Positions 1 to 64,000 of a DNA stretch of 64,000 nucleotides are shown here, piece by piece. The first letter of the stretch is position 1. Every line of letters starts with the position of its first letter. The notes under the pieces were generated by a model, which did no database searches, was not told the DNA's origin, and was given only the letters and a program-made list of their open reading frames with translations. Origin of the DNA: a virus; the IMG/VR virus record IMGVR_UViG_3300008120_000016, positions 32,001 through 96,000 of that record. One strand, written 5' to 3'. Made by a program: the position numbers and the translations under genes.

Positions 1-354
1 ATGGCTATTAACAAAGTAGATTTAACAGTATCTCAATTATTAAATGACCTCAGTGAAGGTTTAACTTGGTTAAAGAAAGACGATCTTGGATATGGATCGA
101 TTGAAGCAAAATATGGTGCTAATGAAAAACAAATCTTAGCTATTAGAAAGCATCCAAAGCTTAAAGATGCTGAAACAAATATTACTATATTTAATATTAT
201 AGATGATACACAATCTTCAGCCTCCAAAGAATCTCAAACTTCCGGGTCAAGTTCAGATATGGAACAACAAAAAAATGATCTGGGCAGTGTTCAAACAAGA
301 ATGGATAGAGTTGAAACCGCATTGGAAGCAGCTGACGTCTTTGCACAACTATGA
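1..354 (+). CDS. Hypothetical phage protein (117 aa)
   Basis: ORF starts at base 1 and has genome-typical codon use; its TGA stop lies 4 nt before the next start. No recognisable motif. Confidence 0.7.
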   Translation: MAINKVDLTVSQLLNDLSEGLTWLKKDDLGYGSIEAKYGANEKQILAIRKHPKLKDAETNITIFNIIDDTQSSASKESQTSGSSSDMEQQKNDLGSVQTRMDRVETALEAADVFAQL

Positions 355-358
355 TAAT

Positions 359-1717
359 ATGAGTAATAATAGAGCAAATAGACCTAGTCCATCTGTCAGT
401 GCAACAGTTCATTTAGCTGGAACTGTATTAGAAGGTAATGATGGTAGATTTTGGATGGTACAAGCAAATTCAGCAGGTGTAAAAAGATGGGTTCCTACTA
501 GTCTTAAAATACCTAATGCTCAACAAGCAACAGCATCCGTACAAACTCCAAAACCGCAAATAGAAAAACTTTTACAAAATTTTAAACAATCACAAATGTC
601 AAAAACTAAGACAATTACTAAGAGAACAACTCAAGAAGTAAGACACATTGAGACTTCCTTGATTAATAAGGAAGAAGTATTTAAGATGTTAGCATTAGCA
701 GAAGCCACAGGATTACCGTTATTGTTAGTAGGTGAACCAGGTGTTGCTAAAACTAAAACTATTATCGAGTATGCTAAAGCGTGGTTAAATAGAGATGGTA
801 AAATGACAGCTGAGGACTTTGCTAATAAAATGTACATCTTAGAAACTGATGAGGGTACTAAAGCATCAGAAATTAAGGGTATGCCAGATCTTGGTAAGTT
901 ATTTACTCAAAATACTTATGAGATCAGTGCTCCTGTAGCAGAAGCAGACATTGTGATTATTAACGAGGTAGATAAGGCATCTAGTGCAATTCGTAATGCT
1001 ATGCTAGGTGTAATGAACGAGAAGTTTCTGTTTAATGGTAAGCATAAAATCCCTTGTAAATGGAAATTATTCATTGCAACTTGTAATGAAATTCCTAAAG
1101 AAGAAGAAAATTCTCCTTTTTGGGATCGTTTTATGCTTAAAATGACTGTTAATCGTGTATCTCCTGGTGAGATGAGTAAGTATTATGCAAAAGGTGCACG
1201 TAACTATCGTGAAAAGTTTGCAATTGGTATTCCTAGTGCAACAGAAATTGAAAGTGTTGAAATATCAAATACCAAGCTGGATAAATATCTTGAAGTAGGT
1301 TATCATAAAAGTTCTGATCGTACATTGACTTTTGTACCAAGACTTGCTAAAGCTGTATCTTATATCTGGGATATCAGTGTAGACAAAGCTCTTGTTAAAA
1401 CTGCTCAGATTATGATTGGTCAAAGTGCCGGTTCAGAGCTTCAAAATAAGTTGCTATCTCCTGAAGTTAAGGCAATTATGTCTAAAGTAGAGATGCTTCA
1501 TTCTCAAAGCAATAATGAAGCACTTGAACTAGCTGTAGCTGAAATTGAGAGCTTGATTAATACTTATGCAACAAGAGGAACAATTGATCAAGGACAAGTA
1601 GAAGAAATCGAAATGTCTTTGGGATATATCCTTGAGAATCACCCAGCTCGTAAAACAGCCCAATTGTCAAGTGAATTTGACAGTGTATTGAACGAATCAG
1701 TACCTGATCAGATCTAA
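359..1717 (+). CDS. RavA/MoxR-family AAA+ ATPase with an N-terminal extension (alternative start at 596)
   Basis: Walker A GEPGVAKT (AK[ST] variant as in RavA), Walker B-like IVIINEVD, MLGVMNEK, sensor ATCNE, arginine-finger FWDRF; adjacent VWA gene. Start moved from 203 to 359 because 203-354 overlaps the upstream gene. Confidence 0.88.
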   Translation: MSNNRANRPSPSVSATVHLAGTVLEGNDGRFWMVQANSAGVKRWVPTSLKIPNAQQATASVQTPKPQIEKLLQNFKQSQMSKTKTITKRTTQEVRHIETSLINKEEVFKMLALAEATGLPLLLVGEPGVAKTKTIIEYAKAWLNRDGKMTAEDFANKMYILETDEGTKASEIKGMPDLGKLFTQNTYEISAPVAEADIVIINEVDKASSAIRNAMLGVMNEKFLFNGKHKIPCKWKLFIATCNEIPKEEENSPFWDRFMLKMTVNRVSPGEMSKYYAKGARNYREKFAIGIPSATEIESVEISNTKLDKYLEVGYHKSSDRTLTFVPRLAKAVSYIWDISVDKALVKTAQIMIGQSAGSELQNKLLSPEVKAIMSKVEMLHSQSNNEALELAVAEIESLINTYATRGTIDQGQVEEIEMSLGYILENHPARKTAQLSSEFDSVLNESVPDQI

Positions 1718-1726
1718 TTTTTTCAT

Positions 1727-1780
1727 AAATTGGCAACACTTAGTCCTTATAATACTAATTTAACTAAGTGTTGCTAATTT
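1727..1780. repeat. 18-bp inverted repeat (one G-U-compatible mismatch) with an 18-nt loop containing TATAAT
   Basis: AAATTGGCAACACTTAGT (1727-1744) and ACTAAGTGTTGCTAATTT (1763-1780), occupying most of the ATPase-VWA intergenic gap. Confidence 0.85.
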
Positions 1781-1792
1781 AAAATTTAATCT

Positions 1793-3286
1793 ATGGCTAA
1801 AGAATATAAAAATGTGTACACCATTTTAGAAAAAGTTAAAAAAGGTGAAATTGACACATATTACAAAGATAGAGATGGTTTATTTGGTCGAATTAACTTT
1901 TACAGAAAACCAGATCTTATTAAACCTCATTTACATTATTTAGATGAATCTAAAATTGAAAACATCTTTGATGCTTATATGACAGATAAAACAAGCATTA
2001 AAGAAAGTTTCAATAAGTTTCAAAAGTTGACTGATTTTAAAAATTTACCTCAAGATCAACAGCCTAATTTTGATAGTTTTTATACAAAGTTTCAAGAAAA
2101 TTATGAAAACTTTCCGGCACATATTGGTAAAGACATTTTTAAAATGTTTTACAATAAAATGGACAAGTTAAATTTTGAAGAAAGAAGTGATAAAAACTAT
2201 GCTCAATTTAAGATTTTAGAAAGATCAAATAATCCTGTGGCTAAAATTATGACTGAGAACTCAAATTTGAGGTCAGCTATTTTTGCTCGTAATCTTGTTA
2301 GTTATTTTATAACTAGGATGACTATGATGGAATATATTGATCCAAATGCTTGTGAAGATTTAAAAAACGGTTTAGAAGGCAAATCTGAATTTGACAATAC
2401 TAATATAGATAATGTATTAGAAACAATGTGTGATTCTCGTTCAGGTAAAAACATGTTAGAAGATGCGTTACAAAAAGCTAAGCAAGATTGTGATAACATT
2501 AATAACACAATGTCTGAAGAATTACAAGAACAAATGTTTGAAGCTGCAGCTGATGACAGAGAAGCCGGCAAACTAAGTCCAGATTATATTCAAACAGTTA
2601 CAAGAAATTTGGAAAAAGTGAATATGTCTATTAATTCACTTAAAAATAAGATTAAGAAACTATTGGATAAATCAATTAGTTATTTTAGCTCTAAGAAAAT
2701 AACTACTTATGAAGATTTATTTAGTAGTGATAATCTAGGTGGCTTAGAAGACTATGAATTACTACATCCAAAACTTCGTAAGTTGTTTGTAGAAGATTTG
2801 CAAATCAAAGACACTAAATCTATTGGTAAAATAAACATTTATATAGATGTTTCAGGATCAATGGGAAGTGGCTGTGGTGTTACAAATCAAAAAGGTGATG
2901 GTATAACCAAAATTGATTTTGCCAAATCATTTGTTGCAATGCTTAAAAAACACGATTTGTTAGATCAAGTTTATATTTTTGACGGTAGAGTTAGAAACTA
3001 TAAAAGTGACATTATTAGCATTGCTATGTTAGGATGTAATGGTGGTACTTCTATTGATACTTGTATGCAACATATTCTAAAAGAAAACAAAAATGCTTTG
3101 ATTATTACAGATGCTGAAGATAGATGCTCTGTATATTCTGATAAAGCATTTTTTATTGGTGTTGCAGGATCTGACTTTACATATTTTAACGAAGATGTTT
3201 TACAAAAATATAGTGAGAACGATCAAATTGTAGTTTTTGATGGTGCTAAAATCATCAAAGTTAACCAGTATGGTCATACTGTATAA
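1793..3286 (+). CDS. VWA-domain protein (ViaA-like partner of the AAA+ ATPase)
   Basis: C-terminal MIDAS motif DVSGSM ... GGTSID ... ITDAED; helical N-terminal region; directly follows a MoxR-type ATPase. Confidence 0.88.
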   Translation: MAKEYKNVYTILEKVKKGEIDTYYKDRDGLFGRINFYRKPDLIKPHLHYLDESKIENIFDAYMTDKTSIKESFNKFQKLTDFKNLPQDQQPNFDSFYTKFQENYENFPAHIGKDIFKMFYNKMDKLNFEERSDKNYAQFKILERSNNPVAKIMTENSNLRSAIFARNLVSYFITRMTMMEYIDPNACEDLKNGLEGKSEFDNTNIDNVLETMCDSRSGKNMLEDALQKAKQDCDNINNTMSEELQEQMFEAAADDREAGKLSPDYIQTVTRNLEKVNMSINSLKNKIKKLLDKSISYFSSKKITTYEDLFSSDNLGGLEDYELLHPKLRKLFVEDLQIKDTKSIGKINIYIDVSGSMGSGCGVTNQKGDGITKIDFAKSFVAMLKKHDLLDQVYIFDGRVRNYKSDIISIAMLGCNGGTSIDTCMQHILKENKNALIITDAEDRCSVYSDKAFFIGVAGSDFTYFNEDVLQKYSENDQIVVFDGAKIIKVNQYGHTV

Positions 3287-3323
3287 ATAAAAAGGGCCCC
3301 AATAAAAGGGCCCTTATTTATTT
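3283..3323. terminator. Probable bidirectional intrinsic terminator between convergent blocks
   Basis: Stem AAGGGCCC / GGGCCCTT (3292-3315) with A-rich and T-rich flanks, at the point where + and - genes converge. Confidence 0.8.
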
Positions 3324-3376
3324 CCTGTAGACAGGCAGGGTAAAGGTAAGGTCTAACAGGATGAGAAAGAGAAATA

Positions 3377-3502
3377 TTACTTTCCTTGTCCACGATATTT
3401 AGACACAGATTTATCTTTAGGTCCACGTGACTTAGCAGCTTTGCCACCTTTACGTTTACCAAATGTAACTTTTCTTGAATCGGTTATTTTACCTTTTGCC
3501 AT
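3377..3502 (-). CDS. Small basic protein, 41 aa (MAKGKITDSRKVTFGKRKGGKAAKSRGPKDKSVSKYRGQGK); not in the ORF track
   Basis: Translated by hand: ATG at 3502-3500, TAA at 3379-3377; starts 9 nt after the upstream stop; Lys/Arg/Gly-rich with a YRGQG terminus of a type I recall from small phage basic proteins. Confidence 0.8.
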   Translation of the reverse strand: MAKGKITDSRKVTFGKRKGGKAAKSRGPKDKSVSKYRGQGK

Positions 3503-3511
3503 TTTCAATCA

Positions 3512-3736
3512 TTAAGGTCTGGTTGTAGTTGTGGTAGGTGCAGGAGGAGCTACTGTTGTAGTCGGAGTAACACCACCATCACCATCTTTATTACTTGTGG
3601 TAACACAGCATAAGTCTGCTGGAACCTCATACCAAACGGCAGGTCCATTAGGATATGATCCATTTGTTAGGATCAAGCTCCCAGGTACAATTTTACCCTC
3701 TTTAGTGTACCTTACAAATGCTCTTTTCTTTGCCAT
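3512..3736 (-). CDS. Small hypothetical late or structural protein with a Thr/Pro-rich tail
   Basis: AFVRY...GKIVPGSLIL...CC core followed by TTT/PP low-complexity tail; AT-rich start context; in operon order. Confidence 0.7.
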   Translation of the reverse strand: MAKKRAFVRYTKEGKIVPGSLILTNGSYPNGPAVWYEVPADLCCVTTSNKDGDGGVTPTTTVAPPAPTTTTTRP

Positions 3737-3790
3737 AAAATAAATTTATAAGTTAATAATATATACAATTATAATTTAAGGAATTTTTTG

Positions 3791-4726
3791 TTAATAACCA
3801 ACTATATTTCTGATATAGACACTATCGTTTTGGTTTGAATAGCGACAATTACCAATCCACCATATTCCTGGTTTATAATAAGATAATCCCATTATAGGAG
3901 CATTTGGGCTAGAACCACCATCAAAATATTCTGTAACAAAAGTAGAACAGTCTGGAGTCCATTCAGATTGATGATAAAGTCCAAAAGCATGACCTGCTTC
4001 ATGTGAAGTTGCTTCCCAAATTAACTTCTGTTTATACTGCAATGCTTTACTAAACACAAAACTTGGTACTTCTTCTCCCCAAGTAAAAGATCCTATCCAA
4101 GCAACACCACCTGCACAAGGTGTAGGTCCACAATACCATTCATCACTTTGTGTAATTACAACTCTATGTCTTTTACCTGGAGAAACACTAAAATATACAG
4201 ACGAATCAGTTGTAACTGTAACAGGAAACTGAGAGTAATCTTTTGTTACCTCATTTAGTATGTTAGCTATTTCAATTTCACCTAATCCAGAAGAAGTAAC
4301 TGTAAATGGAGGGTTTTGTCGTGCAGTAGTCCAATAAAAGTCATTTACCAAATGACCATCAAAATCTAAGTAGATAACCCATACATTAGGTTCTTTAGGA
4401 GGATCTTCGGGTTTTGTTACATCGCAAGCATCTCCTACACCATTATTATCTATATCTTCTTGACCTGGATTGAATATAAAAGGACAATTGTCTCTATTAT
4501 TTCTTACACCGTCCCCGTCATCATCATTTGGTTGGAACTTCTCAATTCTACGAAAACCTATTTTAGGATTTCTTGCTGTAGTATTATAGTTACCATGTAA
4601 AAAGTCACAACTTATATGTTGTTCTTCTTTTTTTGCAACTTCTCTATGTTTAGTACATCCTACAGCAACAAGCAAAATGATTGTAAGAATTAATACAATC
4701 AATACAATCAAAACATGATTACGCAT
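3791..4726 (-). CDS. Putative lipoprotein zinc metalloprotease (metzincin) with a thrombospondin type-3 Ca-binding repeat
   Basis: Hydrophobic signal ending AVG-C (lipobox-like); DDDGDGVRNNRDNCP...DIDNNGVGDACD; HEAGHAFGLYH (HExxHxxGxxH) and Met-turn PIMG. Confidence 0.82.
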   Translation of the reverse strand: MRNHVLIVLIVLILTIILLVAVGCTKHREVAKKEEQHISCDFLHGNYNTTARNPKIGFRRIEKFQPNDDDGDGVRNNRDNCPFIFNPGQEDIDNNGVGDACDVTKPEDPPKEPNVWVIYLDFDGHLVNDFYWTTARQNPPFTVTSSGLGEIEIANILNEVTKDYSQFPVTVTTDSSVYFSVSPGKRHRVVITQSDEWYCGPTPCAGGVAWIGSFTWGEEVPSFVFSKALQYKQKLIWEATSHEAGHAFGLYHQSEWTPDCSTFVTEYFDGGSSPNAPIMGLSYYKPGIWWIGNCRYSNQNDSVYIRNIVGY

Positions 4727-4728
4727 AG

Positions 4729-5145
4729 TTAGATTTTAGAAAGTTGGAAATGCATCCCATCCTTTCTTTTCCATGTACCACCCCAGTCGAATCCAGCATC
4801 TGTAAAGCATTTTACAAATCCTGCAGAAAGTTTAGGAACTTGATTCAAACCGTTTTCAAAGGCATTTACATCTACAGCTATACCCCAGCTGTGAAGAGAC
4901 ATGGAACTAAGTCCACGTTTTTTACGGATATTAAAACAACCATCCCAGGTCTTAAGCTCAGATACGTGTCCTGTAGAAATAAGATTTTGAAAAGCTTGAG
5001 ATAGTGGTTGCACCAAATCTCTATTGCAATAAATCTTTCTAGGAATAAAGCCAATTTCAAGATTAGAAGGAACATCCCAAACAATCATTGCTTTTTGAAG
5101 AGTGGGATCACCATATTTTTTTAATGCTTGAGCTGAAGTTACCAT
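4729..5145 (-). CDS. Endolysin, peptidase M15 family (L-Ala-D-Glu peptidase-like)
   Basis: R...SLHSWGIAVDVN ... WGG.W...DGMHFQ Zn-binding pattern; next to membrane-protein genes. Confidence 0.88.
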   Translation of the reverse strand: MVTSAQALKKYGDPTLQKAMIVWDVPSNLEIGFIPRKIYCNRDLVQPLSQAFQNLISTGHVSELKTWDGCFNIRKKRGLSSMSLHSWGIAVDVNAFENGLNQVPKLSAGFVKCFTDAGFDWGGTWKRKDGMHFQLSKI

Positions 5146-5175
5146 AATTTAATGATTTTTTTCCAGTATGAGTGA

Positions 5176-5790
5176 TTATTTAAGTTTTATTTTCCAGTAT
5201 AATTGTGCACCATATTGTACTTGACCATTACGATCAATACCTATTGTAGCACCATATATTTGATCTTTTTTACTTTTAAACAAAGCTCCAGCACTAATTT
5301 GACTAGGGGTGTTAACAGGATTACCTTGCAAAAGTCCACCAATATACAATTGATTTTTCTTTTTTTCAGGAATTGTAATAGTATTTGTAATAACTGGATA
5401 CTTTAAATTGTATTCAGTGTATCTTCCAAGTAGAAAATTTCTACTCACTGTATCTACAATATGTACATATCCAATTGAATCTATTTTAATTGAATCTGAA
5501 TGAATATTAGAAGCTAAGAATTTTTCAGCTAGATCAGTATATTGCTTTACAAGTTTGCTATAATTAGTATCAGGAAGATATTCAGTATTCCATTGTTCAA
5601 TTGGTACAGGAACTGTTTTAATAAGTTGAGGTTTAGAATAAACTGTACTGTCTTTATATACCCATACAGTGTCCCTGGTTATTACAGGTTTTACAACATC
5701 TGTATTTTTACCACAAGTTTGAAACAAAATAATGGAAAGTAATACTAATACTACTATGCTAACAAAATTAGTTTTAATAAATTGATTCAT
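5176..5790 (-). CDS. Membrane-anchored lysis accessory protein, spanin candidate
   Basis: From ATG 5790: MNQFIK + hydrophobic stretch + FQTC; C-terminal alternating beta-strands ending in an aromatic-rich YWKIKLK; next to the endolysin. The track start at 5865 overlaps the upstream gene. Confidence 0.6.
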   Translation of the reverse strand: MNQFIKTNFVSIVVLVLLSIILFQTCGKNTDVVKPVITRDTVWVYKDSTVYSKPQLIKTVPVPIEQWNTEYLPDTNYSKLVKQYTDLAEKFLASNIHSDSIKIDSIGYVHIVDTVSRNFLLGRYTEYNLKYPVITNTITIPEKKKNQLYIGGLLQGNPVNTPSQISAGALFKSKKDQIYGATIGIDRNGQVQYGAQLYWKIKLK

Positions 5791-5791
5791 A

Positions 5792-6034
5792 TTAATCAGA
5801 TTGAACTTCTCCTTCTTGAATATGTACAGGTTCTTCAGAAAAAAAGTTAGAAAGTACTTTTCCAACTACACCTATTATTAAAGAAGCAATAGCCAGTCCT
5901 TTATGATCTGTAATCATAGAAGACATTGAAGTGATAGAAAAAATACCTAGCAGAGCATCTCCTATTTTTCTAGCAAATTTAGGAGTGGGAGCCCAATAAG
6001 ATTTAACTTTAAATTTTGTAGTTTTTTTAGTCAT
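5792..6034 (-). CDS. Holin candidate (two hydrophobic segments)
   Basis: 80 aa; basic N-terminus, two TM-like stretches (ALLGIFSITSMSSMI; LAIASLIIGVVGKVL), acidic tail; inside the lysis cassette. Confidence 0.6.
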   Translation of the reverse strand: MTKKTTKFKVKSYWAPTPKFARKIGDALLGIFSITSMSSMITDHKGLAIASLIIGVVGKVLSNFFSEEPVHIQEGEVQSD

Positions 6035-6347
6035 TTTGAGCTATATATTTTTTTGGATCATATATTTCCTCATGCTTAAAATACTTATCATGATAAAGTT
6101 CAGGTGTATATGTTACAGGTCTAGCTTTGTTATTTCCAAAAACAGATTGTTCTAAGAATCGAACATCTTTTTCAAGCTGCTCTATTTTTGTTTTATCAAT
6201 GTTTGATTGTGCCAATAAAGCTTTTATATCACTTCTCATCTCTGTCACATCTCTCCAAATCATCATTGATAGAATAGACACAAGGGTAGGAAACAGATAT
6301 AATTTTATGCCATTGACAATTGAATTCTTGGATGAATTTGTAGTCAT
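6027..6347 (-). CDS. Single-TM coiled-coil membrane protein (holin or antiholin-like)
   Basis: TM LYLFPTLVSILSMMIW followed by a heptad coiled coil; first gene of the lysis cassette. Confidence 0.6.
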   Translation of the reverse strand: MTTNSSKNSIVNGIKLYLFPTLVSILSMMIWRDVTEMRSDIKALLAQSNIDKTKIEQLEKDVRFLEQSVFGNNKARPVTYTPELYHDKYFKHEEIYDPKKYIAQND

Positions 6348-6378
6348 TTCACAAAAAAATATAAATAAATAAAAAAAG

Positions 6379-6410
6379 TTTAACGGTATTTACAAATTTC
6401 TATAAATTTG
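6379..6410 (+). promoter_or_regulatory. Bacteroidota sigma70-type promoter candidate for the replication operon
   Basis: TAAATTTG at 6403-6410 matches the -7 consensus TAnnTTTG; TTTA at 6379-6382 is a near match to the -33 TTTG box with a 20-nt spacer; lies in the divergent intergenic region. Confidence 0.55.
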
Positions 6411-6485
6411 CTCCCCCCGTACAATAATAATATACGAACTTTTTAAGTAAAAATCTAAAATAATTATTTAAGAATACACTTAGTC

Positions 6486-6962
6486 ATGAAGAAAAATTCA
6501 ATTGAATTATTAAAGGCAGAAAAAGAAATAATTAATGACTTTTTATCAAAGTTTTACAATAATATAGGATATTACCCCACTGTATTAACTAAATACGGTC
6601 ATGTGACGGGAGATGGAAGTCCTAAAATATTAAAACTTAGCGAGTTAGAAGAGTTATTTGAACCTTTTCTTCCGGTGGTTTATGAAAGAAAATATAGAAT
6701 AACAGCAAAATTTAGACTACGAGAACTTGTTGATTTAAGATTTATATTTTATTTCATAGCTAATAAAATGCTAGGGTATAAACTTACAGAAATAGGAAGA
6801 TATCTTAAACAAGATCATACAACAGTAATTCATGGTATAAAAGAATATAATAAGTTGTATGAAACAAGTCCACTTTTTAGAGAGAAAACCCTCCAATTAA
6901 TTAACCTTGTAAAAAATAAACAAAATGAGCCACAAGCATTGGAAGAGTTTGATAAAACATAA
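6486..6962 (+). CDS. Protein with a DnaA C-terminal (domain IV) helix-turn-helix-like domain
   Basis: RLRELVDLRFIFYF...YKLTEIGRYLKQDHTTVIHG matches the DnaA domain IV signature (R..i..aR......IG..f.rDHtTV.h); no AAA+ domain. Confidence 0.75.
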   Translation: MKKNSIELLKAEKEIINDFLSKFYNNIGYYPTVLTKYGHVTGDGSPKILKLSELEELFEPFLPVVYERKYRITAKFRLRELVDLRFIFYFIANKMLGYKLTEIGRYLKQDHTTVIHGIKEYNKLYETSPLFREKTLQLINLVKNKQNEPQALEEFDKT

Positions 6963-7491
6963 CATTACACCTAACCAACTGTTTTTATTAGATTGTTACA
7001 AAAGTAAAATAAAACCTGTTTTAATTAATGAAGATGCAGAATTATTTGCTTGTGTAAGCAAAGAATTAATTGACGAAAAAGGTGAATTAACTCCAAAAGC
7101 TTTAAAAGTTTTAAACGACTATGAAACATTAATAGGTAAAAAAGAAAAAGAAGTTGCTGAAAATGTTTTAGGAAATGAGTTTGAAGCTAAAATTATGGAG
7201 TACAGAGACAGATTTCCTGCTAAAAGACTTCCGTCTGGTTTAGCAGCAAGGCAAAATGTCAAAGATTTAAAAGAAAGATTTATTTGGTTCTTTAAAACTT
7301 ATCCTCAATATGACTGGGATCTTGTTTTAGATGCTACAGATCTGTACAATGAAGAGTTTGAGAAAAAGAATTATCTGTTTATGAGAACCAGTATGTATTT
7401 TATTAAAAAAAATAATGGTAAAGAAGAGTGTTCACAATTAGCAGATTATTGTCAAATGATTATTGATAACCCTAAATTATTAGAAAGATGA
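6925..7491 (+). CDS. Hypothetical protein upstream of the helicase (possible replication initiator or loader)
   Basis: 188-aa ORF overlapping its neighbours in operon fashion; function inferred from position only. Confidence 0.7.
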   Translation: MSHKHWKSLIKHNITPNQLFLLDCYKSKIKPVLINEDAELFACVSKELIDEKGELTPKALKVLNDYETLIGKKEKEVAENVLGNEFEAKIMEYRDRFPAKRLPSGLAARQNVKDLKERFIWFFKTYPQYDWDLVLDATDLYNEEFEKKNYLFMRTSMYFIKKNNGKEECSQLADYCQMIIDNPKLLER

Positions 7492-7679
7492 CATTAAGTA
7501 AACGATTATTTTTATCACTCATTTTATCATGTATTATCAGTGTATTGTCTTATTTATTTATCAATTTTTTCATTGTAAAAATTAGCATTTTAAAGTTTAT
7601 TTTTATTGAATTTATTTTGCTTGGTTCAAAAAAATTGTTTAAATTTACAGACTCTAAACTAGATAAACCAATACGATGA
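7488..7679 (+). CDS. Small hydrophobic membrane protein
   Basis: 63 aa with two hydrophobic stretches; ATGA overlaps with both neighbours. Confidence 0.65.
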   Translation: MTLSKRLFLSLILSCIISVLSYLFINFFIVKISILKFIFIEFILLGSKKLFKFTDSKLDKPIR

Positions 7680-8731
7680 GTATTTTAAGCATGGGTATTA
7701 ATCATAGACCCTTTGGTATTAAAACTTATGTGGAAATACTAGAAGAAGGTCTTCAATACATTGAAGATAGACGTTCTGGAAAAATAAAATCATTTATGTT
7801 ACCTTGGTCTGGATTAAACAGAGCAGGTGTAGCTGGATTAGAGTGGGGATCTATGATGACAATAGGAGCTCGTCCTGGTTCTGGTAAAACAATGTTTGTG
7901 TCTCAAATACTAAGAGAATGCAAACTTCTTAATCCAACACAAGATTTTAATATTTTAGAATTTCAATTTGAGATGGGTGCAAAACAAACTGCATCCAGAG
8001 ATTTTGCATCACAAGTAGGACTAGATTATAATCAAGTATTAAGTACTTACAAGCAAGTTGATGATTTTGCTTTAAAACAAATGAAGCAATATCTTGATGA
8101 TACTAAAGCTTTTCAAAAATTTGGTAATCATAGAGTTCAAATTAACAATCCCCTTACCGTAAAGGATATGGAAAAAGCAATTTACACTTGCTATGAAGGT
8201 CTGGGTAAAAAACCATTGATTGTTAGTATTGATCACAGTTGGTTAATTAAAAAAGATATAAACGAAAAGGAAAAAATAGCTACTTTATACAACACTGTTG
8301 AAATGTTGATGAAAGTAAAAAATAATGTTCCTATTATAGTTTTTATGATTTCTCAACTTAATAGAAGTATTGATGAAGCAATTAGAAAAATCCCCGGCAA
8401 TATTGCTAATTATCCTACAAGCAGTGATATATTTGGTGGTGATGCTTTAATGCAAGGCAGTGATATGGTATTAGTATTAACAAGACCTTTTAAAGCTGAT
8501 ATTGAGATATATGGTCGTAAAGAATATCATTGTAAAACTGATGATATATTTGGTCATATTCTTAAATCAAGAAATAGTGCTGATGATACTAACTTAATAT
8601 TTTTAAAAGCTGAGTTTGCAAAACAAAGAATGATTGAAGTTGCCGAACCTGTTGCATCAAACCCTACCGGAAATGCACCACAACGTAGAACAACAAATAG
8701 ATTTAATTCATCAACACAACCAACACCTTAA
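7676..8731 (+). CDS. dnaB: DnaB-like (SF4) replicative helicase
   Basis: H1 IGARPGSGKT, FEM (H1a), IDHS (H2), SQLNRSI (H3), Q.SDMVL (H4) and KSR motifs. Confidence 0.9.
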   Translation: MSILSMGINHRPFGIKTYVEILEEGLQYIEDRRSGKIKSFMLPWSGLNRAGVAGLEWGSMMTIGARPGSGKTMFVSQILRECKLLNPTQDFNILEFQFEMGAKQTASRDFASQVGLDYNQVLSTYKQVDDFALKQMKQYLDDTKAFQKFGNHRVQINNPLTVKDMEKAIYTCYEGLGKKPLIVSIDHSWLIKKDINEKEKIATLYNTVEMLMKVKNNVPIIVFMISQLNRSIDEAIRKIPGNIANYPTSSDIFGGDALMQGSDMVLVLTRPFKADIEIYGRKEYHCKTDDIFGHILKSRNSADDTNLIFLKAEFAKQRMIEVAEPVASNPTGNAPQRRTTNRFNSSTQPTP

Positions 8732-8742
8732 AAATAATATTT

Positions 8743-9303
8743 ATGGCTATAATGCATACAATGGCTGAAGATGAAAAAGCCAATTATAAAGCACAGAAAT
8801 TAAAAGAAGTAAGAGATTATCATTCCGAATTAATTAAAAATTTGGGAATCGGTTACACTGATTTTAATATGAAAACTCAATTTAGAGATCAGTATGGAAG
8901 AATAGTAGTTGGTATTTTTCCTTCAGAATTTAAAAAAATCAAAGGATTTTATTTTGAATTAGTTGATTTTGATCTTATTCCTTCAACATCTGATCGTAGT
9001 GTTTATAGAGTTCCTCCTTCAAGTTCATTTGATGATGAATATGAGTTAAGCTCAAAAGGACAATATCTCGTTCCACTTGAAGAATTAAAAGTAATTAGTT
9101 CAAAGCCTGTTGTTAATAATACAACAACCGCAGAAGATAAAAGCATATTTAAAATTACTCAAAAAGCACAAGAGTCAAATAGTCCAATAAAAGAAGATGC
9201 ACCCTATAGTGATATGACTATTAGAGATTATGTAGCAATACATAAAGGACAACCTGTGAGTAATAAAGAATGGCTTAATCAATTAATTAAACAATTACCT
9301 TAA
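8743..9303 (+). CDS. Hypothetical protein
   Basis: 186-aa ORF in operon context with typical codon use. Confidence 0.7.
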   Translation: MAIMHTMAEDEKANYKAQKLKEVRDYHSELIKNLGIGYTDFNMKTQFRDQYGRIVVGIFPSEFKKIKGFYFELVDFDLIPSTSDRSVYRVPPSSSFDDEYELSSKGQYLVPLEELKVISSKPVVNNTTTAEDKSIFKITQKAQESNSPIKEDAPYSDMTIRDYVAIHKGQPVSNKEWLNQLIKQLP

Positions 9304-9305
9304 AT

Positions 9306-9989
9306 ATGGCACAAGGAATCCTAATCATTGCAGAGTCCGGTACTGGTAAATCAACCAGTATTGAGACGTTAAACCCTCAAGAAACATTTATTATAAATGT
9401 TGCAAACAAACCACTTCCATTCAAAGGATGGAGAAAAAAGTATGTTACATGGAGTAAAGAAAACCCTGGGGGTAATCTTTATGACAAGGCTGGTCCAGAA
9501 AACATTGAAGCATGTTTACGTTACATTAATGAAAAACGACCTGAAATTAAAAACATTGTTGTAGATGATTTTCAGTACATGAGCTCATTTGAATTTTTCG
9601 ATAAGGCAAATGAGAAAGGTTATGAAAAATTTACCCAAATCGGTGCTCATCTAGCTCGTATTGCACGTATGCCAAAAGATATGAGAGAAGATTTGCTTAT
9701 ATTTTTCTTAACACATGCTGAGGAAGCTACTGATTTAGAAGGTAAACGTAAGTATAAGGCAAAAACTATTGGTAAAATGGTTGATGAAAAACTTACATTG
9801 GAAGGATTATTTTCTATAGTTTTGTTTGGCAAAGCTAAGAAAAACAAAGATGGACAAATTCGTTATGTATTTGAAACTCAAACTACGGGTGATAATACAT
9901 GCAAAAGTCCAAAAGGTATGTTTGATAATTTCGAAATACCAAATGATTTGGCTTTTATTGTAAACTCTATAAAAGACTATGAGAATTAA
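9306..9989 (+). CDS. AAA_24 / Sak4-like P-loop ATPase (ssDNA annealing or recombination)
   Basis: AESGTGKST, VVDDFQY, FLTH, KTIGKM, CKSP.GMF pattern; directly upstream of the SSB-like gene. Confidence 0.85.
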   Translation: MAQGILIIAESGTGKSTSIETLNPQETFIINVANKPLPFKGWRKKYVTWSKENPGGNLYDKAGPENIEACLRYINEKRPEIKNIVVDDFQYMSSFEFFDKANEKGYEKFTQIGAHLARIARMPKDMREDLLIFFLTHAEEATDLEGKRKYKAKTIGKMVDEKLTLEGLFSIVLFGKAKKNKDGQIRYVFETQTTGDNTCKSPKGMFDNFEIPNDLAFIVNSIKDYEN

Positions 9990-10024
9990 AAACTCTATTA
10001 TTTAACAAAAAAAAAAACAAAAAC

Positions 10025-10642
10025 ATGTTTAAAACAGAAGGACAAGACATCAAAGGTGGTGGTCTTGAAAAATCTCTACAACCTGGTGTGGTTAAAGCAC
10101 ACATCTATAGTGCAACAGTTAAAACTGCAAGCACTGGTAAAAAAGCTTTAGAATTTGTTTTAGAAGGACCTGCTATTGAAAATTTTGAAGGTTGGGCTAT
10201 TGACAAAAATGATCAAGAAGGACCTAAATTTAAAGGTGCTTCTTCTAGAGTTAGTGCAACTATTTATTCAAACGACTTCAATAGTGATGATGTTAATAAG
10301 AATGAAATTCTTAGCAAAATCATTGTAATTTCTAATGAGCTTGGTTTAAGAAAAGAAATTGATGAATTAGCAAGTGATAAATCTATTACATCAATTGAAC
10401 AATGGGTTGAAAAAGCTGTTAGTATTCTCAAGGATCAAGATCTTTATTGGTTTTTAGCAGGTAAAGAAGATATTTATAATGATAAACTCATTGTAAAGCT
10501 TTCATTACCAAAATACAAATTTTGTTCAGCTGATGAAGCAAAATTGAATAAATTTGATAAAACTAATAAGTATCACTTTAGTCCTTATGCGACTAAACCT
10601 GTATCAAGTTTTGAACCAGCTAATGACGATTTTAGTATGTAA
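10025..10642 (+). CDS. Putative single-stranded DNA-binding protein
   Basis: Beta-rich N-terminal half and acidic/hydrophobic C-terminal tip (EPANDDFSM); lies between the Sak4-like ATPase and primase. Confidence 0.6.
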   Translation: MFKTEGQDIKGGGLEKSLQPGVVKAHIYSATVKTASTGKKALEFVLEGPAIENFEGWAIDKNDQEGPKFKGASSRVSATIYSNDFNSDDVNKNEILSKIIVISNELGLRKEIDELASDKSITSIEQWVEKAVSILKDQDLYWFLAGKEDIYNDKLIVKLSLPKYKFCSADEAKLNKFDKTNKYHFSPYATKPVSSFEPANDDFSM

Positions 10643-10681
10643 TTCCTCTCGGTTTGTCATAGTTTTAGAGTTTAGAAATGC

Positions 10682-10716
10682 AAGAGGCTTGTTTCTACAA
10701 GCCTCTTAATTTTTTT
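10682..10716 (+). terminator. Intrinsic terminator-like hairpin
   Basis: Perfect 11-bp stem AAGAGGCTTGT / ACAAGCCTCTT, loop TTCT, followed by AA and a T7 run. Confidence 0.75.
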
Positions 10717-10728
10717 AATATTTTAGAT

Positions 10729-11712
10729 ATGTTTAAAACAAAAAACCTCGTAAATGATGTTAATGACGTTCCTGTTACATGGATATTTGAACATTTTTGT
10801 AATCTAAAAGAAAAACTTAAAGGTCAAGATGTTAAAATAAAATCTTTATTTAATGAAGAGAAAACACCTAGTATGTGTATTTATACTGATGAGTATAATA
10901 CCTATAGGTATAAAGATTTTTCATCCGGTAAATCAGGTAGTGCTATTAATTTAGTAAAGGATTTACATTCTTACACATATCATCAAGCTTGTAATAAAAT
11001 AGTTGAAATATATAATGATTATATTTTACATAAAGGAAAATATGATGTTGAATTATTTGAACAAGCTTCAAAGTATAAAGTAACTAAATTTACAGTTAGA
11101 CAATGGACTACACAAGATGAATACTATTGGACACAATATAACATTGGTTCAAGATTATTACACGAGCACAATGTCCGGCCTCTTTCTGTTTATTGTATGC
11201 AAAAAGATGATACAGAATTATGTATTAAAGGTTTGTATATATATGGTTATTTAAAAGAAGATGGTACACTTTATAAAATTTATCAGCCTAAAACACTTGA
11301 TAAAAAATTTATTAAAGTTAAATCCTACATACAAGGATTAGAACAATGTAAACCACCTTATAAGAATTTACTAATAACTTCAAGTTTAAAAGATTTGATG
11401 TCTATAAAATCTTTAAAACTTTCAAACATTAATGTTGTTGCCGCAGATTCAGAAAATAGTATGATCGAATCTGCTTATATAGAATCTTGGCAAAATCAAT
11501 ATGAAAACATATTAATTATGTTTGATAATGATGATGCAGGTATTCAGGCAATGGTTAAATACAAAGAAAAATATCCATTTATTAAAGTAGCTTTACTACC
11601 TTTAAGTAAAGATATTTCTGATAGTATAAAAGACCATGGAGTCAAAAAAGTTAAAGAGTATCTTGTGCCAATATTAAACAAGAAAATAAATGAAAAGGAA
11701 GAAAATAGTTAA
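10729..11712 (+). CDS. DNA primase (Toprim)
   Basis: N-terminal EKTPSMCIY...YKDFSSGKSG motif; C-terminal Toprim SSLKD ... SE ... MFDNDDAG ... KDISD. Start placed after the hairpin at ATG 10729. Confidence 0.85.
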   Translation: MFKTKNLVNDVNDVPVTWIFEHFCNLKEKLKGQDVKIKSLFNEEKTPSMCIYTDEYNTYRYKDFSSGKSGSAINLVKDLHSYTYHQACNKIVEIYNDYILHKGKYDVELFEQASKYKVTKFTVRQWTTQDEYYWTQYNIGSRLLHEHNVRPLSVYCMQKDDTELCIKGLYIYGYLKEDGTLYKIYQPKTLDKKFIKVKSYIQGLEQCKPPYKNLLITSSLKDLMSIKSLKLSNINVVAADSENSMIESAYIESWQNQYENILIMFDNDDAGIQAMVKYKEKYPFIKVALLPLSKDISDSIKDHGVKKVKEYLVPILNKKINEKEENS

Positions 11713-12094
11713 TAAACCTAAAAAAGCTACAACACCAAAACCTAGAAATGCAGGCACTATGACAGAGTCAGCTTTTTGGGGGTTTATTAGAAGTGCTTTG
11801 AGACAAAAGTCTAGATGGTGGAAACCCATTACACAATGTAAACAAAAATCTAGAAGACCTTATAGAGGTCCTAACAAAAGACAAAAGTTTGAATATCAGT
11901 GTAATAGTTGTAAAAATTGGTTTCCAGAAAAAAACATCAATGTAGATCATATTGTACCTGCCGGTACACTCAAATGTGCTAACGATCTTCCAGGGTTTGT
12001 AGAAAGGCTATTTTGTGAAGCTGGAGCTTTACAAGTGCTTTGCACAACTTGTCATGATTTAAAAACTAAAAATGAAAAAAATGGCTATCATTGA
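11690..12094 (+). CDS. HNH endonuclease
   Basis: CxxC (CNSC) ... VDHIVP ... LQVLCTTCH Zn-stabilised HNH pattern. Confidence 0.85.
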   Translation: MKRKKIVNKPKKATTPKPRNAGTMTESAFWGFIRSALRQKSRWWKPITQCKQKSRRPYRGPNKRQKFEYQCNSCKNWFPEKNINVDHIVPAGTLKCANDLPGFVERLFCEAGALQVLCTTCHDLKTKNEKNGYH

Positions 12095-12275
12095 AGAAGA
12101 TAAAATTCAATTATATCAAGAATTAATTGATGAAGTAGTAGCTGAAATACATCTTGGTTTACAAGAAAGAGATACAGAAGCTATTGAAGAACTTCTTAGA
12201 TTTTGTCCTACAGAAAATCTGATAGGATATTTACCAGAAAGATATCATAAAAACTTCAAACCTTTATTAAAATGA
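12072..12275 (+). CDS. Small acidic hypothetical protein
   Basis: Operon-coupled ORF, 67 aa. Confidence 0.6.
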   Translation: MKKMAIIEEDKIQLYQELIDEVVAEIHLGLQERDTEAIEELLRFCPTENLIGYLPERYHKNFKPLLK

Positions 12276-12484
12276 ATTCTGAAAAAATAAAAAAACACAA
12301 AGATTTATTAAGTCAAGTTATTGATATTAATAATACTCTTATTGAAATACAGGAAGAAAAATTTAAAATTCTTACTGATTTTTTAGAATATGAAGAAGCT
12401 TTAACAACCGACAAAGCTACAGCAGCAAGAATTAAATCACTTTTAATAAGTATAGGTGTATGGCAGACTTCCACAACACAATAA
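12272..12484 (+). CDS. Small hypothetical protein
   Basis: ATGA-coupled ORF, 70 aa, helical composition. Confidence 0.6.
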   Translation: MNSEKIKKHKDLLSQVIDINNTLIEIQEEKFKILTDFLEYEEALTTDKATAARIKSLLISIGVWQTSTTQ

Positions 12485-12672
12485 TGGGTAAAAAATTCTA
12501 TCAAGCTGATGTTCCTGAGTTTATACATCAATTAAAAAGAATTGCAGATGCACTAGAAAAAGAAAAAAAAGAAGAAGAATTAGGAGATAAGTATAGTGCA
12601 ATAAAATCATTTGTTAAACTACACCCTGATGATAAAGAATTAGGGAAAAAAATTAGAGAAATATGGAGCTAG
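12460..12672 (+). CDS. Small hypothetical phage protein
   Basis: FHNTIMGKKFY...LKRIADALE and PDDKELGKKIR motifs of types I recall from phage hypothetical proteins. Confidence 0.7.
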   Translation: MADFHNTIMGKKFYQADVPEFIHQLKRIADALEKEKKEEELGDKYSAIKSFVKLHPDDKELGKKIREIWS

Positions 12673-13691
12673 AAACAATTATGGAAGAGTCTATTAAAAA
12701 TTTAGAAAATGATTTTTATTCTAAACCTTTTGATTTTTCTTATAGCAGTTTGAATAAACTTATGTGGAATCCACAAGCTTTTTATCAAATGTATGTATTA
12801 GGAAATAGAGAGGAGAAAACTGAATCATATCTTGTTAATGGTAAAGTAATTCACTGTCTTCTTTTAGAACCAGAAAAGTTTGATGAGCAATTTATTGTTT
12901 CACCAAGCGTACTTCCTACAGGAAATACTAAAATAGTAGTAGACTCTGTATTTAGACATGCTGTTGAATTACAATCACAAGGTGATCAAAGAACAGAGTT
13001 TGTAGATTTTACTGATGCTGTGTTAGATGTATTGGTTGATATGAATCTTCATCAAGCACTTAAAACAGATCAACAGCGTATAGATAAAGTTTATACTTCA
13101 GAAGCTATAAATTATTGGAATTTTCTTGTAACTAAAGGAAATAAAACTCTTATTGATCAAGAAACTTATAATTTTTGTAAAACAGCAGTTGATATTGTAA
13201 AAACTGACGATATTATCTGTTCATTAATTGGTTGCAATAAGAACGACTTTGATAATAAAGAAGTGTTTAATGAGATACCACTAAGATCAATTATAAATGA
13301 TAAAAACTTTGGTATTAAGGGTATTATTGACAATTTAGTTATTGATCATGACAAGAAAATTTTGTATATTAATGATATAAAGACAAGCTCAAAAGATCTT
13401 AAAGATTTTTCTGAATCTATCGAATTTTATAATTATTGGTTACAAGCTTCAATTTATATAGCACTTGTTAGTAGTAATTTTATGGCACTAATAGACATGG
13501 GTTATGAACTCAAGTTTCATTTTGTTGTTATAGATAGAAACTATCAAACATATGCTTTTCCATTGACAAATCAAACTAGAGAAGCATGGTTTAAAAAGTT
13601 AACAACAGTGTTAGAGAAAGCAGAATGGCATTATTCAAATAAAAGTTATACATTGCCTTATGAATTTGCTCTACAAACAGTTACACTTTAA
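12663..13691 (+). CDS. PD-(D/E)XK exonuclease (RecB/Cas4-like fold, phage type)
   Basis: FSYSSL ... GKVIHCLL ... E ... KGIIDNL ... NDIKT ... YWLQASIY motifs. Confidence 0.85.
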   Translation: MELETIMEESIKNLENDFYSKPFDFSYSSLNKLMWNPQAFYQMYVLGNREEKTESYLVNGKVIHCLLLEPEKFDEQFIVSPSVLPTGNTKIVVDSVFRHAVELQSQGDQRTEFVDFTDAVLDVLVDMNLHQALKTDQQRIDKVYTSEAINYWNFLVTKGNKTLIDQETYNFCKTAVDIVKTDDIICSLIGCNKNDFDNKEVFNEIPLRSIINDKNFGIKGIIDNLVIDHDKKILYINDIKTSSKDLKDFSESIEFYNYWLQASIYIALVSSNFMALIDMGYELKFHFVVIDRNYQTYAFPLTNQTREAWFKKLTTVLEKAEWHYSNKSYTLPYEFALQTVTL

Positions 13692-13704
13692 ACAAGATAA
13701 TGAA

Positions 13705-14265
13705 ATGATAGATAAACTCTATGGTAAATATTTTCAAAAATCAAGATCATTTTTATTTCCTGCTTTAGGAATTAAAAAGCAGAGTCATATAACTCCTTCT
13801 GGAACCTATTTATGCATAGAAGATAAAATCCGAGTTGAGGATTTGAAATTAATATGTACTTACAGGGATGATGGATCACAGGGATTTAAAACTTTTGAAG
13901 AGCAAATGCTCGTCGGAAATCCACTATTTGTTGAAAAATTTAAAGTGGATGGGTTTAGTATCTATGTGTTTGATTTAGAAATATATTCACAAGATTATAT
14001 CAATTTTTTATTAGGTAAATATTCAAAATTATCAAATCAATTAAAAAAAGCTATTAGATTGTATTATGGTGAAAGTTCACCAGAATATAAATTTATAGAT
14101 AGCTATTTATACCCGGATAAATATTTTGAAGTTTATGCTAAACTTTTAGGAGTTAGCATAAGTACATTGAAAAAAATTGGAGAATTATGTAATCCTGTAG
14201 ATATTGATAAAGAAACATTAAAAATTCCCTTAGAAGAGCTATCTAAATTAAATAAAATGATATAG
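13705..14265 (+). CDS. Hypothetical protein
   Basis: Start at ATG 13705 avoids overlap with the nuclease gene; typical codon use. Confidence 0.7.
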   Translation: MIDKLYGKYFQKSRSFLFPALGIKKQSHITPSGTYLCIEDKIRVEDLKLICTYRDDGSQGFKTFEEQMLVGNPLFVEKFKVDGFSIYVFDLEIYSQDYINFLLGKYSKLSNQLKKAIRLYYGESSPEYKFIDSYLYPDKYFEVYAKLLGVSISTLKKIGELCNPVDIDKETLKIPLEELSKLNKMI

Positions 14266-14285
14266 ATTTGTAAAAAAACCAATCA

Positions 14286-14681
14286 ATGGAAAAAACAATG
14301 TTATTAATTACTTCAAGTTGGGGAAGTAAGAAAACTTTTAAAATGATCCCAGCTAGTTCAAATTCAGTGTATAATGAAGTTATTTTTGATTTAGATAGTA
14401 AAGTTCTTGCTTTAATATCTAAAGAGAAAAAAGACTCATTACATATGCTACCTAAGCTTAATGAATTTGGAGATCCTGAAATTATGAAAATCGGTAAACG
14501 TGCTAATGGTAAAGAATTTAAGGAAGAACGTAAAAACTTAGAAACTTACTATGAATATTATATTGAAGATTTAAATGAGATTAAATATTTTATTGATAAA
14601 GTTGCTATTAATGCTGCTGATTTTAATTTTAATCAATATCTTGAATCTTCTGAAAAAGCACACGTATCATCACTTTTATAA
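14286..14681 (+). CDS. Hypothetical protein
   Basis: 131-aa ORF in the operon, followed by a terminator hairpin. Confidence 0.7.
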   Translation: MEKTMLLITSSWGSKKTFKMIPASSNSVYNEVIFDLDSKVLALISKEKKDSLHMLPKLNEFGDPEIMKIGKRANGKEFKEERKNLETYYEYYIEDLNEIKYFIDKVAINAADFNFNQYLESSEKAHVSSLL

Positions 14682-14698
14682 CCCATCAGCATAGAAGG

Positions 14699-14725
14699 AA
14701 GGCAGACATTTGTCTGCCTTTTTTT
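14699..14725 (+). terminator. Intrinsic terminator-like hairpin
   Basis: AAGGCAGAC-ATTT-GTCTGCCTT followed by a T run. Confidence 0.75.
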
Positions 14726-14766
14726 GTCACATGTCACGGGGAAACAGCTTAACTGAATTATATCAT

Positions 14767-16692
14767 ATGAATGATATACACTACGTAATGGACTATGAAA
14801 CAATTTGTAATTGTTTTATTGCCGTTTTTGAACATTATAAAACTGATGAAAGAAAGGTTTTTGTTATTCATGACTCACGTAATGACTTGCCTGATTTTAT
14901 TAACTTTTTAAATGAAAATAAAAGTAGAAATCAATGGCATATTTCATTTAACGGATTAAGTTTTGATGCACAAATAACACAAAAAATAATTGATAAACAA
15001 AAAGAACTCTTAAAGCTTAATACTCAACAAATTGTAGAGTTTATTTACAATTATGCTCAAAGTGTAATTAGCAAATCAAACAAAAATGAATTCTTAGAAT
15101 ATGCTCCATATAAGCTTAAAATAAAGCAAATTGATCTTTTTAAGCTTAACCACTGGGATAATAAAGCTAAGATGAGTGGTTTAAAATGGATACAATATTC
15201 TATGGATTGGCAGAATGTAGAAGAAATGCCACATCCTCACTTTGAACCTGTGACAGATGTTCACACTTTGAATTCAATAATTAACTATTGTATAAATGAT
15301 GTTAAATCGACCAAACAAGTATTAAGTCTATCAAAAGAACAAATACTTTTAAGAAAAACTTTAACAAATGAATACAATATTGATTTATTTAATGCATCAG
15401 AACCTAGAATATCTAAAGAACTCTTTCTTTATTTCTTAGAAAAGAAAACCGGTATTGAAAAATCTCACTTAAAAACACTTCGGACACCTAGATCACACAT
15501 TGTATTAGCAGATTGCATACTACCTTACGTAAGTTTTCAAACTCCTGAATTTAAAAAAGTCATAGATTATTTTAAATCTAAAATTATTACATCTACTAAA
15601 GATGGGTTTAAATATAGTTTAGATTTTAAAGGAGTTAAAACAGACTATGGTTTAGGTGGTATACATGGTGCAGCATCAGCAGGTGTATATGAAGCTAAGC
15701 CCGGATGGACAATAATGACATCGGACGTTACTAGTTTCTATCCTAATCTAGCTATTAAAAATGGTTTTCACCCAGCTCATCTTCCTCAGAAAGAGTTTTG
15801 TGAGCTGTATGAATGGTTCTTTGAGGAAAGAAAAAAGTATCCTAAAACTGATCCAAAAAACTATGTGTATAAGATTATCCTTAATAGTACATATGGTTTG
15901 ACAGGTGACGAAAATAGTTTCCTATATGACCCCAAGATGACTATGCAGATTACTATTAATGGTCAGCTATTATTATCAAAACTTGCAGAAATGTTAAGTT
16001 TTGCTATTCCAGAAGGTCAGCCTCTTATGCTAAACACGGATGGTTTAGAAATGATGATTCCAAGTGATAAAGTAGAAATATATATGAAAGCATGTGAAGA
16101 GTGGGAAAAACTTACACAACTTTCATTAGAGCATGATCAATATAGCAAAATGATCATACGAGATGTAAATAACTACATGGCTGTAAACACAGCAGGAAAA
16201 GTAAAATGTAAAGGTGCTTTTGAATGGGAAGATTTAGAAAAAAAGAAAGTAGCTATTCTTCATAAGAATAAATCTTTTTTGATTATTCCTAAAGCTATAT
16301 ATGCATTCTTTGTTCATGGTACAAAACCAGAGGATTTCTTAAAAGATAATCAAAATATCTTTGATTATTGTGCCGGTGTAAAAGCTAAAGCTGGTTGGTA
16401 TTTTGAAGAAAGAAAGTTAGAAAATGGCGAATTAGTTATTCAAAAGTTACAAAAAATCATAAGATATTATATTTCTAATAACGGTAGTAAACTAGTAAAA
16501 TGCCATAATGATGGTAGAGAAATACAAGTAGAATCCGGTGAATGGTTACAAACAACAATTAATAAAATTGATGATGTTGATATTAGCAAGTATAATATTA
16601 ATACGAAATATTATTTACAAGAGATTTATAAAGAAATAGAAAACATACAAAACGTTTCTTATAAATCGTTTAAACAATTATCTTTATTTTAA
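14767..16692 (+). CDS. polB: Family B DNA polymerase with 3'-5' exonuclease domain
   Basis: ExoI DYET, ExoII SFNGLSFD, ExoIII YCIND; motif A SDVTSFYPN, motif B YKIILNSTYG, motif C NTDG, KGAF. Confidence 0.93.
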   Translation: MNDIHYVMDYETICNCFIAVFEHYKTDERKVFVIHDSRNDLPDFINFLNENKSRNQWHISFNGLSFDAQITQKIIDKQKELLKLNTQQIVEFIYNYAQSVISKSNKNEFLEYAPYKLKIKQIDLFKLNHWDNKAKMSGLKWIQYSMDWQNVEEMPHPHFEPVTDVHTLNSIINYCINDVKSTKQVLSLSKEQILLRKTLTNEYNIDLFNASEPRISKELFLYFLEKKTGIEKSHLKTLRTPRSHIVLADCILPYVSFQTPEFKKVIDYFKSKIITSTKDGFKYSLDFKGVKTDYGLGGIHGAASAGVYEAKPGWTIMTSDVTSFYPNLAIKNGFHPAHLPQKEFCELYEWFFEERKKYPKTDPKNYVYKIILNSTYGLTGDENSFLYDPKMTMQITINGQLLLSKLAEMLSFAIPEGQPLMLNTDGLEMMIPSDKVEIYMKACEEWEKLTQLSLEHDQYSKMIIRDVNNYMAVNTAGKVKCKGAFEWEDLEKKKVAILHKNKSFLIIPKAIYAFFVHGTKPEDFLKDNQNIFDYCAGVKAKAGWYFEERKLENGELVIQKLQKIIRYYISNNGSKLVKCHNDGREIQVESGEWLQTTINKIDDVDISKYNINTKYYLQEIYKEIENIQNVSYKSFKQLSLF

Positions 16693-16704
16693 AAATCAAC
16701 AACT

Positions 16705-17550
16705 ATGCCTCCTAAAGTTCCTATTTACACAGAACAACAATTAAGACAAGTACCTCTCCCTACACATGGTGGGAGATATGCTGTTGTTCCACACGGGGAT
16801 GTTATAGACGAAGTTAAAAAACAGCTTAATAATGCTGGATTAACAATTAGAGAAGTTATTTATAAAATGACTTCGGACGGACAAGTAGCTCAAGGTATTT
16901 ATTATCTTGAAGAGGCTACAATACAAGAAATGGGTATGATGTTTGCCTGGTCTAATAGTTATAATAAAACTATGAGATTTAAATGTGCAATAGGTGCTCA
17001 TGTATTTGTTTGTGGTAATGGTGTTTTACGTGGAGATATGGGAAATTATTCTCGTAAACATTCTGGTACAGCAAAGCAAGATGTGTTTAATCAAATTCAA
17101 GATCAGATAACAAATGCATTATCTCATTATAATTCATTAATAGCTGATAAGCAATTGTTAGAAAATGTTATTCTTACTCCTAGAGATAAGGGTCAAATAT
17201 TAGGAGAATTATTTGCTAACGATGAGATTCTTACTCTTACTCAAGTAGGTATTGTAAAACGTGAGATAGACAAGCCGTCCCACAATTACAATTCACATTT
17301 GAATTCAGCGTGGACTATGTATAATCACATTACACTAGCCCTAAAAGAATCACATCCATCCACTTATTTAAAAGATCATGAAAGAGTTCATGAATACTTT
17401 GTAAATAAATATGGTCAGTTAGTAACTGCTAAAATTCCTATGGAAGAAGTTGCTGATGTTCAAGGAGAACCAGATTTTGAAGAGCAATCTGTGTTATCTT
17501 TACCTGGATCTGATTTTGATATTGATAAATTAGGTGTGAATTTTATGTAA
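16705..17550 (+). CDS. DUF932-like phage protein with an acidic tail
   Basis: W.NSYNK...AIGAHVFVCGNG and SAWTMYNHIT..LK patterns typical of DUF932-like proteins; tail ends GSDFDIDKLGVNFM. Confidence 0.7.
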   Translation: MPPKVPIYTEQQLRQVPLPTHGGRYAVVPHGDVIDEVKKQLNNAGLTIREVIYKMTSDGQVAQGIYYLEEATIQEMGMMFAWSNSYNKTMRFKCAIGAHVFVCGNGVLRGDMGNYSRKHSGTAKQDVFNQIQDQITNALSHYNSLIADKQLLENVILTPRDKGQILGELFANDEILTLTQVGIVKREIDKPSHNYNSHLNSAWTMYNHITLALKESHPSTYLKDHERVHEYFVNKYGQLVTAKIPMEEVADVQGEPDFEEQSVLSLPGSDFDIDKLGVNFM

Positions 17551-17560
17551 TACTAACTAA

Positions 17561-17592
17561 ACTAAAGGGGGGTGAAAACCCCCTTCTAGTTT
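17561..17592 (+). terminator. GC-rich hairpin with GAAA tetraloop, terminator-like
   Basis: ACTA-AAG-GGGGGT-GAAA-ACCCCC-TTC-TAGT, 10 nt after the stop codon. Confidence 0.7.
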
Positions 17593-17707
17593 ATATTAAA
17601 CTATTAATATGATAGAACACAAAAATTATCAAAGAAAAAATACTTTTACAGGTTGGGTGTATCATATTTATCTTGTAATTTTATCAATGTTTAGTAATCC
17701 AAGATAA

Positions 17708-18403
17708 ATGATAATAGGTATTAATGGTTATAGTGGTTCTGGAAAAGACACATTAGGTGTATTAATACAATATATAAATTGTTTTAATGTAGGAGAAGTA
17801 TCTATAGAAGATATACTAAATGATTATACATCTCATCAATGGTGGCTTGAAGAACAATCAGGTTGGGAAATTAAAAAATATGCCGGCAAACTTAAAACCA
17901 TAGGATCTTTGTTAACAGGGATACCAGTTGAAAAGTTTGAGGATCAAGAATTCAAAAAAACAAGACTCTCAAGTGAATGGAACATTCACGGTATGCCAAT
18001 GACAGTGAGAGAATTTTTGCAGAAACTTGGTACTGATGCATTAAGAGATGGGTTACACTCAAATGCATGGGTAAATGCTTTATTTGCTGATTATAAAAAA
18101 GAATTTTCAGAGTGCGGTGTTAGTAAAGCAGGTACAACAATAAATTGTGCAAAATACCCAAACTGGGTTATTACAGATGTTAGATTCCCTAACGAAGCTA
18201 AAGCCATTAAAGATAGAGGTGGGGTAATGATTAGAATTGATAGACCATTTGTAAAACCTATTAATAATCATCCATCAGAAATAAGTTTAGATACTTGGAA
18301 ATTTGATTACAAAATTGCAAACGTCTCAGATTTAGTATCTCTAAAGTTTACAATTAAAAACATTTTAGAAGAAGTTAATGAAAATAATAAAACAAAAAAC
18401 TAA
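17708..18403 (+). CDS. Deoxynucleoside monophosphate kinase (T4 gp1-like)
   Basis: IIGINGYSGSGKDT P-loop; REFLQKLGTD; WVN; VITDVRFPNEA motif. Confidence 0.88.
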   Translation: MIIGINGYSGSGKDTLGVLIQYINCFNVGEVSIEDILNDYTSHQWWLEEQSGWEIKKYAGKLKTIGSLLTGIPVEKFEDQEFKKTRLSSEWNIHGMPMTVREFLQKLGTDALRDGLHSNAWVNALFADYKKEFSECGVSKAGTTINCAKYPNWVITDVRFPNEAKAIKDRGGVMIRIDRPFVKPINNHPSEISLDTWKFDYKIANVSDLVSLKFTIKNILEEVNENNKTKN

Positions 18404-19229
18404 AACCCTTATAACAAAAGATAATGGGAGAAGCTCTGATGCAGTTTCTCCCAATTTTGTCTATGGATGTTTAGGAGGTTGTATGAACAGTTATTGTTAT
18501 GTAGGTAGATATAATCACGATAAGGTGTATATAAATGAAAACACAGGTGATATATTATTATCTATAGATAGTTGGGTTGAACAACAACCATGGCCTAAAA
18601 CTCCTAATCAATGTGATGATAAATATTATGTAATTGATATAGGATGTAGTACAGATGTACCTCTAATGAGTAAGCACTATGATTGGCAAAAAGTGTTTAA
18701 TCATTTTAATTTTCATGATAAAATTAAAAGCACATTTGCCACTAAGTATCCATCAATGTTTGATCCTACTAAATATAATTTAGACGAAAATAAACATAGA
18801 ATTAGGGTGAGCTTAATGCCTCAGAAATATAGTAATGTACTAGAACCCAACACTGATCTTATATTTGATCGCATACAATCTATACCAAGGCTACAGAAGT
18901 ATATGGAAGTGCATATAAACTTCAGTCCTATTATCTTCCATGATGGATGGTTATACGAATATGACGAATTGTTTAGGGAAATAGCATATTCAAAAATTGA
19001 TACAAAATGTGAATGTATTTTTCTTACTTATAATGATATACAATATGAAAGAAATGCTCCTATTGTAAATCATTTATGCTGGAAACCAGAAATACAAGAA
19101 AAGAAAGATTCACATTATGCACCCGATAATATTAGATACAAATGGCAATTAAAAAGAGATATGATTGCAGATTTTACTAATTTGTACTCTAGATATTTTA
19201 ATCCTTCAAATATTAGATATATTTTTTAA
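18378..19229 (+). CDS. splB: Spore photoproduct lyase-like radical SAM enzyme
   Basis: P...YGCLGGCMNSYCYV three-Cys cluster; IGCSTD (conserved SPL Cys position); F.TKY; R.RVSL.P; HINFSPII; IFLT; YRY-like C-terminus. Confidence 0.8.
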   Translation: MKIIKQKTKTLITKDNGRSSDAVSPNFVYGCLGGCMNSYCYVGRYNHDKVYINENTGDILLSIDSWVEQQPWPKTPNQCDDKYYVIDIGCSTDVPLMSKHYDWQKVFNHFNFHDKIKSTFATKYPSMFDPTKYNLDENKHRIRVSLMPQKYSNVLEPNTDLIFDRIQSIPRLQKYMEVHINFSPIIFHDGWLYEYDELFREIAYSKIDTKCECIFLTYNDIQYERNAPIVNHLCWKPEIQEKKDSHYAPDNIRYKWQLKRDMIADFTNLYSRYFNPSNIRYIF

Positions 19230-19231
19230 TC

Positions 19232-19549
19232 ATGAAACCATTAGCAAGAGAATTTTTATTAAAAAGAGGGTTCTGTTGCCATAATGGTTGCAAATATTGT
19301 CCTTATATGAATACAGTAAGTGAAGCTGAAGAAACATTTTGTATGTTTAAATTAGGAATGGAAGGTTCCTACATGACATCTTTAATAACTACAATATTTA
19401 AAGGTGATATGAATCATAGATTTAAATTAGCCAAGGGCTATCCAGATTTAGTAGAAGTATGTAATAGATACAATAATGAGTCAGGATACTGGCAAGAGTT
19501 AGTAGAAAGATGGAATTCTTTAAATCCTAATCATAAACTTGTATATTAA
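19232..19549 (+). CDS. Protein with an N-terminal Cys-rich DUF5522-like motif
   Basis: LLKRGFCCHNGCKYCPY followed by an unrelated 80-aa region. Confidence 0.6.
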   Translation: MKPLAREFLLKRGFCCHNGCKYCPYMNTVSEAEETFCMFKLGMEGSYMTSLITTIFKGDMNHRFKLAKGYPDLVEVCNRYNNESGYWQELVERWNSLNPNHKLVY

Positions 19550-19812
19550 TGAATGAAGGTATTGGAGAAGATAATCTGTGTGTTAAGGTTTACGATCCGA
19601 CGGGTCCTAAACTTATTGCTGTTTATGAAAGCTTGCGAAAAGCATCAAACAGACTAGGTGTTACATATAAAGTTGCTAAAAATGCAACTGTTAATAAGAA
19701 TAGAATACATTCTCCATTATTAAACATGGATGTAGCTGTTCGAGTAAATAAAAAAGGACCTGAAGATATTTTACTAATATCTAAAACGACTAGTAAAGGT
19801 AAATTAGATTAG
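19549..19812 (+). CDS. Small protein with a NUMOD1-like DNA-binding motif
   Basis: LIAVYESLRKASNRLGV resembles the NUMOD1 HTH consensus; TAATG-coupled to the upstream gene. Confidence 0.55.
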   Translation: MNEGIGEDNLCVKVYDPTGPKLIAVYESLRKASNRLGVTYKVAKNATVNKNRIHSPLLNMDVAVRVNKKGPEDILLISKTTSKGKLD

Positions 19813-19818
19813 AAAACA

Positions 19819-19852
19819 ATAGTAAAGTGGTCAATTTAGACCACTTTACTAT
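19819..19852. terminator. 14-bp perfect hairpin at the convergence of the replication and virion blocks
   Basis: ATAGTAAAGTGGTC-AATTTA-GACCACTTTACTAT, overlapping the TAG stop of the 2224-aa gene. Confidence 0.8.
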
Positions 19853-22800
19853 CTTTTCTGTAAGTTTTCAAATGCTTTAAGAGCATCTTCTGGATGTATA
19901 GTTCTTCCCGTGTATCCTACAAATGATCTCATAAATTCAGCTACAATTTTAGCATCCCCTTTATCTTTTAATCCACTTTGATCTACGTCTTTTTTATAGT
20001 ATAAACTACCTTCAAAATTAAAGAATGGAGTAGCATCTAATAAATGCATTCCTAAAAGTTTACTAATTTTAATATAACGTGTGGTTTCATTAAAAAGAAG
20101 TGATGGATTACTATAAACTCCTTTAATCTCATCAAGACCGGCATACGGTAAGAATTGTTCTGTTTCTGATTTTACTTTTAAAAGAATGAATAATGTAGCT
20201 CTATGTGCCCAGTTCTTTTCTTTAAGTTTTTTGAAACGATCTGGATCATCTGGATCCCATCCCAGTAACAAACTAGTAACTGCTATGATGCTTAATACAA
20301 TTGCTATATCTGCAAGTGTTCTTTTAATAGCTCTTTTTTCAAAATCAGAATAATTTTCCCAATTTACAAGGTTGTTCCAATTAAATTTAACAAGATCCTT
20401 TCCCCAACTTTGTATAAAAGTTATATAAAAACCTTGCTCAGGTGACATGCTTTCGTAATCAGCCCTTCTTTCACCCCATCTGTTAACTCCAATAGGTAAG
20501 AAGTATTTTCTAAAGAAAAATGCCATACGACCAAGAGATGTTTTTTCAGCATATGATCTGTCAAACTTAGCATAAGAACCATTTAATCTTTTCTGCATTG
20601 CATGCAGCTTTCCTATAATATTGCTAAATTCACTACTGCCAAGTTGAAATACATTTTTGTACTCATCTTTAACAACTAAAACACCTTCTTTATCTTGTTC
20701 AAAAAGATCTAATAAATTAACATCTAAACTATCCCATTCTTCAAGTGCTTTTAATTTTAATTCACTAATTTCTCTAGGTGTTAAATTTTCAACATCTGTT
20801 CCTATTTTTAGTGTAATAAAGTCTTCTTTGTCTACCATTTTTCCATCATAAAGACGAACGTTTTTCATAAAGGCAATGAAAGATTTCATTTGAATTTCCC
20901 ACTCACCCCAGACTTTACCGGCAAACAAACCCAATTGTAATATATTTTTTGCTTTATTAAAGTTTGTTTTTTGCCCATATTCATTTTCAAATTCTCCTTG
21001 TATAGGATCAAAATATTCCATAATTTGACCCCAAAATGAAAGCATTCCTACTTTAGTGTAATCGGACATCAAGTCTTTAATAGCTGAACCATATTTACCA
21101 CTTCCATATATATCACTATGAGCTGATCCATATTCTTTCATAGTGTACAATTTACCACCTATACCTTCCACCATGTTTTGAATATTACCACTTATCCAGT
21201 TTGTAGCCCAGTTTAATGGAGCAGCACCTAACATTGTAAAGCTACTTAAACCCATCAAAGCATTTACAGCTTTTTGTGAGTTAACTCCTAATACATCAAT
21301 TCCTTGAAAATATTCTTCGTTATACATTACAGAATTTACAAAACTCTTTAATGTATCTAATCTAATATTAGTTCCTTTATTTATACGAGCAGCCTCAAGT
21401 TCAGGTATATACTTTTTATAAATATTATTTAATATCAGATTTCTTTGTTCTGTTTTAGGTTGGTTTGCTTTATCACCAAGTATAGATTCTAATCCGTTAA
21501 TAAAAGCTAAATCTTTTTCTAGTTCCTTTTTACGAGTAACTGAACCTAGATAACCTAACACTCCTCCCCAAACATTATAACTTGCATTTTCAGCTTCACC
21601 CTTTGTACTAAATCTAACAGGGACATATTTAATTTCTTCATTGTCCATTGTAGCTAGTTTAGCTATGTCATTTCTACTATCTGCTTCTTGTGTAGGGATA
21701 CCAGTTTGATCAACATCCTGATCTGTACGAGTAAATGCTCTTTTTATATATTGTCCAAAACTAGTAAGTCTAGATTGAGTTTTGCTTGTTATATTTTCAC
21801 CTTTAGTTTCAATTGTTCTTTCTAAACCTTGTTTTTCTAAAAACGGAACAGCTAATCCTAATCTTTGACTTAATTCTATTTCTTGTTGTGATTCAAGCAT
21901 CTTACTAGAAATATAGATTAAGTTTTCATAATCAACTTTTTCCATTTGATCAGCAGTACCATTGTTAACTCGATTGCGTAATTCAACAAAATCTTTATTT
22001 AAATAAGGATGATCTACACCATATTCTTTACGATATGCCTCATTTGTTTTTGGTTTGAATCTATTTTTAACATCCAAATTATTAGGATCTCTTAGAAGTA
22101 TTTTTTGCCCTTTTTCATTAATATAAAAATCTCTTTGAACTGATTTTACAAAATGTGACCCAGGTTTTATTTCAATATATTTTTCAACAGGCATACTTCT
22201 CAACCATTGTGATGTTGGAGTATCTGTCCTTGCAACACGTTTTCTTCCATCTTCATCCTCATATAGCACTTTAACCTTAATAATATGGTTATTCATGTAC
22301 CACTCTGACTCCTTAAATTCTTCTAAATATGTACCTTCTTGTTTTAACTGATCCATTGTGATCATTCGAGAATCAGCAAACATTTGCATTTGTTTTTCTA
22401 ACTCTTCATCATAATATTTTGTTCTTTCTTTTTTACTCATTGAAAAAATTTCATCATTTATTTCTTTGAGTCTTTTTAATTTTTTAGCAAAATCAGGATC
22501 TGCTAACATCCGCATATCAATTCGTTGTTGAGCTTTTTCACGGAGTTCATCAAGCTCACGTTGACTATAGTCAAATCCATTATTTTTAGCATAATACAAA
22601 GCATCTACACGATTTTTTTCTTCACGTGTATAACCATTAAATATGCTAACTTCAGATGTATCTTTTAAGTATTCTAATCTTGTTTCAATCTCTTTAAGCT
22701 TTTTAGCTGATTCTTTACTAAGCATAGTACCTCTTACATAACCATCTTTATCTTTATATGTACCTGTTAAATTGCGAAGTTGTTTGTATAAATCACTAAT

Positions 22801-25800
22801 TTCATCTGATTGAGTTCCTAGAATCTCTGCTCTTTCTTTGAAAAGCTCATCTCTTTTTTTATAAAACTCATCACTAATTACAATTCTTGTATTACTTGCT
22901 TCCCAAAGTTTAAATTGCTCGCTATCTTCACCATACTTAAGCTTAGCTTTTTCACGAGATCTTTCATAAAACTCTGTTTGTTCTACAAATTCGTAAAGAT
23001 TTTTCTTATCTATATCGTATTGCTCTAATATATTAGCAATTTTTAAAGCATCACCTGTTTTTGGATTACCACGTTCATCAACTTTTTCTCTTATTGAAGC
23101 TTTTTCTTCAGTTATTTCTTGAAGTCTTTTTAAATAATCAGGATTAAAAGCACCATTTAATTTTTCCTCTTCTGTAAATTCGTTTTCTAACTGAAGAATG
23201 CGATTTTGTAAATTTGCATTTATTTCTCGTATAGTAGTTTCTACACCTTGATACATTACTTTTGTATCTAAAGGTTTAGTCATTCTATAATATTCATCAG
23301 TAAATCCTGTTTGTAAATATCTTTTTTCAAAATCTTTTAAATCTTTTCTTGCTTTTGTAATCTCACTTTTATTTTTTCCTTCTTGTGCTTTCTTTAGAGC
23401 ATATACTTTCTTGTTATAATCAGAATATAATCTTTCATCAAACTCACTTTTAAAATAAAGAACATTCATCGATTTGCCAGTGTTTACATTAAATTCATCA
23501 ACTACATATGTAAGAGACTGATTTAATGTTTTAACATCTAACATTTGCCCATAAATGTCCCATCTTTTTTGAAGTTGTTTACTTAAGTCATCTCTTACTT
23601 TTTTATTTTCAAGTCTAACTCTATCTAAAGATGCTTTTAATTTTTTAGCAGCACCAGCAAGAATAATATCAGGATTTCCTATTGTAGCAAACACCCTAGA
23701 CCAGAAAACACCAGCATCACCTCTATCTCCTTTTAATAACTCAGCTATTACTTTTTCTGATGGTAAGTTATCACGTTCTTCTTTTAATACTTCTGCTCTT
23801 TTAAAATCTTTTCTAACTTTTGCTGCAGCAATTAATTCATTATACTCTCTAACAATAGTGTTTAGTGAATCTTTGTTAAATACATCTAGTAACATATCAC
23901 TTACCATTGGAGTAATAGTGGTAACGTAATCATTGTTAACACTAGAAATTAAACCAACTAATTGTGAAAGTTTTTCATACACTGGATTATTTTGAGATGC
24001 ACCTGGCATATAACCGAGCAAATCTTCAAACATATTTCTGTAACCTGTTAGAAAATCTCTAATCTTCATCATTTCACTCAATCTTTGAGAAGCACCTGCA
24101 TTACTAGTAGGTGTAAGTTCTTTCAAAGATTCAAAATATTGAATAGTTTGTTCGATAATAGGTACACTTGAGTCAATCATATCAAGGAAACTTTTTTGCA
24201 TATTTGCAAACTGACCAGGTGTTATATTATCAAAATCTTCAAAAAGATCTAAAGCTGTTTTAACTTTTAAACGTTGTGAAGAAACTTTATTTGACTTTGT
24301 AGTAACATCTTCTAAAGCTTTAAATAAATTATCTTGATCTTTATTTTTTTCAAATTTTCTACCAATTTCAATTAATCTAGCGTATGCTTTTACAAAAGCT
24401 TCTTTTAATTTTTCCTTTTTTATTTTATTAATGTTATCTAAACGAGTATCTCTTATATCAATTTTTACTTCTTCTTTTATAGATGCATCGTTAGACGTAT
24501 CTAAATTAGGAAAATAATAACTTGCAAGATTACTATTAAAAGTAACATTCTCAATTAACTCAGGTCTTACTTCAGTAACCTTTTTTGTAGTATTATCTAA
24601 ACGATAAGGAACTCCTATTACATTTAAAGATCCTACTCGTACACCGGCCTCCATTAACATTTTTTTGTAAATAGAAAGCTGTTGTCCATACTTTTGTTTA
24701 TTACTTCTTTGTTTATCTACTAATTCTTTTAATGTTGTAGGATCATTTAAAACACCTGTAGGACTTAATTTATTAATAGCACTATGAAATTCTTCAACTA
24801 ACCCTTCTTTAACATAAGGTTTTTCTCCAAAGTTTTTAAGAAATTTAGTTTTAAAATCATAAATATCAACTGTACCATCCGGTTTTATTACAATAATATC
24901 TAGCTGACCACCTATTTTACCATTACTTATAGATATTTCACTCATAATAACTGAACCATCTTTTTTAATTTCTCTAAGCATACCCATAATTCCTGGATTA
25001 TGAATATCTCCAAAAATTAATGATTCAAGTGATTTTCGATCAATTAATCTATAAACATCCGGGCTTACATGTTCTGGGTTATCAAAATCAATTTTATTTC
25101 CCAAAATTAAATTTTCTACAATTGTGTGAATACCAGTACCGAATAATCTTTTAGATGTTGCTTCAGAAGCTTTAAATAATAAATCAATCAATCTTGGGTT
25201 CAATAATCCTTCAAATACACTTTTATCAAAAGTCCCATCTACAATATTATTTATTAAAAAATCCTTTACTTGTTCAGCTATTTCTATATTTGATTTACTT
25301 GTATCAATTATACCTGCTGGTATTGCATTTAACCATGCATCAGACAATTGCATTAATACACTTGGGTCTTCAAGCTCACTTATAAAATCACTACCTATAA
25401 TAGTAGTTACACTATTCATTACATTATCTTCACTAAAATCAGCATGAATATATTTATGACTATCTTTATTAAAACCAGTTTTAGCAACATAAGCAACAAT
25501 TTTTTGTAATGTTGCTTTCTGTGCATCATTCATTGGTTGAGATTCGTAAATATTCTTTTCTTCATCTGTTAGCTGATTGTAAATTTCAGATGATTTTAAA
25601 TTTGTATTTAACAATTCCATTTCACCAGAAAAAAACATTTCTTGCAATATTTCAAAAGAATCTTTTTTCACTTTAACTTTATTAATAAGACTCATTATCA
25701 TATCAATCAAAGTCTGCAACCAACCTCTTTTTTCTTTCTTTTTCATTTCATTAGCTAACTCTTTAGCTAAAGCTTCTTTACGAATTTTATCAAATCTAAC

Positions 25801-26523
25801 TTTACCATCTGGTGTGCGATAGTTAGGATTATTTTTATATTTTGCAAGTGTACTTTTATAAGTACTTGTAGTTCTAACTTTATCTAATGCTTCAATCAAT
25901 GCCTCATTATCTTGAGGCAACATATCTAAAAAGAAGTGCATAGCTTCTTCAGGAAGAGCTACATCCATCTTTCCAGATTGAATTTGAACCATTCTTTCTG
26001 CAAAATCAGCTATACCATTAGAACCATATTTTTTAATTAAATCGTCTTGTTCTAAAATTTTAACTCCAATGCGACTAAGAAAATCCTTACATAAATCAGT
26101 TAATGACTTTGATTGACTTCTATGATAAGTTGCAAGGCTGTTCCATTTATTAAGACTATCTTCATTGATTGTAACATAGTCTCCTTTATATTCTAACACT
26201 GAACCATACTTATCAGTGTATTTAGCTAGTTCGTTAGAAATATCTATATTTTGATTTAATGGATACCATTTACGACCATTTTCTTCTACAGGTTCACCAT
26301 AAATTATACTATCATTATTTAAAACATTTATAAGTTCATCCCATTTTAATAATGGTAATTTTTGTAAATCTTCTAAAGCTTCTCTATTTGTAAGTAATTC
26401 ACGAGCTTTTTCAAAAGACGGAATCTCAGAATTGTTACGGATAAAAGATAACATAGCTCTATCTTCACCAAGCTGTTCAACTAGTGATTTCCATTCTTTA
26501 CTACTTTTATTAGGGCAAACCAT
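19849..26523 (-). CDS. Giant virion cargo (ejection) protein, 2224 aa, with zincin-like and PD-(D/E)XK domains and a C-terminal TM helix
   Basis: PEEAMHF zincin-like motif; SVTTII ... GTGIH ... E ... GQLDII ... YDFKT ... QQLSIY nuclease; C-terminal ADIAIVLSIIAVTSLLLG; adjacent to the vRNAP as in crAss-like phages. Confidence 0.8.
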   Translation of the reverse strand: MVCPNKSSKEWKSLVEQLGEDRAMLSFIRNNSEIPSFEKARELLTNREALEDLQKLPLLKWDELINVLNNDSIIYGEPVEENGRKWYPLNQNIDISNELAKYTDKYGSVLEYKGDYVTINEDSLNKWNSLATYHRSQSKSLTDLCKDFLSRIGVKILEQDDLIKKYGSNGIADFAERMVQIQSGKMDVALPEEAMHFFLDMLPQDNEALIEALDKVRTTSTYKSTLAKYKNNPNYRTPDGKVRFDKIRKEALAKELANEMKKKEKRGWLQTLIDMIMSLINKVKVKKDSFEILQEMFFSGEMELLNTNLKSSEIYNQLTDEEKNIYESQPMNDAQKATLQKIVAYVAKTGFNKDSHKYIHADFSEDNVMNSVTTIIGSDFISELEDPSVLMQLSDAWLNAIPAGIIDTSKSNIEIAEQVKDFLINNIVDGTFDKSVFEGLLNPRLIDLLFKASEATSKRLFGTGIHTIVENLILGNKIDFDNPEHVSPDVYRLIDRKSLESLIFGDIHNPGIMGMLREIKKDGSVIMSEISISNGKIGGQLDIIVIKPDGTVDIYDFKTKFLKNFGEKPYVKEGLVEEFHSAINKLSPTGVLNDPTTLKELVDKQRSNKQKYGQQLSIYKKMLMEAGVRVGSLNVIGVPYRLDNTTKKVTEVRPELIENVTFNSNLASYYFPNLDTSNDASIKEEVKIDIRDTRLDNINKIKKEKLKEAFVKAYARLIEIGRKFEKNKDQDNLFKALEDVTTKSNKVSSQRLKVKTALDLFEDFDNITPGQFANMQKSFLDMIDSSVPIIEQTIQYFESLKELTPTSNAGASQRLSEMMKIRDFLTGYRNMFEDLLGYMPGASQNNPVYEKLSQLVGLISSVNNDYVTTITPMVSDMLLDVFNKDSLNTIVREYNELIAAAKVRKDFKRAEVLKEERDNLPSEKVIAELLKGDRGDAGVFWSRVFATIGNPDIILAGAAKKLKASLDRVRLENKKVRDDLSKQLQKRWDIYGQMLDVKTLNQSLTYVVDEFNVNTGKSMNVLYFKSEFDERLYSDYNKKVYALKKAQEGKNKSEITKARKDLKDFEKRYLQTGFTDEYYRMTKPLDTKVMYQGVETTIREINANLQNRILQLENEFTEEEKLNGAFNPDYLKRLQEITEEKASIREKVDERGNPKTGDALKIANILEQYDIDKKNLYEFVEQTEFYERSREKAKLKYGEDSEQFKLWEASNTRIVISDEFYKKRDELFKERAEILGTQSDEISDLYKQLRNLTGTYKDKDGYVRGTMLSKESAKKLKEIETRLEYLKDTSEVSIFNGYTREEKNRVDALYYAKNNGFDYSQRELDELREKAQQRIDMRMLADPDFAKKLKRLKEINDEIFSMSKKERTKYYDEELEKQMQMFADSRMITMDQLKQEGTYLEEFKESEWYMNNHIIKVKVLYEDEDGRKRVARTDTPTSQWLRSMPVEKYIEIKPGSHFVKSVQRDFYINEKGQKILLRDPNNLDVKNRFKPKTNEAYRKEYGVDHPYLNKDFVELRNRVNNGTADQMEKVDYENLIYISSKMLESQQEIELSQRLGLAVPFLEKQGLERTIETKGENITSKTQSRLTSFGQYIKRAFTRTDQDVDQTGIPTQEADSRNDIAKLATMDNEEIKYVPVRFSTKGEAENASYNVWGGVLGYLGSVTRKKELEKDLAFINGLESILGDKANQPKTEQRNLILNNIYKKYIPELEAARINKGTNIRLDTLKSFVNSVMYNEEYFQGIDVLGVNSQKAVNALMGLSSFTMLGAAPLNWATNWISGNIQNMVEGIGGKLYTMKEYGSAHSDIYGSGKYGSAIKDLMSDYTKVGMLSFWGQIMEYFDPIQGEFENEYGQKTNFNKAKNILQLGLFAGKVWGEWEIQMKSFIAFMKNVRLYDGKMVDKEDFITLKIGTDVENLTPREISELKLKALEEWDSLDVNLLDLFEQDKEGVLVVKDEYKNVFQLGSSEFSNIIGKLHAMQKRLNGSYAKFDRSYAEKTSLGRMAFFFRKYFLPIGVNRWGERRADYESMSPEQGFYITFIQSWGKDLVKFNWNNLVNWENYSDFEKRAIKRTLADIAIVLSIIAVTSLLLGWDPDDPDRFKKLKEKNWAHRATLFILLKVKSETEQFLPYAGLDEIKGVYSNPSLLFNETTRYIKISKLLGMHLLDATPFFNFEGSLYYKKDVDQSGLKDKGDAKIVAEFMRSFVGYTGRTIHPEDALKAFENLQKR

Positions 26524-26541
26524 TTATAAATAATTTAATTT

Positions 26542-29500
26542 TTAACAAGATAATCTTTTCAAAAACTCTTCAATTTTTTCACCAGATAGTTTTTCAGCAT
26601 CGTATTTCTTTTGAATATCTTGAACTGATTTAACTTTTTCAAATATCACTCTAGCAGAATCAAGATTATTATTTAAATACGAAGCAATTGTATATTCAAT
26701 ACTATCTTTAGAATAATCTGTAATAGAACCAATTTTAGATAAACTTAGGATATCCTTTCTCATACCATTTTCATCACCCCATTTCATAGCTTTATTACTA
26801 TCCAAAGATATAATAATACCTTTAGATGTTACAACATAATCTGTATTTCTGTAATTAATAATATTAGCTTTATTTGCCATTGCCTGGAGATTATCCTTAG
26901 ATACACTCTTTTTAGCAGCAGTTCCTTCTTTTAATGGATTATATATTTGAATTGTGTTATTTTTATTAAACTTAGTTACTATATACACTTCATCTTGATA
27001 CTTAACATATCTACCTGGTTCAATTTCAAAAGTTTTAACTGGTTCATTTTTAACCTCTGTTTTGGATTCAGAAACATATTGTATACCTGTTTTTAAATCA
27101 ACATCTTCTATGTAAATTTCTCCACTCTCTTTATCAGTTAAATAATACAAACCATTGTCTTGTAATAACCATTTCGATGTCTGAGGAGCATTTTCTCTTC
27201 TACCTGTAACAGGATTATAAAATACTTTAAACTTAGTTGCACTTGTAAAGAATTCTTTAGGAGCAACGTTGTTTGACTTTGATAAATATGTTTTATAAGC
27301 AGCTACATCGTCATCACTTATAACCTTTACACCTTTACCAGATGGTTTAGCAATAGGGGTAGTAGATTTAATTGCTGGTTTAGAACCTTCTAATTGTTTT
27401 TCTAATTCGTTTATTTCATCACTTGTATAATCTAAAATTACCTTAGAAAGTTTATCAAAAGCATATTTAAACTCAGAATCTACTTTAAATACTTTTTCAC
27501 CTTTCTTTCTTGATCCTATATAAATTTCATTTTCTTCTTTGTCGTACATAAAAAGATCATCCCCTGTAGGTTTAGGAAAAACATCCATTTCACCAGCACC
27601 AGTTCCAAAAGGAACATAATAAAACTGACCTTCTACATTTAATAAACCTTTAGAAACTTTTTTACCTCCAATAGCTGTAATAAATTGGTCTACTCCTTCT
27701 TTACCTTTTAATATGACAACGTCAGCAGGTTTGGTTCTTTTCATTGCTTTATCAGATATGCCAGGTAATCTACCATGTCCGTAGATAGAATATGTAGCTC
27801 CTATTTCATTTAAATAATCAATAAATGGAGTATCTACACCTTCCATATCACCTACTATAAAAGTATAATCTCCTGCATCGTGTACCTTTTTAATAGCAAA
27901 TTTTGTATCTTCTTCTAAAGGTTTTCCTTTTAAAGTACCATTTCTAGCTAACATAACATGACCTCTTTCACTATCACTAAAAACATAAATAGTTTTTTCA
28001 CTATTGGGTGTTTTTTGAACTTTCCAATCTATAGGTTTTCCTTGACGATCATTAGGTAATTCTTTTTTCCATCTCGCAAGTATTTCTTTTGCTGATGTAT
28101 GAGTAGAACTTTTTCCATTATAATCTGTGACCTCACCAATAAAGAATTTTGCATCTTTTCTCATAGCTACATCAGCATCTGTACCACGTGAAGCACTTGG
28201 ACGATTCCATTTAAATACTTTTACTTCAGATAATCCTGGAGAACTTTCATCTCTTATACTTTTACCAGGCTTATCTTTTATTCTTTCATTAATTAAATCA
28301 ACAAGTACGTGTGCATGACTTCTATAGCCTGCTTTAAAGTATACAAAAGTTTTATTATCAAGTCTTCCTGAATCAATTACCCCAAGTATCCAATCTCTTC
28401 TTTCAGGTTGCACATCAAAAAAGTCTTCTTTTCTCAACCACTTTTCATAATTATTAGCAGCTTCTATAATACCATCCATTCCATCTTGAACAGTTTTAAT
28501 AGAACCTTGAAATCCTTTTTCACTCCAAGGATTTCCAAAATGTAAATTTTCATCTACACCTGGAATATCATCACCGGGATTAGGTCTCATTGAATAAATA
28601 CCTTCCTTACGTCTAGCTGCTTGTTTAGTTTCAAAAGTACCAGCTTTAATTACTAATCTTGTTTGATTACCCAAAGGTGTCATAACATTTCCTGGTTGTG
28701 CAGAAGATGTTTGTGTAATAATCTTTTTAAAATCAAGTTTATACTTACGAGTGTACCATTTACCAAGACTACTTTTATCTCCGGTTAATGTATCTTTTGA
28801 AATTCCAGTGTAGAATATAGGATTATTTGAACGAAACATGCTCCAAAAATGTTTATAGACATCACTTTTTTGTTTCGTACCAAAATCAGCTATTAAATTC
28901 TGATAACTTTCAAAGGCATATCCGTATAATTTATTAATTATTTGAATAGGTGCTACCGATGTATAACTTACATCAGAAGTATTCATGCCAGATTGAAAAA
29001 TTGAATATAAAGCAAGATCTTTAAAAAAACTAACTACTAATCTATCTATATCATCTTTAGGTTCAATATTTACCAAACTTTCAAACTGACTAATAATACT
29101 TTGTTTTTCTATTGGGTTAGAACTATTTTCAACTAATTTAAAAGTATTTAATCGATTATTATTCTCTCCTATTTGTAATACTATATTTTTAATAAAAGGA
29201 TATCTTTCAGCTAATGAATTAAAAGCTAAAACGTCAGCACCAGAAACATTGTCTTTTATTTTTCTAGTTTTTAATTCATACCAATTATCAACCATTTTAG
29301 TAGTAGTAACTAATTCTAATAAATACTCATTTAAATCTTTATCAGTATTAAATGTTTCTTTAAAAAATTTAGTACCTTCTTCAGATTTGTCTAAGCCATT
29401 TTGTAACAAGTAATTAGCAAAATCATTTTTTGCAGTTCGTGCTACTTTTGACATATCATCTTGAGAAATAATCTGTTTATTATCACGACTATCTCTCATT

Positions 29501-32500
29501 AAAGTTATTTCATTTAAAAGAAACTCATTAAAATCTTCATCATTTCTTATTGGAAATAACTCACTAAGAATTGATTTAATATCATCTCCAACATCTAAAG
29601 GACTAATAATACTATTCTTTTTAATATTTATTAAAGTTTCACTGCTTAAAATGTTTAAATTAAAGTCCACTGATCTTTCATACTCATCGTTTTTAGCATA
29701 AACTTCAAATGAACTTTTATAAGGATTTGTATCAAAATCTAAAAATCTTTGTGCTTCTGTCATACTGTTAGACTGCTCTCTTAAATTTAATAATTCTAAG
29801 AGCATAGACAGCTGTATAATTTTTCCTTTATCAGTTAATGTTGATATATCAAAATCAATTTCACCATTGTCTTCTCCTTTTTGAATACCTTTATACAACA
29901 TTTCTTCTGTAAAAAACTGATCGTAAGATCCATTTACAAAACTTATATTTCTTTCTAATGTTTTTTCTATTGCTTTTTTACTAGTATCTTGTTGAGCAAA
30001 TCCAAGTTCTAACAATGTTCTTTTTAAAGCTAATTGTCTTGAACCTTCATCTCCATCATAATTAAGCTGAGTATGAAGATTTTGATACATCGACAGGTTC
30101 TTAATGTATGTTCTAATGGCAGGTTGATTAACAAAATATAATATCTTTTTAGAAGACATCCCAGCATATTTCATATAAAATATAATAGGACTTAATTCTG
30201 TTACAACATTAGCTGCAAAAACATAATCATCTCTAGCAACATCTACAAAAGCATTAATAAACTCACTAAAAAACTCTGATTTTAATTGATTGTCTTCGTC
30301 AAATATGCTTGCAAAATTTATGTTTTCAATTAAACCTTTTGAATTTTTTTCAATGTAATTTGAATTAAAAAATGTTTTAATTTGACTTGAATTGAAAAAA
30401 TGAGAATTACCTTCTGCATTAGCAAGTTGAAACATTACATTAAAGGTATTTGCTTTAGCTGCAATACCTAAATCACTTTTACCTTTGAGAAGTGATATGA
30501 ATTTTCTTAAGTTTTTTTCTCGATCAAGAATATCTGAATTCTTATAATCTGTTTTAGGTCTATCTTTTCCTTCTTCCTTTCTACCAAGTTTCTCAAATAT
30601 TTCATCTATTATAGGTAATATGTGATAATTTTCTGATGGAGTTACTAGTTCCATGTAGTTAGCAGGATGTAAAATAATATCAGCCATTACATCATAAAGC
30701 TTATTTTGTATATTACCTTTTATGTGATTGTATTTATATAATCTATTATGAACTACTTCAATTTCTTTTGTAATATCATTATAAATACCATCAATATATT
30801 CTTTGTTCTGATCACGAACTAGTTTTAAATATTCTGTCTCAGAATTAAATAAATTTTCTATTGAATTTACAAGTGTTTCTAAACCTTGTTTTCTTGTGTC
30901 GACCCAAAGCATAGGATTAAATACATTAAGATTATTATCTTCCATGTATTTTTCATATTCTCCTATATCAAAAGTGATATTAGAACGAATTAAATTTTGT
31001 AATACACTATCTGGATGATCATTGTTTTCAGCTGTTCTTGATAATGCTGATTTCATATTATCTGCAGCCTCAGCATCCATTACAGCAATAATTGTCTGAA
31101 CTCTTCTTAATAAACGATTAAGTTTATCTCGTGTTTGAGTATCTTTTCTTAAAGCTTTTCTATATGTACGTTCTAAATCTTTATACTCTTGAAGCAAATC
31201 ATTGACGGTAGTTCTTCTTGCTAGTTTTAAATAACTCAAATCAGCAACAGCTTCTGCTTTTTTATCTTGTATGTTTTCTTGTAAAATAGAATCATTATAT
31301 TCAAAATTGATATAATTACCATTTTTATCCAGATTAGGATAGAACACAAACATCTTATCAATATCAAAGTCAGATCCGGATTTAATAACCACTTCAGATG
31401 GCATAATAATAGCATCACCTACACTAGCCGGTAAAAATTCTTTTACCATCATTACATCTAAAAAGTTTCTACCTTGTGTTGGAATCCTATAAGCAATCAT
31501 AGTAATTGCTTTTTCATTTTCTGCTCTCCAAGCATCATCTCGTATAGCTTGATTTAATCTCTCTCTTGTTCCAATTTTTGAACCATTCCAGTTAAGATTT
31601 AATAAATTTAACCATTGACCAGTGAGAGCTATTTTGACATCCATTTTACCAACAATAACATTATTTGCTATTTGTTGAACATCATAGTAATTTAATTCAG
31701 AATTACCATATGTCTCAACAGCTTTTTTACTATCATCCTTATTAAATATTGTAGGTTCTGATCCTGTAATAGCCATCTGAACTAACATAGATCCGTTAGT
31801 CTTATATCTTACTACTCTATTATTAATAGCAGATATAATTATTCCTTCAATAACTTGAGCTTGTACTGCAGCATCTAATGGAATTTCAAACTTACCTGTT
31901 GTTTCATTATATGAAAGAGCCTTTTTTACATTGCTGTCTTGATTCTTTTTATCTATCTCTTTAAAAAAGTATTCAACTAATTTATTTAAATCATTAACTT
32001 GTAACTTATCACCAACTTTCTTAATACCCATTTCATCGTATATGGCAGTTTTTTCTAACTTAGCCAAATGATCCATATACTTAATATACTTATCTCTATA
32101 TTCAACAAACTCTGGTCTATCTAAATTCATTAATATAAGCTTACGAATTTGAGAACCAAACGTAGCATGATCATGAATTTCAGAATGTATAGCCACCTGT
32201 TCTTTAAAACTATCAAAGTATAATTCCTGTTCAGACATGAATTTATCTAAAGGATTAAACTTATTAATTTTTCTTACCGTAGGGTTTTTAGGATCAAACT
32301 CACTGTAAAATTCATCTAGCTCAGAAGGTGTTTCAACTTTACTTCCACTTTTAAATTTAACATAACCAATACCGTTAAACTCCATTTTTTTAGCTAAGTA
32401 ATAATCAGCTGTTCTAACACCATCACGTTTAACTACAGTTGGTATAAGAGGTTGCAATGAAAACTTATCAAATATGGGAACTTTTTGATTATATTCCTCA

Positions 32501-35500
32501 CCATCTATCTCTCTAGAATAGTTTTGTGTTCCTGCATATTGGAACTTTTTTGGAGGAAAGTAAACTGGTGCAGTTGAATCATAACCTACAGCATCTCTCA
32601 AAGCAATATATTCTGCTTTAAGTACAGGGTCTGTTTCTTCATCAGCAAGCTCATCATAATGATCGTATTCAACAATTTTTCTATAAGTTTCTTCATGCTC
32701 ATCAAACCATTGTCCAGTTAATATACTCATGATTCTATAAAAATCAAATGTACATTTACCTTGACCATCTGCTTCTGTACCTTCGTATTTATCCTTAATA
32801 GTTTTTTTAAGATTCTTTTCATAAAGTTCTTTCATTTCGGGTGATATAAAATCACCTGGAACAGATTCAATTTTAGATATATTTTCTAAAATTTTATCAG
32901 CATGAATTGATCTAAAGTTAACATCTTTTAAAACAGCAGATCTATACGACTTATTTTTACTAAGCATTTGTTTAGAAAGAGCTTGTCGTCTTTGCTCTTC
33001 TGTAATTTTTCCTTGTAAAAACAATCTTTCTATAAGTCTTCTACCTGTTAAATTGTTAGAACCTCCCAGTCCTTGATTATCATCCCACTTGTTTAAATGA
33101 TCAATAATCTCATTGTCTATAAATGTAAATATACCTGTAGCAGAATCTTTAGATGCACGTTTATGAAAATCTTTAAAATAAATAGCATCACCAAAAAATA
33201 CTTTCATTTGATCTAAATCAGTAATAAAAGTATTTGCAACAAAAGAATAAATAATATCTTTTAGATTAATATCTTTATTTCCTGTATTGACAATATCTTG
33301 TGTTGTTAAACCTACTTTATTTTTATAAGTATTAAGCTTCTTTAATAATTTATTAGCATTGTTTGTAAAATATGTATTAAAATCTTTTATTAACTCGTTA
33401 ATAAATTTTTCATTTGCTGTTTTATCAAATAAAATATCAAGTTTATTTATACTACTATCTGAACTATCTGCAGCTTTTTTAACCTTGTCACTTAAGTATT
33501 TTTTATTTTTATCTGATATTATTGAATCAAATAAACCAAACACTGGTTTTTTATTTTTATCATAAAAAGCATTTTCAGACATCAATAAACCACTTTGAAT
33601 TAAATCTCCATTAGAATCAAATTGTGATTTATAGAATCCTTTTTCATATAAATATCTAACACTAACTATATCTTTCAATGCATTAAGCAGTGATTGATTA
33701 AAAAGATCTGTGTTAAAAATATTTGATGTAGTATCTGAACCTAGTGGTCTTCCGTGCTTAATAGGAACTCCATTAACTATATCAATACCATAATTTAATG
33801 ATAGACCTAAATCAGTTGACTTATCACCAAGCCTCATTACACCACTATAATGTCTTTTATTATTTGAGTTAAAAGCATGTATATCTAACAAAAGTTTATC
33901 TATTTCATTCAATCCTGTTGTTGAAATACCTTCTTTCTCAAAACTGTCAAGAAGTTTCATTTGTAAACCACCTGTATTCAAAACCCCTATAGATACAGGT
34001 GTGCCCCCGATAGTCTTAGCTTGATCTTTAGTAATATATTCATCACCTTTTTTAGTTACATATCTTCTTTTTCCAAATCGTTCATCAGATGGATTAAAGA
34101 AAAATAAACTATTTAAGTAATAACTATTTGCAATACTAGGATTTTTACGCGGATCTAACCAAAACATTGAAGGCTCACTTTGAATAATGCTAAATAAATC
34201 TTCATACATTTCTGGATCAGACAAGTATTTTGCTAATACTGTAAAACCATTATGTAATTGCAACGCATGTATTCTAGTTCCCTCAGCACTTATTGAACTC
34301 TTTTCTACATTATATTCTGGATTATTTTTTAGTTCTTCCTCTATTAATCTTTGTATAGCAGCACTTTGACCACCTGCTAATTTACCATTTACAACTTTTG
34401 GATTACTTATATTCTTTTGAATATCTTTAATCGGATTTAAAACAAAAGCTTTATTGTCTAATATTTGTGATAGATGTCTAACTATAAATCCAAAACTATC
34501 TTTTAAATAACTACCATTGGTTAAAAATTCTTCTGTTTTAGGAGAAAATTCAAATCCTAAACCTTTTAAGAATTCTACCTTTCTTCTTTTCTTTTCAAAA
34601 TCTGTTATATTATCAGCATTTAGAAAATCATTTATTTTTTTAATATCATTTGGTAATAACATCCAAACTCCATCTTCTCTTGATGCCAACTGAATAACTT
34701 GATTAGTAGCTGGATCAGCTAAAACTTCTATGCCTTTAATTGAAAAATTAGAACTTATTTTTCTTTCGTATGCACTACTCTTACCTGAAGCAGCTTCAGT
34801 AATAATAAAATTATTTCTGCTGCCATCACCTTTATTCTGTCTTTCAATAGATGTAATATATATAGGTACAAATGCTTTTACAAATGAGTTTCTAAATTTA
34901 ATTCTAAAATTTAATTCCTCAGCTGTAAGATTTTGTCCAGTTTGCTGTAGTTTATCCAACAAATAAGAATACTCAGGAACTTTATCTAGATTTTTATTTA
35001 ATTTAGAAATAATTTCAGTTAAGCCCGTCGAGTTTTCTAAATCGTTAAACAACTTACGAATAAAATCAGAATAATTTATAGACATAGTATATCCATAATC
35101 ATCATACAAATCTTCATTTGCTGATGGGATACTTCTAATAAATAATTCAACTGATTTATCAATATCATCTACAGGATCAATCTCATTAGCTGGTTGATCA
35201 AAAACCATTTTAGCAATTGCAGCATCGTCATCAGCTACAGTTGATAAATCAACTAACCCGTCTTCATCTAATTTAAACTTTGATCGAACTCTAAATATAT
35301 CACTATAGATCAAAAAGTTAGGAGTAATTTGATCCCATAAACTAATTATACCTTGCAAATTACCTGCAAACTTTTTATAAAGTTCTTCTGATGATTCATC
35401 ATTATATTCATTTTTTGAAATAGCTGCTTTTTCAATATAATCAGCAACAAGGTTAGGAATAATAGAAGTTTTAACAGTTTCAAATAAATGAACCATTTGA

Positions 35501-35787
35501 GCTACTCTATATGCTTCTTTACCAATACGATTTAAATCGTCTGTATTAGATGCGGTTATTAGCATTGTGGCTAACTTACCTCCAACCAAATCACTTAATT
35601 GTTGTCTTGTATATTCACCACTACGAATTTTTTCAAATACCTCAATAGACTCAGGTGTTTTAGGTTGTTGAGATATTTTATAAAAATCCATTCCTTTCAT
35701 TTCGAGTGCACGAAATAAAAAATATTCAAGCTTATTAATAATTAATGGGAGCTTTTCTACTTTTAATTTGACTGGACAGTTCGACAT
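26542..35787 (-). CDS. Virion-packaged single-chain two-barrel RNA polymerase (crAss-like vRNAP), 3081 aa
   Basis: ADGQG, KFSLQPLIP, YRIPTQG and catalytic GSDFDIDK (31354-31377), the DxDxD variant known from the phi14:2 gp66 family; accessory C-terminal domains. Confidence 0.9.
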   Translation of the reverse strand: MSNCPVKLKVEKLPLIINKLEYFLFRALEMKGMDFYKISQQPKTPESIEVFEKIRSGEYTRQQLSDLVGGKLATMLITASNTDDLNRIGKEAYRVAQMVHLFETVKTSIIPNLVADYIEKAAISKNEYNDESSEELYKKFAGNLQGIISLWDQITPNFLIYSDIFRVRSKFKLDEDGLVDLSTVADDDAAIAKMVFDQPANEIDPVDDIDKSVELFIRSIPSANEDLYDDYGYTMSINYSDFIRKLFNDLENSTGLTEIISKLNKNLDKVPEYSYLLDKLQQTGQNLTAEELNFRIKFRNSFVKAFVPIYITSIERQNKGDGSRNNFIITEAASGKSSAYERKISSNFSIKGIEVLADPATNQVIQLASREDGVWMLLPNDIKKINDFLNADNITDFEKKRRKVEFLKGLGFEFSPKTEEFLTNGSYLKDSFGFIVRHLSQILDNKAFVLNPIKDIQKNISNPKVVNGKLAGGQSAAIQRLIEEELKNNPEYNVEKSSISAEGTRIHALQLHNGFTVLAKYLSDPEMYEDLFSIIQSEPSMFWLDPRKNPSIANSYYLNSLFFFNPSDERFGKRRYVTKKGDEYITKDQAKTIGGTPVSIGVLNTGGLQMKLLDSFEKEGISTTGLNEIDKLLLDIHAFNSNNKRHYSGVMRLGDKSTDLGLSLNYGIDIVNGVPIKHGRPLGSDTTSNIFNTDLFNQSLLNALKDIVSVRYLYEKGFYKSQFDSNGDLIQSGLLMSENAFYDKNKKPVFGLFDSIISDKNKKYLSDKVKKAADSSDSSINKLDILFDKTANEKFINELIKDFNTYFTNNANKLLKKLNTYKNKVGLTTQDIVNTGNKDINLKDIIYSFVANTFITDLDQMKVFFGDAIYFKDFHKRASKDSATGIFTFIDNEIIDHLNKWDDNQGLGGSNNLTGRRLIERLFLQGKITEEQRRQALSKQMLSKNKSYRSAVLKDVNFRSIHADKILENISKIESVPGDFISPEMKELYEKNLKKTIKDKYEGTEADGQGKCTFDFYRIMSILTGQWFDEHEETYRKIVEYDHYDELADEETDPVLKAEYIALRDAVGYDSTAPVYFPPKKFQYAGTQNYSREIDGEEYNQKVPIFDKFSLQPLIPTVVKRDGVRTADYYLAKKMEFNGIGYVKFKSGSKVETPSELDEFYSEFDPKNPTVRKINKFNPLDKFMSEQELYFDSFKEQVAIHSEIHDHATFGSQIRKLILMNLDRPEFVEYRDKYIKYMDHLAKLEKTAIYDEMGIKKVGDKLQVNDLNKLVEYFFKEIDKKNQDSNVKKALSYNETTGKFEIPLDAAVQAQVIEGIIISAINNRVVRYKTNGSMLVQMAITGSEPTIFNKDDSKKAVETYGNSELNYYDVQQIANNVIVGKMDVKIALTGQWLNLLNLNWNGSKIGTRERLNQAIRDDAWRAENEKAITMIAYRIPTQGRNFLDVMMVKEFLPASVGDAIIMPSEVVIKSGSDFDIDKMFVFYPNLDKNGNYINFEYNDSILQENIQDKKAEAVADLSYLKLARRTTVNDLLQEYKDLERTYRKALRKDTQTRDKLNRLLRRVQTIIAVMDAEAADNMKSALSRTAENNDHPDSVLQNLIRSNITFDIGEYEKYMEDNNLNVFNPMLWVDTRKQGLETLVNSIENLFNSETEYLKLVRDQNKEYIDGIYNDITKEIEVVHNRLYKYNHIKGNIQNKLYDVMADIILHPANYMELVTPSENYHILPIIDEIFEKLGRKEEGKDRPKTDYKNSDILDREKNLRKFISLLKGKSDLGIAAKANTFNVMFQLANAEGNSHFFNSSQIKTFFNSNYIEKNSKGLIENINFASIFDEDNQLKSEFFSEFINAFVDVARDDYVFAANVVTELSPIIFYMKYAGMSSKKILYFVNQPAIRTYIKNLSMYQNLHTQLNYDGDEGSRQLALKRTLLELGFAQQDTSKKAIEKTLERNISFVNGSYDQFFTEEMLYKGIQKGEDNGEIDFDISTLTDKGKIIQLSMLLELLNLREQSNSMTEAQRFLDFDTNPYKSSFEVYAKNDEYERSVDFNLNILSSETLINIKKNSIISPLDVGDDIKSILSELFPIRNDEDFNEFLLNEITLMRDSRDNKQIISQDDMSKVARTAKNDFANYLLQNGLDKSEEGTKFFKETFNTDKDLNEYLLELVTTTKMVDNWYELKTRKIKDNVSGADVLAFNSLAERYPFIKNIVLQIGENNNRLNTFKLVENSSNPIEKQSIISQFESLVNIEPKDDIDRLVVSFFKDLALYSIFQSGMNTSDVSYTSVAPIQIINKLYGYAFESYQNLIADFGTKQKSDVYKHFWSMFRSNNPIFYTGISKDTLTGDKSSLGKWYTRKYKLDFKKIITQTSSAQPGNVMTPLGNQTRLVIKAGTFETKQAARRKEGIYSMRPNPGDDIPGVDENLHFGNPWSEKGFQGSIKTVQDGMDGIIEAANNYEKWLRKEDFFDVQPERRDWILGVIDSGRLDNKTFVYFKAGYRSHAHVLVDLINERIKDKPGKSIRDESSPGLSEVKVFKWNRPSASRGTDADVAMRKDAKFFIGEVTDYNGKSSTHTSAKEILARWKKELPNDRQGKPIDWKVQKTPNSEKTIYVFSDSERGHVMLARNGTLKGKPLEEDTKFAIKKVHDAGDYTFIVGDMEGVDTPFIDYLNEIGATYSIYGHGRLPGISDKAMKRTKPADVVILKGKEGVDQFITAIGGKKVSKGLLNVEGQFYYVPFGTGAGEMDVFPKPTGDDLFMYDKEENEIYIGSRKKGEKVFKVDSEFKYAFDKLSKVILDYTSDEINELEKQLEGSKPAIKSTTPIAKPSGKGVKVISDDDVAAYKTYLSKSNNVAPKEFFTSATKFKVFYNPVTGRRENAPQTSKWLLQDNGLYYLTDKESGEIYIEDVDLKTGIQYVSESKTEVKNEPVKTFEIEPGRYVKYQDEVYIVTKFNKNNTIQIYNPLKEGTAAKKSVSKDNLQAMANKANIINYRNTDYVVTSKGIIISLDSNKAMKWGDENGMRKDILSLSKIGSITDYSKDSIEYTIASYLNNNLDSARVIFEKVKSVQDIQKKYDAEKLSGEKIEEFLKRLSC

Positions 35788-38700
35788 TATTTACAAGATT
35801 TTTTATGATTTAATTCAAAACGAGGAGCCCAAGCTCTTTTATTACCTGGTAGTTTAATTTTCTTTTTAGTAGTGTTTACCTCACCACTTGCTTTTTTAAC
35901 AGCTTTATCTATGGCATTTTCATCTTTGTTTAAATCATTAGATGTAACTGATATTGTATTTTTTGTTGGATTAAGATCTGAAGGTTCCAAAAAGTGAACA
36001 GATGAATTATATCTCTTTATAGCATCCTTAGATGGTATATCATTAATGTATGTAGTAAGACCTATGTTATTCATTAAATAATCCATATAATCCATCTTTT
36101 CAAAATTAATAACTTTTTTACCATCAACTTCAGTTATATATGGAAATTTAAAGTTTAATTTTCCCTCTAAAAATTGCTTAGATGCATTAACTCTCATTCT
36201 ATCTACATAAGGTCTAATAATATTTAAATTGTCTTCATTAATGGTTAATACACCATTTATTTCTTCAAAGACTGGAAGAGTTGTCATTTGATCTTTAATA
36301 CGTACTGAAATATTTCTAAATTTTTGAGGTATTTGTAAATTATAATTAGACCCTGTAATCCATGTTTCTTTAGCCCAGTTCCAAAGATCTCTTTGCACAT
36401 CACCTAAATTAGAGCTGTTATCCTTTTCCATCTGATGATATACCTTCATTAACTCAACAAGATAATTGAATAAAGTATATTCTTTTCCATCTGTTGATGT
36501 AATTTTAACAGACTTTGATGCAGGAGTAAATAAAGGAGTACCTTGCAAAGCACCATCATTATCTTCTATGATAGCATTTAAATATTGACCTTGCAAAATA
36601 AATGATACATGATCTTGTTTTAATTTCTCAACAATATCTTTATCTCGTAAAGTATTTTTTTGACTTTTAGATTTTGGTTTTACTAAACCTTTTAATACCA
36701 TTTGCCCTTTACTAATTCTTTTAAGTTTAGCTATTTGGGGCTTACCGTTCATTACTTTTTCACGAGCTTTAAATAACTTATCTAATTGCTCAGGATTAAT
36801 TCTTTTTAAAGAATCAGGATGTGTATTAGGTGTATATGTATTAAAATATACTATTTGATTTTCACCATTATTAAACCGGCTAGCAATTGGATTATTTTTA
36901 TCTGCCTTACCTATTGCTTTACCATCTTTATCAAACACTATAGGATTACCATCTTTATCAGATATATATCCCACTACACCTTTGTCAGAAGAGATCCATT
37001 CTCTACTTTGTGCCGAACCATCCCATCTTAATCCTTCGGCATCTTTATCTAACGTAACATAAAAGTTAGCAATGTCATTTAAAGATGCTAACGATAACTT
37101 GTTAATAATGTTTCTAACTTTATAGTAATATAATTTAAATGAATCATATTCAATATATTCACCATTTTTAAGTTGCCCATCATTTCCTTTTGATCTTAGA
37201 CCTTCAGGCTCAACAGCAGTAATTGTAACACCAGACTTTACACTAGAAATATCAATTGCTGATGGATCTTCTTCATAAGATTTATTAGCTAAATCAGATG
37301 TTATTTTAAAATTTGCTTTCTGAGTTTGATTTGTTTCAGGTACAGGAGAAGGTGATGGTGGTGGTGGAGTAGGTGGTTTTGTAGTTTTGTCAATCTCAGC
37401 TTTAACATTATCAAATTCAGTTTGATTAGTAACTTTAGTTAACTTAAGACGACCCTTTTTAAATATTTCTAAAGTACCTGATTTATCAGAATAGTAATAT
37501 TTTGTTTTACCAACCTTAATTTGTTTAAGATCTTTAACAGCATTATTTATTTCTTGTGTATTAAGCCTAGCAACTTTTTGCTTTATCGAAGCTATAATAG
37601 AATTAAATATTGAATCCGGTAAAGCATCTTTAACTTTATTATCTGTTAATTCTTTAGTTATATTGTTTAATTCATCCACTGTAGCTGCGGATGCAATTTT
37701 TTGCATATACTTTTCAGATGGAAGTTGATCATCAACAACAACTGCATCTTTATTCATCAAGTCATTTGTTAGAGACAAAACTTCAGACAATGTTGTATCA
37801 GAAATATTTATTCCGATTCTAGATAGTATATCACTTAATAGTTCTATAAAAGTTTCCCAAATTGTTTTGCTTGTATTAGCGTAAGGTGTTTTAGCTAATA
37901 AATATTGAAATGAAGGATTTGTAAATGCTTCTGTTACAAACTCTCGTAATTGCTGCCCTTCATCTAGATTTTTTTGATAAGCATAAAAAGTTTGAGCACC
38001 TGGAACATTTTTTACAGTGTTGTATAAACTTTTAATTGCTTTAGCATATTCGGATGTAGGGTCACTAATTGAATCTTCGATAACAGCATGTATAAGTTCA
38101 TGAAGAATAACAGTTTCAGCAGGTACTGATAAACCATTTTCTTTATATCCTGCAATATCAAGATTTATAAATATTTCTTTAGTAACATAATCAAACATTC
38201 CAGCTGTATCAAGATTATTATTAACTTTAATAACGTCTTCTTCAGATACAACTCTTAATAACTTTTTAGCTAATTCTTTTTCATAATCTGTAGCAAACTG
38301 ACTATCAATTATAAATAATAACGCATTTTCAGTTTTAATACTACCATCGGCATCTACCTGTAAAAGTTTAGATAATTCATCAGTGGTTCTTGTATCAGTA
38401 GAAAACTTTTGTCTTAAACTATTAAAGGGAAGTCCTACTTGATTTTGATCAACAGGTTCGTATGAAAATAATTTTTCTTTACTTTTAAATCCAACAGCTG
38501 CATTTAATTGACTCTTATATTTATTAAGCTGTTCATTTTTAGCATAATCTTCAACTTGTAAAATCTGTTGCTTATTTAATATTGAATCTGAATTTTCAAG
38601 TACATTTAAAATTTCAGTTTCAGTTAATGGCTCAGCATTATCATCTTCAGACTTTGTAAGATTATATGTTTGAATAGCACCAGCATATAATGATTGTAAC

Positions 38701-41700
38701 AATGCTAAACCATCTGATCCACGTTTAAAATATTTTTGGGATATATTGGTTATAGCTTTTAATGCATCAGATTTAGATCCTTTTAATACAATAGGAAAAT
38801 TTGACAATACATCTGCATAAAGATTTGCAGAATCATCAAATTTATTTAAAAATTTATTTAATAAAGCAACTTGGTTTTTATCAATAATATCAGTATCATT
38901 GACTTTTTTATTACTTAAAGAAAGTTTTTCATTATGCTCATTCCAACTATCTAATATGTCTAATATTGTATTATTAGACATCATACCAATCATAGCTTTT
39001 CTATACTCACTGAATAATGCAAATTCTTCATTACTGATAACAGAGTTTTGTTCTTTTACAGGAATTCTTAAAACTTCTAATATTTCTTCAGGAGTTTTAT
39101 ATACATCTTTATTTAAAAATCCTTGAACAGAATCTCTTGCTTCTTGTTCTAATTCTTTTCTTGTCTGAGTAGATGGATATTCTACTTTTTTTGTGTTAGG
39201 ATTATAAACTGGATCTAAACCAGTTTCCATATCTAACAAATACTCATACAAAGCTTCTTTCAATTTATCAGGATTATTCTCTGGTCCATAATAATCATTT
39301 AATCCTTTATGAAGTTGAAGAGTTAAAATACGAGCTACACCAAGATTTATTATTTCACTAGCACCTTTACGAGTTGATTCGTCATAAGAATAAATATTTG
39401 ATTCTGTAATAATTTCTGCATTAAGTAAATTTTGAATAGCTATTTTTTGAGCTGCACTTCTAACACCCACATTTCGATTACTCATTATACCACGATGAGT
39501 AGGATTTGTAAATATGTTACTAGTAAGAACTATATATGATAAATCACCTTTTTGTTCTTTAAGCTTTTCAGATTTTTCTTGAAGATTTTTTACAAACGAT
39601 TCTACACTGCTTTGAAATTTTTCTTTTAACTGAATAAGATCAGATAATACTTCACTAGTTTCAGATGAATTAACATTCTTTAAAAGATTACTTATTCTAC
39701 GATCAATTGCTTTTAAATATTCTTTTTCAAAATGTTCTATAAGTTCTTCTTTAAATTCAGGTTTTAATTTAATATTTAATTGATCATATAATAAATCAAA
39801 AGTACTATTTAAAGGATTACTATTTGATGCAAATGAATCAGTAATTAATTTTTTAGCTCCATTAATATCTTTTGAAGCTATTTCCTGCATAGCCTTTGCT
39901 ATTACATCTATTTTAATTTTAGAATATTTTTCATAATACTCATCACGTTGCTGTTGCTCAAGCTTAGCTAATACAGGATATAATAATGCAAACGCTTCTG
40001 TTATTTCATTTAATGTAACATCCGGTTTATTTATAACTTGATCTAATGTTTTTAAAACTTGCTCATACTCTTGTACAAACTCTGGATCAGTATCTTTTAA
40101 AACTTTAGTAGTTCCGGCTTCAGCAGCAGCTTTATTAAGTTTATCTGTTACTTCATCAACTACTTTTATAAAATCAGGATTACTTAATATATTATCATTT
40201 TGATATTCTGATAGTAATTTTTCAAGTTCAGATTTTGTATTAACAGCTTTAACTTTTTCAATTGCTTCTTGTAGTTTAGATTGTTGAGGATTTTGTTGTG
40301 GTCCTTGTTGATTATTATTATCTAAACCAATTAAACCTAATGTTGCATTAATTAAGTAATCATAGTTATCGTTTGTTTCAACCCCATCAGGTCCAAAGTC
40401 TTCTACTACATCTAATCCTTCATATATAGTATCAATTGATTTAGGATATTTTTGACGATTGCTAAACAACATTTTACCTACATCGTTTTTTTGTTGCTCA
40501 GTCATTGAAAGTTTTACTCTTACTTCATCTCTGATTCTTTCTAATTCAGCTATTGATTTAGGATATCTACTTTTAAAAATATCACCATAAACAACCTCGC
40601 CTTGATCATCTACATATCCTTTTATAATCCATGGAGGTTGTTGGTTTCTACCAAATACATAATGCCAATCTATTTTCTTACCATCTGTACCAGAAGAAGA
40701 AAAATAAAAAGGAACAACAAACTTTCCAACACGAACTAATACAAATACTCTTCCGTCATAGTTAAATATAAACTGACCATCAAAGTTTATTAAATTTTTA
40801 TTGATAAACTCTTTATCCCAGTTTTTAAGAAGAGCTGTTACATCTGTCATCATTGTATCAGCATCAGTATCTGTTTTACTACTTCCGGTGAAATCAATCT
40901 TTCCAGGAACATCTTCCATAGTAATAACCTTACCATCAACTTTAATGTAACCTTTAGTACCAGTTTTTTTAGGTCTTGTTATTTGTTTTTGAACTTTATT
41001 ATCTTTAATAAGTTTTTGAAGTTCATCTTTAGACCAACTGCCAACACCATTTAAACTAGTTTTAAAACTAATTTTATCATCTTCAATTTTAGTAATTGTA
41101 TAAGATAATCCTGAATCTTTTGAAAATAAAGTATCCCCTACTTCTATATCATTTACTTCTTCTAAATCAACAACACCAGACTCTGTTTCAACAGATTCTT
41201 CACTCTGAGGAGCATCAGGAGAAATACCTTTTTCTTCAGAAGAAATAGCAGCTTCATATTCAGCATCTCTCTTTTTAGCCTCTTCTTCAGCTTCTTCTTT
41301 TGTGGCAAATCCTTTTGCTACTACTACATCTTCAGGATCAACAACATACCAAGTATTATCATCTGGATTTTGTTCTACTTTGTGTTTAGGTATTTCATAA
41401 ACGTCAACACCAGTTCCTTCGGCTATTTCTGCTTTCATTTCTTCTTGAAACTTCTTCATCATAGCCTCCCAAGCAGACATAGATGCATTTTTTACAAGCT
41501 CCATGTTTTTAGGATCAGCAAGTAAATTCATTGCATCAACATATTCTTTATGATCTTTATTAAGCTTAATGTAATCAACTACTTTATTAAAAACATCTTC
41601 AACATCTTCTTTCGAAACAGCTCTATCAATTCTGTTCCTTTCATTCATAATATTAATTAAATTAGCAAAAGCTCTATATGACTTATCAACTTTTGCCTCG

Positions 41701-44492
41701 TTAATTAATTCATCTTTGGTGTCTAACCAATCATTTAAATTTTTAAGTTCTTCTTTCTTGCTTTTATAAAGTTCACGTTGCTCGGCACTTACAATTTGAG
41801 ATTGTTCTATATTTTTAATCTCCATTGTAAGAAGATTCATATGTCTTTTTAAAGACTGATCAGTTGCTAAAACAGTTAGAACTTGTACAGCAGAAGCACC
41901 TATATTTTTATTATTACCAATTTCAGATTGAAGTTCACTAGCTCTAATAATAACCTGTTTTGCTTTAAAAGAATTAGTAGCTAACATTTCTATAATAGAA
42001 TCTAAAACCTGTTTCTGTTGCTTAGCTTTAACATAATCTTCAGGTTTATTATTCTTGTATAAATCAGGAATTATTCTATCTGCGTATTTATCTTTTAAAA
42101 CTTGATATGTATTGTAATAATCTTCTATATTATTTACAACAGTATCTGTAAAGTTTTTTACGTTCTTTTTATTTGTTTCAGTAGGGTCTATTCCAAAAGC
42201 TTCTTTAAATTCTTGATCAGTAAATTCAACTCCAAACTCTTTAATACTATCTCTTAAAGATTCATATAAATCTAATTTGATAGCTGCGGCTACAGTTTTA
42301 GCTAAAGCTGAATCTTTTGAATTATTGAAAACATATTTGTCTTGATTAGCTGCTGCTTCATCCATGTTTTCAGCAGCTTTATTATTTACTTTAATATTAG
42401 CAATTGCTTCATTCTGTAACCATTTAGGATCTTGATACAAATGGTTCATTAAAGCAACAGATTCATTAACTAAGTCTTTAGTTGTTTTAAATTCTGTAGA
42501 TAATTTAACACTATCTTGAATATTTTTTAACTCTTCACCTTGTGGTTCTTTACCATTTTCAAGTTTATACTGCTGTACTTTAGCATCTACAAGTTGTTTA
42601 TAAGTTTGAGCTGCAGCTTTTCTACCTTTATAATTACGATTAGCTTCTGAAATTTTACTAAAGCCCAATTGCATAGGAGCAATTAATCTACCGGTTAGTG
42701 CACCCATCAAAAAGGTTTTCATACCCTGCATATCAGTAAGAGGATTTTGCATACTTCCTATTACACTATCCATCTTACTTCCATAACCTTTTTTACCATG
42801 ATGTAAATCATAGTAATAATCAGTCAATCCTTTACTAGATGCTTCTTGAATAAGTTCTTGCATCCCTTCAGACCCTTCAAATTTCATTAATCCTTTACCG
42901 AGGGATTTAGTAATTTCCCATGCTGCTGCTCCTTTACCAAAATCTTTAGCAATTTGACGAGCTGCACCCACTCTACCAAGAAGACCTGTTTTATAAACTC
43001 TTGATGCTGTTTTTCCTTCAATCTTACCAGTTACTTGAAATGCTTTACCTGCTAATGAATTCATTCCTTCACTTAATATACTTCTAGACTTTTTAAAAGT
43101 ATTAAACATTGTATTAAACTGAATACGATTCATTACAGATAATACACCAACGTTAGTCCAAAAGTTATCATGCGATGCTCTTTCAGCTGTTTGTTTTATA
43201 TTTTCTAATTCATTAGCATTAGGTTCTCTACCATTTTTATTTATAAAGTCATTTACAAGTCTATCAGTTAATGTTTTATATGTACTAGCTGCCTCAAAAA
43301 TAGATTCAGACCTAGCCATATTAAATTCACTAAGACCACGTCTAATTCCACCAAGTCCTGTAAAAGCTAATTGTGCAAACCCTGCACCAGCTTTATACAT
43401 TTTTGCCATTTCTTCTACACTACCAACAACTGGTACAAATTTCTTCATACCATTAAGAATTGAACCTTCTACACGAGCAGATTTAGTAATAGTATTTGCA
43501 ACTTTACGAGTATCATTTACTAGTTCACCAACTGTAAATACACCTTTTGGTGTAAACATATTTTTTACATTATCAACTCCTCTAGCAACAGTTGACATTG
43601 ATTTAATTTTTGCCATTTGTTCTGCAGATCTAGCAACTCTACCCAACAACATACCTTTTGTAAGGGGTGCAAAAAAAGTAGATGCACCAAATGTTAAAGC
43701 TTCTTCAGCAGCAAATTGCAATCCAGCACCAATGGCAAACCCAGATTGCTGAAGCATGTTTCCAAAAAACTGTCTATTCCACAAAGTTTCTTTTGATTCA
43801 GCCGTATCATAGATAGCATACTTATTCATGATATCTTCTTGCTTCTTAGCCATCTCATATCTTTCTTCTTCAGAACCCATGAGTTTAGAAGAATCCCATG
43901 TAAACAAAGCTTCTGTCATTCTACCCCAACCTTTCCATCCTTCTATAAATGTATCAGCTGCTAAGTGACCAGCTCCTGCTAAACCATTAGCAATTGTTTC
44001 CCCCCAAGTTTGAGCTCTTCCGTATAAATATTCTTGCTCATCACCAATCATAGGATTTAAACCAAATGTTTGGAAATTCTTAGAATTTTTATACCTATCA
44101 TAATCAGCTTGTGTTCCAAGAACCATAGGTTTATTAGTAGCTAACAAACTACGTTCTTCAGGATTAACTCTTTGTGCTAATTTATTATATGCATCATCTG
44201 GATTAAAACCTGGAATTGTTGTATTACCTCCACCAGAAGAAGGAAGAGGTCCGTAATTATTTAAAAGATTTTCACCTTCTCTTTGTAAATTTTGTACATC
44301 TGCAATAAGATCTGTAATACTTTCACCATAAGATATACTCTTAGCATATTCTTCTCCCGTAGGACCAAGATTTTGCATCGTCAATTGATGATCAAAACTT
44401 AAGTCTTCAGCTTTAGGCATACCTGTATCAGGTACAAATGTTTGTGAAGAAGGTAATGGAGCAAAACCTGGTAGTTGTGGAGTATCGGGCAT
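35787..44492 (-). CDS. Giant virion cargo (ejection) protein, 2901 aa, with a zincin metallopeptidase domain
   Basis: ILHELIHA (38088-38102) plus downstream REFVTEAF; Gly/Ala-rich amphipathic N-terminal third; TAATG-coupled to the vRNAP gene. Confidence 0.8.
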   Translation of the reverse strand: MPDTPQLPGFAPLPSSQTFVPDTGMPKAEDLSFDHQLTMQNLGPTGEEYAKSISYGESITDLIADVQNLQREGENLLNNYGPLPSSGGGNTTIPGFNPDDAYNKLAQRVNPEERSLLATNKPMVLGTQADYDRYKNSKNFQTFGLNPMIGDEQEYLYGRAQTWGETIANGLAGAGHLAADTFIEGWKGWGRMTEALFTWDSSKLMGSEEERYEMAKKQEDIMNKYAIYDTAESKETLWNRQFFGNMLQQSGFAIGAGLQFAAEEALTFGASTFFAPLTKGMLLGRVARSAEQMAKIKSMSTVARGVDNVKNMFTPKGVFTVGELVNDTRKVANTITKSARVEGSILNGMKKFVPVVGSVEEMAKMYKAGAGFAQLAFTGLGGIRRGLSEFNMARSESIFEAASTYKTLTDRLVNDFINKNGREPNANELENIKQTAERASHDNFWTNVGVLSVMNRIQFNTMFNTFKKSRSILSEGMNSLAGKAFQVTGKIEGKTASRVYKTGLLGRVGAARQIAKDFGKGAAAWEITKSLGKGLMKFEGSEGMQELIQEASSKGLTDYYYDLHHGKKGYGSKMDSVIGSMQNPLTDMQGMKTFLMGALTGRLIAPMQLGFSKISEANRNYKGRKAAAQTYKQLVDAKVQQYKLENGKEPQGEELKNIQDSVKLSTEFKTTKDLVNESVALMNHLYQDPKWLQNEAIANIKVNNKAAENMDEAAANQDKYVFNNSKDSALAKTVAAAIKLDLYESLRDSIKEFGVEFTDQEFKEAFGIDPTETNKKNVKNFTDTVVNNIEDYYNTYQVLKDKYADRIIPDLYKNNKPEDYVKAKQQKQVLDSIIEMLATNSFKAKQVIIRASELQSEIGNNKNIGASAVQVLTVLATDQSLKRHMNLLTMEIKNIEQSQIVSAEQRELYKSKKEELKNLNDWLDTKDELINEAKVDKSYRAFANLINIMNERNRIDRAVSKEDVEDVFNKVVDYIKLNKDHKEYVDAMNLLADPKNMELVKNASMSAWEAMMKKFQEEMKAEIAEGTGVDVYEIPKHKVEQNPDDNTWYVVDPEDVVVAKGFATKEEAEEEAKKRDAEYEAAISSEEKGISPDAPQSEESVETESGVVDLEEVNDIEVGDTLFSKDSGLSYTITKIEDDKISFKTSLNGVGSWSKDELQKLIKDNKVQKQITRPKKTGTKGYIKVDGKVITMEDVPGKIDFTGSSKTDTDADTMMTDVTALLKNWDKEFINKNLINFDGQFIFNYDGRVFVLVRVGKFVVPFYFSSSGTDGKKIDWHYVFGRNQQPPWIIKGYVDDQGEVVYGDIFKSRYPKSIAELERIRDEVRVKLSMTEQQKNDVGKMLFSNRQKYPKSIDTIYEGLDVVEDFGPDGVETNDNYDYLINATLGLIGLDNNNQQGPQQNPQQSKLQEAIEKVKAVNTKSELEKLLSEYQNDNILSNPDFIKVVDEVTDKLNKAAAEAGTTKVLKDTDPEFVQEYEQVLKTLDQVINKPDVTLNEITEAFALLYPVLAKLEQQQRDEYYEKYSKIKIDVIAKAMQEIASKDINGAKKLITDSFASNSNPLNSTFDLLYDQLNIKLKPEFKEELIEHFEKEYLKAIDRRISNLLKNVNSSETSEVLSDLIQLKEKFQSSVESFVKNLQEKSEKLKEQKGDLSYIVLTSNIFTNPTHRGIMSNRNVGVRSAAQKIAIQNLLNAEIITESNIYSYDESTRKGASEIINLGVARILTLQLHKGLNDYYGPENNPDKLKEALYEYLLDMETGLDPVYNPNTKKVEYPSTQTRKELEQEARDSVQGFLNKDVYKTPEEILEVLRIPVKEQNSVISNEEFALFSEYRKAMIGMMSNNTILDILDSWNEHNEKLSLSNKKVNDTDIIDKNQVALLNKFLNKFDDSANLYADVLSNFPIVLKGSKSDALKAITNISQKYFKRGSDGLALLQSLYAGAIQTYNLTKSEDDNAEPLTETEILNVLENSDSILNKQQILQVEDYAKNEQLNKYKSQLNAAVGFKSKEKLFSYEPVDQNQVGLPFNSLRQKFSTDTRTTDELSKLLQVDADGSIKTENALLFIIDSQFATDYEKELAKKLLRVVSEEDVIKVNNNLDTAGMFDYVTKEIFINLDIAGYKENGLSVPAETVILHELIHAVIEDSISDPTSEYAKAIKSLYNTVKNVPGAQTFYAYQKNLDEGQQLREFVTEAFTNPSFQYLLAKTPYANTSKTIWETFIELLSDILSRIGINISDTTLSEVLSLTNDLMNKDAVVVDDQLPSEKYMQKIASAATVDELNNITKELTDNKVKDALPDSIFNSIIASIKQKVARLNTQEINNAVKDLKQIKVGKTKYYYSDKSGTLEIFKKGRLKLTKVTNQTEFDNVKAEIDKTTKPPTPPPPSPSPVPETNQTQKANFKITSDLANKSYEEDPSAIDISSVKSGVTITAVEPEGLRSKGNDGQLKNGEYIEYDSFKLYYYKVRNIINKLSLASLNDIANFYVTLDKDAEGLRWDGSAQSREWISSDKGVVGYISDKDGNPIVFDKDGKAIGKADKNNPIASRFNNGENQIVYFNTYTPNTHPDSLKRINPEQLDKLFKAREKVMNGKPQIAKLKRISKGQMVLKGLVKPKSKSQKNTLRDKDIVEKLKQDHVSFILQGQYLNAIIEDNDGALQGTPLFTPASKSVKITSTDGKEYTLFNYLVELMKVYHQMEKDNSSNLGDVQRDLWNWAKETWITGSNYNLQIPQKFRNISVRIKDQMTTLPVFEEINGVLTINEDNLNIIRPYVDRMRVNASKQFLEGKLNFKFPYITEVDGKKVINFEKMDYMDYLMNNIGLTTYINDIPSKDAIKRYNSSVHFLEPSDLNPTKNTISVTSNDLNKDENAIDKAVKKASGEVNTTKKKIKLPGNKRAWAPRFELNHKKSCK

Positions 44493-44495
44493 TTC

Positions 44496-47400
44496 TTAAT
44501 AACTTTTTATTAATTCATTACGAATAGACTGTGTAGTAACAGGTGGTACACCAGCAGCAGCTGCTTGTGTTTTCATTTGATTGTTGATTGCAATTTTACC
44601 TAAAACATATGGATTAATAAAGGTTTCGTATATATTATTTTTAATTTCAGGAAAAGTTGTTTTAGATAAATCATATTCCATTCTATCACCATAAGGAACA
44701 AACTCGGTTGAATAACTACCAGGTTGACCATTTACACCAGGTGTGTATGGTTTATAATAAAGTTGTATATATCCTGTATTTGAACCTGCTTGAGAAGGCA
44801 TCATTTCAGCTTTAACTCCTTCAGCTTGAAATGCATCAAAATGATATTTAGTTCCATCTTTTCTATTAGTAGCAAACTCACCTACTTCATTAACATTAGA
44901 AAATACATGATAAATGGAAGGTGAAGCAATTGTAGGACTAATAGGAAAATAAAAACTTTTACCTGCCCAAGCTGGAGGATTTTCACCAGAAGGAGTTTTC
45001 ATTGTTATTTTAACAGCTTGTCCTCCTCCATTTAAAGGAGAAGATGTAAAAAGTTTTACAGATGTAACATTATCTTTTGTTTCCAATGCGGTTCTAATCT
45101 CAGCTTGCAAAGCAGGAGGAACATCCGTAGCTTCACTTGTTCCATCTGCATATTGAAATATTGCAGAGTTTGTTGGTGTAACTTCACTTAAACCATGTAA
45201 CATTTTTTCTTTATTTTCTCCTGATATTTCATAAAAAGGAGAACCTTGTACCAAACCTGGTGCAATACCTGCACCTTGCATAAATTGAGGAATAGGTATT
45301 TGACTATTAATTTCTTTTGTATACTTTTGAAAAGTTTTAGATGTATAAGGAACAGCTGTTATAATTTTACCATTTTCATACTGATCATAGATGTAGTATT
45401 CTTTACCTTTATAAGTAAACATAACTTTACTAGCATCTGATAAAGGTACATCAGGGTTATGAGTATGATGTGTAAATTGTATAGCTCCATTAACATACCC
45501 TTCAGCAATATCTTCAATATCATCATCTGTTAAATCAGCACGTTTATCAAAACCCATTGAAATATCTTCATTGATAGCTTTTTTAAACTTCATCATATTT
45601 TTAGAAACATATGCTTTATCTATAACATCTTTTGTACCATCTGGTTTTGTATAAAACATACCTGCATAATCAGGATTGTTACCTAACTTATCAACAATAT
45701 ATTTACGACCACTTTCTAAAGCTTTTCCAGATATTTCAATTTCTTGTAAATTGTTTTTGTAATCCATCAAAGCTCGTTTAGCTTCAACTTCATTTTTGGT
45801 TCTTGCTTGATAACCTGTAGTTGCTCTTTCTAGTAAATCAGGCATTCTTGATAGTAAAGTTCTATCAACTTTTGTATTTGCAAAATTTTGACGTTCCTGA
45901 TCTAAAAAAGTATTAGTAGGATTATTTTTAGAAAATGCCCACATTTTACTATAAGCATCTCTAAGAGCTGCTGTTTCTTGTGCTGTAAGCGTTACTTTTG
46001 TTTTATCATCAGCATTATAGTATTTTGTAAAAGCAGTTCTTATAGAACTAACATTTACATCAGATACCCCCATTGATTCTAATAATGACAAAGCCCCAAA
46101 AGTTTTTGTCATATTATTAAGAGCTGTATTATTAGCAGATTGTACTTTATCTTTTAGTTTAGTAATTGCTTCAGTGGATGTAATAACTGTTGAACTAACA
46201 TCTATTGGTGTAATTCCAGCTGTACCATCTTCAGTTGCATAAGTACCATCAGAATTCATTTTATATGTACCATCAGCATTCTTTACTCTGCGTTTACCTT
46301 GCATAGCAAGTTTAGCATCAAGTTCTTTTTCTTTTAAATCAAGTTTAGCATCATCTACTGCATTATCATGAATATCATCTTTAATATCATTAACAGCTCT
46401 CATTGCATTGGTTTTAGCAACCATTATATCAACATAAGCTCTATCTTCTTTAACAGTACGTGAAACAGAAGCTGATTTAATATTACTAAATCTTGTAACA
46501 TCATTTTTAAATTGCAAATCAGAAAAAAAGGTCTGAGGGCTTTTTACAAAATTGTCCATGTAACTATTCATATTTTTTTGAACAGTGCCATCATCACTTC
46601 CAAATGTTTGATTATAACTTTCTCGTACAGCTTTAGCTTTTTCGTCCAAGCTATTCCTATTTCTTGAACGTTGTTCTAAAGCAATATACATTTGTGCCTC
46701 TTGTGTATTGCTATTTCCAGCAATTATATCTTGTTTACCTTTAATATATTTATCTGCATTAGGACCTTTTAATTCTGCATCTATTGCACCAGTTTCATCA
46801 AACACTCTTTTATTAATATTATCTAAATATTGTTTTTGAGTATTTCTATGTTCATTAAAACTAGTTCTAGCATAATCTTTATAAATATCTTCATTAGAAG
46901 AATTAGCCCATTTTGGATCAGCTTTATATTTTTCAATTACTTTTTCTTGTCTACTTTGGCCAAGGATTTGTAATTGTCTTTGATATACATTATTAGAAGC
47001 TAAAACGTTTTCAGCAAACGTTTGATAGTTTTGATCAAACTGAGGACCTCCCTCTACAGTGACAATATACGGCTGTCCTAAATTATCAATTTTAGTTTTG
47101 AATCCTTTTTCTTTTACTGCTTTATCTAATAAGTCTTGAGGATCAACATATGCAGCTGCTGTTCTTCCTTCAACTTTATAGTTATCAATATTACCTTGTC
47201 CTGTTTTTAAACTATTTAAATCACGTGCAACCCACTCTTGTATTTCAGCATTATATTGTTTACGTACATCCATGTCTTCAGAATTCTTCCATGCCTCCAT
47301 TCTACCGATTTCATTCTTAATTCTTTTTGTATGATATTGATCATACAAAATTGCTTTATCTGTAGAAACAGGATCAAACAAAGAATTTGCATAATTTACA

Positions 47401-47654
47401 TTTTGCTGCATTGAAAAATCAGCAGAAGCAATTTGTTGCAGTTGTCCTTCAATGTCTTTTAAATACTTATCTCTACGTTCAACATTAGAAGGATCTGTAA
47501 GTTCTTTTTTTAAACTATTATAAGAAGCTGCAGCTGCTTTTAAACCTTGTTGATATTGCTGTGATTTTTTATCTAAAACGTATTTTAAAAAGGAAAAATC
47601 CGGAGTATATATCACCGGATCAAACCCACCATATTGTATGTCTGTTGCTGCCAT
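44496..47654 (-). CDS. Large virion cargo protein, 1052 aa
   Basis: Helical and Cys-free; first gene of the giant-protein run; no catalytic motif recognised. Confidence 0.7.
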   Translation of the reverse strand: MAATDIQYGGFDPVIYTPDFSFLKYVLDKKSQQYQQGLKAAAASYNSLKKELTDPSNVERRDKYLKDIEGQLQQIASADFSMQQNVNYANSLFDPVSTDKAILYDQYHTKRIKNEIGRMEAWKNSEDMDVRKQYNAEIQEWVARDLNSLKTGQGNIDNYKVEGRTAAAYVDPQDLLDKAVKEKGFKTKIDNLGQPYIVTVEGGPQFDQNYQTFAENVLASNNVYQRQLQILGQSRQEKVIEKYKADPKWANSSNEDIYKDYARTSFNEHRNTQKQYLDNINKRVFDETGAIDAELKGPNADKYIKGKQDIIAGNSNTQEAQMYIALEQRSRNRNSLDEKAKAVRESYNQTFGSDDGTVQKNMNSYMDNFVKSPQTFFSDLQFKNDVTRFSNIKSASVSRTVKEDRAYVDIMVAKTNAMRAVNDIKDDIHDNAVDDAKLDLKEKELDAKLAMQGKRRVKNADGTYKMNSDGTYATEDGTAGITPIDVSSTVITSTEAITKLKDKVQSANNTALNNMTKTFGALSLLESMGVSDVNVSSIRTAFTKYYNADDKTKVTLTAQETAALRDAYSKMWAFSKNNPTNTFLDQERQNFANTKVDRTLLSRMPDLLERATTGYQARTKNEVEAKRALMDYKNNLQEIEISGKALESGRKYIVDKLGNNPDYAGMFYTKPDGTKDVIDKAYVSKNMMKFKKAINEDISMGFDKRADLTDDDIEDIAEGYVNGAIQFTHHTHNPDVPLSDASKVMFTYKGKEYYIYDQYENGKIITAVPYTSKTFQKYTKEINSQIPIPQFMQGAGIAPGLVQGSPFYEISGENKEKMLHGLSEVTPTNSAIFQYADGTSEATDVPPALQAEIRTALETKDNVTSVKLFTSSPLNGGGQAVKITMKTPSGENPPAWAGKSFYFPISPTIASPSIYHVFSNVNEVGEFATNRKDGTKYHFDAFQAEGVKAEMMPSQAGSNTGYIQLYYKPYTPGVNGQPGSYSTEFVPYGDRMEYDLSKTTFPEIKNNIYETFINPYVLGKIAINNQMKTQAAAAGVPPVTTQSIRNELIKSY

Positions 47655-47682
47655 TTAGTATTAATTTAAGAAAAAATCTTTG

Positions 47683-47710
47683 AAGTTTAAAACTAAACTT
47701 TATAAGTTTA
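47683..47710. promoter_or_regulatory. Interlocked inverted repeats upstream of the cargo/vRNAP gene run
   Basis: AAGTTTA-AAAC-TAAACTT-TAT-AAGTTTA: one TAAACTT arm can pair with either flanking AAGTTTA; lies in a 57-nt intergenic gap. Confidence 0.45.
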
Positions 47711-47711
47711 A

Positions 47712-50700
47712 TTATGATTCCATGACTCTAGCATATGCTAAAGCAACTCTTTGTCTTTCTTCTGGATCTGCAATATAATTTAATTTTTTGTACCAGCTAT
47801 CAACTGCTTTAACAAAAGCAACGCTACCACCTTTTTTAAACGAACCACCTGTTACATCATCATCATCTTGTGATGTAACAGTATTTACAGTGCTAACATT
47901 ACCTTGACCATCAGTTCTCTTTTGAGTTTTTATAGTAGACCCACCAGAATTTCCAGTTAATCTCTCTTTTACAATTTTACTTCTTTCCTTTGCAGACATC
48001 ATTGCTAAATTCTTATCGTTCATTAATGCTGCATATCTAGCTGCCCATGCTTCATCTTCATTAGGTTGAGAACCACCTCTGGTTTCAGCTTCCCAAGCAG
48101 CTTTAGCAGCATCACTTTTAAAATAGATTTTTTGTGTCCAAGGATCAGTGTTGAAGTATTTTTCAGTTTGATTTAAATTGTATATTTTACTAGCATTGTG
48201 TTCAGCTTGATTCCATGTTTTTACAATACCTTTTCTAGCTTCCCTTTCTGCACGTCTATATCTATCATCATAAACATTATTATCGTCCCAGTTTTTATTA
48301 AGATTTTCAGCATTGTACATATTAAACTGATTAAGAATACCAGCTCTTTCAGAATCTTTAGCTGTTGCACCTGCTGCGTTATATTGATCAGTTTGTGAAA
48401 TATATTGACCAAGTTGATTACCTGTTTGACCTTGTAAGAAAGATAAATTAGCTCCCATTGCATTACCACCTTGGAAAGTACCAATTTGATTAGCTGCTGC
48501 ATTCTGACTTGATTGTAAAGATGCAGCCATACCCCTCCAATCTACAGGAATAAACTGTGGTAATACAGGTTGAACAGGTTGTCTACGTGCATAATACTTT
48601 CTAAGAGTAGCATAATCTGCTATAGCATTTCCAAAATTACGAGCATCTTGACTTGTCCATTTACCTTTAGGTGGTATTTTTTTACGTGGAGGTAATGTAG
48701 TAGTTGGTACAGGTATAGATCCTCCTGGAGGTTTTGTTGTAGATGAGGTTAAAATTGTGGCAGGTGGTTGACTAGTTGTTGGTGTTGGTTCTGGAGATTT
48801 AGTTGTAGTTTTTACAGGTATTGTTTGTTGCATTGCGTATGTAGTACGAGCTCCAAATATTGAATCATCATATTTACCTGCTGCAGTAGGTCCCCATTCT
48901 TTTTCAATATACTGCATTGCTTCAGGATTTTCTTTTTGCAACTCTCCAAAAACATATTTTTGAAAATCAGCTGGTCCTGTAAAATCTCTACCAGCTCTAT
49001 TTCTCCAATATTCATATCCTTTATAAAGATGATCTTTAGGAGCTTGAGTTTCATCATAAGTTGAAATTCTACCTTTAGGACTTTTTCTACCTTCTGGGGT
49101 ATTTGATTTAGTCCAAAGTTTAAACCAATTTGGCATATTATATCGCTGAGCACTTACAGGAGATTGTGCTGCCCCTGTATTTTTACTAGGATCAGTAGTA
49201 TTTAAAAACTTCTGTTCATACTCAGCTTTAGGAATCCACTTTGTTCCGTCCCAAGCTTCTTCTTGTTGAGGATTAGTAGGATTAGCTCTTGTTTGCCCAA
49301 CAAGTGGACCTGGGTTTACAGGAGCACTAGGTGCTTTAGTAACTTTAACTGTAGCAGTCTTACCACTATTAGTTAGCATATTCTTTACACCAAAGGGATC
49401 ATTTGTTGTTGATCTGTTATCAGTTGGTCTACCAACACCTTCTGTGCCAGAAGTAGTAGGAGATTTAGTAGTATCTTTTGTTGTTTGCTCTTTCGATTTT
49501 TCTTCTTCTGCAACCTCACCTTTATCAACATATTGAGGATAGCCTCCAAATCTTTGCATAGGCATTTCTTGACCACCACCTTGTTGTTGTCTTTTTTGTT
49601 CTATTTGAGCTTGTTGTTCTGGACCTACGATAGCTTTTGCAACTTCAGGAACTCCTTGAGGATATCCTTTAATACCTTCTTGTACTAAAGCAAGTTCAGC
49701 TAATTTTATTTGATAGTTTTCTACCATCCTCATTGCTGTTTGCTTTTGTAAAGCGTCTGCATAAGGATCTTTTAAAATAGCTAAAAACTTATTTACATCA
49801 TATTGTCTTGCTAATTTAGCAGGTGTCATACCTTTTTCTCCTGATTGTCCAAAATGTTTTAAAATTTTTGGATCACGAATTTTCATTTTACCCGTATCAG
49901 AATATATAAATGATCCGGGAGGAGCTTGTTTTCTATTTAATTTAACACCATCATCAGTATGTCTATTTCCAAGAATAAAATTATGTGTACCGTCAGGACG
50001 AAGAATTGTTTCACCTATTTTATTTTTACCACCACCTTCAGCTTCCAATACATGTGGATTTTCTTCTGTTGGTTCTTCTTCGGTTACAATGTTATTAGGT
50101 GATTTAAAAGGATTTTCAGGCATACTGCTATATAAGTTTCTTTGACCTATATATAATCCATAATCAGATTGACCACTATATTGAGGCTGCCCACCTTTAG
50201 CCATTTGTTGAGGAGCACTACCATATGTAGCAGATATTTTTACATTAGGTCCTTTTCTAAATGATTTATTATACTCCAGTCCTCCATGAAAATTTCCTCT
50301 ACTTTGTCCTTGTTGATTATTCGCACTCTGCATAAAACTTGGATCACTACCTTGTTGAACATTGTTTCCAGTTTGCCTATCATAACCACCTTTAATTTTA
50401 AGATTACCTCCGGCTACAGGTAAAACCATATTAGTTCCCACTGAATAATGATTTCTATCAAGTTCACCTGTAACACCTATATTACCTTTTCCTCTAATTA
50501 TACCAGGTAGAGTTAATCCAGCAGTATATGCTGAATTTTTAAATCCTTCTTTACCAACGGTTCCTCTATAACCTAATGATAAATCGTAAGTTCCAGGTTT
50601 ACCTTCACCTTGAGCATCATTAAAATTTATACCAAATCCAACAGGTCTTGTAACAATTGTTCTTGATGGTCTACCTGTAGCTGCAGCTAATTCTTCATCA

Positions 50701-52412
50701 GAAATAACTGGTTTTCCACCACCTGAACCAACTGTACTACCTTCTTCATCACCTTGATATTTTTTTAAACCTACGATACGTATTTTCATATTATTATTAT
50801 TTTGACCTCCATATTCTAAATTAGCATACTTTGATGTTGTACTACCAAAAGCATCTCTAGTTTCTTTACCAGTTTTAAAATATTGATATGCACCTGTAGG
50901 ACCGGCAAAATGAATTGCATATTTAATATTATTAATTGGTACTTTTACACCTAGTTCACTTTTTATTTTATTTGCATGCGGTGTCAATACAGTTCTATCC
51001 CAGTATTGAAAAGCACGTTCTTGTGCTTCTGGATTATTTCTAAATTCCTCTTTTGATCTTACACCTGTAACTTGAGTTATCCAATCAGAATTTTGATTCC
51101 ACAAAAATTGATATTTACCAACTGCAGATGATGCAAGTGTTCCATCTTTTTTATAAGGAAGTGCTCTATAATCACCTCCACTTTCTTTTTGAGCAATTGT
51201 ACCAGCTAAACCACCACTAAATGATCCAGATGATTTTTTACCTGATAAATCAAAATTTAAATAATTTCTAGGATCAACAGCATCAGATCCTAAATTAGGT
51301 CTGTAAGTAAAATGTAAATGTGGTCCAGTTGATGTTCCTGTATTTCCTGATAAAGCAACATTCTGACCTTTTCTTACTCTATCATTTAATTTAAAATTAT
51401 AACTATTTAAATGAGCATAACCACTTACAGAACCATCATCATGTTTAATAAGCATTTGTTTACCCCCATGACCATCTTCCCACATTTTATAAATTGTACC
51501 ATCTTTAATAGATCTAACATTAGTATTTTCAGGAACAGCAAGATCTAATCCATTGTGATTTGATGATGCTCCTTTTGTAGGAGATTTTCTTGGACCAAAC
51601 CCACTAGTTAATTTAAAGTTTTCTACAGGAAGAACGTAATCTTGATCAGAATAATCAGCATCAGCAGAAGAAGAACTTTCTAAAGATGGTGCACTAGAAG
51701 ATTGCATTTGTACAGGTGATGCACCAATGAAAGCATCTGCTGCATTTACATCAGGTAAAAATGCTTTATTTACTATTTGATCTCCTGGAACGAGCATTCC
51801 ATCAGCAGCTTTAATTAAACCACCATATCTAACAAAATTTCTTGAAGCATAATAGGGATTTGCTTGTGTTCCTTTACTTTTATAACCCGTGGTATTTGGT
51901 TGGAAACCTCCATCGTTTTTTTCCCAATCACCTTTGTCAAGCTTGGTATCTACAGCGTAATTATTATCAGGCAATAAACTTTGTCTATTCCAAGCATCAA
52001 ACTCTTTTTGTTTTTTTCTTATATCAAAATAATTTAAACCGGCATTTGCTATATTCAATCCCGTATCAAATTTTTGATATGCTCTACCAAAAGCACTATT
52101 TCCAAAATTTAAAGGACCTCTAAACATATCAGCAACACCATCAATAGGACTTAACGTAGTTGTTTTAACTACAGCAGGATCTGTTAATTTTGGAGGAGAT
52201 TGTTGAACTGCTCCAAAAGTCCCTTCATTACCTGTTGTTTTTCCACTACTGGGATTTATTCCTAAAGCCCTAGCTCTTTTAAAACCAGGACTATTAAAAA
52301 TAATACTAGCAGCACCACTAAAATCACTCATATTCATAGTAGTAGTACTAGTAGTAACTTGAGAAGTTCCTATAACACCTTGATACTTTGGTAATATTTT
52401 AACTCTAGGCAT
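47712..52412 (-). CDS. Multidomain virion cargo protein, 1566 aa: M23 peptidase + lysozyme-like domain + C-terminal cargo region (possible internal start at 50789)
   Basis: HNGLD ... YAHL ... GPHLHF (M23, about 51260-51640); IAQKESGG ... AVGKYQF (lysozyme-like); EAEGG...GE...G.RH..DG...YSD region of a type I recall from crAss-like cargo proteins. Confidence 0.82.
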   Translation of the reverse strand: MPRVKILPKYQGVIGTSQVTTSTTTMNMSDFSGAASIIFNSPGFKRARALGINPSSGKTTGNEGTFGAVQQSPPKLTDPAVVKTTTLSPIDGVADMFRGPLNFGNSAFGRAYQKFDTGLNIANAGLNYFDIRKKQKEFDAWNRQSLLPDNNYAVDTKLDKGDWEKNDGGFQPNTTGYKSKGTQANPYYASRNFVRYGGLIKAADGMLVPGDQIVNKAFLPDVNAADAFIGASPVQMQSSSAPSLESSSSADADYSDQDYVLPVENFKLTSGFGPRKSPTKGASSNHNGLDLAVPENTNVRSIKDGTIYKMWEDGHGGKQMLIKHDDGSVSGYAHLNSYNFKLNDRVRKGQNVALSGNTGTSTGPHLHFTYRPNLGSDAVDPRNYLNFDLSGKKSSGSFSGGLAGTIAQKESGGDYRALPYKKDGTLASSAVGKYQFLWNQNSDWITQVTGVRSKEEFRNNPEAQERAFQYWDRTVLTPHANKIKSELGVKVPINNIKYAIHFAGPTGAYQYFKTGKETRDAFGSTTSKYANLEYGGQNNNNMKIRIVGLKKYQGDEEGSTVGSGGGKPVISDEELAAATGRPSRTIVTRPVGFGINFNDAQGEGKPGTYDLSLGYRGTVGKEGFKNSAYTAGLTLPGIIRGKGNIGVTGELDRNHYSVGTNMVLPVAGGNLKIKGGYDRQTGNNVQQGSDPSFMQSANNQQGQSRGNFHGGLEYNKSFRKGPNVKISATYGSAPQQMAKGGQPQYSGQSDYGLYIGQRNLYSSMPENPFKSPNNIVTEEEPTEENPHVLEAEGGGKNKIGETILRPDGTHNFILGNRHTDDGVKLNRKQAPPGSFIYSDTGKMKIRDPKILKHFGQSGEKGMTPAKLARQYDVNKFLAILKDPYADALQKQTAMRMVENYQIKLAELALVQEGIKGYPQGVPEVAKAIVGPEQQAQIEQKRQQQGGGQEMPMQRFGGYPQYVDKGEVAEEEKSKEQTTKDTTKSPTTSGTEGVGRPTDNRSTTNDPFGVKNMLTNSGKTATVKVTKAPSAPVNPGPLVGQTRANPTNPQQEEAWDGTKWIPKAEYEQKFLNTTDPSKNTGAAQSPVSAQRYNMPNWFKLWTKSNTPEGRKSPKGRISTYDETQAPKDHLYKGYEYWRNRAGRDFTGPADFQKYVFGELQKENPEAMQYIEKEWGPTAAGKYDDSIFGARTTYAMQQTIPVKTTTKSPEPTPTTSQPPATILTSSTTKPPGGSIPVPTTTLPPRKKIPPKGKWTSQDARNFGNAIADYATLRKYYARRQPVQPVLPQFIPVDWRGMAASLQSSQNAAANQIGTFQGGNAMGANLSFLQGQTGNQLGQYISQTDQYNAAGATAKDSERAGILNQFNMYNAENLNKNWDDNNVYDDRYRRAEREARKGIVKTWNQAEHNASKIYNLNQTEKYFNTDPWTQKIYFKSDAAKAAWEAETRGGSQPNEDEAWAARYAALMNDKNLAMMSAKERSKIVKERLTGNSGGSTIKTQKRTDGQGNVSTVNTVTSQDDDDVTGGSFKKGGSVAFVKAVDSWYKKLNYIADPEERQRVALAYARVMES

Positions 52413-52414
52413 GT

Positions 52415-52796
52415 TTATAAATATTCAATTTGATAACCTTGTTGAATTAACTTTTGTATATCGTTATGGCTTAAATTATATTCACCACCAACTTGAAATT
52501 GTTGTTCAGGTGCTTGTTCTTGACCACCTTGCATTTGTTGCATTACTTGTTCTATAACCTGTTGAGCCATTTCTGGTGGTACTCCCATTTGAACTAATTG
52601 TTGCATAATTTGATCAGGTTGTGCACCTTGTTGCAACATCTCAGCAACCATTTGCATAAGTTGTTGAGGATCGATTTGTTGACCTTGTTGTTGAGGAGCA
52701 CCTTGTTGTTCCATCATTTGTTGTTCCATCATACCACCCTCTTGCATCCAATCTAAAGCAGGTACATAATCTTGACGAGGATAACCAGTATGTTGA
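52415..52796 (-). CDS. Gln/Met-rich virion protein segment (own start at ATG 52747, or a +1 continuation of the 821-aa ORF)
   Basis: MQEGG...QQ-rich...GGEYNLSHNDIQKLIQQGYQIEYL. The track N-terminus (to 52993) overlaps the upstream gene and looks non-coding; coding-like codon use starts near 52796. Confidence 0.7.
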
Positions 52797-55262
52797 CTAA
52801 ATGTAGATAGCTGTTGGTACACCCATTGCTCCCATGCCAAATTTAGGTAATCCATATGCACTATCTGCATATTGTGGCATAAATGATCCACCATCATCAT
52901 AATAAACACCAGCACTATATGTACCACCCTCTTCTTTATAATTTTGTTTTCTGTCATAAACTTTTCCCGATGCTCTACCTGCAGCTTTATCAAGTTTTTC
53001 TTTAGCCATGTTAAAAGGAGGAGCAGCTGCTGCCTGAAATCTAGTTCCTCTATTAATAGGAGTGGTTACTTGTAATACTTTTCCTACAGTTGGAGACTTA
53101 GCAGCTAACTTGTTTGTAACATTTACAGTAGCATGAGCTAATGGATTATAATAATCTACTTTATTCTTTATTGGTTGTAAAAATTGTCCTGCTTTACTAT
53201 TATCAACCCAAGCAATTGCATCACCTACTTTGTTAATACCTTTTTTAACAATGTTGCTATTTTTTACAACTTTACCAACACCTCCAGCTTTATTAACAGC
53301 TTGTACACCTTCTATACCATATTTAACACCTTTTGCAAGTTTACCTAATTTACCTACTACAGGTAGAGCACCAGCTGTTTCTAATAATGCTGAACCTACA
53401 TTACCCCAACTTGGATTATCCCATGCTTTTGAAATTGAACGTCCAGCATCTCCCCAAGAACTTATACCAGAAGGATCAAGAATTTTTACAGCCCCCCAAC
53501 CTACATCACCCCATGTAGTACCACCTTCTTCTTCACCACCAGGTTGATACATTGGATAAGCACCACCATTATCATATGCATGATATCCACCATATCCATA
53601 ATTTCCACCATAAGCATAATTAGGATTTCTACCATAATAATGCATCATATCTAAGTCATCAAGTTCACCACCATCTTTACGAACTTTATTAAAAAAATTA
53701 AACAACTTAGCTGCTTTTGCTATACCTGGTGAATTTCTTGCAGCTCTCCAAGCATCAAGCCCAAGATCAACAGCTTTTGCTCCATACCTTGAAGCAGCAG
53801 ATGCCGCATCATCATAATAACGTCCAGCAGCAGATGCTGCATCATTATAATAACGTCCAGCTGTCGTAACAGCATCATCATACCAAGAACCTCCTGCTTT
53901 AGGAGGAGGAGTAGTAGGTTTAGGAGTTTTAACAGGTGCACCTGATGAAGTAGGTTTTGGTGTAGCAGTAGGTTTTGGTGTAGGTGTTGCAGCAGGTTTA
54001 GATTGAGGTGTAGCTTGTTTGTTTTTCCATCTAGCTTCTGCAGCTCTTTTACCTCTAGCTGAACGTATAGCTTTTGCTTCTTCGTCAGCATCAGCTAAAG
54101 ATTGTGCTATTTGTCTATCTTTTACTATTAGATCTTCAGCAGCTGCTTCATTTAACATATCTATTGTCTGAAGATTTCTCATTGCAGTACCAGGACGTGT
54201 ATTTGCGATATCTCCTGGTATTTCCATTGCATCAAGATTATTAAGAATAGCTTTTTGTTCTTTAGGTAATTTATTCCACCATTTTTGAAATTCTCCCATA
54301 CTTTGCGACATCTTTGCAAAAGCTTCAGTTCTTAAAGCATTTTGTGCTCTAGTCAGTTTACCTTTTGCAACTCCTCTCATATTAAATTTTCCTTGATTAG
54401 CAGCATCCATAAAACCCTTATATTCTCTATAAGCCCCATATCCACCTGCACCTGCAGCACCTGCACCTGCTACCATCCAAGGCCATATTGGATTACCATC
54501 CTCATCTTGACCAATTGGTTGTTGCCCTGCTCCACCACCTACAAAAGGATTAACATTATTTTCAGGTCTTAAAACATATTGATATCTTTGAGCATATTCT
54601 TGTGGTGTTAATTCTTCATCACTTTTAAAACCTCCTGTAGTTGGAGAAGTAGATCCTGTATTTGTAGATGTGCGACGTCCTGGAGCTACATATGTATTTT
54701 CATCAAAATTACTTTGTTCATTTTCATAATCGTCTAGCAATCCTGGATTTTCTCTTAAGGCTTTTAGTATTTGATTATTTTGATCAGGTCTTCCAGTATA
54801 ATCAGTAATTCCTAATTTTTGTGCTAACTTCTGTCTAGATTGTTTTGAAGAAGCTTTATCTTGTGTTTTAAGAAAATCAACAAGACTACCACCACCATAA
54901 GGATTTAATTTTGTTTTTGGTTCACTTGGTGTTGCTGCTGTACTACCAGTTTGCTGATTTGCAGGTGTTGTATTTTGATTTTGAGCAGCAACTGCTTTTT
55001 CGTATTCTGCTAATTTAGCATTATACTCTTGCATTGCTTGATCATATTTTTCACCAGCACCAGATCCAGTTTGGTAATCTTCTCTTCTAGGCATTACAGG
55101 TTTTTCAATAACAGTACTTGAGCCCGTTTGACCCTGGTATCTTATTAATCCACCATTTCTAAGTTTTTTGATATGTCTATCAAAATGGGCTTCAGTAGGG
55201 AACTTCGCATAGAAGTCTCTTAAGTTAGTTACTCCACCCAGTGCAAAAAATTGATTAAGCAT
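52797..55262 (-). CDS. Low-complexity virion cargo protein, 821 aa, with a DUF3597-like peptidoglycan-binding domain
   Basis: SLVDFLK....SSKQSRQKLAQKLGITDYTG...QN.QIL (about 54755-54895) matches the DUF3597-type endolysin cell-wall-binding motif; Pro/Thr linker; 11-aa repeats; GG motifs. Confidence 0.75.
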   Translation of the reverse strand: MLNQFFALGGVTNLRDFYAKFPTEAHFDRHIKKLRNGGLIRYQGQTGSSTVIEKPVMPRREDYQTGSGAGEKYDQAMQEYNAKLAEYEKAVAAQNQNTTPANQQTGSTAATPSEPKTKLNPYGGGSLVDFLKTQDKASSKQSRQKLAQKLGITDYTGRPDQNNQILKALRENPGLLDDYENEQSNFDENTYVAPGRRTSTNTGSTSPTTGGFKSDEELTPQEYAQRYQYVLRPENNVNPFVGGGAGQQPIGQDEDGNPIWPWMVAGAGAAGAGGYGAYREYKGFMDAANQGKFNMRGVAKGKLTRAQNALRTEAFAKMSQSMGEFQKWWNKLPKEQKAILNNLDAMEIPGDIANTRPGTAMRNLQTIDMLNEAAAEDLIVKDRQIAQSLADADEEAKAIRSARGKRAAEARWKNKQATPQSKPAATPTPKPTATPKPTSSGAPVKTPKPTTPPPKAGGSWYDDAVTTAGRYYNDAASAAGRYYDDAASAASRYGAKAVDLGLDAWRAARNSPGIAKAAKLFNFFNKVRKDGGELDDLDMMHYYGRNPNYAYGGNYGYGGYHAYDNGGAYPMYQPGGEEEGGTTWGDVGWGAVKILDPSGISSWGDAGRSISKAWDNPSWGNVGSALLETAGALPVVGKLGKLAKGVKYGIEGVQAVNKAGGVGKVVKNSNIVKKGINKVGDAIAWVDNSKAGQFLQPIKNKVDYYNPLAHATVNVTNKLAAKSPTVGKVLQVTTPINRGTRFQAAAAPPFNMAKEKLDKAAGRASGKVYDRKQNYKEEGGTYSAGVYYDDGGSFMPQYADSAYGLPKFGMGAMGVPTAIYI
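53785..53885 (-). repeat. About three degenerate 33-bp tandem repeats encoding (G/S)(R/W)Y(Y)(D/N)DA(A/V)(S/T)(A/T)A
   Basis: SWYDDAVTTA-GRYYNDAASAA-GRYYDDAASAA-SRY in the translation; gcatcat(c/t)ataataacgtccagc repeated on the + strand. Confidence 0.8.
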
Positions 55263-55296
55263 TTTGTTCAGTTTAATTATTATTTAATTTTATATT

Positions 55297-58200
55297 TTAT
55301 AAGTATTCATTTAACCATCCTGTTGATCCTCCGTTATCATACATTCCACCACATTGATAACAAGGTTCTCCTCCCATTTTTCTTTTATCATCATATTGTC
55401 TAAATGTCAAGTATTGTGCATTGTTTTTAACTCTGCTAGCATAATTACTACGTTTATTCCATTTTGTAGGAAGATGTTTCCACATATCTTTTTTCTGTTC
55501 AGAAGTTAATTGTTGATTATATCTTACCCCAAGAACAACTGCAGTACCCATAGCAGCTTTAGAAGGATCAAGAAAATCTGTATTTTTTGTTATACCTACT
55601 TTAGCAAGAGCTTTTTTCTCATCATTGTTTAATTGAGCCCACCTAAGTTGTGTATAACCAACACTTTGATTTTTATCATCAGCTCTATATGTTTCAGCTT
55701 TAGATTTAACATCTGGTCCTCCTACAGCATCATCTGTTTCTACTTTAAACTTACCACTAAATAAATTACCAATAGTTTTACCGTAATCAATTTTACCAAT
55801 AGCTTTGATAAGATTGTTAGGTGCTAAATGTTCATCACCAAAATTTGATTCAGTACCATATATACCAAATGCCATTCTTGCAATTTCATTATAAACATCT
55901 GATGGAATACCAGCTGCTTGCATAATTGCTTTTTTATTATTTACAAGTGATGTATAATATGGTTTAGTAGTATTTTCATATTCCTTTTGGTCATTATAAT
56001 CCCATGGTGTATAAACATTTTTTTCAAACTTACCTCTATCAAATATTCCTTGAATAGGTTTATATACTAATGTATTAACACTTCTGTTTACACCTTGTCC
56101 TTTTTGAACCCTGCCTTTTGCATCCTTGTATTGATTATAATTGTTAATGTTTGTATTAACTCTTAATACAGGTTTACCATCTACAATTTGAAATGAATTA
56201 CCACGGTCTTCAGGTAGTACATACATTTTATTACCTACCGTATAACCTGTGTTATAAAGTTCATCCAGATTATAACAAATACCATTTATACAACCATTAG
56301 ATAATCTATTATTCGCAATATCTTTATCTTTAATTTTTGCAGTTCTATCACCAAAACTACTATGTAGTGCCATTGCAACATTTTCACCTTTGTCGTTTGC
56401 AAAGTTCCAAGAAGCTGCATCCGAATAATGAGGATCTTTTTTCTGTGAACCAGCCACTGTATATACTCCTGCACCTGTCATTTTATTACCTGCATCCCAA
56501 TCTACTTTACCGTTTACTATTCTTGTAACTGTTTGAGCATCACCAGCACTAGCACCTGTACCAACTGGGTAAGTATTTATAAGTTTATCTCCTTTATATA
56601 CATTTAATCTTCCTCTTTTTTTATCTACCACTGTATAAACTTCTTCGGGTTGATTTTTGTAATAAGCAGCTATACGTCTTTCATCACCTGTATAATCACC
56701 TTCGTCTTGTAAAGAATTTAAATACTGATTGTATTTATTTATATCACTCCAGTTTTGCCATTGTTGTTCAACAGCAGGTTGCCCAGCAACAGGTAAAATT
56801 AATTTTTGATTTACACCAATAACATTAGCATCTTTAATTTTATTTGCTTTTATTAAGTCATTCATAGATACTCCTGTTTCTCTAGAAATTTTACTTAATG
56901 TATCACCTTTTTTTACAACATAACTACCACCTTCATTAAAATAATTATTCAACCATCCGCCATGTTTTAAATATCTACCACTTTTAGGATTATATCTTTG
57001 TGGGTCATACTTACTTACATCACCTGTTTCTGGATTTCTTATCCAAGCACCTTCACCTGGAATGATTGTTAACTTAACTTGTTTACCACCTACGTACACA
57101 TGCTGAGGCATACCTTCATTAGCTATATTACGTCCAGAACTTGAACCATTTGATGAATAAGCAGAACCAGCATCCATTTGGTAATTAGCACCAGGAATAC
57201 CAAGATCTTTACTTCCTTGAGAACTTACTAACGTCATATCAGGATACTTATATGTATTTCCTAACATTCTATATCCTATAATATCTCTTCTTCCTCCAAC
57301 TAAAGGTTGTTTTTGTTGCATCCCACGTCTTTCTGCAAATTTGGTTTTATTAGGAATAATAGTTCCTGTAAGTTCATTTTCGACATGTGGAATCCAATCA
57401 GTACTAAAAGTTGCATTAGGATTTAACTTATTATACTGATCTACAAAAGTTTTCGTTTCATTAAATCCTCTCACTTTAGGTTGAACAGCTATTGGATTAG
57501 CTTCATCATATCCTACCTGATCTCTAATGTAAGAATGTAAATTATTCCATCTTGCTCTATAATCGCTTGGTAAACCAGAAGAAACTTCTTCTTTAGAAGT
57601 ATTAGTTGAAGAAGGATTTTCTGTAGCAGGTTTTTCTGTAGTAGGTTTTTCTCCTCCAATATTATATTTATCCAGCCATCCACCATATTTTGCTGTATTA
57701 GATTTTATACTTGCTTCAGGACTTGAAGCACCTGGACCAGGAGGATGTAACTCATTATATGCAGGTCCTTCTTCTTTTATTTTGTTTTGATAATAATCAT
57801 AATCTGGATGCAATTGATTATATTCATTAACAGCTTGTTTATAATTTTTAGGAAAATCTCCTACAATTGCATCCTCATATACAGGACTTACTTTTCCTTC
57901 TTCAGGAGCTGGTGGTTTACAAACACCTGTTGAAGGATCACAACCTCCACCACCTCCATTATTTCCACCACCTCCACCTCCACCATAATAAATTACAGAG
58001 CTACCTTGATAACAAGGTACTTCATTACCTTCTTCATCATAACAAATTTCATCGTCATTTCCGTCAAATGGATTTATAAAACTAGATCCTCCACCACCAC
58101 TACCTCTATTTTTTTTGACTCTAGATGGTTTTTCAAATTTCATTTTTCCAGGACTACATACATCTCCAGGACAATCAAAACTTCCTCTACCTCCTTTGCC

Positions 58201-58563
58201 ACCAAATAAATTTCTTAACCAATCCCAAAATCCACCACCTTTTCCAGTACCTCCACCACCTTTAAAATATTCGTCAACATAGTCTGCACCAGGAAAATTT
58301 ACAGATTGATTTGTATAAGGTTCTAACCATTCTTCCTGACCTGTGTTTGCTTTAGCTTTTATTCTGTAGGGTGTAGGGTTATATAATGTATCAGATGGTA
58401 TTCTATAATGAGTTCCATTAGGAGGTAATCCATTTTTAAAACCATCCATAGAAATATATGGTACAGTTTTTTTACCAGGTAAACGACTTAATCCCTTATT
58501 AGGGATGTGTCCAGTTTTATCTTTATTCTGAGCAATTATTTTATTTAAATTAGGCCTCTCCAT
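55297..58563 (-). CDS. Multidomain virion protein, 1088 aa: LysM + YkuD-like L,D-transpeptidase + lysozyme-like domain
   Basis: LysM YVVKKGDTLSKIS...ANKI..ANVIGVNQKLILP; YkuD VVDK....L.VY....Y.VGTG ... ALHS ... SNGCIN; lysozyme-like GIYGTESNFG ... GYTQL ... WN. Confidence 0.82.
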   Translation of the reverse strand: MERPNLNKIIAQNKDKTGHIPNKGLSRLPGKKTVPYISMDGFKNGLPPNGTHYRIPSDTLYNPTPYRIKAKANTGQEEWLEPYTNQSVNFPGADYVDEYFKGGGGTGKGGGFWDWLRNLFGGKGGRGSFDCPGDVCSPGKMKFEKPSRVKKNRGSGGGGSSFINPFDGNDDEICYDEEGNEVPCYQGSSVIYYGGGGGGGNNGGGGGCDPSTGVCKPPAPEEGKVSPVYEDAIVGDFPKNYKQAVNEYNQLHPDYDYYQNKIKEEGPAYNELHPPGPGASSPEASIKSNTAKYGGWLDKYNIGGEKPTTEKPATENPSSTNTSKEEVSSGLPSDYRARWNNLHSYIRDQVGYDEANPIAVQPKVRGFNETKTFVDQYNKLNPNATFSTDWIPHVENELTGTIIPNKTKFAERRGMQQKQPLVGGRRDIIGYRMLGNTYKYPDMTLVSSQGSKDLGIPGANYQMDAGSAYSSNGSSSGRNIANEGMPQHVYVGGKQVKLTIIPGEGAWIRNPETGDVSKYDPQRYNPKSGRYLKHGGWLNNYFNEGGSYVVKKGDTLSKISRETGVSMNDLIKANKIKDANVIGVNQKLILPVAGQPAVEQQWQNWSDINKYNQYLNSLQDEGDYTGDERRIAAYYKNQPEEVYTVVDKKRGRLNVYKGDKLINTYPVGTGASAGDAQTVTRIVNGKVDWDAGNKMTGAGVYTVAGSQKKDPHYSDAASWNFANDKGENVAMALHSSFGDRTAKIKDKDIANNRLSNGCINGICYNLDELYNTGYTVGNKMYVLPEDRGNSFQIVDGKPVLRVNTNINNYNQYKDAKGRVQKGQGVNRSVNTLVYKPIQGIFDRGKFEKNVYTPWDYNDQKEYENTTKPYYTSLVNNKKAIMQAAGIPSDVYNEIARMAFGIYGTESNFGDEHLAPNNLIKAIGKIDYGKTIGNLFSGKFKVETDDAVGGPDVKSKAETYRADDKNQSVGYTQLRWAQLNNDEKKALAKVGITKNTDFLDPSKAAMGTAVVLGVRYNQQLTSEQKKDMWKHLPTKWNKRSNYASRVKNNAQYLTFRQYDDKRKMGGEPCYQCGGMYDNGGSTGWLNEYL

Positions 58564-61500
58564 TATCTAGGTGATTGAAGAATTTTTTGATTAGATATTT
58601 TAAACAAATATTTATTTTGTCCACTTTTTACTTTTCTTAAAAATATTCTATTTACATTATGTCTAAATTTCTTTCTTTCTAATGCAGCTTTTGAATAATT
58701 TACATAAGCAGGGTTAATATTAAATTTATAACCATTTGGTTCAATATTTAACATAGGAAGATTAACTGATGCAAATTCCCCTCTGTCTTTTGTAATATCC
58801 CAAAACTGATTAAACCTATATTTATTCTCTTCTTTAGAATATTGTATCTTAATTGTGTTTGCTCCAATTTGCGGATAACTTAACAAATTTACAGCATCAT
58901 TCTTAGATTTAAGTACAAGTTCTAAAATTCCTGAAATTTGTTCAGAATTATAAATCATAGCTTGATCAAAATTTTCATCAAGAATATGAAACTTATCTCT
59001 ACAATTATTATACATTGTATACACTTCCAACAAATATTCTAAGTTTCTCATAGAGTTTACTTGTTGCCCAGTGGCTGATACAAACTCTACTTCAAAAGGA
59101 TAATCAACACCATAAAAGTTACAATAACTATTACATACTACATTATGTTTCCAAATACTATTATCCTTAACCGACAAAAAATGATTCTTACCTGGAATCA
59201 AAAATGTTGGAATCCAATCATGAAAACTTACCCATGATTTAGATTTAGGATCATAGCTTATTGTCCAACTTGCATCTTCAAAATAATCTTTATCGTCAAA
59301 GTTTATTTTAACACCACCAGCTGTAAACATATTACCATCTGAATCAAAAGTAAATGTTTGAAACTTTGGCTTATAATCCTTTTTAGTAATATACAAAATT
59401 TCGTTGGTATTATCATAAATACATTGAACTCCTACACCTTTTACTGGATTATCATACAAGGGATAATTTGGATATTGCAGTAATAGCTGAGAAGGTAAAT
59501 ATCTAGAAAACCACCATTTTAAACCACCATTTGATATTTCATTTAATTGACCTGTATATTGAAATACCTTTCCTTGATTTTGACTTACATAGAATAAACC
59601 GTGAAGTGTATTTACAGAACTAAATCTACTTTGGTTTGATCCATACTCATATGATGCGTCTGTATTTACAATAGCTTGCATAGGTTGTTGAAATAAACCT
59701 CCGTCTCCTATTGTTAACTTAGCACCAGTACCATCTACCTTTAATTCTTCCAATCCCATAAATTGTAGTGGACTTTGGTAAGCCATCATAAAAAATCCAT
59801 TATAAAAATTACCTGATTTAATTATATCAGATCTAAACATTGCAGCAAGCTCCGTAAACCTTGTAGGATCGTAATGTCTTTTTGCTATTTCTTCATCCCA
59901 ATCTCTGTAAGCACAGTTTACTTCACTTTCAATAAAAAATTCTCTTACACCAGAATTAAAAAGATAAAAGAAACCTCTAGATACATAAAATGCGTTTAAA
60001 AAACCACCATTTTGTCTAGCATCTAATGATCTAAAAGTTGAAGGTTGCTGCAATAAATGCAATTTTACAATACTACTATTTATCCAATGTCTGGGATATG
60101 GTATATTTATATACAGCGTATAATCATATTCGGTTTCATCGGGCTCACCCATTAACCAAGTAGTAAAGAAAAACATTGTGTTTTTCTCAGTAAATCTTGA
60201 TACATATATATCTCCACCAAATAAAACTTCTGTTGATTCTCTAAGAAGAGTAGAAGTTCTTATAGGATTAATACACGTATCTATTGGCAATTGTTTTATA
60301 GATTCTAATTGCCCATACTGAGTTGCTAAATTTATTTTTAAAGCAGCATGGTGTGCAGAAATGGTGCTACCAGGTGCTTCACTAAATATCCAACGACTAT
60401 TATCTATTGTAAGAGGATCCTCAATATTTGCAGCACTATTATCTATAGCTACAATAGCAAATTTGCTTCTATATAAATTATTAACTTGTAAAACTTCTAC
60501 AGGATTTTGTTTAGTAAAATATTGTATGTGAGGAGAAATGTATGCTGCTTGATCAATTCTTCTTCTTCTATTTCCTAATCTTGAAGGAACTGTTCTATTA
60601 TAAAATCCTGATGATATAAATTGTGAACAATATTGAATTCGTGGAACCAAGTATCTAAAGATTTGCATAACCTTTTCAGATTGTACTTCTGTAAAGTAAG
60701 CAGCTAATAAAAATAAAGCTCCTGTAATAACTACCCATAAAGCTAATCTTAATGCATATTCAATCCATCCTAAAACTGTTGCCCATAAGTTTGCAACACC
60801 ACCACCTGCAGGAGGAAGAGGAGGTGGTTGTAGTGGAGGAAACGTAAATGCAATTGGTAAATCCTCAGTACCTGTAAACTCAAGTCCTTGGGCTATTATA
60901 TTAACACCAGCAACAGCACCAACTATATCAGAAATAAATTTAACAAAGTTTGCTAAAACTTTAAATCTTGGATGTCTATAAGGAGTTTCAAAAAATCCAC
61001 TAACGTTACCAACATACTCATTGTATATTTTTAATTCACTAACGTTTAAAAACGGATTACTAAACGTAACATCTGGACTATGAAATGAGAATATATCTTT
61101 ACGATATGAACTCATTTTACTATAGTTAACATTACCATTAGAGTCTCCATTAGTACCATTTACAAGATCAGTTGTTAAATAAGGATCTGGTCTTAAATCA
61201 TTATAAGGATAATTTTGAAAAAGTCCTCTTTGAGTATTACCCGGTATAGGATAATCTCTCATATTGCAAATAATACCCTTTGCAATAATTGATTTGTTTC
61301 CTTCACGAGATCCTCTTAATATTTGATAGCCTACAATAGATTCAATAGGATTTCCATTGTTATCAAGTGGTGCAGCAATATTTTCAAAAGCTACACCTAA
61401 CAAAACAAGTTTGGTACCTCCAGGTACACCTGGACCACCTGTGTCAAAAGTTGCTGGAAAATTATCAACTGTTTCATCAGGCATCTTATGGTGACGAATT

Positions 61501-62918
61501 TTTTTACCACATAAGTTACCCCAAACAGTAGGATTATTATCTGGATAGTATTCTTCACTTTCCCAAAAAGCCATTCTACCAGAAGCAATTATTCTTCCAC
61601 CTTCTAAATAAGAAGGGCTAGATTGAATGTTTGAATCAACAATGGCTGTATTTTTAACTTGCCAAACTTTTCTTGAAAATGCAGATGGTCCTGTTGTTTC
61701 GAATGCATCGTTTACTATACCTGTAATATTTGCTTCATCACCAGATAAAGGAGCTCTGCCGGGTATATGATACGATTCACTAAGTTCACCTGTATTATAA
61801 ACAAATCGAATAAAGAAGGAATATACCTCATCTCTTAAATATCCAGTTTTATTATTACCTTTTTCATAATAATCATTAGGATATTGAACAGCTACCCACT
61901 TTGCTCTAATTTGATTTGCTAATGGTTGATAATTAAATTTAAACTTACTATATGTACCTACTCTTAATAAATAATTATTTATAGAGTACATAGCATCACT
62001 TTTTTCTATTGCCTCAGATCTAAATACTATATCAGCCACACTAACATTAACAAACTCTAAATTCCATCTATCAACGTGTATTATACCTTGTGAAGTTGAA
62101 TAATAACCAATTCTTTTAGCAACTGTTTGAGCATTAACATTAGACAATATTACAAGTTCAAATTCGTCAAAATCTCTATCAATATCAGTAACAATAATTT
62201 CTAAAGAGCCATTTACATTATCATGTGACCATATTGGTTGTACAGCTGTTAATCCAATATAATCTGTAACTTTTACCTGATTAACTGTGTATGCAATACA
62301 TGCTTGATATGACCCATTCGGAAGTGTTCCAGGAACCTTACCTTTTTTAATTGTAAGACAAGGATGTGTAATTAATGGAGCAAGTCTAAGAGATTCACAG
62401 TTTACAGTATTTAGATAATTTCTTACTCTGCAATTATTAACATATGTGTCTACATAGTTAAAGTATTGCTGAACATTGTCTATATCAATTACTCTTGTTG
62501 GATTGCGACCATCATCCCAATACACTAATCTTTCACAATCATATCTTCTTCTAAATACACCTGTGATTAAATTACTTTTTCTAAAATTTAAACATTTACT
62601 ATTCAGTTGTTTTTGATATGTACATGCTGATTCATCAAATATTCCTATTTCAGAATCAAGATCATCTGTAGTAAATACAGCCCATTGGTCATCACCTAAG
62701 TGAACAGTTCCAATAAGAGTATATGGAAGATTGACACAATTAATATTCGAGGGTTCATTACCAATTATACCCACTTGTCCATCATGAGAATTATTTACAG
62801 CGTTACGTGCATGGGTATATTGTCCCTCTCCTACAAAGGTTTCATTATAATCTTTCAACATACCTTTATTAAAGGTATTTGTTGTAGCTTGTGGATTACC
62901 TTGTTGATTCTCAGCCAT
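58563..62918 (-). CDS. Tail stabilisation / muzzle-type protein (P22 gp10-like, crAss type), 1451 aa
   Basis: N-terminal NTFNKGM.KD...Y..ARNAVN; beta-rich; C-terminal WTISYDP....WVSFHDW.P; lies between the ring gene and cargo genes. Confidence 0.75.
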   Translation of the reverse strand: MAENQQGNPQATTNTFNKGMLKDYNETFVGEGQYTHARNAVNNSHDGQVGIIGNEPSNINCVNLPYTLIGTVHLGDDQWAVFTTDDLDSEIGIFDESACTYQKQLNSKCLNFRKSNLITGVFRRRYDCERLVYWDDGRNPTRVIDIDNVQQYFNYVDTYVNNCRVRNYLNTVNCESLRLAPLITHPCLTIKKGKVPGTLPNGSYQACIAYTVNQVKVTDYIGLTAVQPIWSHDNVNGSLEIIVTDIDRDFDEFELVILSNVNAQTVAKRIGYYSTSQGIIHVDRWNLEFVNVSVADIVFRSEAIEKSDAMYSINNYLLRVGTYSKFKFNYQPLANQIRAKWVAVQYPNDYYEKGNNKTGYLRDEVYSFFIRFVYNTGELSESYHIPGRAPLSGDEANITGIVNDAFETTGPSAFSRKVWQVKNTAIVDSNIQSSPSYLEGGRIIASGRMAFWESEEYYPDNNPTVWGNLCGKKIRHHKMPDETVDNFPATFDTGGPGVPGGTKLVLLGVAFENIAAPLDNNGNPIESIVGYQILRGSREGNKSIIAKGIICNMRDYPIPGNTQRGLFQNYPYNDLRPDPYLTTDLVNGTNGDSNGNVNYSKMSSYRKDIFSFHSPDVTFSNPFLNVSELKIYNEYVGNVSGFFETPYRHPRFKVLANFVKFISDIVGAVAGVNIIAQGLEFTGTEDLPIAFTFPPLQPPPLPPAGGGVANLWATVLGWIEYALRLALWVVITGALFLLAAYFTEVQSEKVMQIFRYLVPRIQYCSQFISSGFYNRTVPSRLGNRRRRIDQAAYISPHIQYFTKQNPVEVLQVNNLYRSKFAIVAIDNSAANIEDPLTIDNSRWIFSEAPGSTISAHHAALKINLATQYGQLESIKQLPIDTCINPIRTSTLLRESTEVLFGGDIYVSRFTEKNTMFFFTTWLMGEPDETEYDYTLYINIPYPRHWINSSIVKLHLLQQPSTFRSLDARQNGGFLNAFYVSRGFFYLFNSGVREFFIESEVNCAYRDWDEEIAKRHYDPTRFTELAAMFRSDIIKSGNFYNGFFMMAYQSPLQFMGLEELKVDGTGAKLTIGDGGLFQQPMQAIVNTDASYEYGSNQSRFSSVNTLHGLFYVSQNQGKVFQYTGQLNEISNGGLKWWFSRYLPSQLLLQYPNYPLYDNPVKGVGVQCIYDNTNEILYITKKDYKPKFQTFTFDSDGNMFTAGGVKINFDDKDYFEDASWTISYDPKSKSWVSFHDWIPTFLIPGKNHFLSVKDNSIWKHNVVCNSYCNFYGVDYPFEVEFVSATGQQVNSMRNLEYLLEVYTMYNNCRDKFHILDENFDQAMIYNSEQISGILELVLKSKNDAVNLLSYPQIGANTIKIQYSKEENKYRFNQFWDITKDRGEFASVNLPMLNIEPNGYKFNINPAYVNYSKAALERKKFRHNVNRIFLRKVKSGQNKYLFKISNQKILQSPR

Positions 62919-63273
62919 GTTTGATAAATAACTTCTTTTTATCTATAAACTTATAAATAACACCGGTTAAATGACCACATAACCAAGCTTGTGCCTCTTC
63001 ATCTGATATTCCTCTGTCTTCAGTAACTCTTACAACAGCGTGATATACTTCATGAGCTATTGTGTTATGTGATAAATATTTACTATCTATTATTAAATAA
63101 TACTTGTCAATATCCGGAGAAACTAATATACCTTCACTTTCTCCATCATCTTCTGAGTTTTTTAGTTTATATTTTTTGTCAAGTTTTTTTACAGAAGCAT
63201 TTAATTGATCTGTAATTGAAAAAACTACACTACAATTATACGTTTCTAATTTTATGGTTAATGATATTTTCAT
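62911..63273 (-). CDS. Small zincin-like metallopeptidase
   Basis: TIAHEVYHA followed by DEEAQAW (HExxH + E); coupled to both neighbours. Confidence 0.7.
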   Translation of the reverse strand: MKISLTIKLETYNCSVVFSITDQLNASVKKLDKKYKLKNSEDDGESEGILVSPDIDKYYLIIDSKYLSHNTIAHEVYHAVVRVTEDRGISDEEAQAWLCGHLTGVIYKFIDKKKLFIKHG

Positions 63274-64000
63274 TAATAACCGTCTTGAGTTTTAAACATG
63301 TTATAGTATTTGTGATAAATACCTTTTCGGTTTAATTCCCAATTTTTCTTCAGCTCAGAGAAATTAGGAGTATTAACAATTGACAATGCGTTATTTCTAG
63401 CTACTCGTAATCTTTGCTCAACTAATTGCATTTTTTGCCCTACGTCTTCTCCATTGATATATAAGTTTTCTAAAAGACGTTGTTTAATAGCATACTCATA
63501 ATATTCATTAATCATTGGATGATCAAGAACTAAAAGATTTCCTTCATCATCTTCTAATGCTCCTTGATATGAAATAAATATTTTACCATTATCTATATTA
63601 GTATAAATAAATCCATTTTTAATGTACCCAATATTACCTGACTGAGTATCATCTAAAGCATCGCATTTTCCAGAACTGGTAGCAATTTTAATTCTATCAA
63701 AAGTTTCATATATCCTTGTTTCAGTTTTTCTTTTTTCTACAACCTGTACGTATATCTTTTCTCCATTTTGACACTCTTGTACATATGTAGCTTCACATTC
63801 ACATTCAGTGTTACATCCACATTTAGGACAATGATCCATTATAACATTTTCGGTTTCTCTACCAGCATTTGCTCTATACGTTACTTTATAAGTAGAGCAC
63901 ATATAAGCATAGTTTAAAACATAAAAATCATCTGGTAATTTTACCTTTCGTTTTTCAACTTCAAGAAGTTTCTCTTTAGTTCCGTGAATTCTTAATCCTA
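63273..64000 (-). CDS. Tail ring / adaptor protein (crAss type), 5'-truncated at the window edge
   Basis: The frame stays open from 63902 to 64000 (GLRIHGTKEKLLEVEKRKVKLPDDF...); LPDDF and Y....D..G.L.V.DHP..NEY.EY patterns; upstream of the tail stabilisation gene. Confidence 0.65.
   Translation of the reverse strand, partial: GLRIHGTKEKLLEVEKRKVKLPDDFYVLNYAYMCSTYKVTYRANAGRETENVIMDHCPKCGCNTECECEATYVQECQNGEKIYVQVVEKRKTETRIYETFDRIKIATSSGKCDALDDTQSGNIGYIKNGFIYTNIDNGKIFISYQGALEDDEGNLLVLDHPMINEYYEYAIKQRLLENLYINGEDVGQKMQLVEQRLRVARNNALSIVNTPNFSELKKNWELNRKGIYHKYYNMFKTQDGY

What the first reader, a model, noticed from the sequence alone, without database searches (positions are those of the whole stretch)
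26515..35795. Head-to-tail terminal cysteines link three consecutive, almost Cys-free giant cargo proteins
Seen (hand count of the supplied translations): the 2901-aa protein has one Cys, its penultimate residue (..KSCK); the 3081-aa vRNAP has three, at position 4 (MSNC), one internal, and the last residue (..LSC); the 2224-aa protein has two, one at position 3 (MVC). So four of six Cys in about 8200 residues lie within 4 residues of a terminus, exactly at the two gene junctions. The outer ends of the trio have none, and I saw no Cys in the upstream 1052-, 1566- or 821-aa proteins. Inference: disulfide or metal links join the proteins in gene order into one chain of about 8200 residues that is threaded through the tail in a fixed sequence and released in the reducing cytoplasm, i.e. 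a redox-cleavable ejection polyprotein. I know of no description of this.
Basis: partly seen in the sequence, partly recalled or inferred. Interest (0 to 1): 0.78.

Follow-up and report, generated by a model that had tools for sequence, protein, structure and literature searches.

The report
Terminal cysteines chain crAss cargo proteins
Three giant proteins that this crAss-like phage most likely packs and injects (its RNA polymerase in the middle) are almost free of cysteine except one at each end that faces the next protein. Relatives keep these cysteines wherever the genes are separate and lack them wherever the genes are fused. This points to end-to-end disulfide ties, which have not been tested in this group of phages.

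Summary
On the minus strand the 2901-aa protein (A) has one Cys, at position 2900. The 3081-aa virion RNA polymerase (B) has Cys 4, 1012 and 3081. The 2224-aa protein (C) has Cys 3 and 145. The three upstream cargo proteins have none.

The pattern is far from chance and is conserved:
- A homologues: 0/42 have an N-terminal Cys, and 39/42 have one near the C-terminus.
- B homologues: 85/101 have an N-terminal Cys and 94/101 a C-terminal one.
- C homologues: 56/59 have an N-terminal Cys and 0/59 a C-terminal one.

The rule holds in phi14:2 and p-crAssphage. It also holds in crAss001, where the genes lie on opposite strands.

In 39 of 39 polymerase-bearing proteins, a terminal Cys is present exactly where the junction is split. 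It is absent where the junction is fused (AB|C, A|BC, ABC).

Cryo-EM of the unrelated cyanophage A4 shows such a disulfide (gp27 Cys1715 to gp26 Cys5). The bond itself, ordered threading and reductive release remain untested in crassviruses.

I found no paper describing this for Crassvirales. This scan has already noted the same rule on other DNA (38 notes, at least 34 genomes).

The parts
35787..44492 (-). Protein A, 2901 aa. First member of the trio. N-terminus MPD.., no N-terminal Cys.
   Evidence: 42 homologues: 0 have an N-terminal Cys, 39 have a Cys within 20 residues of the C-terminus, and in 30 it is the only Cys.
35793..35795 (-). Cys2900 codon (TGT), penultimate residue of A (..KSCK). 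It lies at the tip of a basic tail of about 70 residues predicted to be disordered.
   Evidence: Invariant in alignment A4. AlphaFold pLDDT is 33-48 over the last ~70 residues, after a well-folded domain.
26542..35787 (-). Protein B, 3081 aa, virion RNA polymerase of the crAss type.
   Evidence: DFDID motif at residues 1473-1477. tblastn matches to crAss-like polymerases. An HMM of its clade hits phi14:2 gp66 at 8.4e-30.
35776..35778 (-). Cys4 codon of B (MSNC), on a free N-terminal tip before helix 10-31.
   Evidence: Invariant in 31 sequences of 38-88% identity. pLDDT below 50 for residues 1-7.
31357..31371 (-). DFDID catalytic metal-binding motif of B.
32752..32754 (-). Cys1012 of B. Internal, nearly invariant in the near clade only (GQGKC motif). 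Not part of the junction rule.
   Evidence: Absent from phi14:2 gp66, which has only the two terminal Cys.
26545..26547 (-). Cys3081 codon, last residue of B (..LSC).
   Evidence: Invariant in A1. 94/101 homologues have a Cys in the last 10 residues.
19849..26523 (-). Protein C, 2224 aa. Last member of the trio, with no C-terminal Cys. Homologue of crAss001 gp49.
   Evidence: The family HMM hits crAss001 gp49 at 7e-31. 0/59 homologues have a C-terminal Cys.
26515..26517 (-). Cys3 codon of C (MVCPNK). The CPN motif is widely conserved.
   Evidence: 56/59 homologues have Cys at position 3 or 4, followed by Pro in 51. Invariant in A3.
44496..55262 (-). Three upstream cargo-like proteins with no Cys at all: 1052 aa, 1566 aa (with an M23-like peptidase domain) and 821 aa (with a peptidase-like stretch).

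Best explanation
A, B (the virion RNA polymerase) and C are cargo proteins kept almost free of cysteine, as ejected phage proteins often are. Each also carries one deliberately retained cysteine at every end that faces the next protein. In the virion, A's C-terminal Cys bonds to B's N-terminal Cys, and B's C-terminal Cys bonds to C's N-terminal Cys. These are most likely disulfides, so the three proteins form one covalent unit in the order A-B-C. That unit is the functional equivalent of the single fused polypeptide that some relatives encode.

Shown: the cysteines, their conservation, their restriction to junction ends, their loss on fusion, and their independence of gene adjacency.

Inferred by analogy with phage A4: that the link is a disulfide.

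Inferred only: that the chain fixes stoichiometry and the order of exit through the tail, and that host thiol reductases separate the proteins in the cytoplasm.
For: 1. Conservation.
- B homologues from 88% down to 23% identity: 85/101 have a Cys at positions 3-8 and 94/101 have one in the last 10 residues. 32 have these two Cys and no other in 2000-5000 residues.
- A homologues: 0/42 N-terminal, 39/42 C-terminal.
- C homologues: 56/59 N-terminal, 0/59 C-terminal.
- The outer ends of the same proteins act as the internal control.

2. The rule holds in cultured and reference crassviruses.
- phi14:2: g067 (sole Cys is the last residue), g066 (Cys 3 and -2 only; PDB 6VR4), g065 (sole Cys at 3).
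- p-crAssphage: gp45 (Cys at -2, plus two internal) and gp44 (MSC..).
- Four Suoliviridae and further Intestiviridae.

3. crAss001 and PhiCrAssBcn1: gp47 (sole Cys at -3) is encoded on the opposite strand to gp50 (Cys 5 and -9, plus one internal) and gp49 (sole Cys at 5). The rule therefore acts on the proteins, not on gene-boundary DNA.

4. Split versus fused.
- AB fusions keep only the C-terminal Cys, and their C partner keeps its N-terminal Cys (L013-15, L019, cr1_1, cr118_1, P0057, P0060, P0098, P0127, P0135).
- BC fusions keep only the N-terminal Cys, and A keeps its C-terminal Cys.
- ABC single giants (P0073 = L011, P0071, P0082, P0090) have no terminal Cys, and two have no Cys at all. 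Their C-terminal parts are 34-58% identical to the separate C proteins of sister phages.
- In total, 39/39 proteins obey the rule at both ends.
- On a polymerase-core tree the N-junction state changes at least 5 times and the C-junction state at least 4 times, and the Cys follows every time.

5. A fourth protein inserted between B and C in L017 (462 aa) has exactly two Cys, at 7 and -2.

6. Precedent. Cryo-EM of cyanopodophage A4 shows a disulfide between gp27 Cys1715 and gp26 Cys5 (PMC12002296). In the A-4L record these are the only Cys of a 1717-aa and an 1114-aa protein, at -3 and 5.

7. Intermolecular disulfides do exist in crAss001 virions, in the tail and the portal vertex (PMC10172136).

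8. Anatomy fits a tether: a disordered basic tail on A and a free N-terminal tip on B.
Against: - No experiment shows the bond in any crassvirus. The cargo proteins were not resolved in the crAss001 maps.
- Assembly takes place in a reducing cytoplasm and gut phages live in anoxic surroundings, so when and how oxidation would occur is unknown. This genome encodes no thioredoxin-fold protein.
- Some C-terminal Cys lie further from the end: -9 in crAss001 gp50, -9 to -17 in a subgroup of A, and -23 in L038.
- In Intestiviridae, other cargo proteins carry a C-terminal Cys with no evident N-terminal partner (p-crAssphage gp47 at -2 and gp48 at -6; crAss002 gp30 at -8).
- Phylogenetically independent contrasts on well-supported branches are few: 3 for each junction, all concordant, and each set alone gives p = 0.25.
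- The A4 proteins share no detectable homology with A, B or C, so the precedent is an analogy.
Confidence: 0.62

Rival explanations
1. The Cys pairs are disulfide staples of a static pre-ejectosome inside the capsid. They secure co-packaging and 1:1:1 stoichiometry, as in the 'mortise and tenon' ring of A4. They do not serve as a thread that sets the order of passage through the tail, and the bonds may break or be irrelevant during ejection.
For: In A4 the gp27-gp26 bond sits in a pentameric ring of the pre-ejectosome. crAss001 is estimated to carry about equal copy numbers of the three polymerase-associated proteins. All the comparative evidence fits this reading as well as the threading reading.
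Against: The exact interchangeability with a peptide bond at both junctions, always head to tail and never tail to tail, is what a linear chain predicts. A's Cys sits on a long disordered tail rather than in a packed interface.
Confidence: 0.22
2. The terminal Cys bridge a metal ion (Zn, Fe, Cu) between termini rather than forming disulfides.
For: The window has four terminal Cys, the number needed for one tetrahedral site.
Against: AB|C and A|BC phages keep only two terminal Cys, too few for a Cys4 site. No His, Asp or second Cys is conserved beside any of them. The A4 map shows a disulfide.
Confidence: 0.07
3. Each terminal Cys serves something other than the neighbouring cargo protein: attachment to the portal, capsid or DNA, acylation, or a processing signal.
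For: Extra C-terminal Cys on other Intestiviridae cargo proteins have no evident partner. C's N-terminus (M-x-x-C-P) faintly recalls a lipobox.
Against: This would not explain why only junction-facing ends carry the Cys (0/42 and 0/59 at the outer ends). It would not explain why both Cys vanish together on fusion. There is no signal peptide before the Cys.
Confidence: 0.06
4. The pattern is a by-product of gene boundaries (translational coupling signals, annotation of starts) or of chance.
For: In the window the genes abut, and B's ATG overlaps A's stop.
Against: crAss001 keeps the rule with gp47 on the opposite strand. The distances of the Cys from the termini and the neighbouring residues vary while the Cys stays. 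Intergenic spacing varies from an overlap to hundreds of bases. The chance probability is about 1e-9 for the window alone.
Confidence: 0.01

Closest known systems
Cyanopodophage A4 (Anabaena phage A-4L) pre-ejectosome: disulfide between gp27 Cys1715 and gp26 Cys5 (PNAS 2025, PMC12002296)
   Same: Two consecutive, large, capsid-internal ejection proteins. The upstream protein's only Cys lies 3 residues from its C-terminus, and the downstream protein's only Cys is at position 5. The two are seen bonded in the virion map. Neighbouring ejection proteins carry peptidoglycan hydrolase domains, as here.
   Different: No detectable sequence or profile similarity to A, B or C. One junction, not two. 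No polymerase in the chain. The paper reports the bond as a structural detail. It does not report a conserved rule, and it makes no link to gene fusion or fission.
RNA-polymerase cargo block of Crassvirales: phi14:2 gp67-gp66-gp65 (gp66 = PDB 6VR4) and crAss001 gp47-gp50-gp49
   Same: Same gene block and order, with the DFDxD two-barrel polymerase in the middle. B and C are homologous. All three are virion proteins in phi14:2 and crAss001. The terminal-Cys pattern is the same.
   Different: The window's phage is a distant lineage, about 25% identical in the polymerase core. Its A protein shows no detectable similarity to gp47 or gp67. The papers on these phages do not mention the cysteines.
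Fused 'polyprotein' forms of the three proteins in some crAss-like phages (noted in Drobysheva et al., bioRxiv 10.1101/2020.03.07.982082)
   Same: The same three modules in the same order. I confirmed AB, BC and ABC fusions.
   Different: The window has them as three genes. The literature proposes proteolytic cleavage of the fused forms. The converse idea, that split forms are rejoined through terminal Cys, is not in the papers I could search.
Cysteine-free ejection proteins of N4-like Schitoviridae (vRNAP gp50/gp71, gp51/72, gp52/73; PMC11445570)
   Same: Strong suppression of Cys in giant ejected proteins, including a virion RNA polymerase. This is attributed to passage through the envelope.
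   Different: N4-like phages have essentially no Cys at all and one giant protein. Here, and across Crassvirales, a defined set of terminal Cys is retained against that background.

Membership tests
Crassvirales virion RNA polymerase (phi14:2 gp66 type, two-barrel) | DFDxD metal-binding motif in a conserved context | tested here: met
   DFDID at residues 1473-1477 in the context ..KSGSDFDIDK, a single occurrence, shared by all 39 relatives examined.
Crassvirales virion RNA polymerase (phi14:2 gp66 type, two-barrel) | Sequence similarity to characterised members | tested here: met
   tblastn gives 1e-20 to 1e-23 against crAss-like polymerase genes, at about 25% identity. The clade HMM hits gp66 at 8.4e-30 and crAss001 gp50 at 2.7e-19. 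A single-sequence phmmer search against PDB found nothing.
Crassvirales virion RNA polymerase (phi14:2 gp66 type, two-barrel) | Fold like 6VR4 | tested here: inconclusive
   Only the first 350 residues were modelled. 6VR4 chain A is the top Foldseek hit (probability 0.91), but E is 0.44 and TM is 0.35.
Crassvirales virion RNA polymerase (phi14:2 gp66 type, two-barrel) | Packaged in the virion and ejected | not testable with these tools
   Inferred from homologues detected in phi14:2 and crAss001 virions.
Three-protein polymerase cargo block of Crassvirales (A-B-C) | Synteny: giant protein, polymerase, giant protein, downstream of the tail and cargo genes | tested here: met
   Gene order. The same order is seen in L002-L006, phi14:2 and others.
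Three-protein polymerase cargo block of Crassvirales (A-B-C) | C homologous to crAss001 gp49 / phi14:2 gp65 | tested here: met
   The family C HMM hits crAss001 gp49 at 7e-31, cr1_1 C at 1e-19 and cr118_1 C at 2e-17. gp65 is linked through cr1_1 C.
Three-protein polymerase cargo block of Crassvirales (A-B-C) | A homologous to crAss001 gp47 / phi14:2 gp67 | tested here: not met
   The family A HMM does not hit gp47 or gp67 at E <= 1. Equivalence rests on position, size and the C-terminal Cys only.
A4-type head-to-tail disulfide between consecutive ejection proteins | Near-sole Cys at the C-terminal end of the upstream protein and at the N-terminal end of the downstream protein | tested here: met
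A4-type head-to-tail disulfide between consecutive ejection proteins | Disulfide seen between the two Cys in the virion | not testable with these tools
   Seen for A4 only.
A4-type head-to-tail disulfide between consecutive ejection proteins | Homology to A4 gp27 / gp26 | tested here: not met
   No HMM hit. hhalign probability is below 1%. No A4 chain appears among the Foldseek hits.
Cys-depleted phage ejection proteins (N4 type) | Cys frequency far below the phage's other proteins | tested here: met
   0.052% over six cargo proteins (11645 aa), against 1.23% in the other large ORFs.

The most novel reading that the evidence does not exclude
Across the whole order Crassvirales, and by convergence in at least one unrelated podophage, a terminal Cys-Cys link and a peptide bond are interchangeable ways of joining giant ejection proteins. 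Split genes are re-joined after translation into a redox-cleavable 'polyprotein' of 6000-8000 residues. This unit is packed at fixed stoichiometry, leaves the capsid as one thread in gene order, and is cut into working enzymes by the host's own thiol reductases.
Probability: 0.45. Interest if true: 0.85.

Novelty: new variant of a known kind. Interest (0 to 1): 0.75.

Why it matters
How crassviruses, the most abundant phages of the human gut, pack about 5 MDa of cargo and deliver a multi-subunit RNA polymerase through a narrow tail is an open question. The crAss001 atlas states only that the order of ejection is probably set by packing and by interactions among the proteins. A conserved covalent tether would give a concrete and testable answer for stoichiometry, order of exit and release.

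The test needs only virions of phi14:2 or crAss001, a non-reducing gel and disulfide-mapping mass spectrometry.

The rule also gives annotators a simple way to recognise the members and the order of the cargo chain in uncultured phages. It can flag false gene splits and false fusions as well.

Tried and rejected
- A megablast of the region against phage records found nothing.
- A single-protein scan of IMG/VR found nothing. An alignment query was needed.
- Pfam and PHROGs gave no family for A, B or C.
P0073 was also too long for it. Genomic context therefore came from IMG/VR loci and GenBank phage records only.
- My automatic choice of code 15 for locus L020 produced a false B+C 'fusion'. Inspection showed a TAG stop right after ..KYTC, followed by a gene beginning MSIKKC, so L020 is an ordinary A|B|C locus.
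- My first 'control' set of other large ORFs was contaminated by distant A, B and C members that the HMMs miss. I replaced it with the outer termini of the same proteins.
- Apparent splits without Cys are not true junctions. These are the L001 C gene (two frames, 108-nt gap), the L031 and L033 B genes, and the IAS virus B gene (with Ns). The missing residues are encoded in the gaps, so I read them as frameshifts or assembly errors.
- No homology of A4 gp26 or gp27 to C or B was found.
- Foldseek found no informative match for A's C-terminal domain.
- No thioredoxin-fold gene exists in the phage genome.
- The metal-site idea was weighed and set aside, because two-Cys architectures exist and no co-ligands are conserved.


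Full report
**What is there.** The window is part of a 124.7-kb IMG/VR virus record estimated at 96% complete. A minus-strand operon runs from about 62.9 kb down to 19.8 kb. In order it encodes:
- a 1451-aa virion structural protein (17 Cys);
- a 1088-aa protein with a transglycosylase stretch (10 Cys);
- three Cys-free proteins of 821, 1566 (M23-like peptidase domain) and 1052 aa;
- the trio A (2901 aa), B (3081 aa) and C (2224 aa).

B carries the DFDID motif of crAss-type virion RNA polymerases. It matches the polymerase genes of Crassvirales at about 25% identity. An HMM of its clade hits phi14:2 gp66 at 8e-30, and the C-family HMM hits crAss001 gp49 at 7e-31. This is a distant crAss-like phage with the usual polymerase cargo block.

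**The observation.** A has one Cys (2900 of 2901). B has three (4, 1012, 3081). C has two (3, 145). The three upstream cargo proteins have none. Cys frequency is 0.07% in the trio against 1.2% in the other large ORFs of the window. By a simple random-placement model the clustering at the four junction termini has a probability of about 1e-9 to 1e-10.

**Conservation.** Three database searches gave 101, 42 and 59 cluster representatives for B, A and C.
- B: 85/101 have a Cys at positions 3-8 and 94/101 have one in the last 10 residues. 32 have exactly these two Cys and no other in 2000-5000 residues.
- A: none has an N-terminal Cys and 39/42 have one within 20 residues of the C-terminus. In 30 it is the only Cys.
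- C: 56/59 have Cys at position 3 or 4, mostly in the motif C-P-N. None has a C-terminal Cys.
- Cys4 and Cys3081 are invariant in an alignment of 31 B proteins of 38-88% identity.
- Most exceptions are truncated ORFs or fusions.

Thirty-six IMG/VR loci and twelve GenBank phages gave genomic context. The rule holds in:
- phi14:2: g067 ends ..NTIC, g066 has only Cys 3 and 2179 of 2180, and g065 begins MSC with no other Cys;
- p-crAssphage, crAss002, cr107_1, cr271_1 and cr8_1;
- four Suoliviridae;
- IAS virus and crAss001.

In crAss001 and PhiCrAssBcn1 the A-type gene (gp47, sole Cys at -3) lies on the opposite strand to gp50 (Cys 5 and -9, plus one internal) and gp49 (sole Cys at 5). The pattern is therefore a property of the proteins, not of abutting genes.

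**Split versus fused.** This is the strongest evidence.
- Relatives encode the three modules as A|B|C, AB|C, A|BC or ABC. In L017 the arrangement is A|B|X|C, where the 462-aa X has exactly two Cys, at 7 and -2.
- The fusions were verified by homology on both sides and by the absence of internal stops under the standard code.
- In all 39 B-containing proteins with known architecture, an N-terminal Cys is present if and only if A is a separate protein, and a C-terminal Cys if and only if C is separate.
- The ABC giants P0071 and P0082 have no Cys at all in more than 4300 residues. Their C-terminal 800-1000 residues are 34-58% identical to the separate, Cys-tipped C proteins of sister phages L013-L015.
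- On a tree of the polymerase core the N-junction state changes at least 5 times and the C-junction state at least 4 times, and the Cys tracks each change. There are three independent contrasts per junction on well-supported branches, all concordant. That number is too small for a strong formal test on its own.
- One apparent B+C fusion (L020) was my own artefact from reading TAG as sense. Under the standard code it is a textbook junction..KYTC stop then MSIKKC.

**Chemistry and precedent.**
- No second ligand is conserved beside any of the Cys. AB|C and A|BC phages have only two terminal Cys. A pairwise link therefore fits better than a four-ligand metal site.
- A note from an earlier run of this scan pointed me to the cryo-EM structure of cyanopodophage A4. 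I read it: gp27 Cys1715 is disulfide-bonded to gp26 Cys5 in the pre-ejectosome.
- In the A-4L record these are the only Cys of a 1717-aa and an 1114-aa protein, at -3 and 5. This is the same signature as here.
- There is no detectable homology to A, B or C.
- crAss001 virions do contain intermolecular disulfides in the tail and the portal vertex.
- AlphaFold models with shallow alignments put A's Cys at the end of a disordered, lysine-rich tail of about 70 residues behind a folded domain. They put B's Cys4 on a free tip before helix 10-31.

**Literature.**
- Cys depletion of ejected proteins is known for N4-like phages.
- The fusions are known, and proteolytic cleavage has been suggested for them.
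- The crAss001 atlas and the phi14:2 polymerase paper say nothing on these cysteines.
- Four further full-text searches found no description for Crassvirales.
- The scan itself has recorded the same rule in at least 34 other genomes.

**Verdict.** A junction-specific, end-to-end link is very likely (about 0.8), and a disulfide is the most likely form (about 0.6-0.7). The functional story (ordered threading, reductive release) is plausible but untested. A static staple of the packed complex is the main rival. I class the finding as a new variant of a known kind. Its precedent is a single bond seen in an unrelated phage. What is new is the rule, its reach across Crassvirales, the polymerase in the middle, and the exchangeability with a peptide bond.

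Noticed in passing
window 47712-52412 (-), 52797-55262 (-), 55297-58563 (-): The Cys-free 1566-aa protein has an M23-like metallo-endopeptidase domain (residues 264-388), and the Cys-free 821-aa protein has an L-Ala-D-Glu peptidase-like stretch. The 1088-aa protein with a transglycosylase stretch is not Cys-free: it has 10 Cys, mostly in close pairs (131/136, 208/215, 758/763, 1068/1071), which look like metal sites. It may therefore stay with the tail rather than be ejected.
   Followed up: partly
P0008, P0011, P0014-P0018, P0041, P0059, P0073 and others (homologues of B): The variable C-terminal half of the polymerase in relatives carries different enzyme domains according to precomputed Pfam hits: AlkB-type dioxygenase PF13532, PF18760, RNase H PF00075, PF08719, and helicase domains. 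The window's own B shows none. The polymerase seems to serve as a carrier for varied injected enzymes.
   Followed up: no
L008 (crAss002, MN917146.1) 16737-29474: The annotated start of gp33 (MVLDYS..) is probably 32 codons too far upstream. The close relative cr107_1 and p-crAssphage begin the orthologue at MSC.., which is present in-frame in crAss002 at residue 33.
   Followed up: partly
L017 20770-22158 (+): A 462-aa gene lies between the polymerase and the C protein. Its only two Cys are at positions 7 and -2, as if it were a fourth link inserted in the chain. Its function is unknown.
   Followed up: partly
L041 (p-crAssphage) gp47, gp48; L008/L048 gp30/gp38: Upstream cargo proteins of Intestiviridae end in a conserved ..[FY][RK]CGG[KH].. 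or ..SCR motif, with a C-terminal Cys that has no evident N-terminal partner. They may link tail to tail, or to something else.
   Followed up: no
L001 5811-12541; L033 3019-9852; L031; L047 (IAS virus) 14723-23705: C or B genes appear broken into pieces without Cys at the breaks. The missing residues are encoded in the gaps, with frame changes or Ns, so these look like assembly errors, frameshifts or inserted elements rather than true gene boundaries. The Cys rule could be used to tell the two cases apart.
   Followed up: partly
N-termini of A homologues (P0102-P0143; window 44484-44492): The free leading end of the chain has its own conserved motif, M-P-[DEN] (MPD in the window), in most A proteins and in AB and ABC fusions. 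It may be the end that engages the portal or tail first.
   Followed up: no
L043, L044 (cr4_1, cr56_1): The cargo genes of these Suoliviridae hold 7-38 in-frame stops under the standard code (recoded stop codon), yet they keep the terminal-Cys pattern at the annotated boundaries.
   Followed up: no
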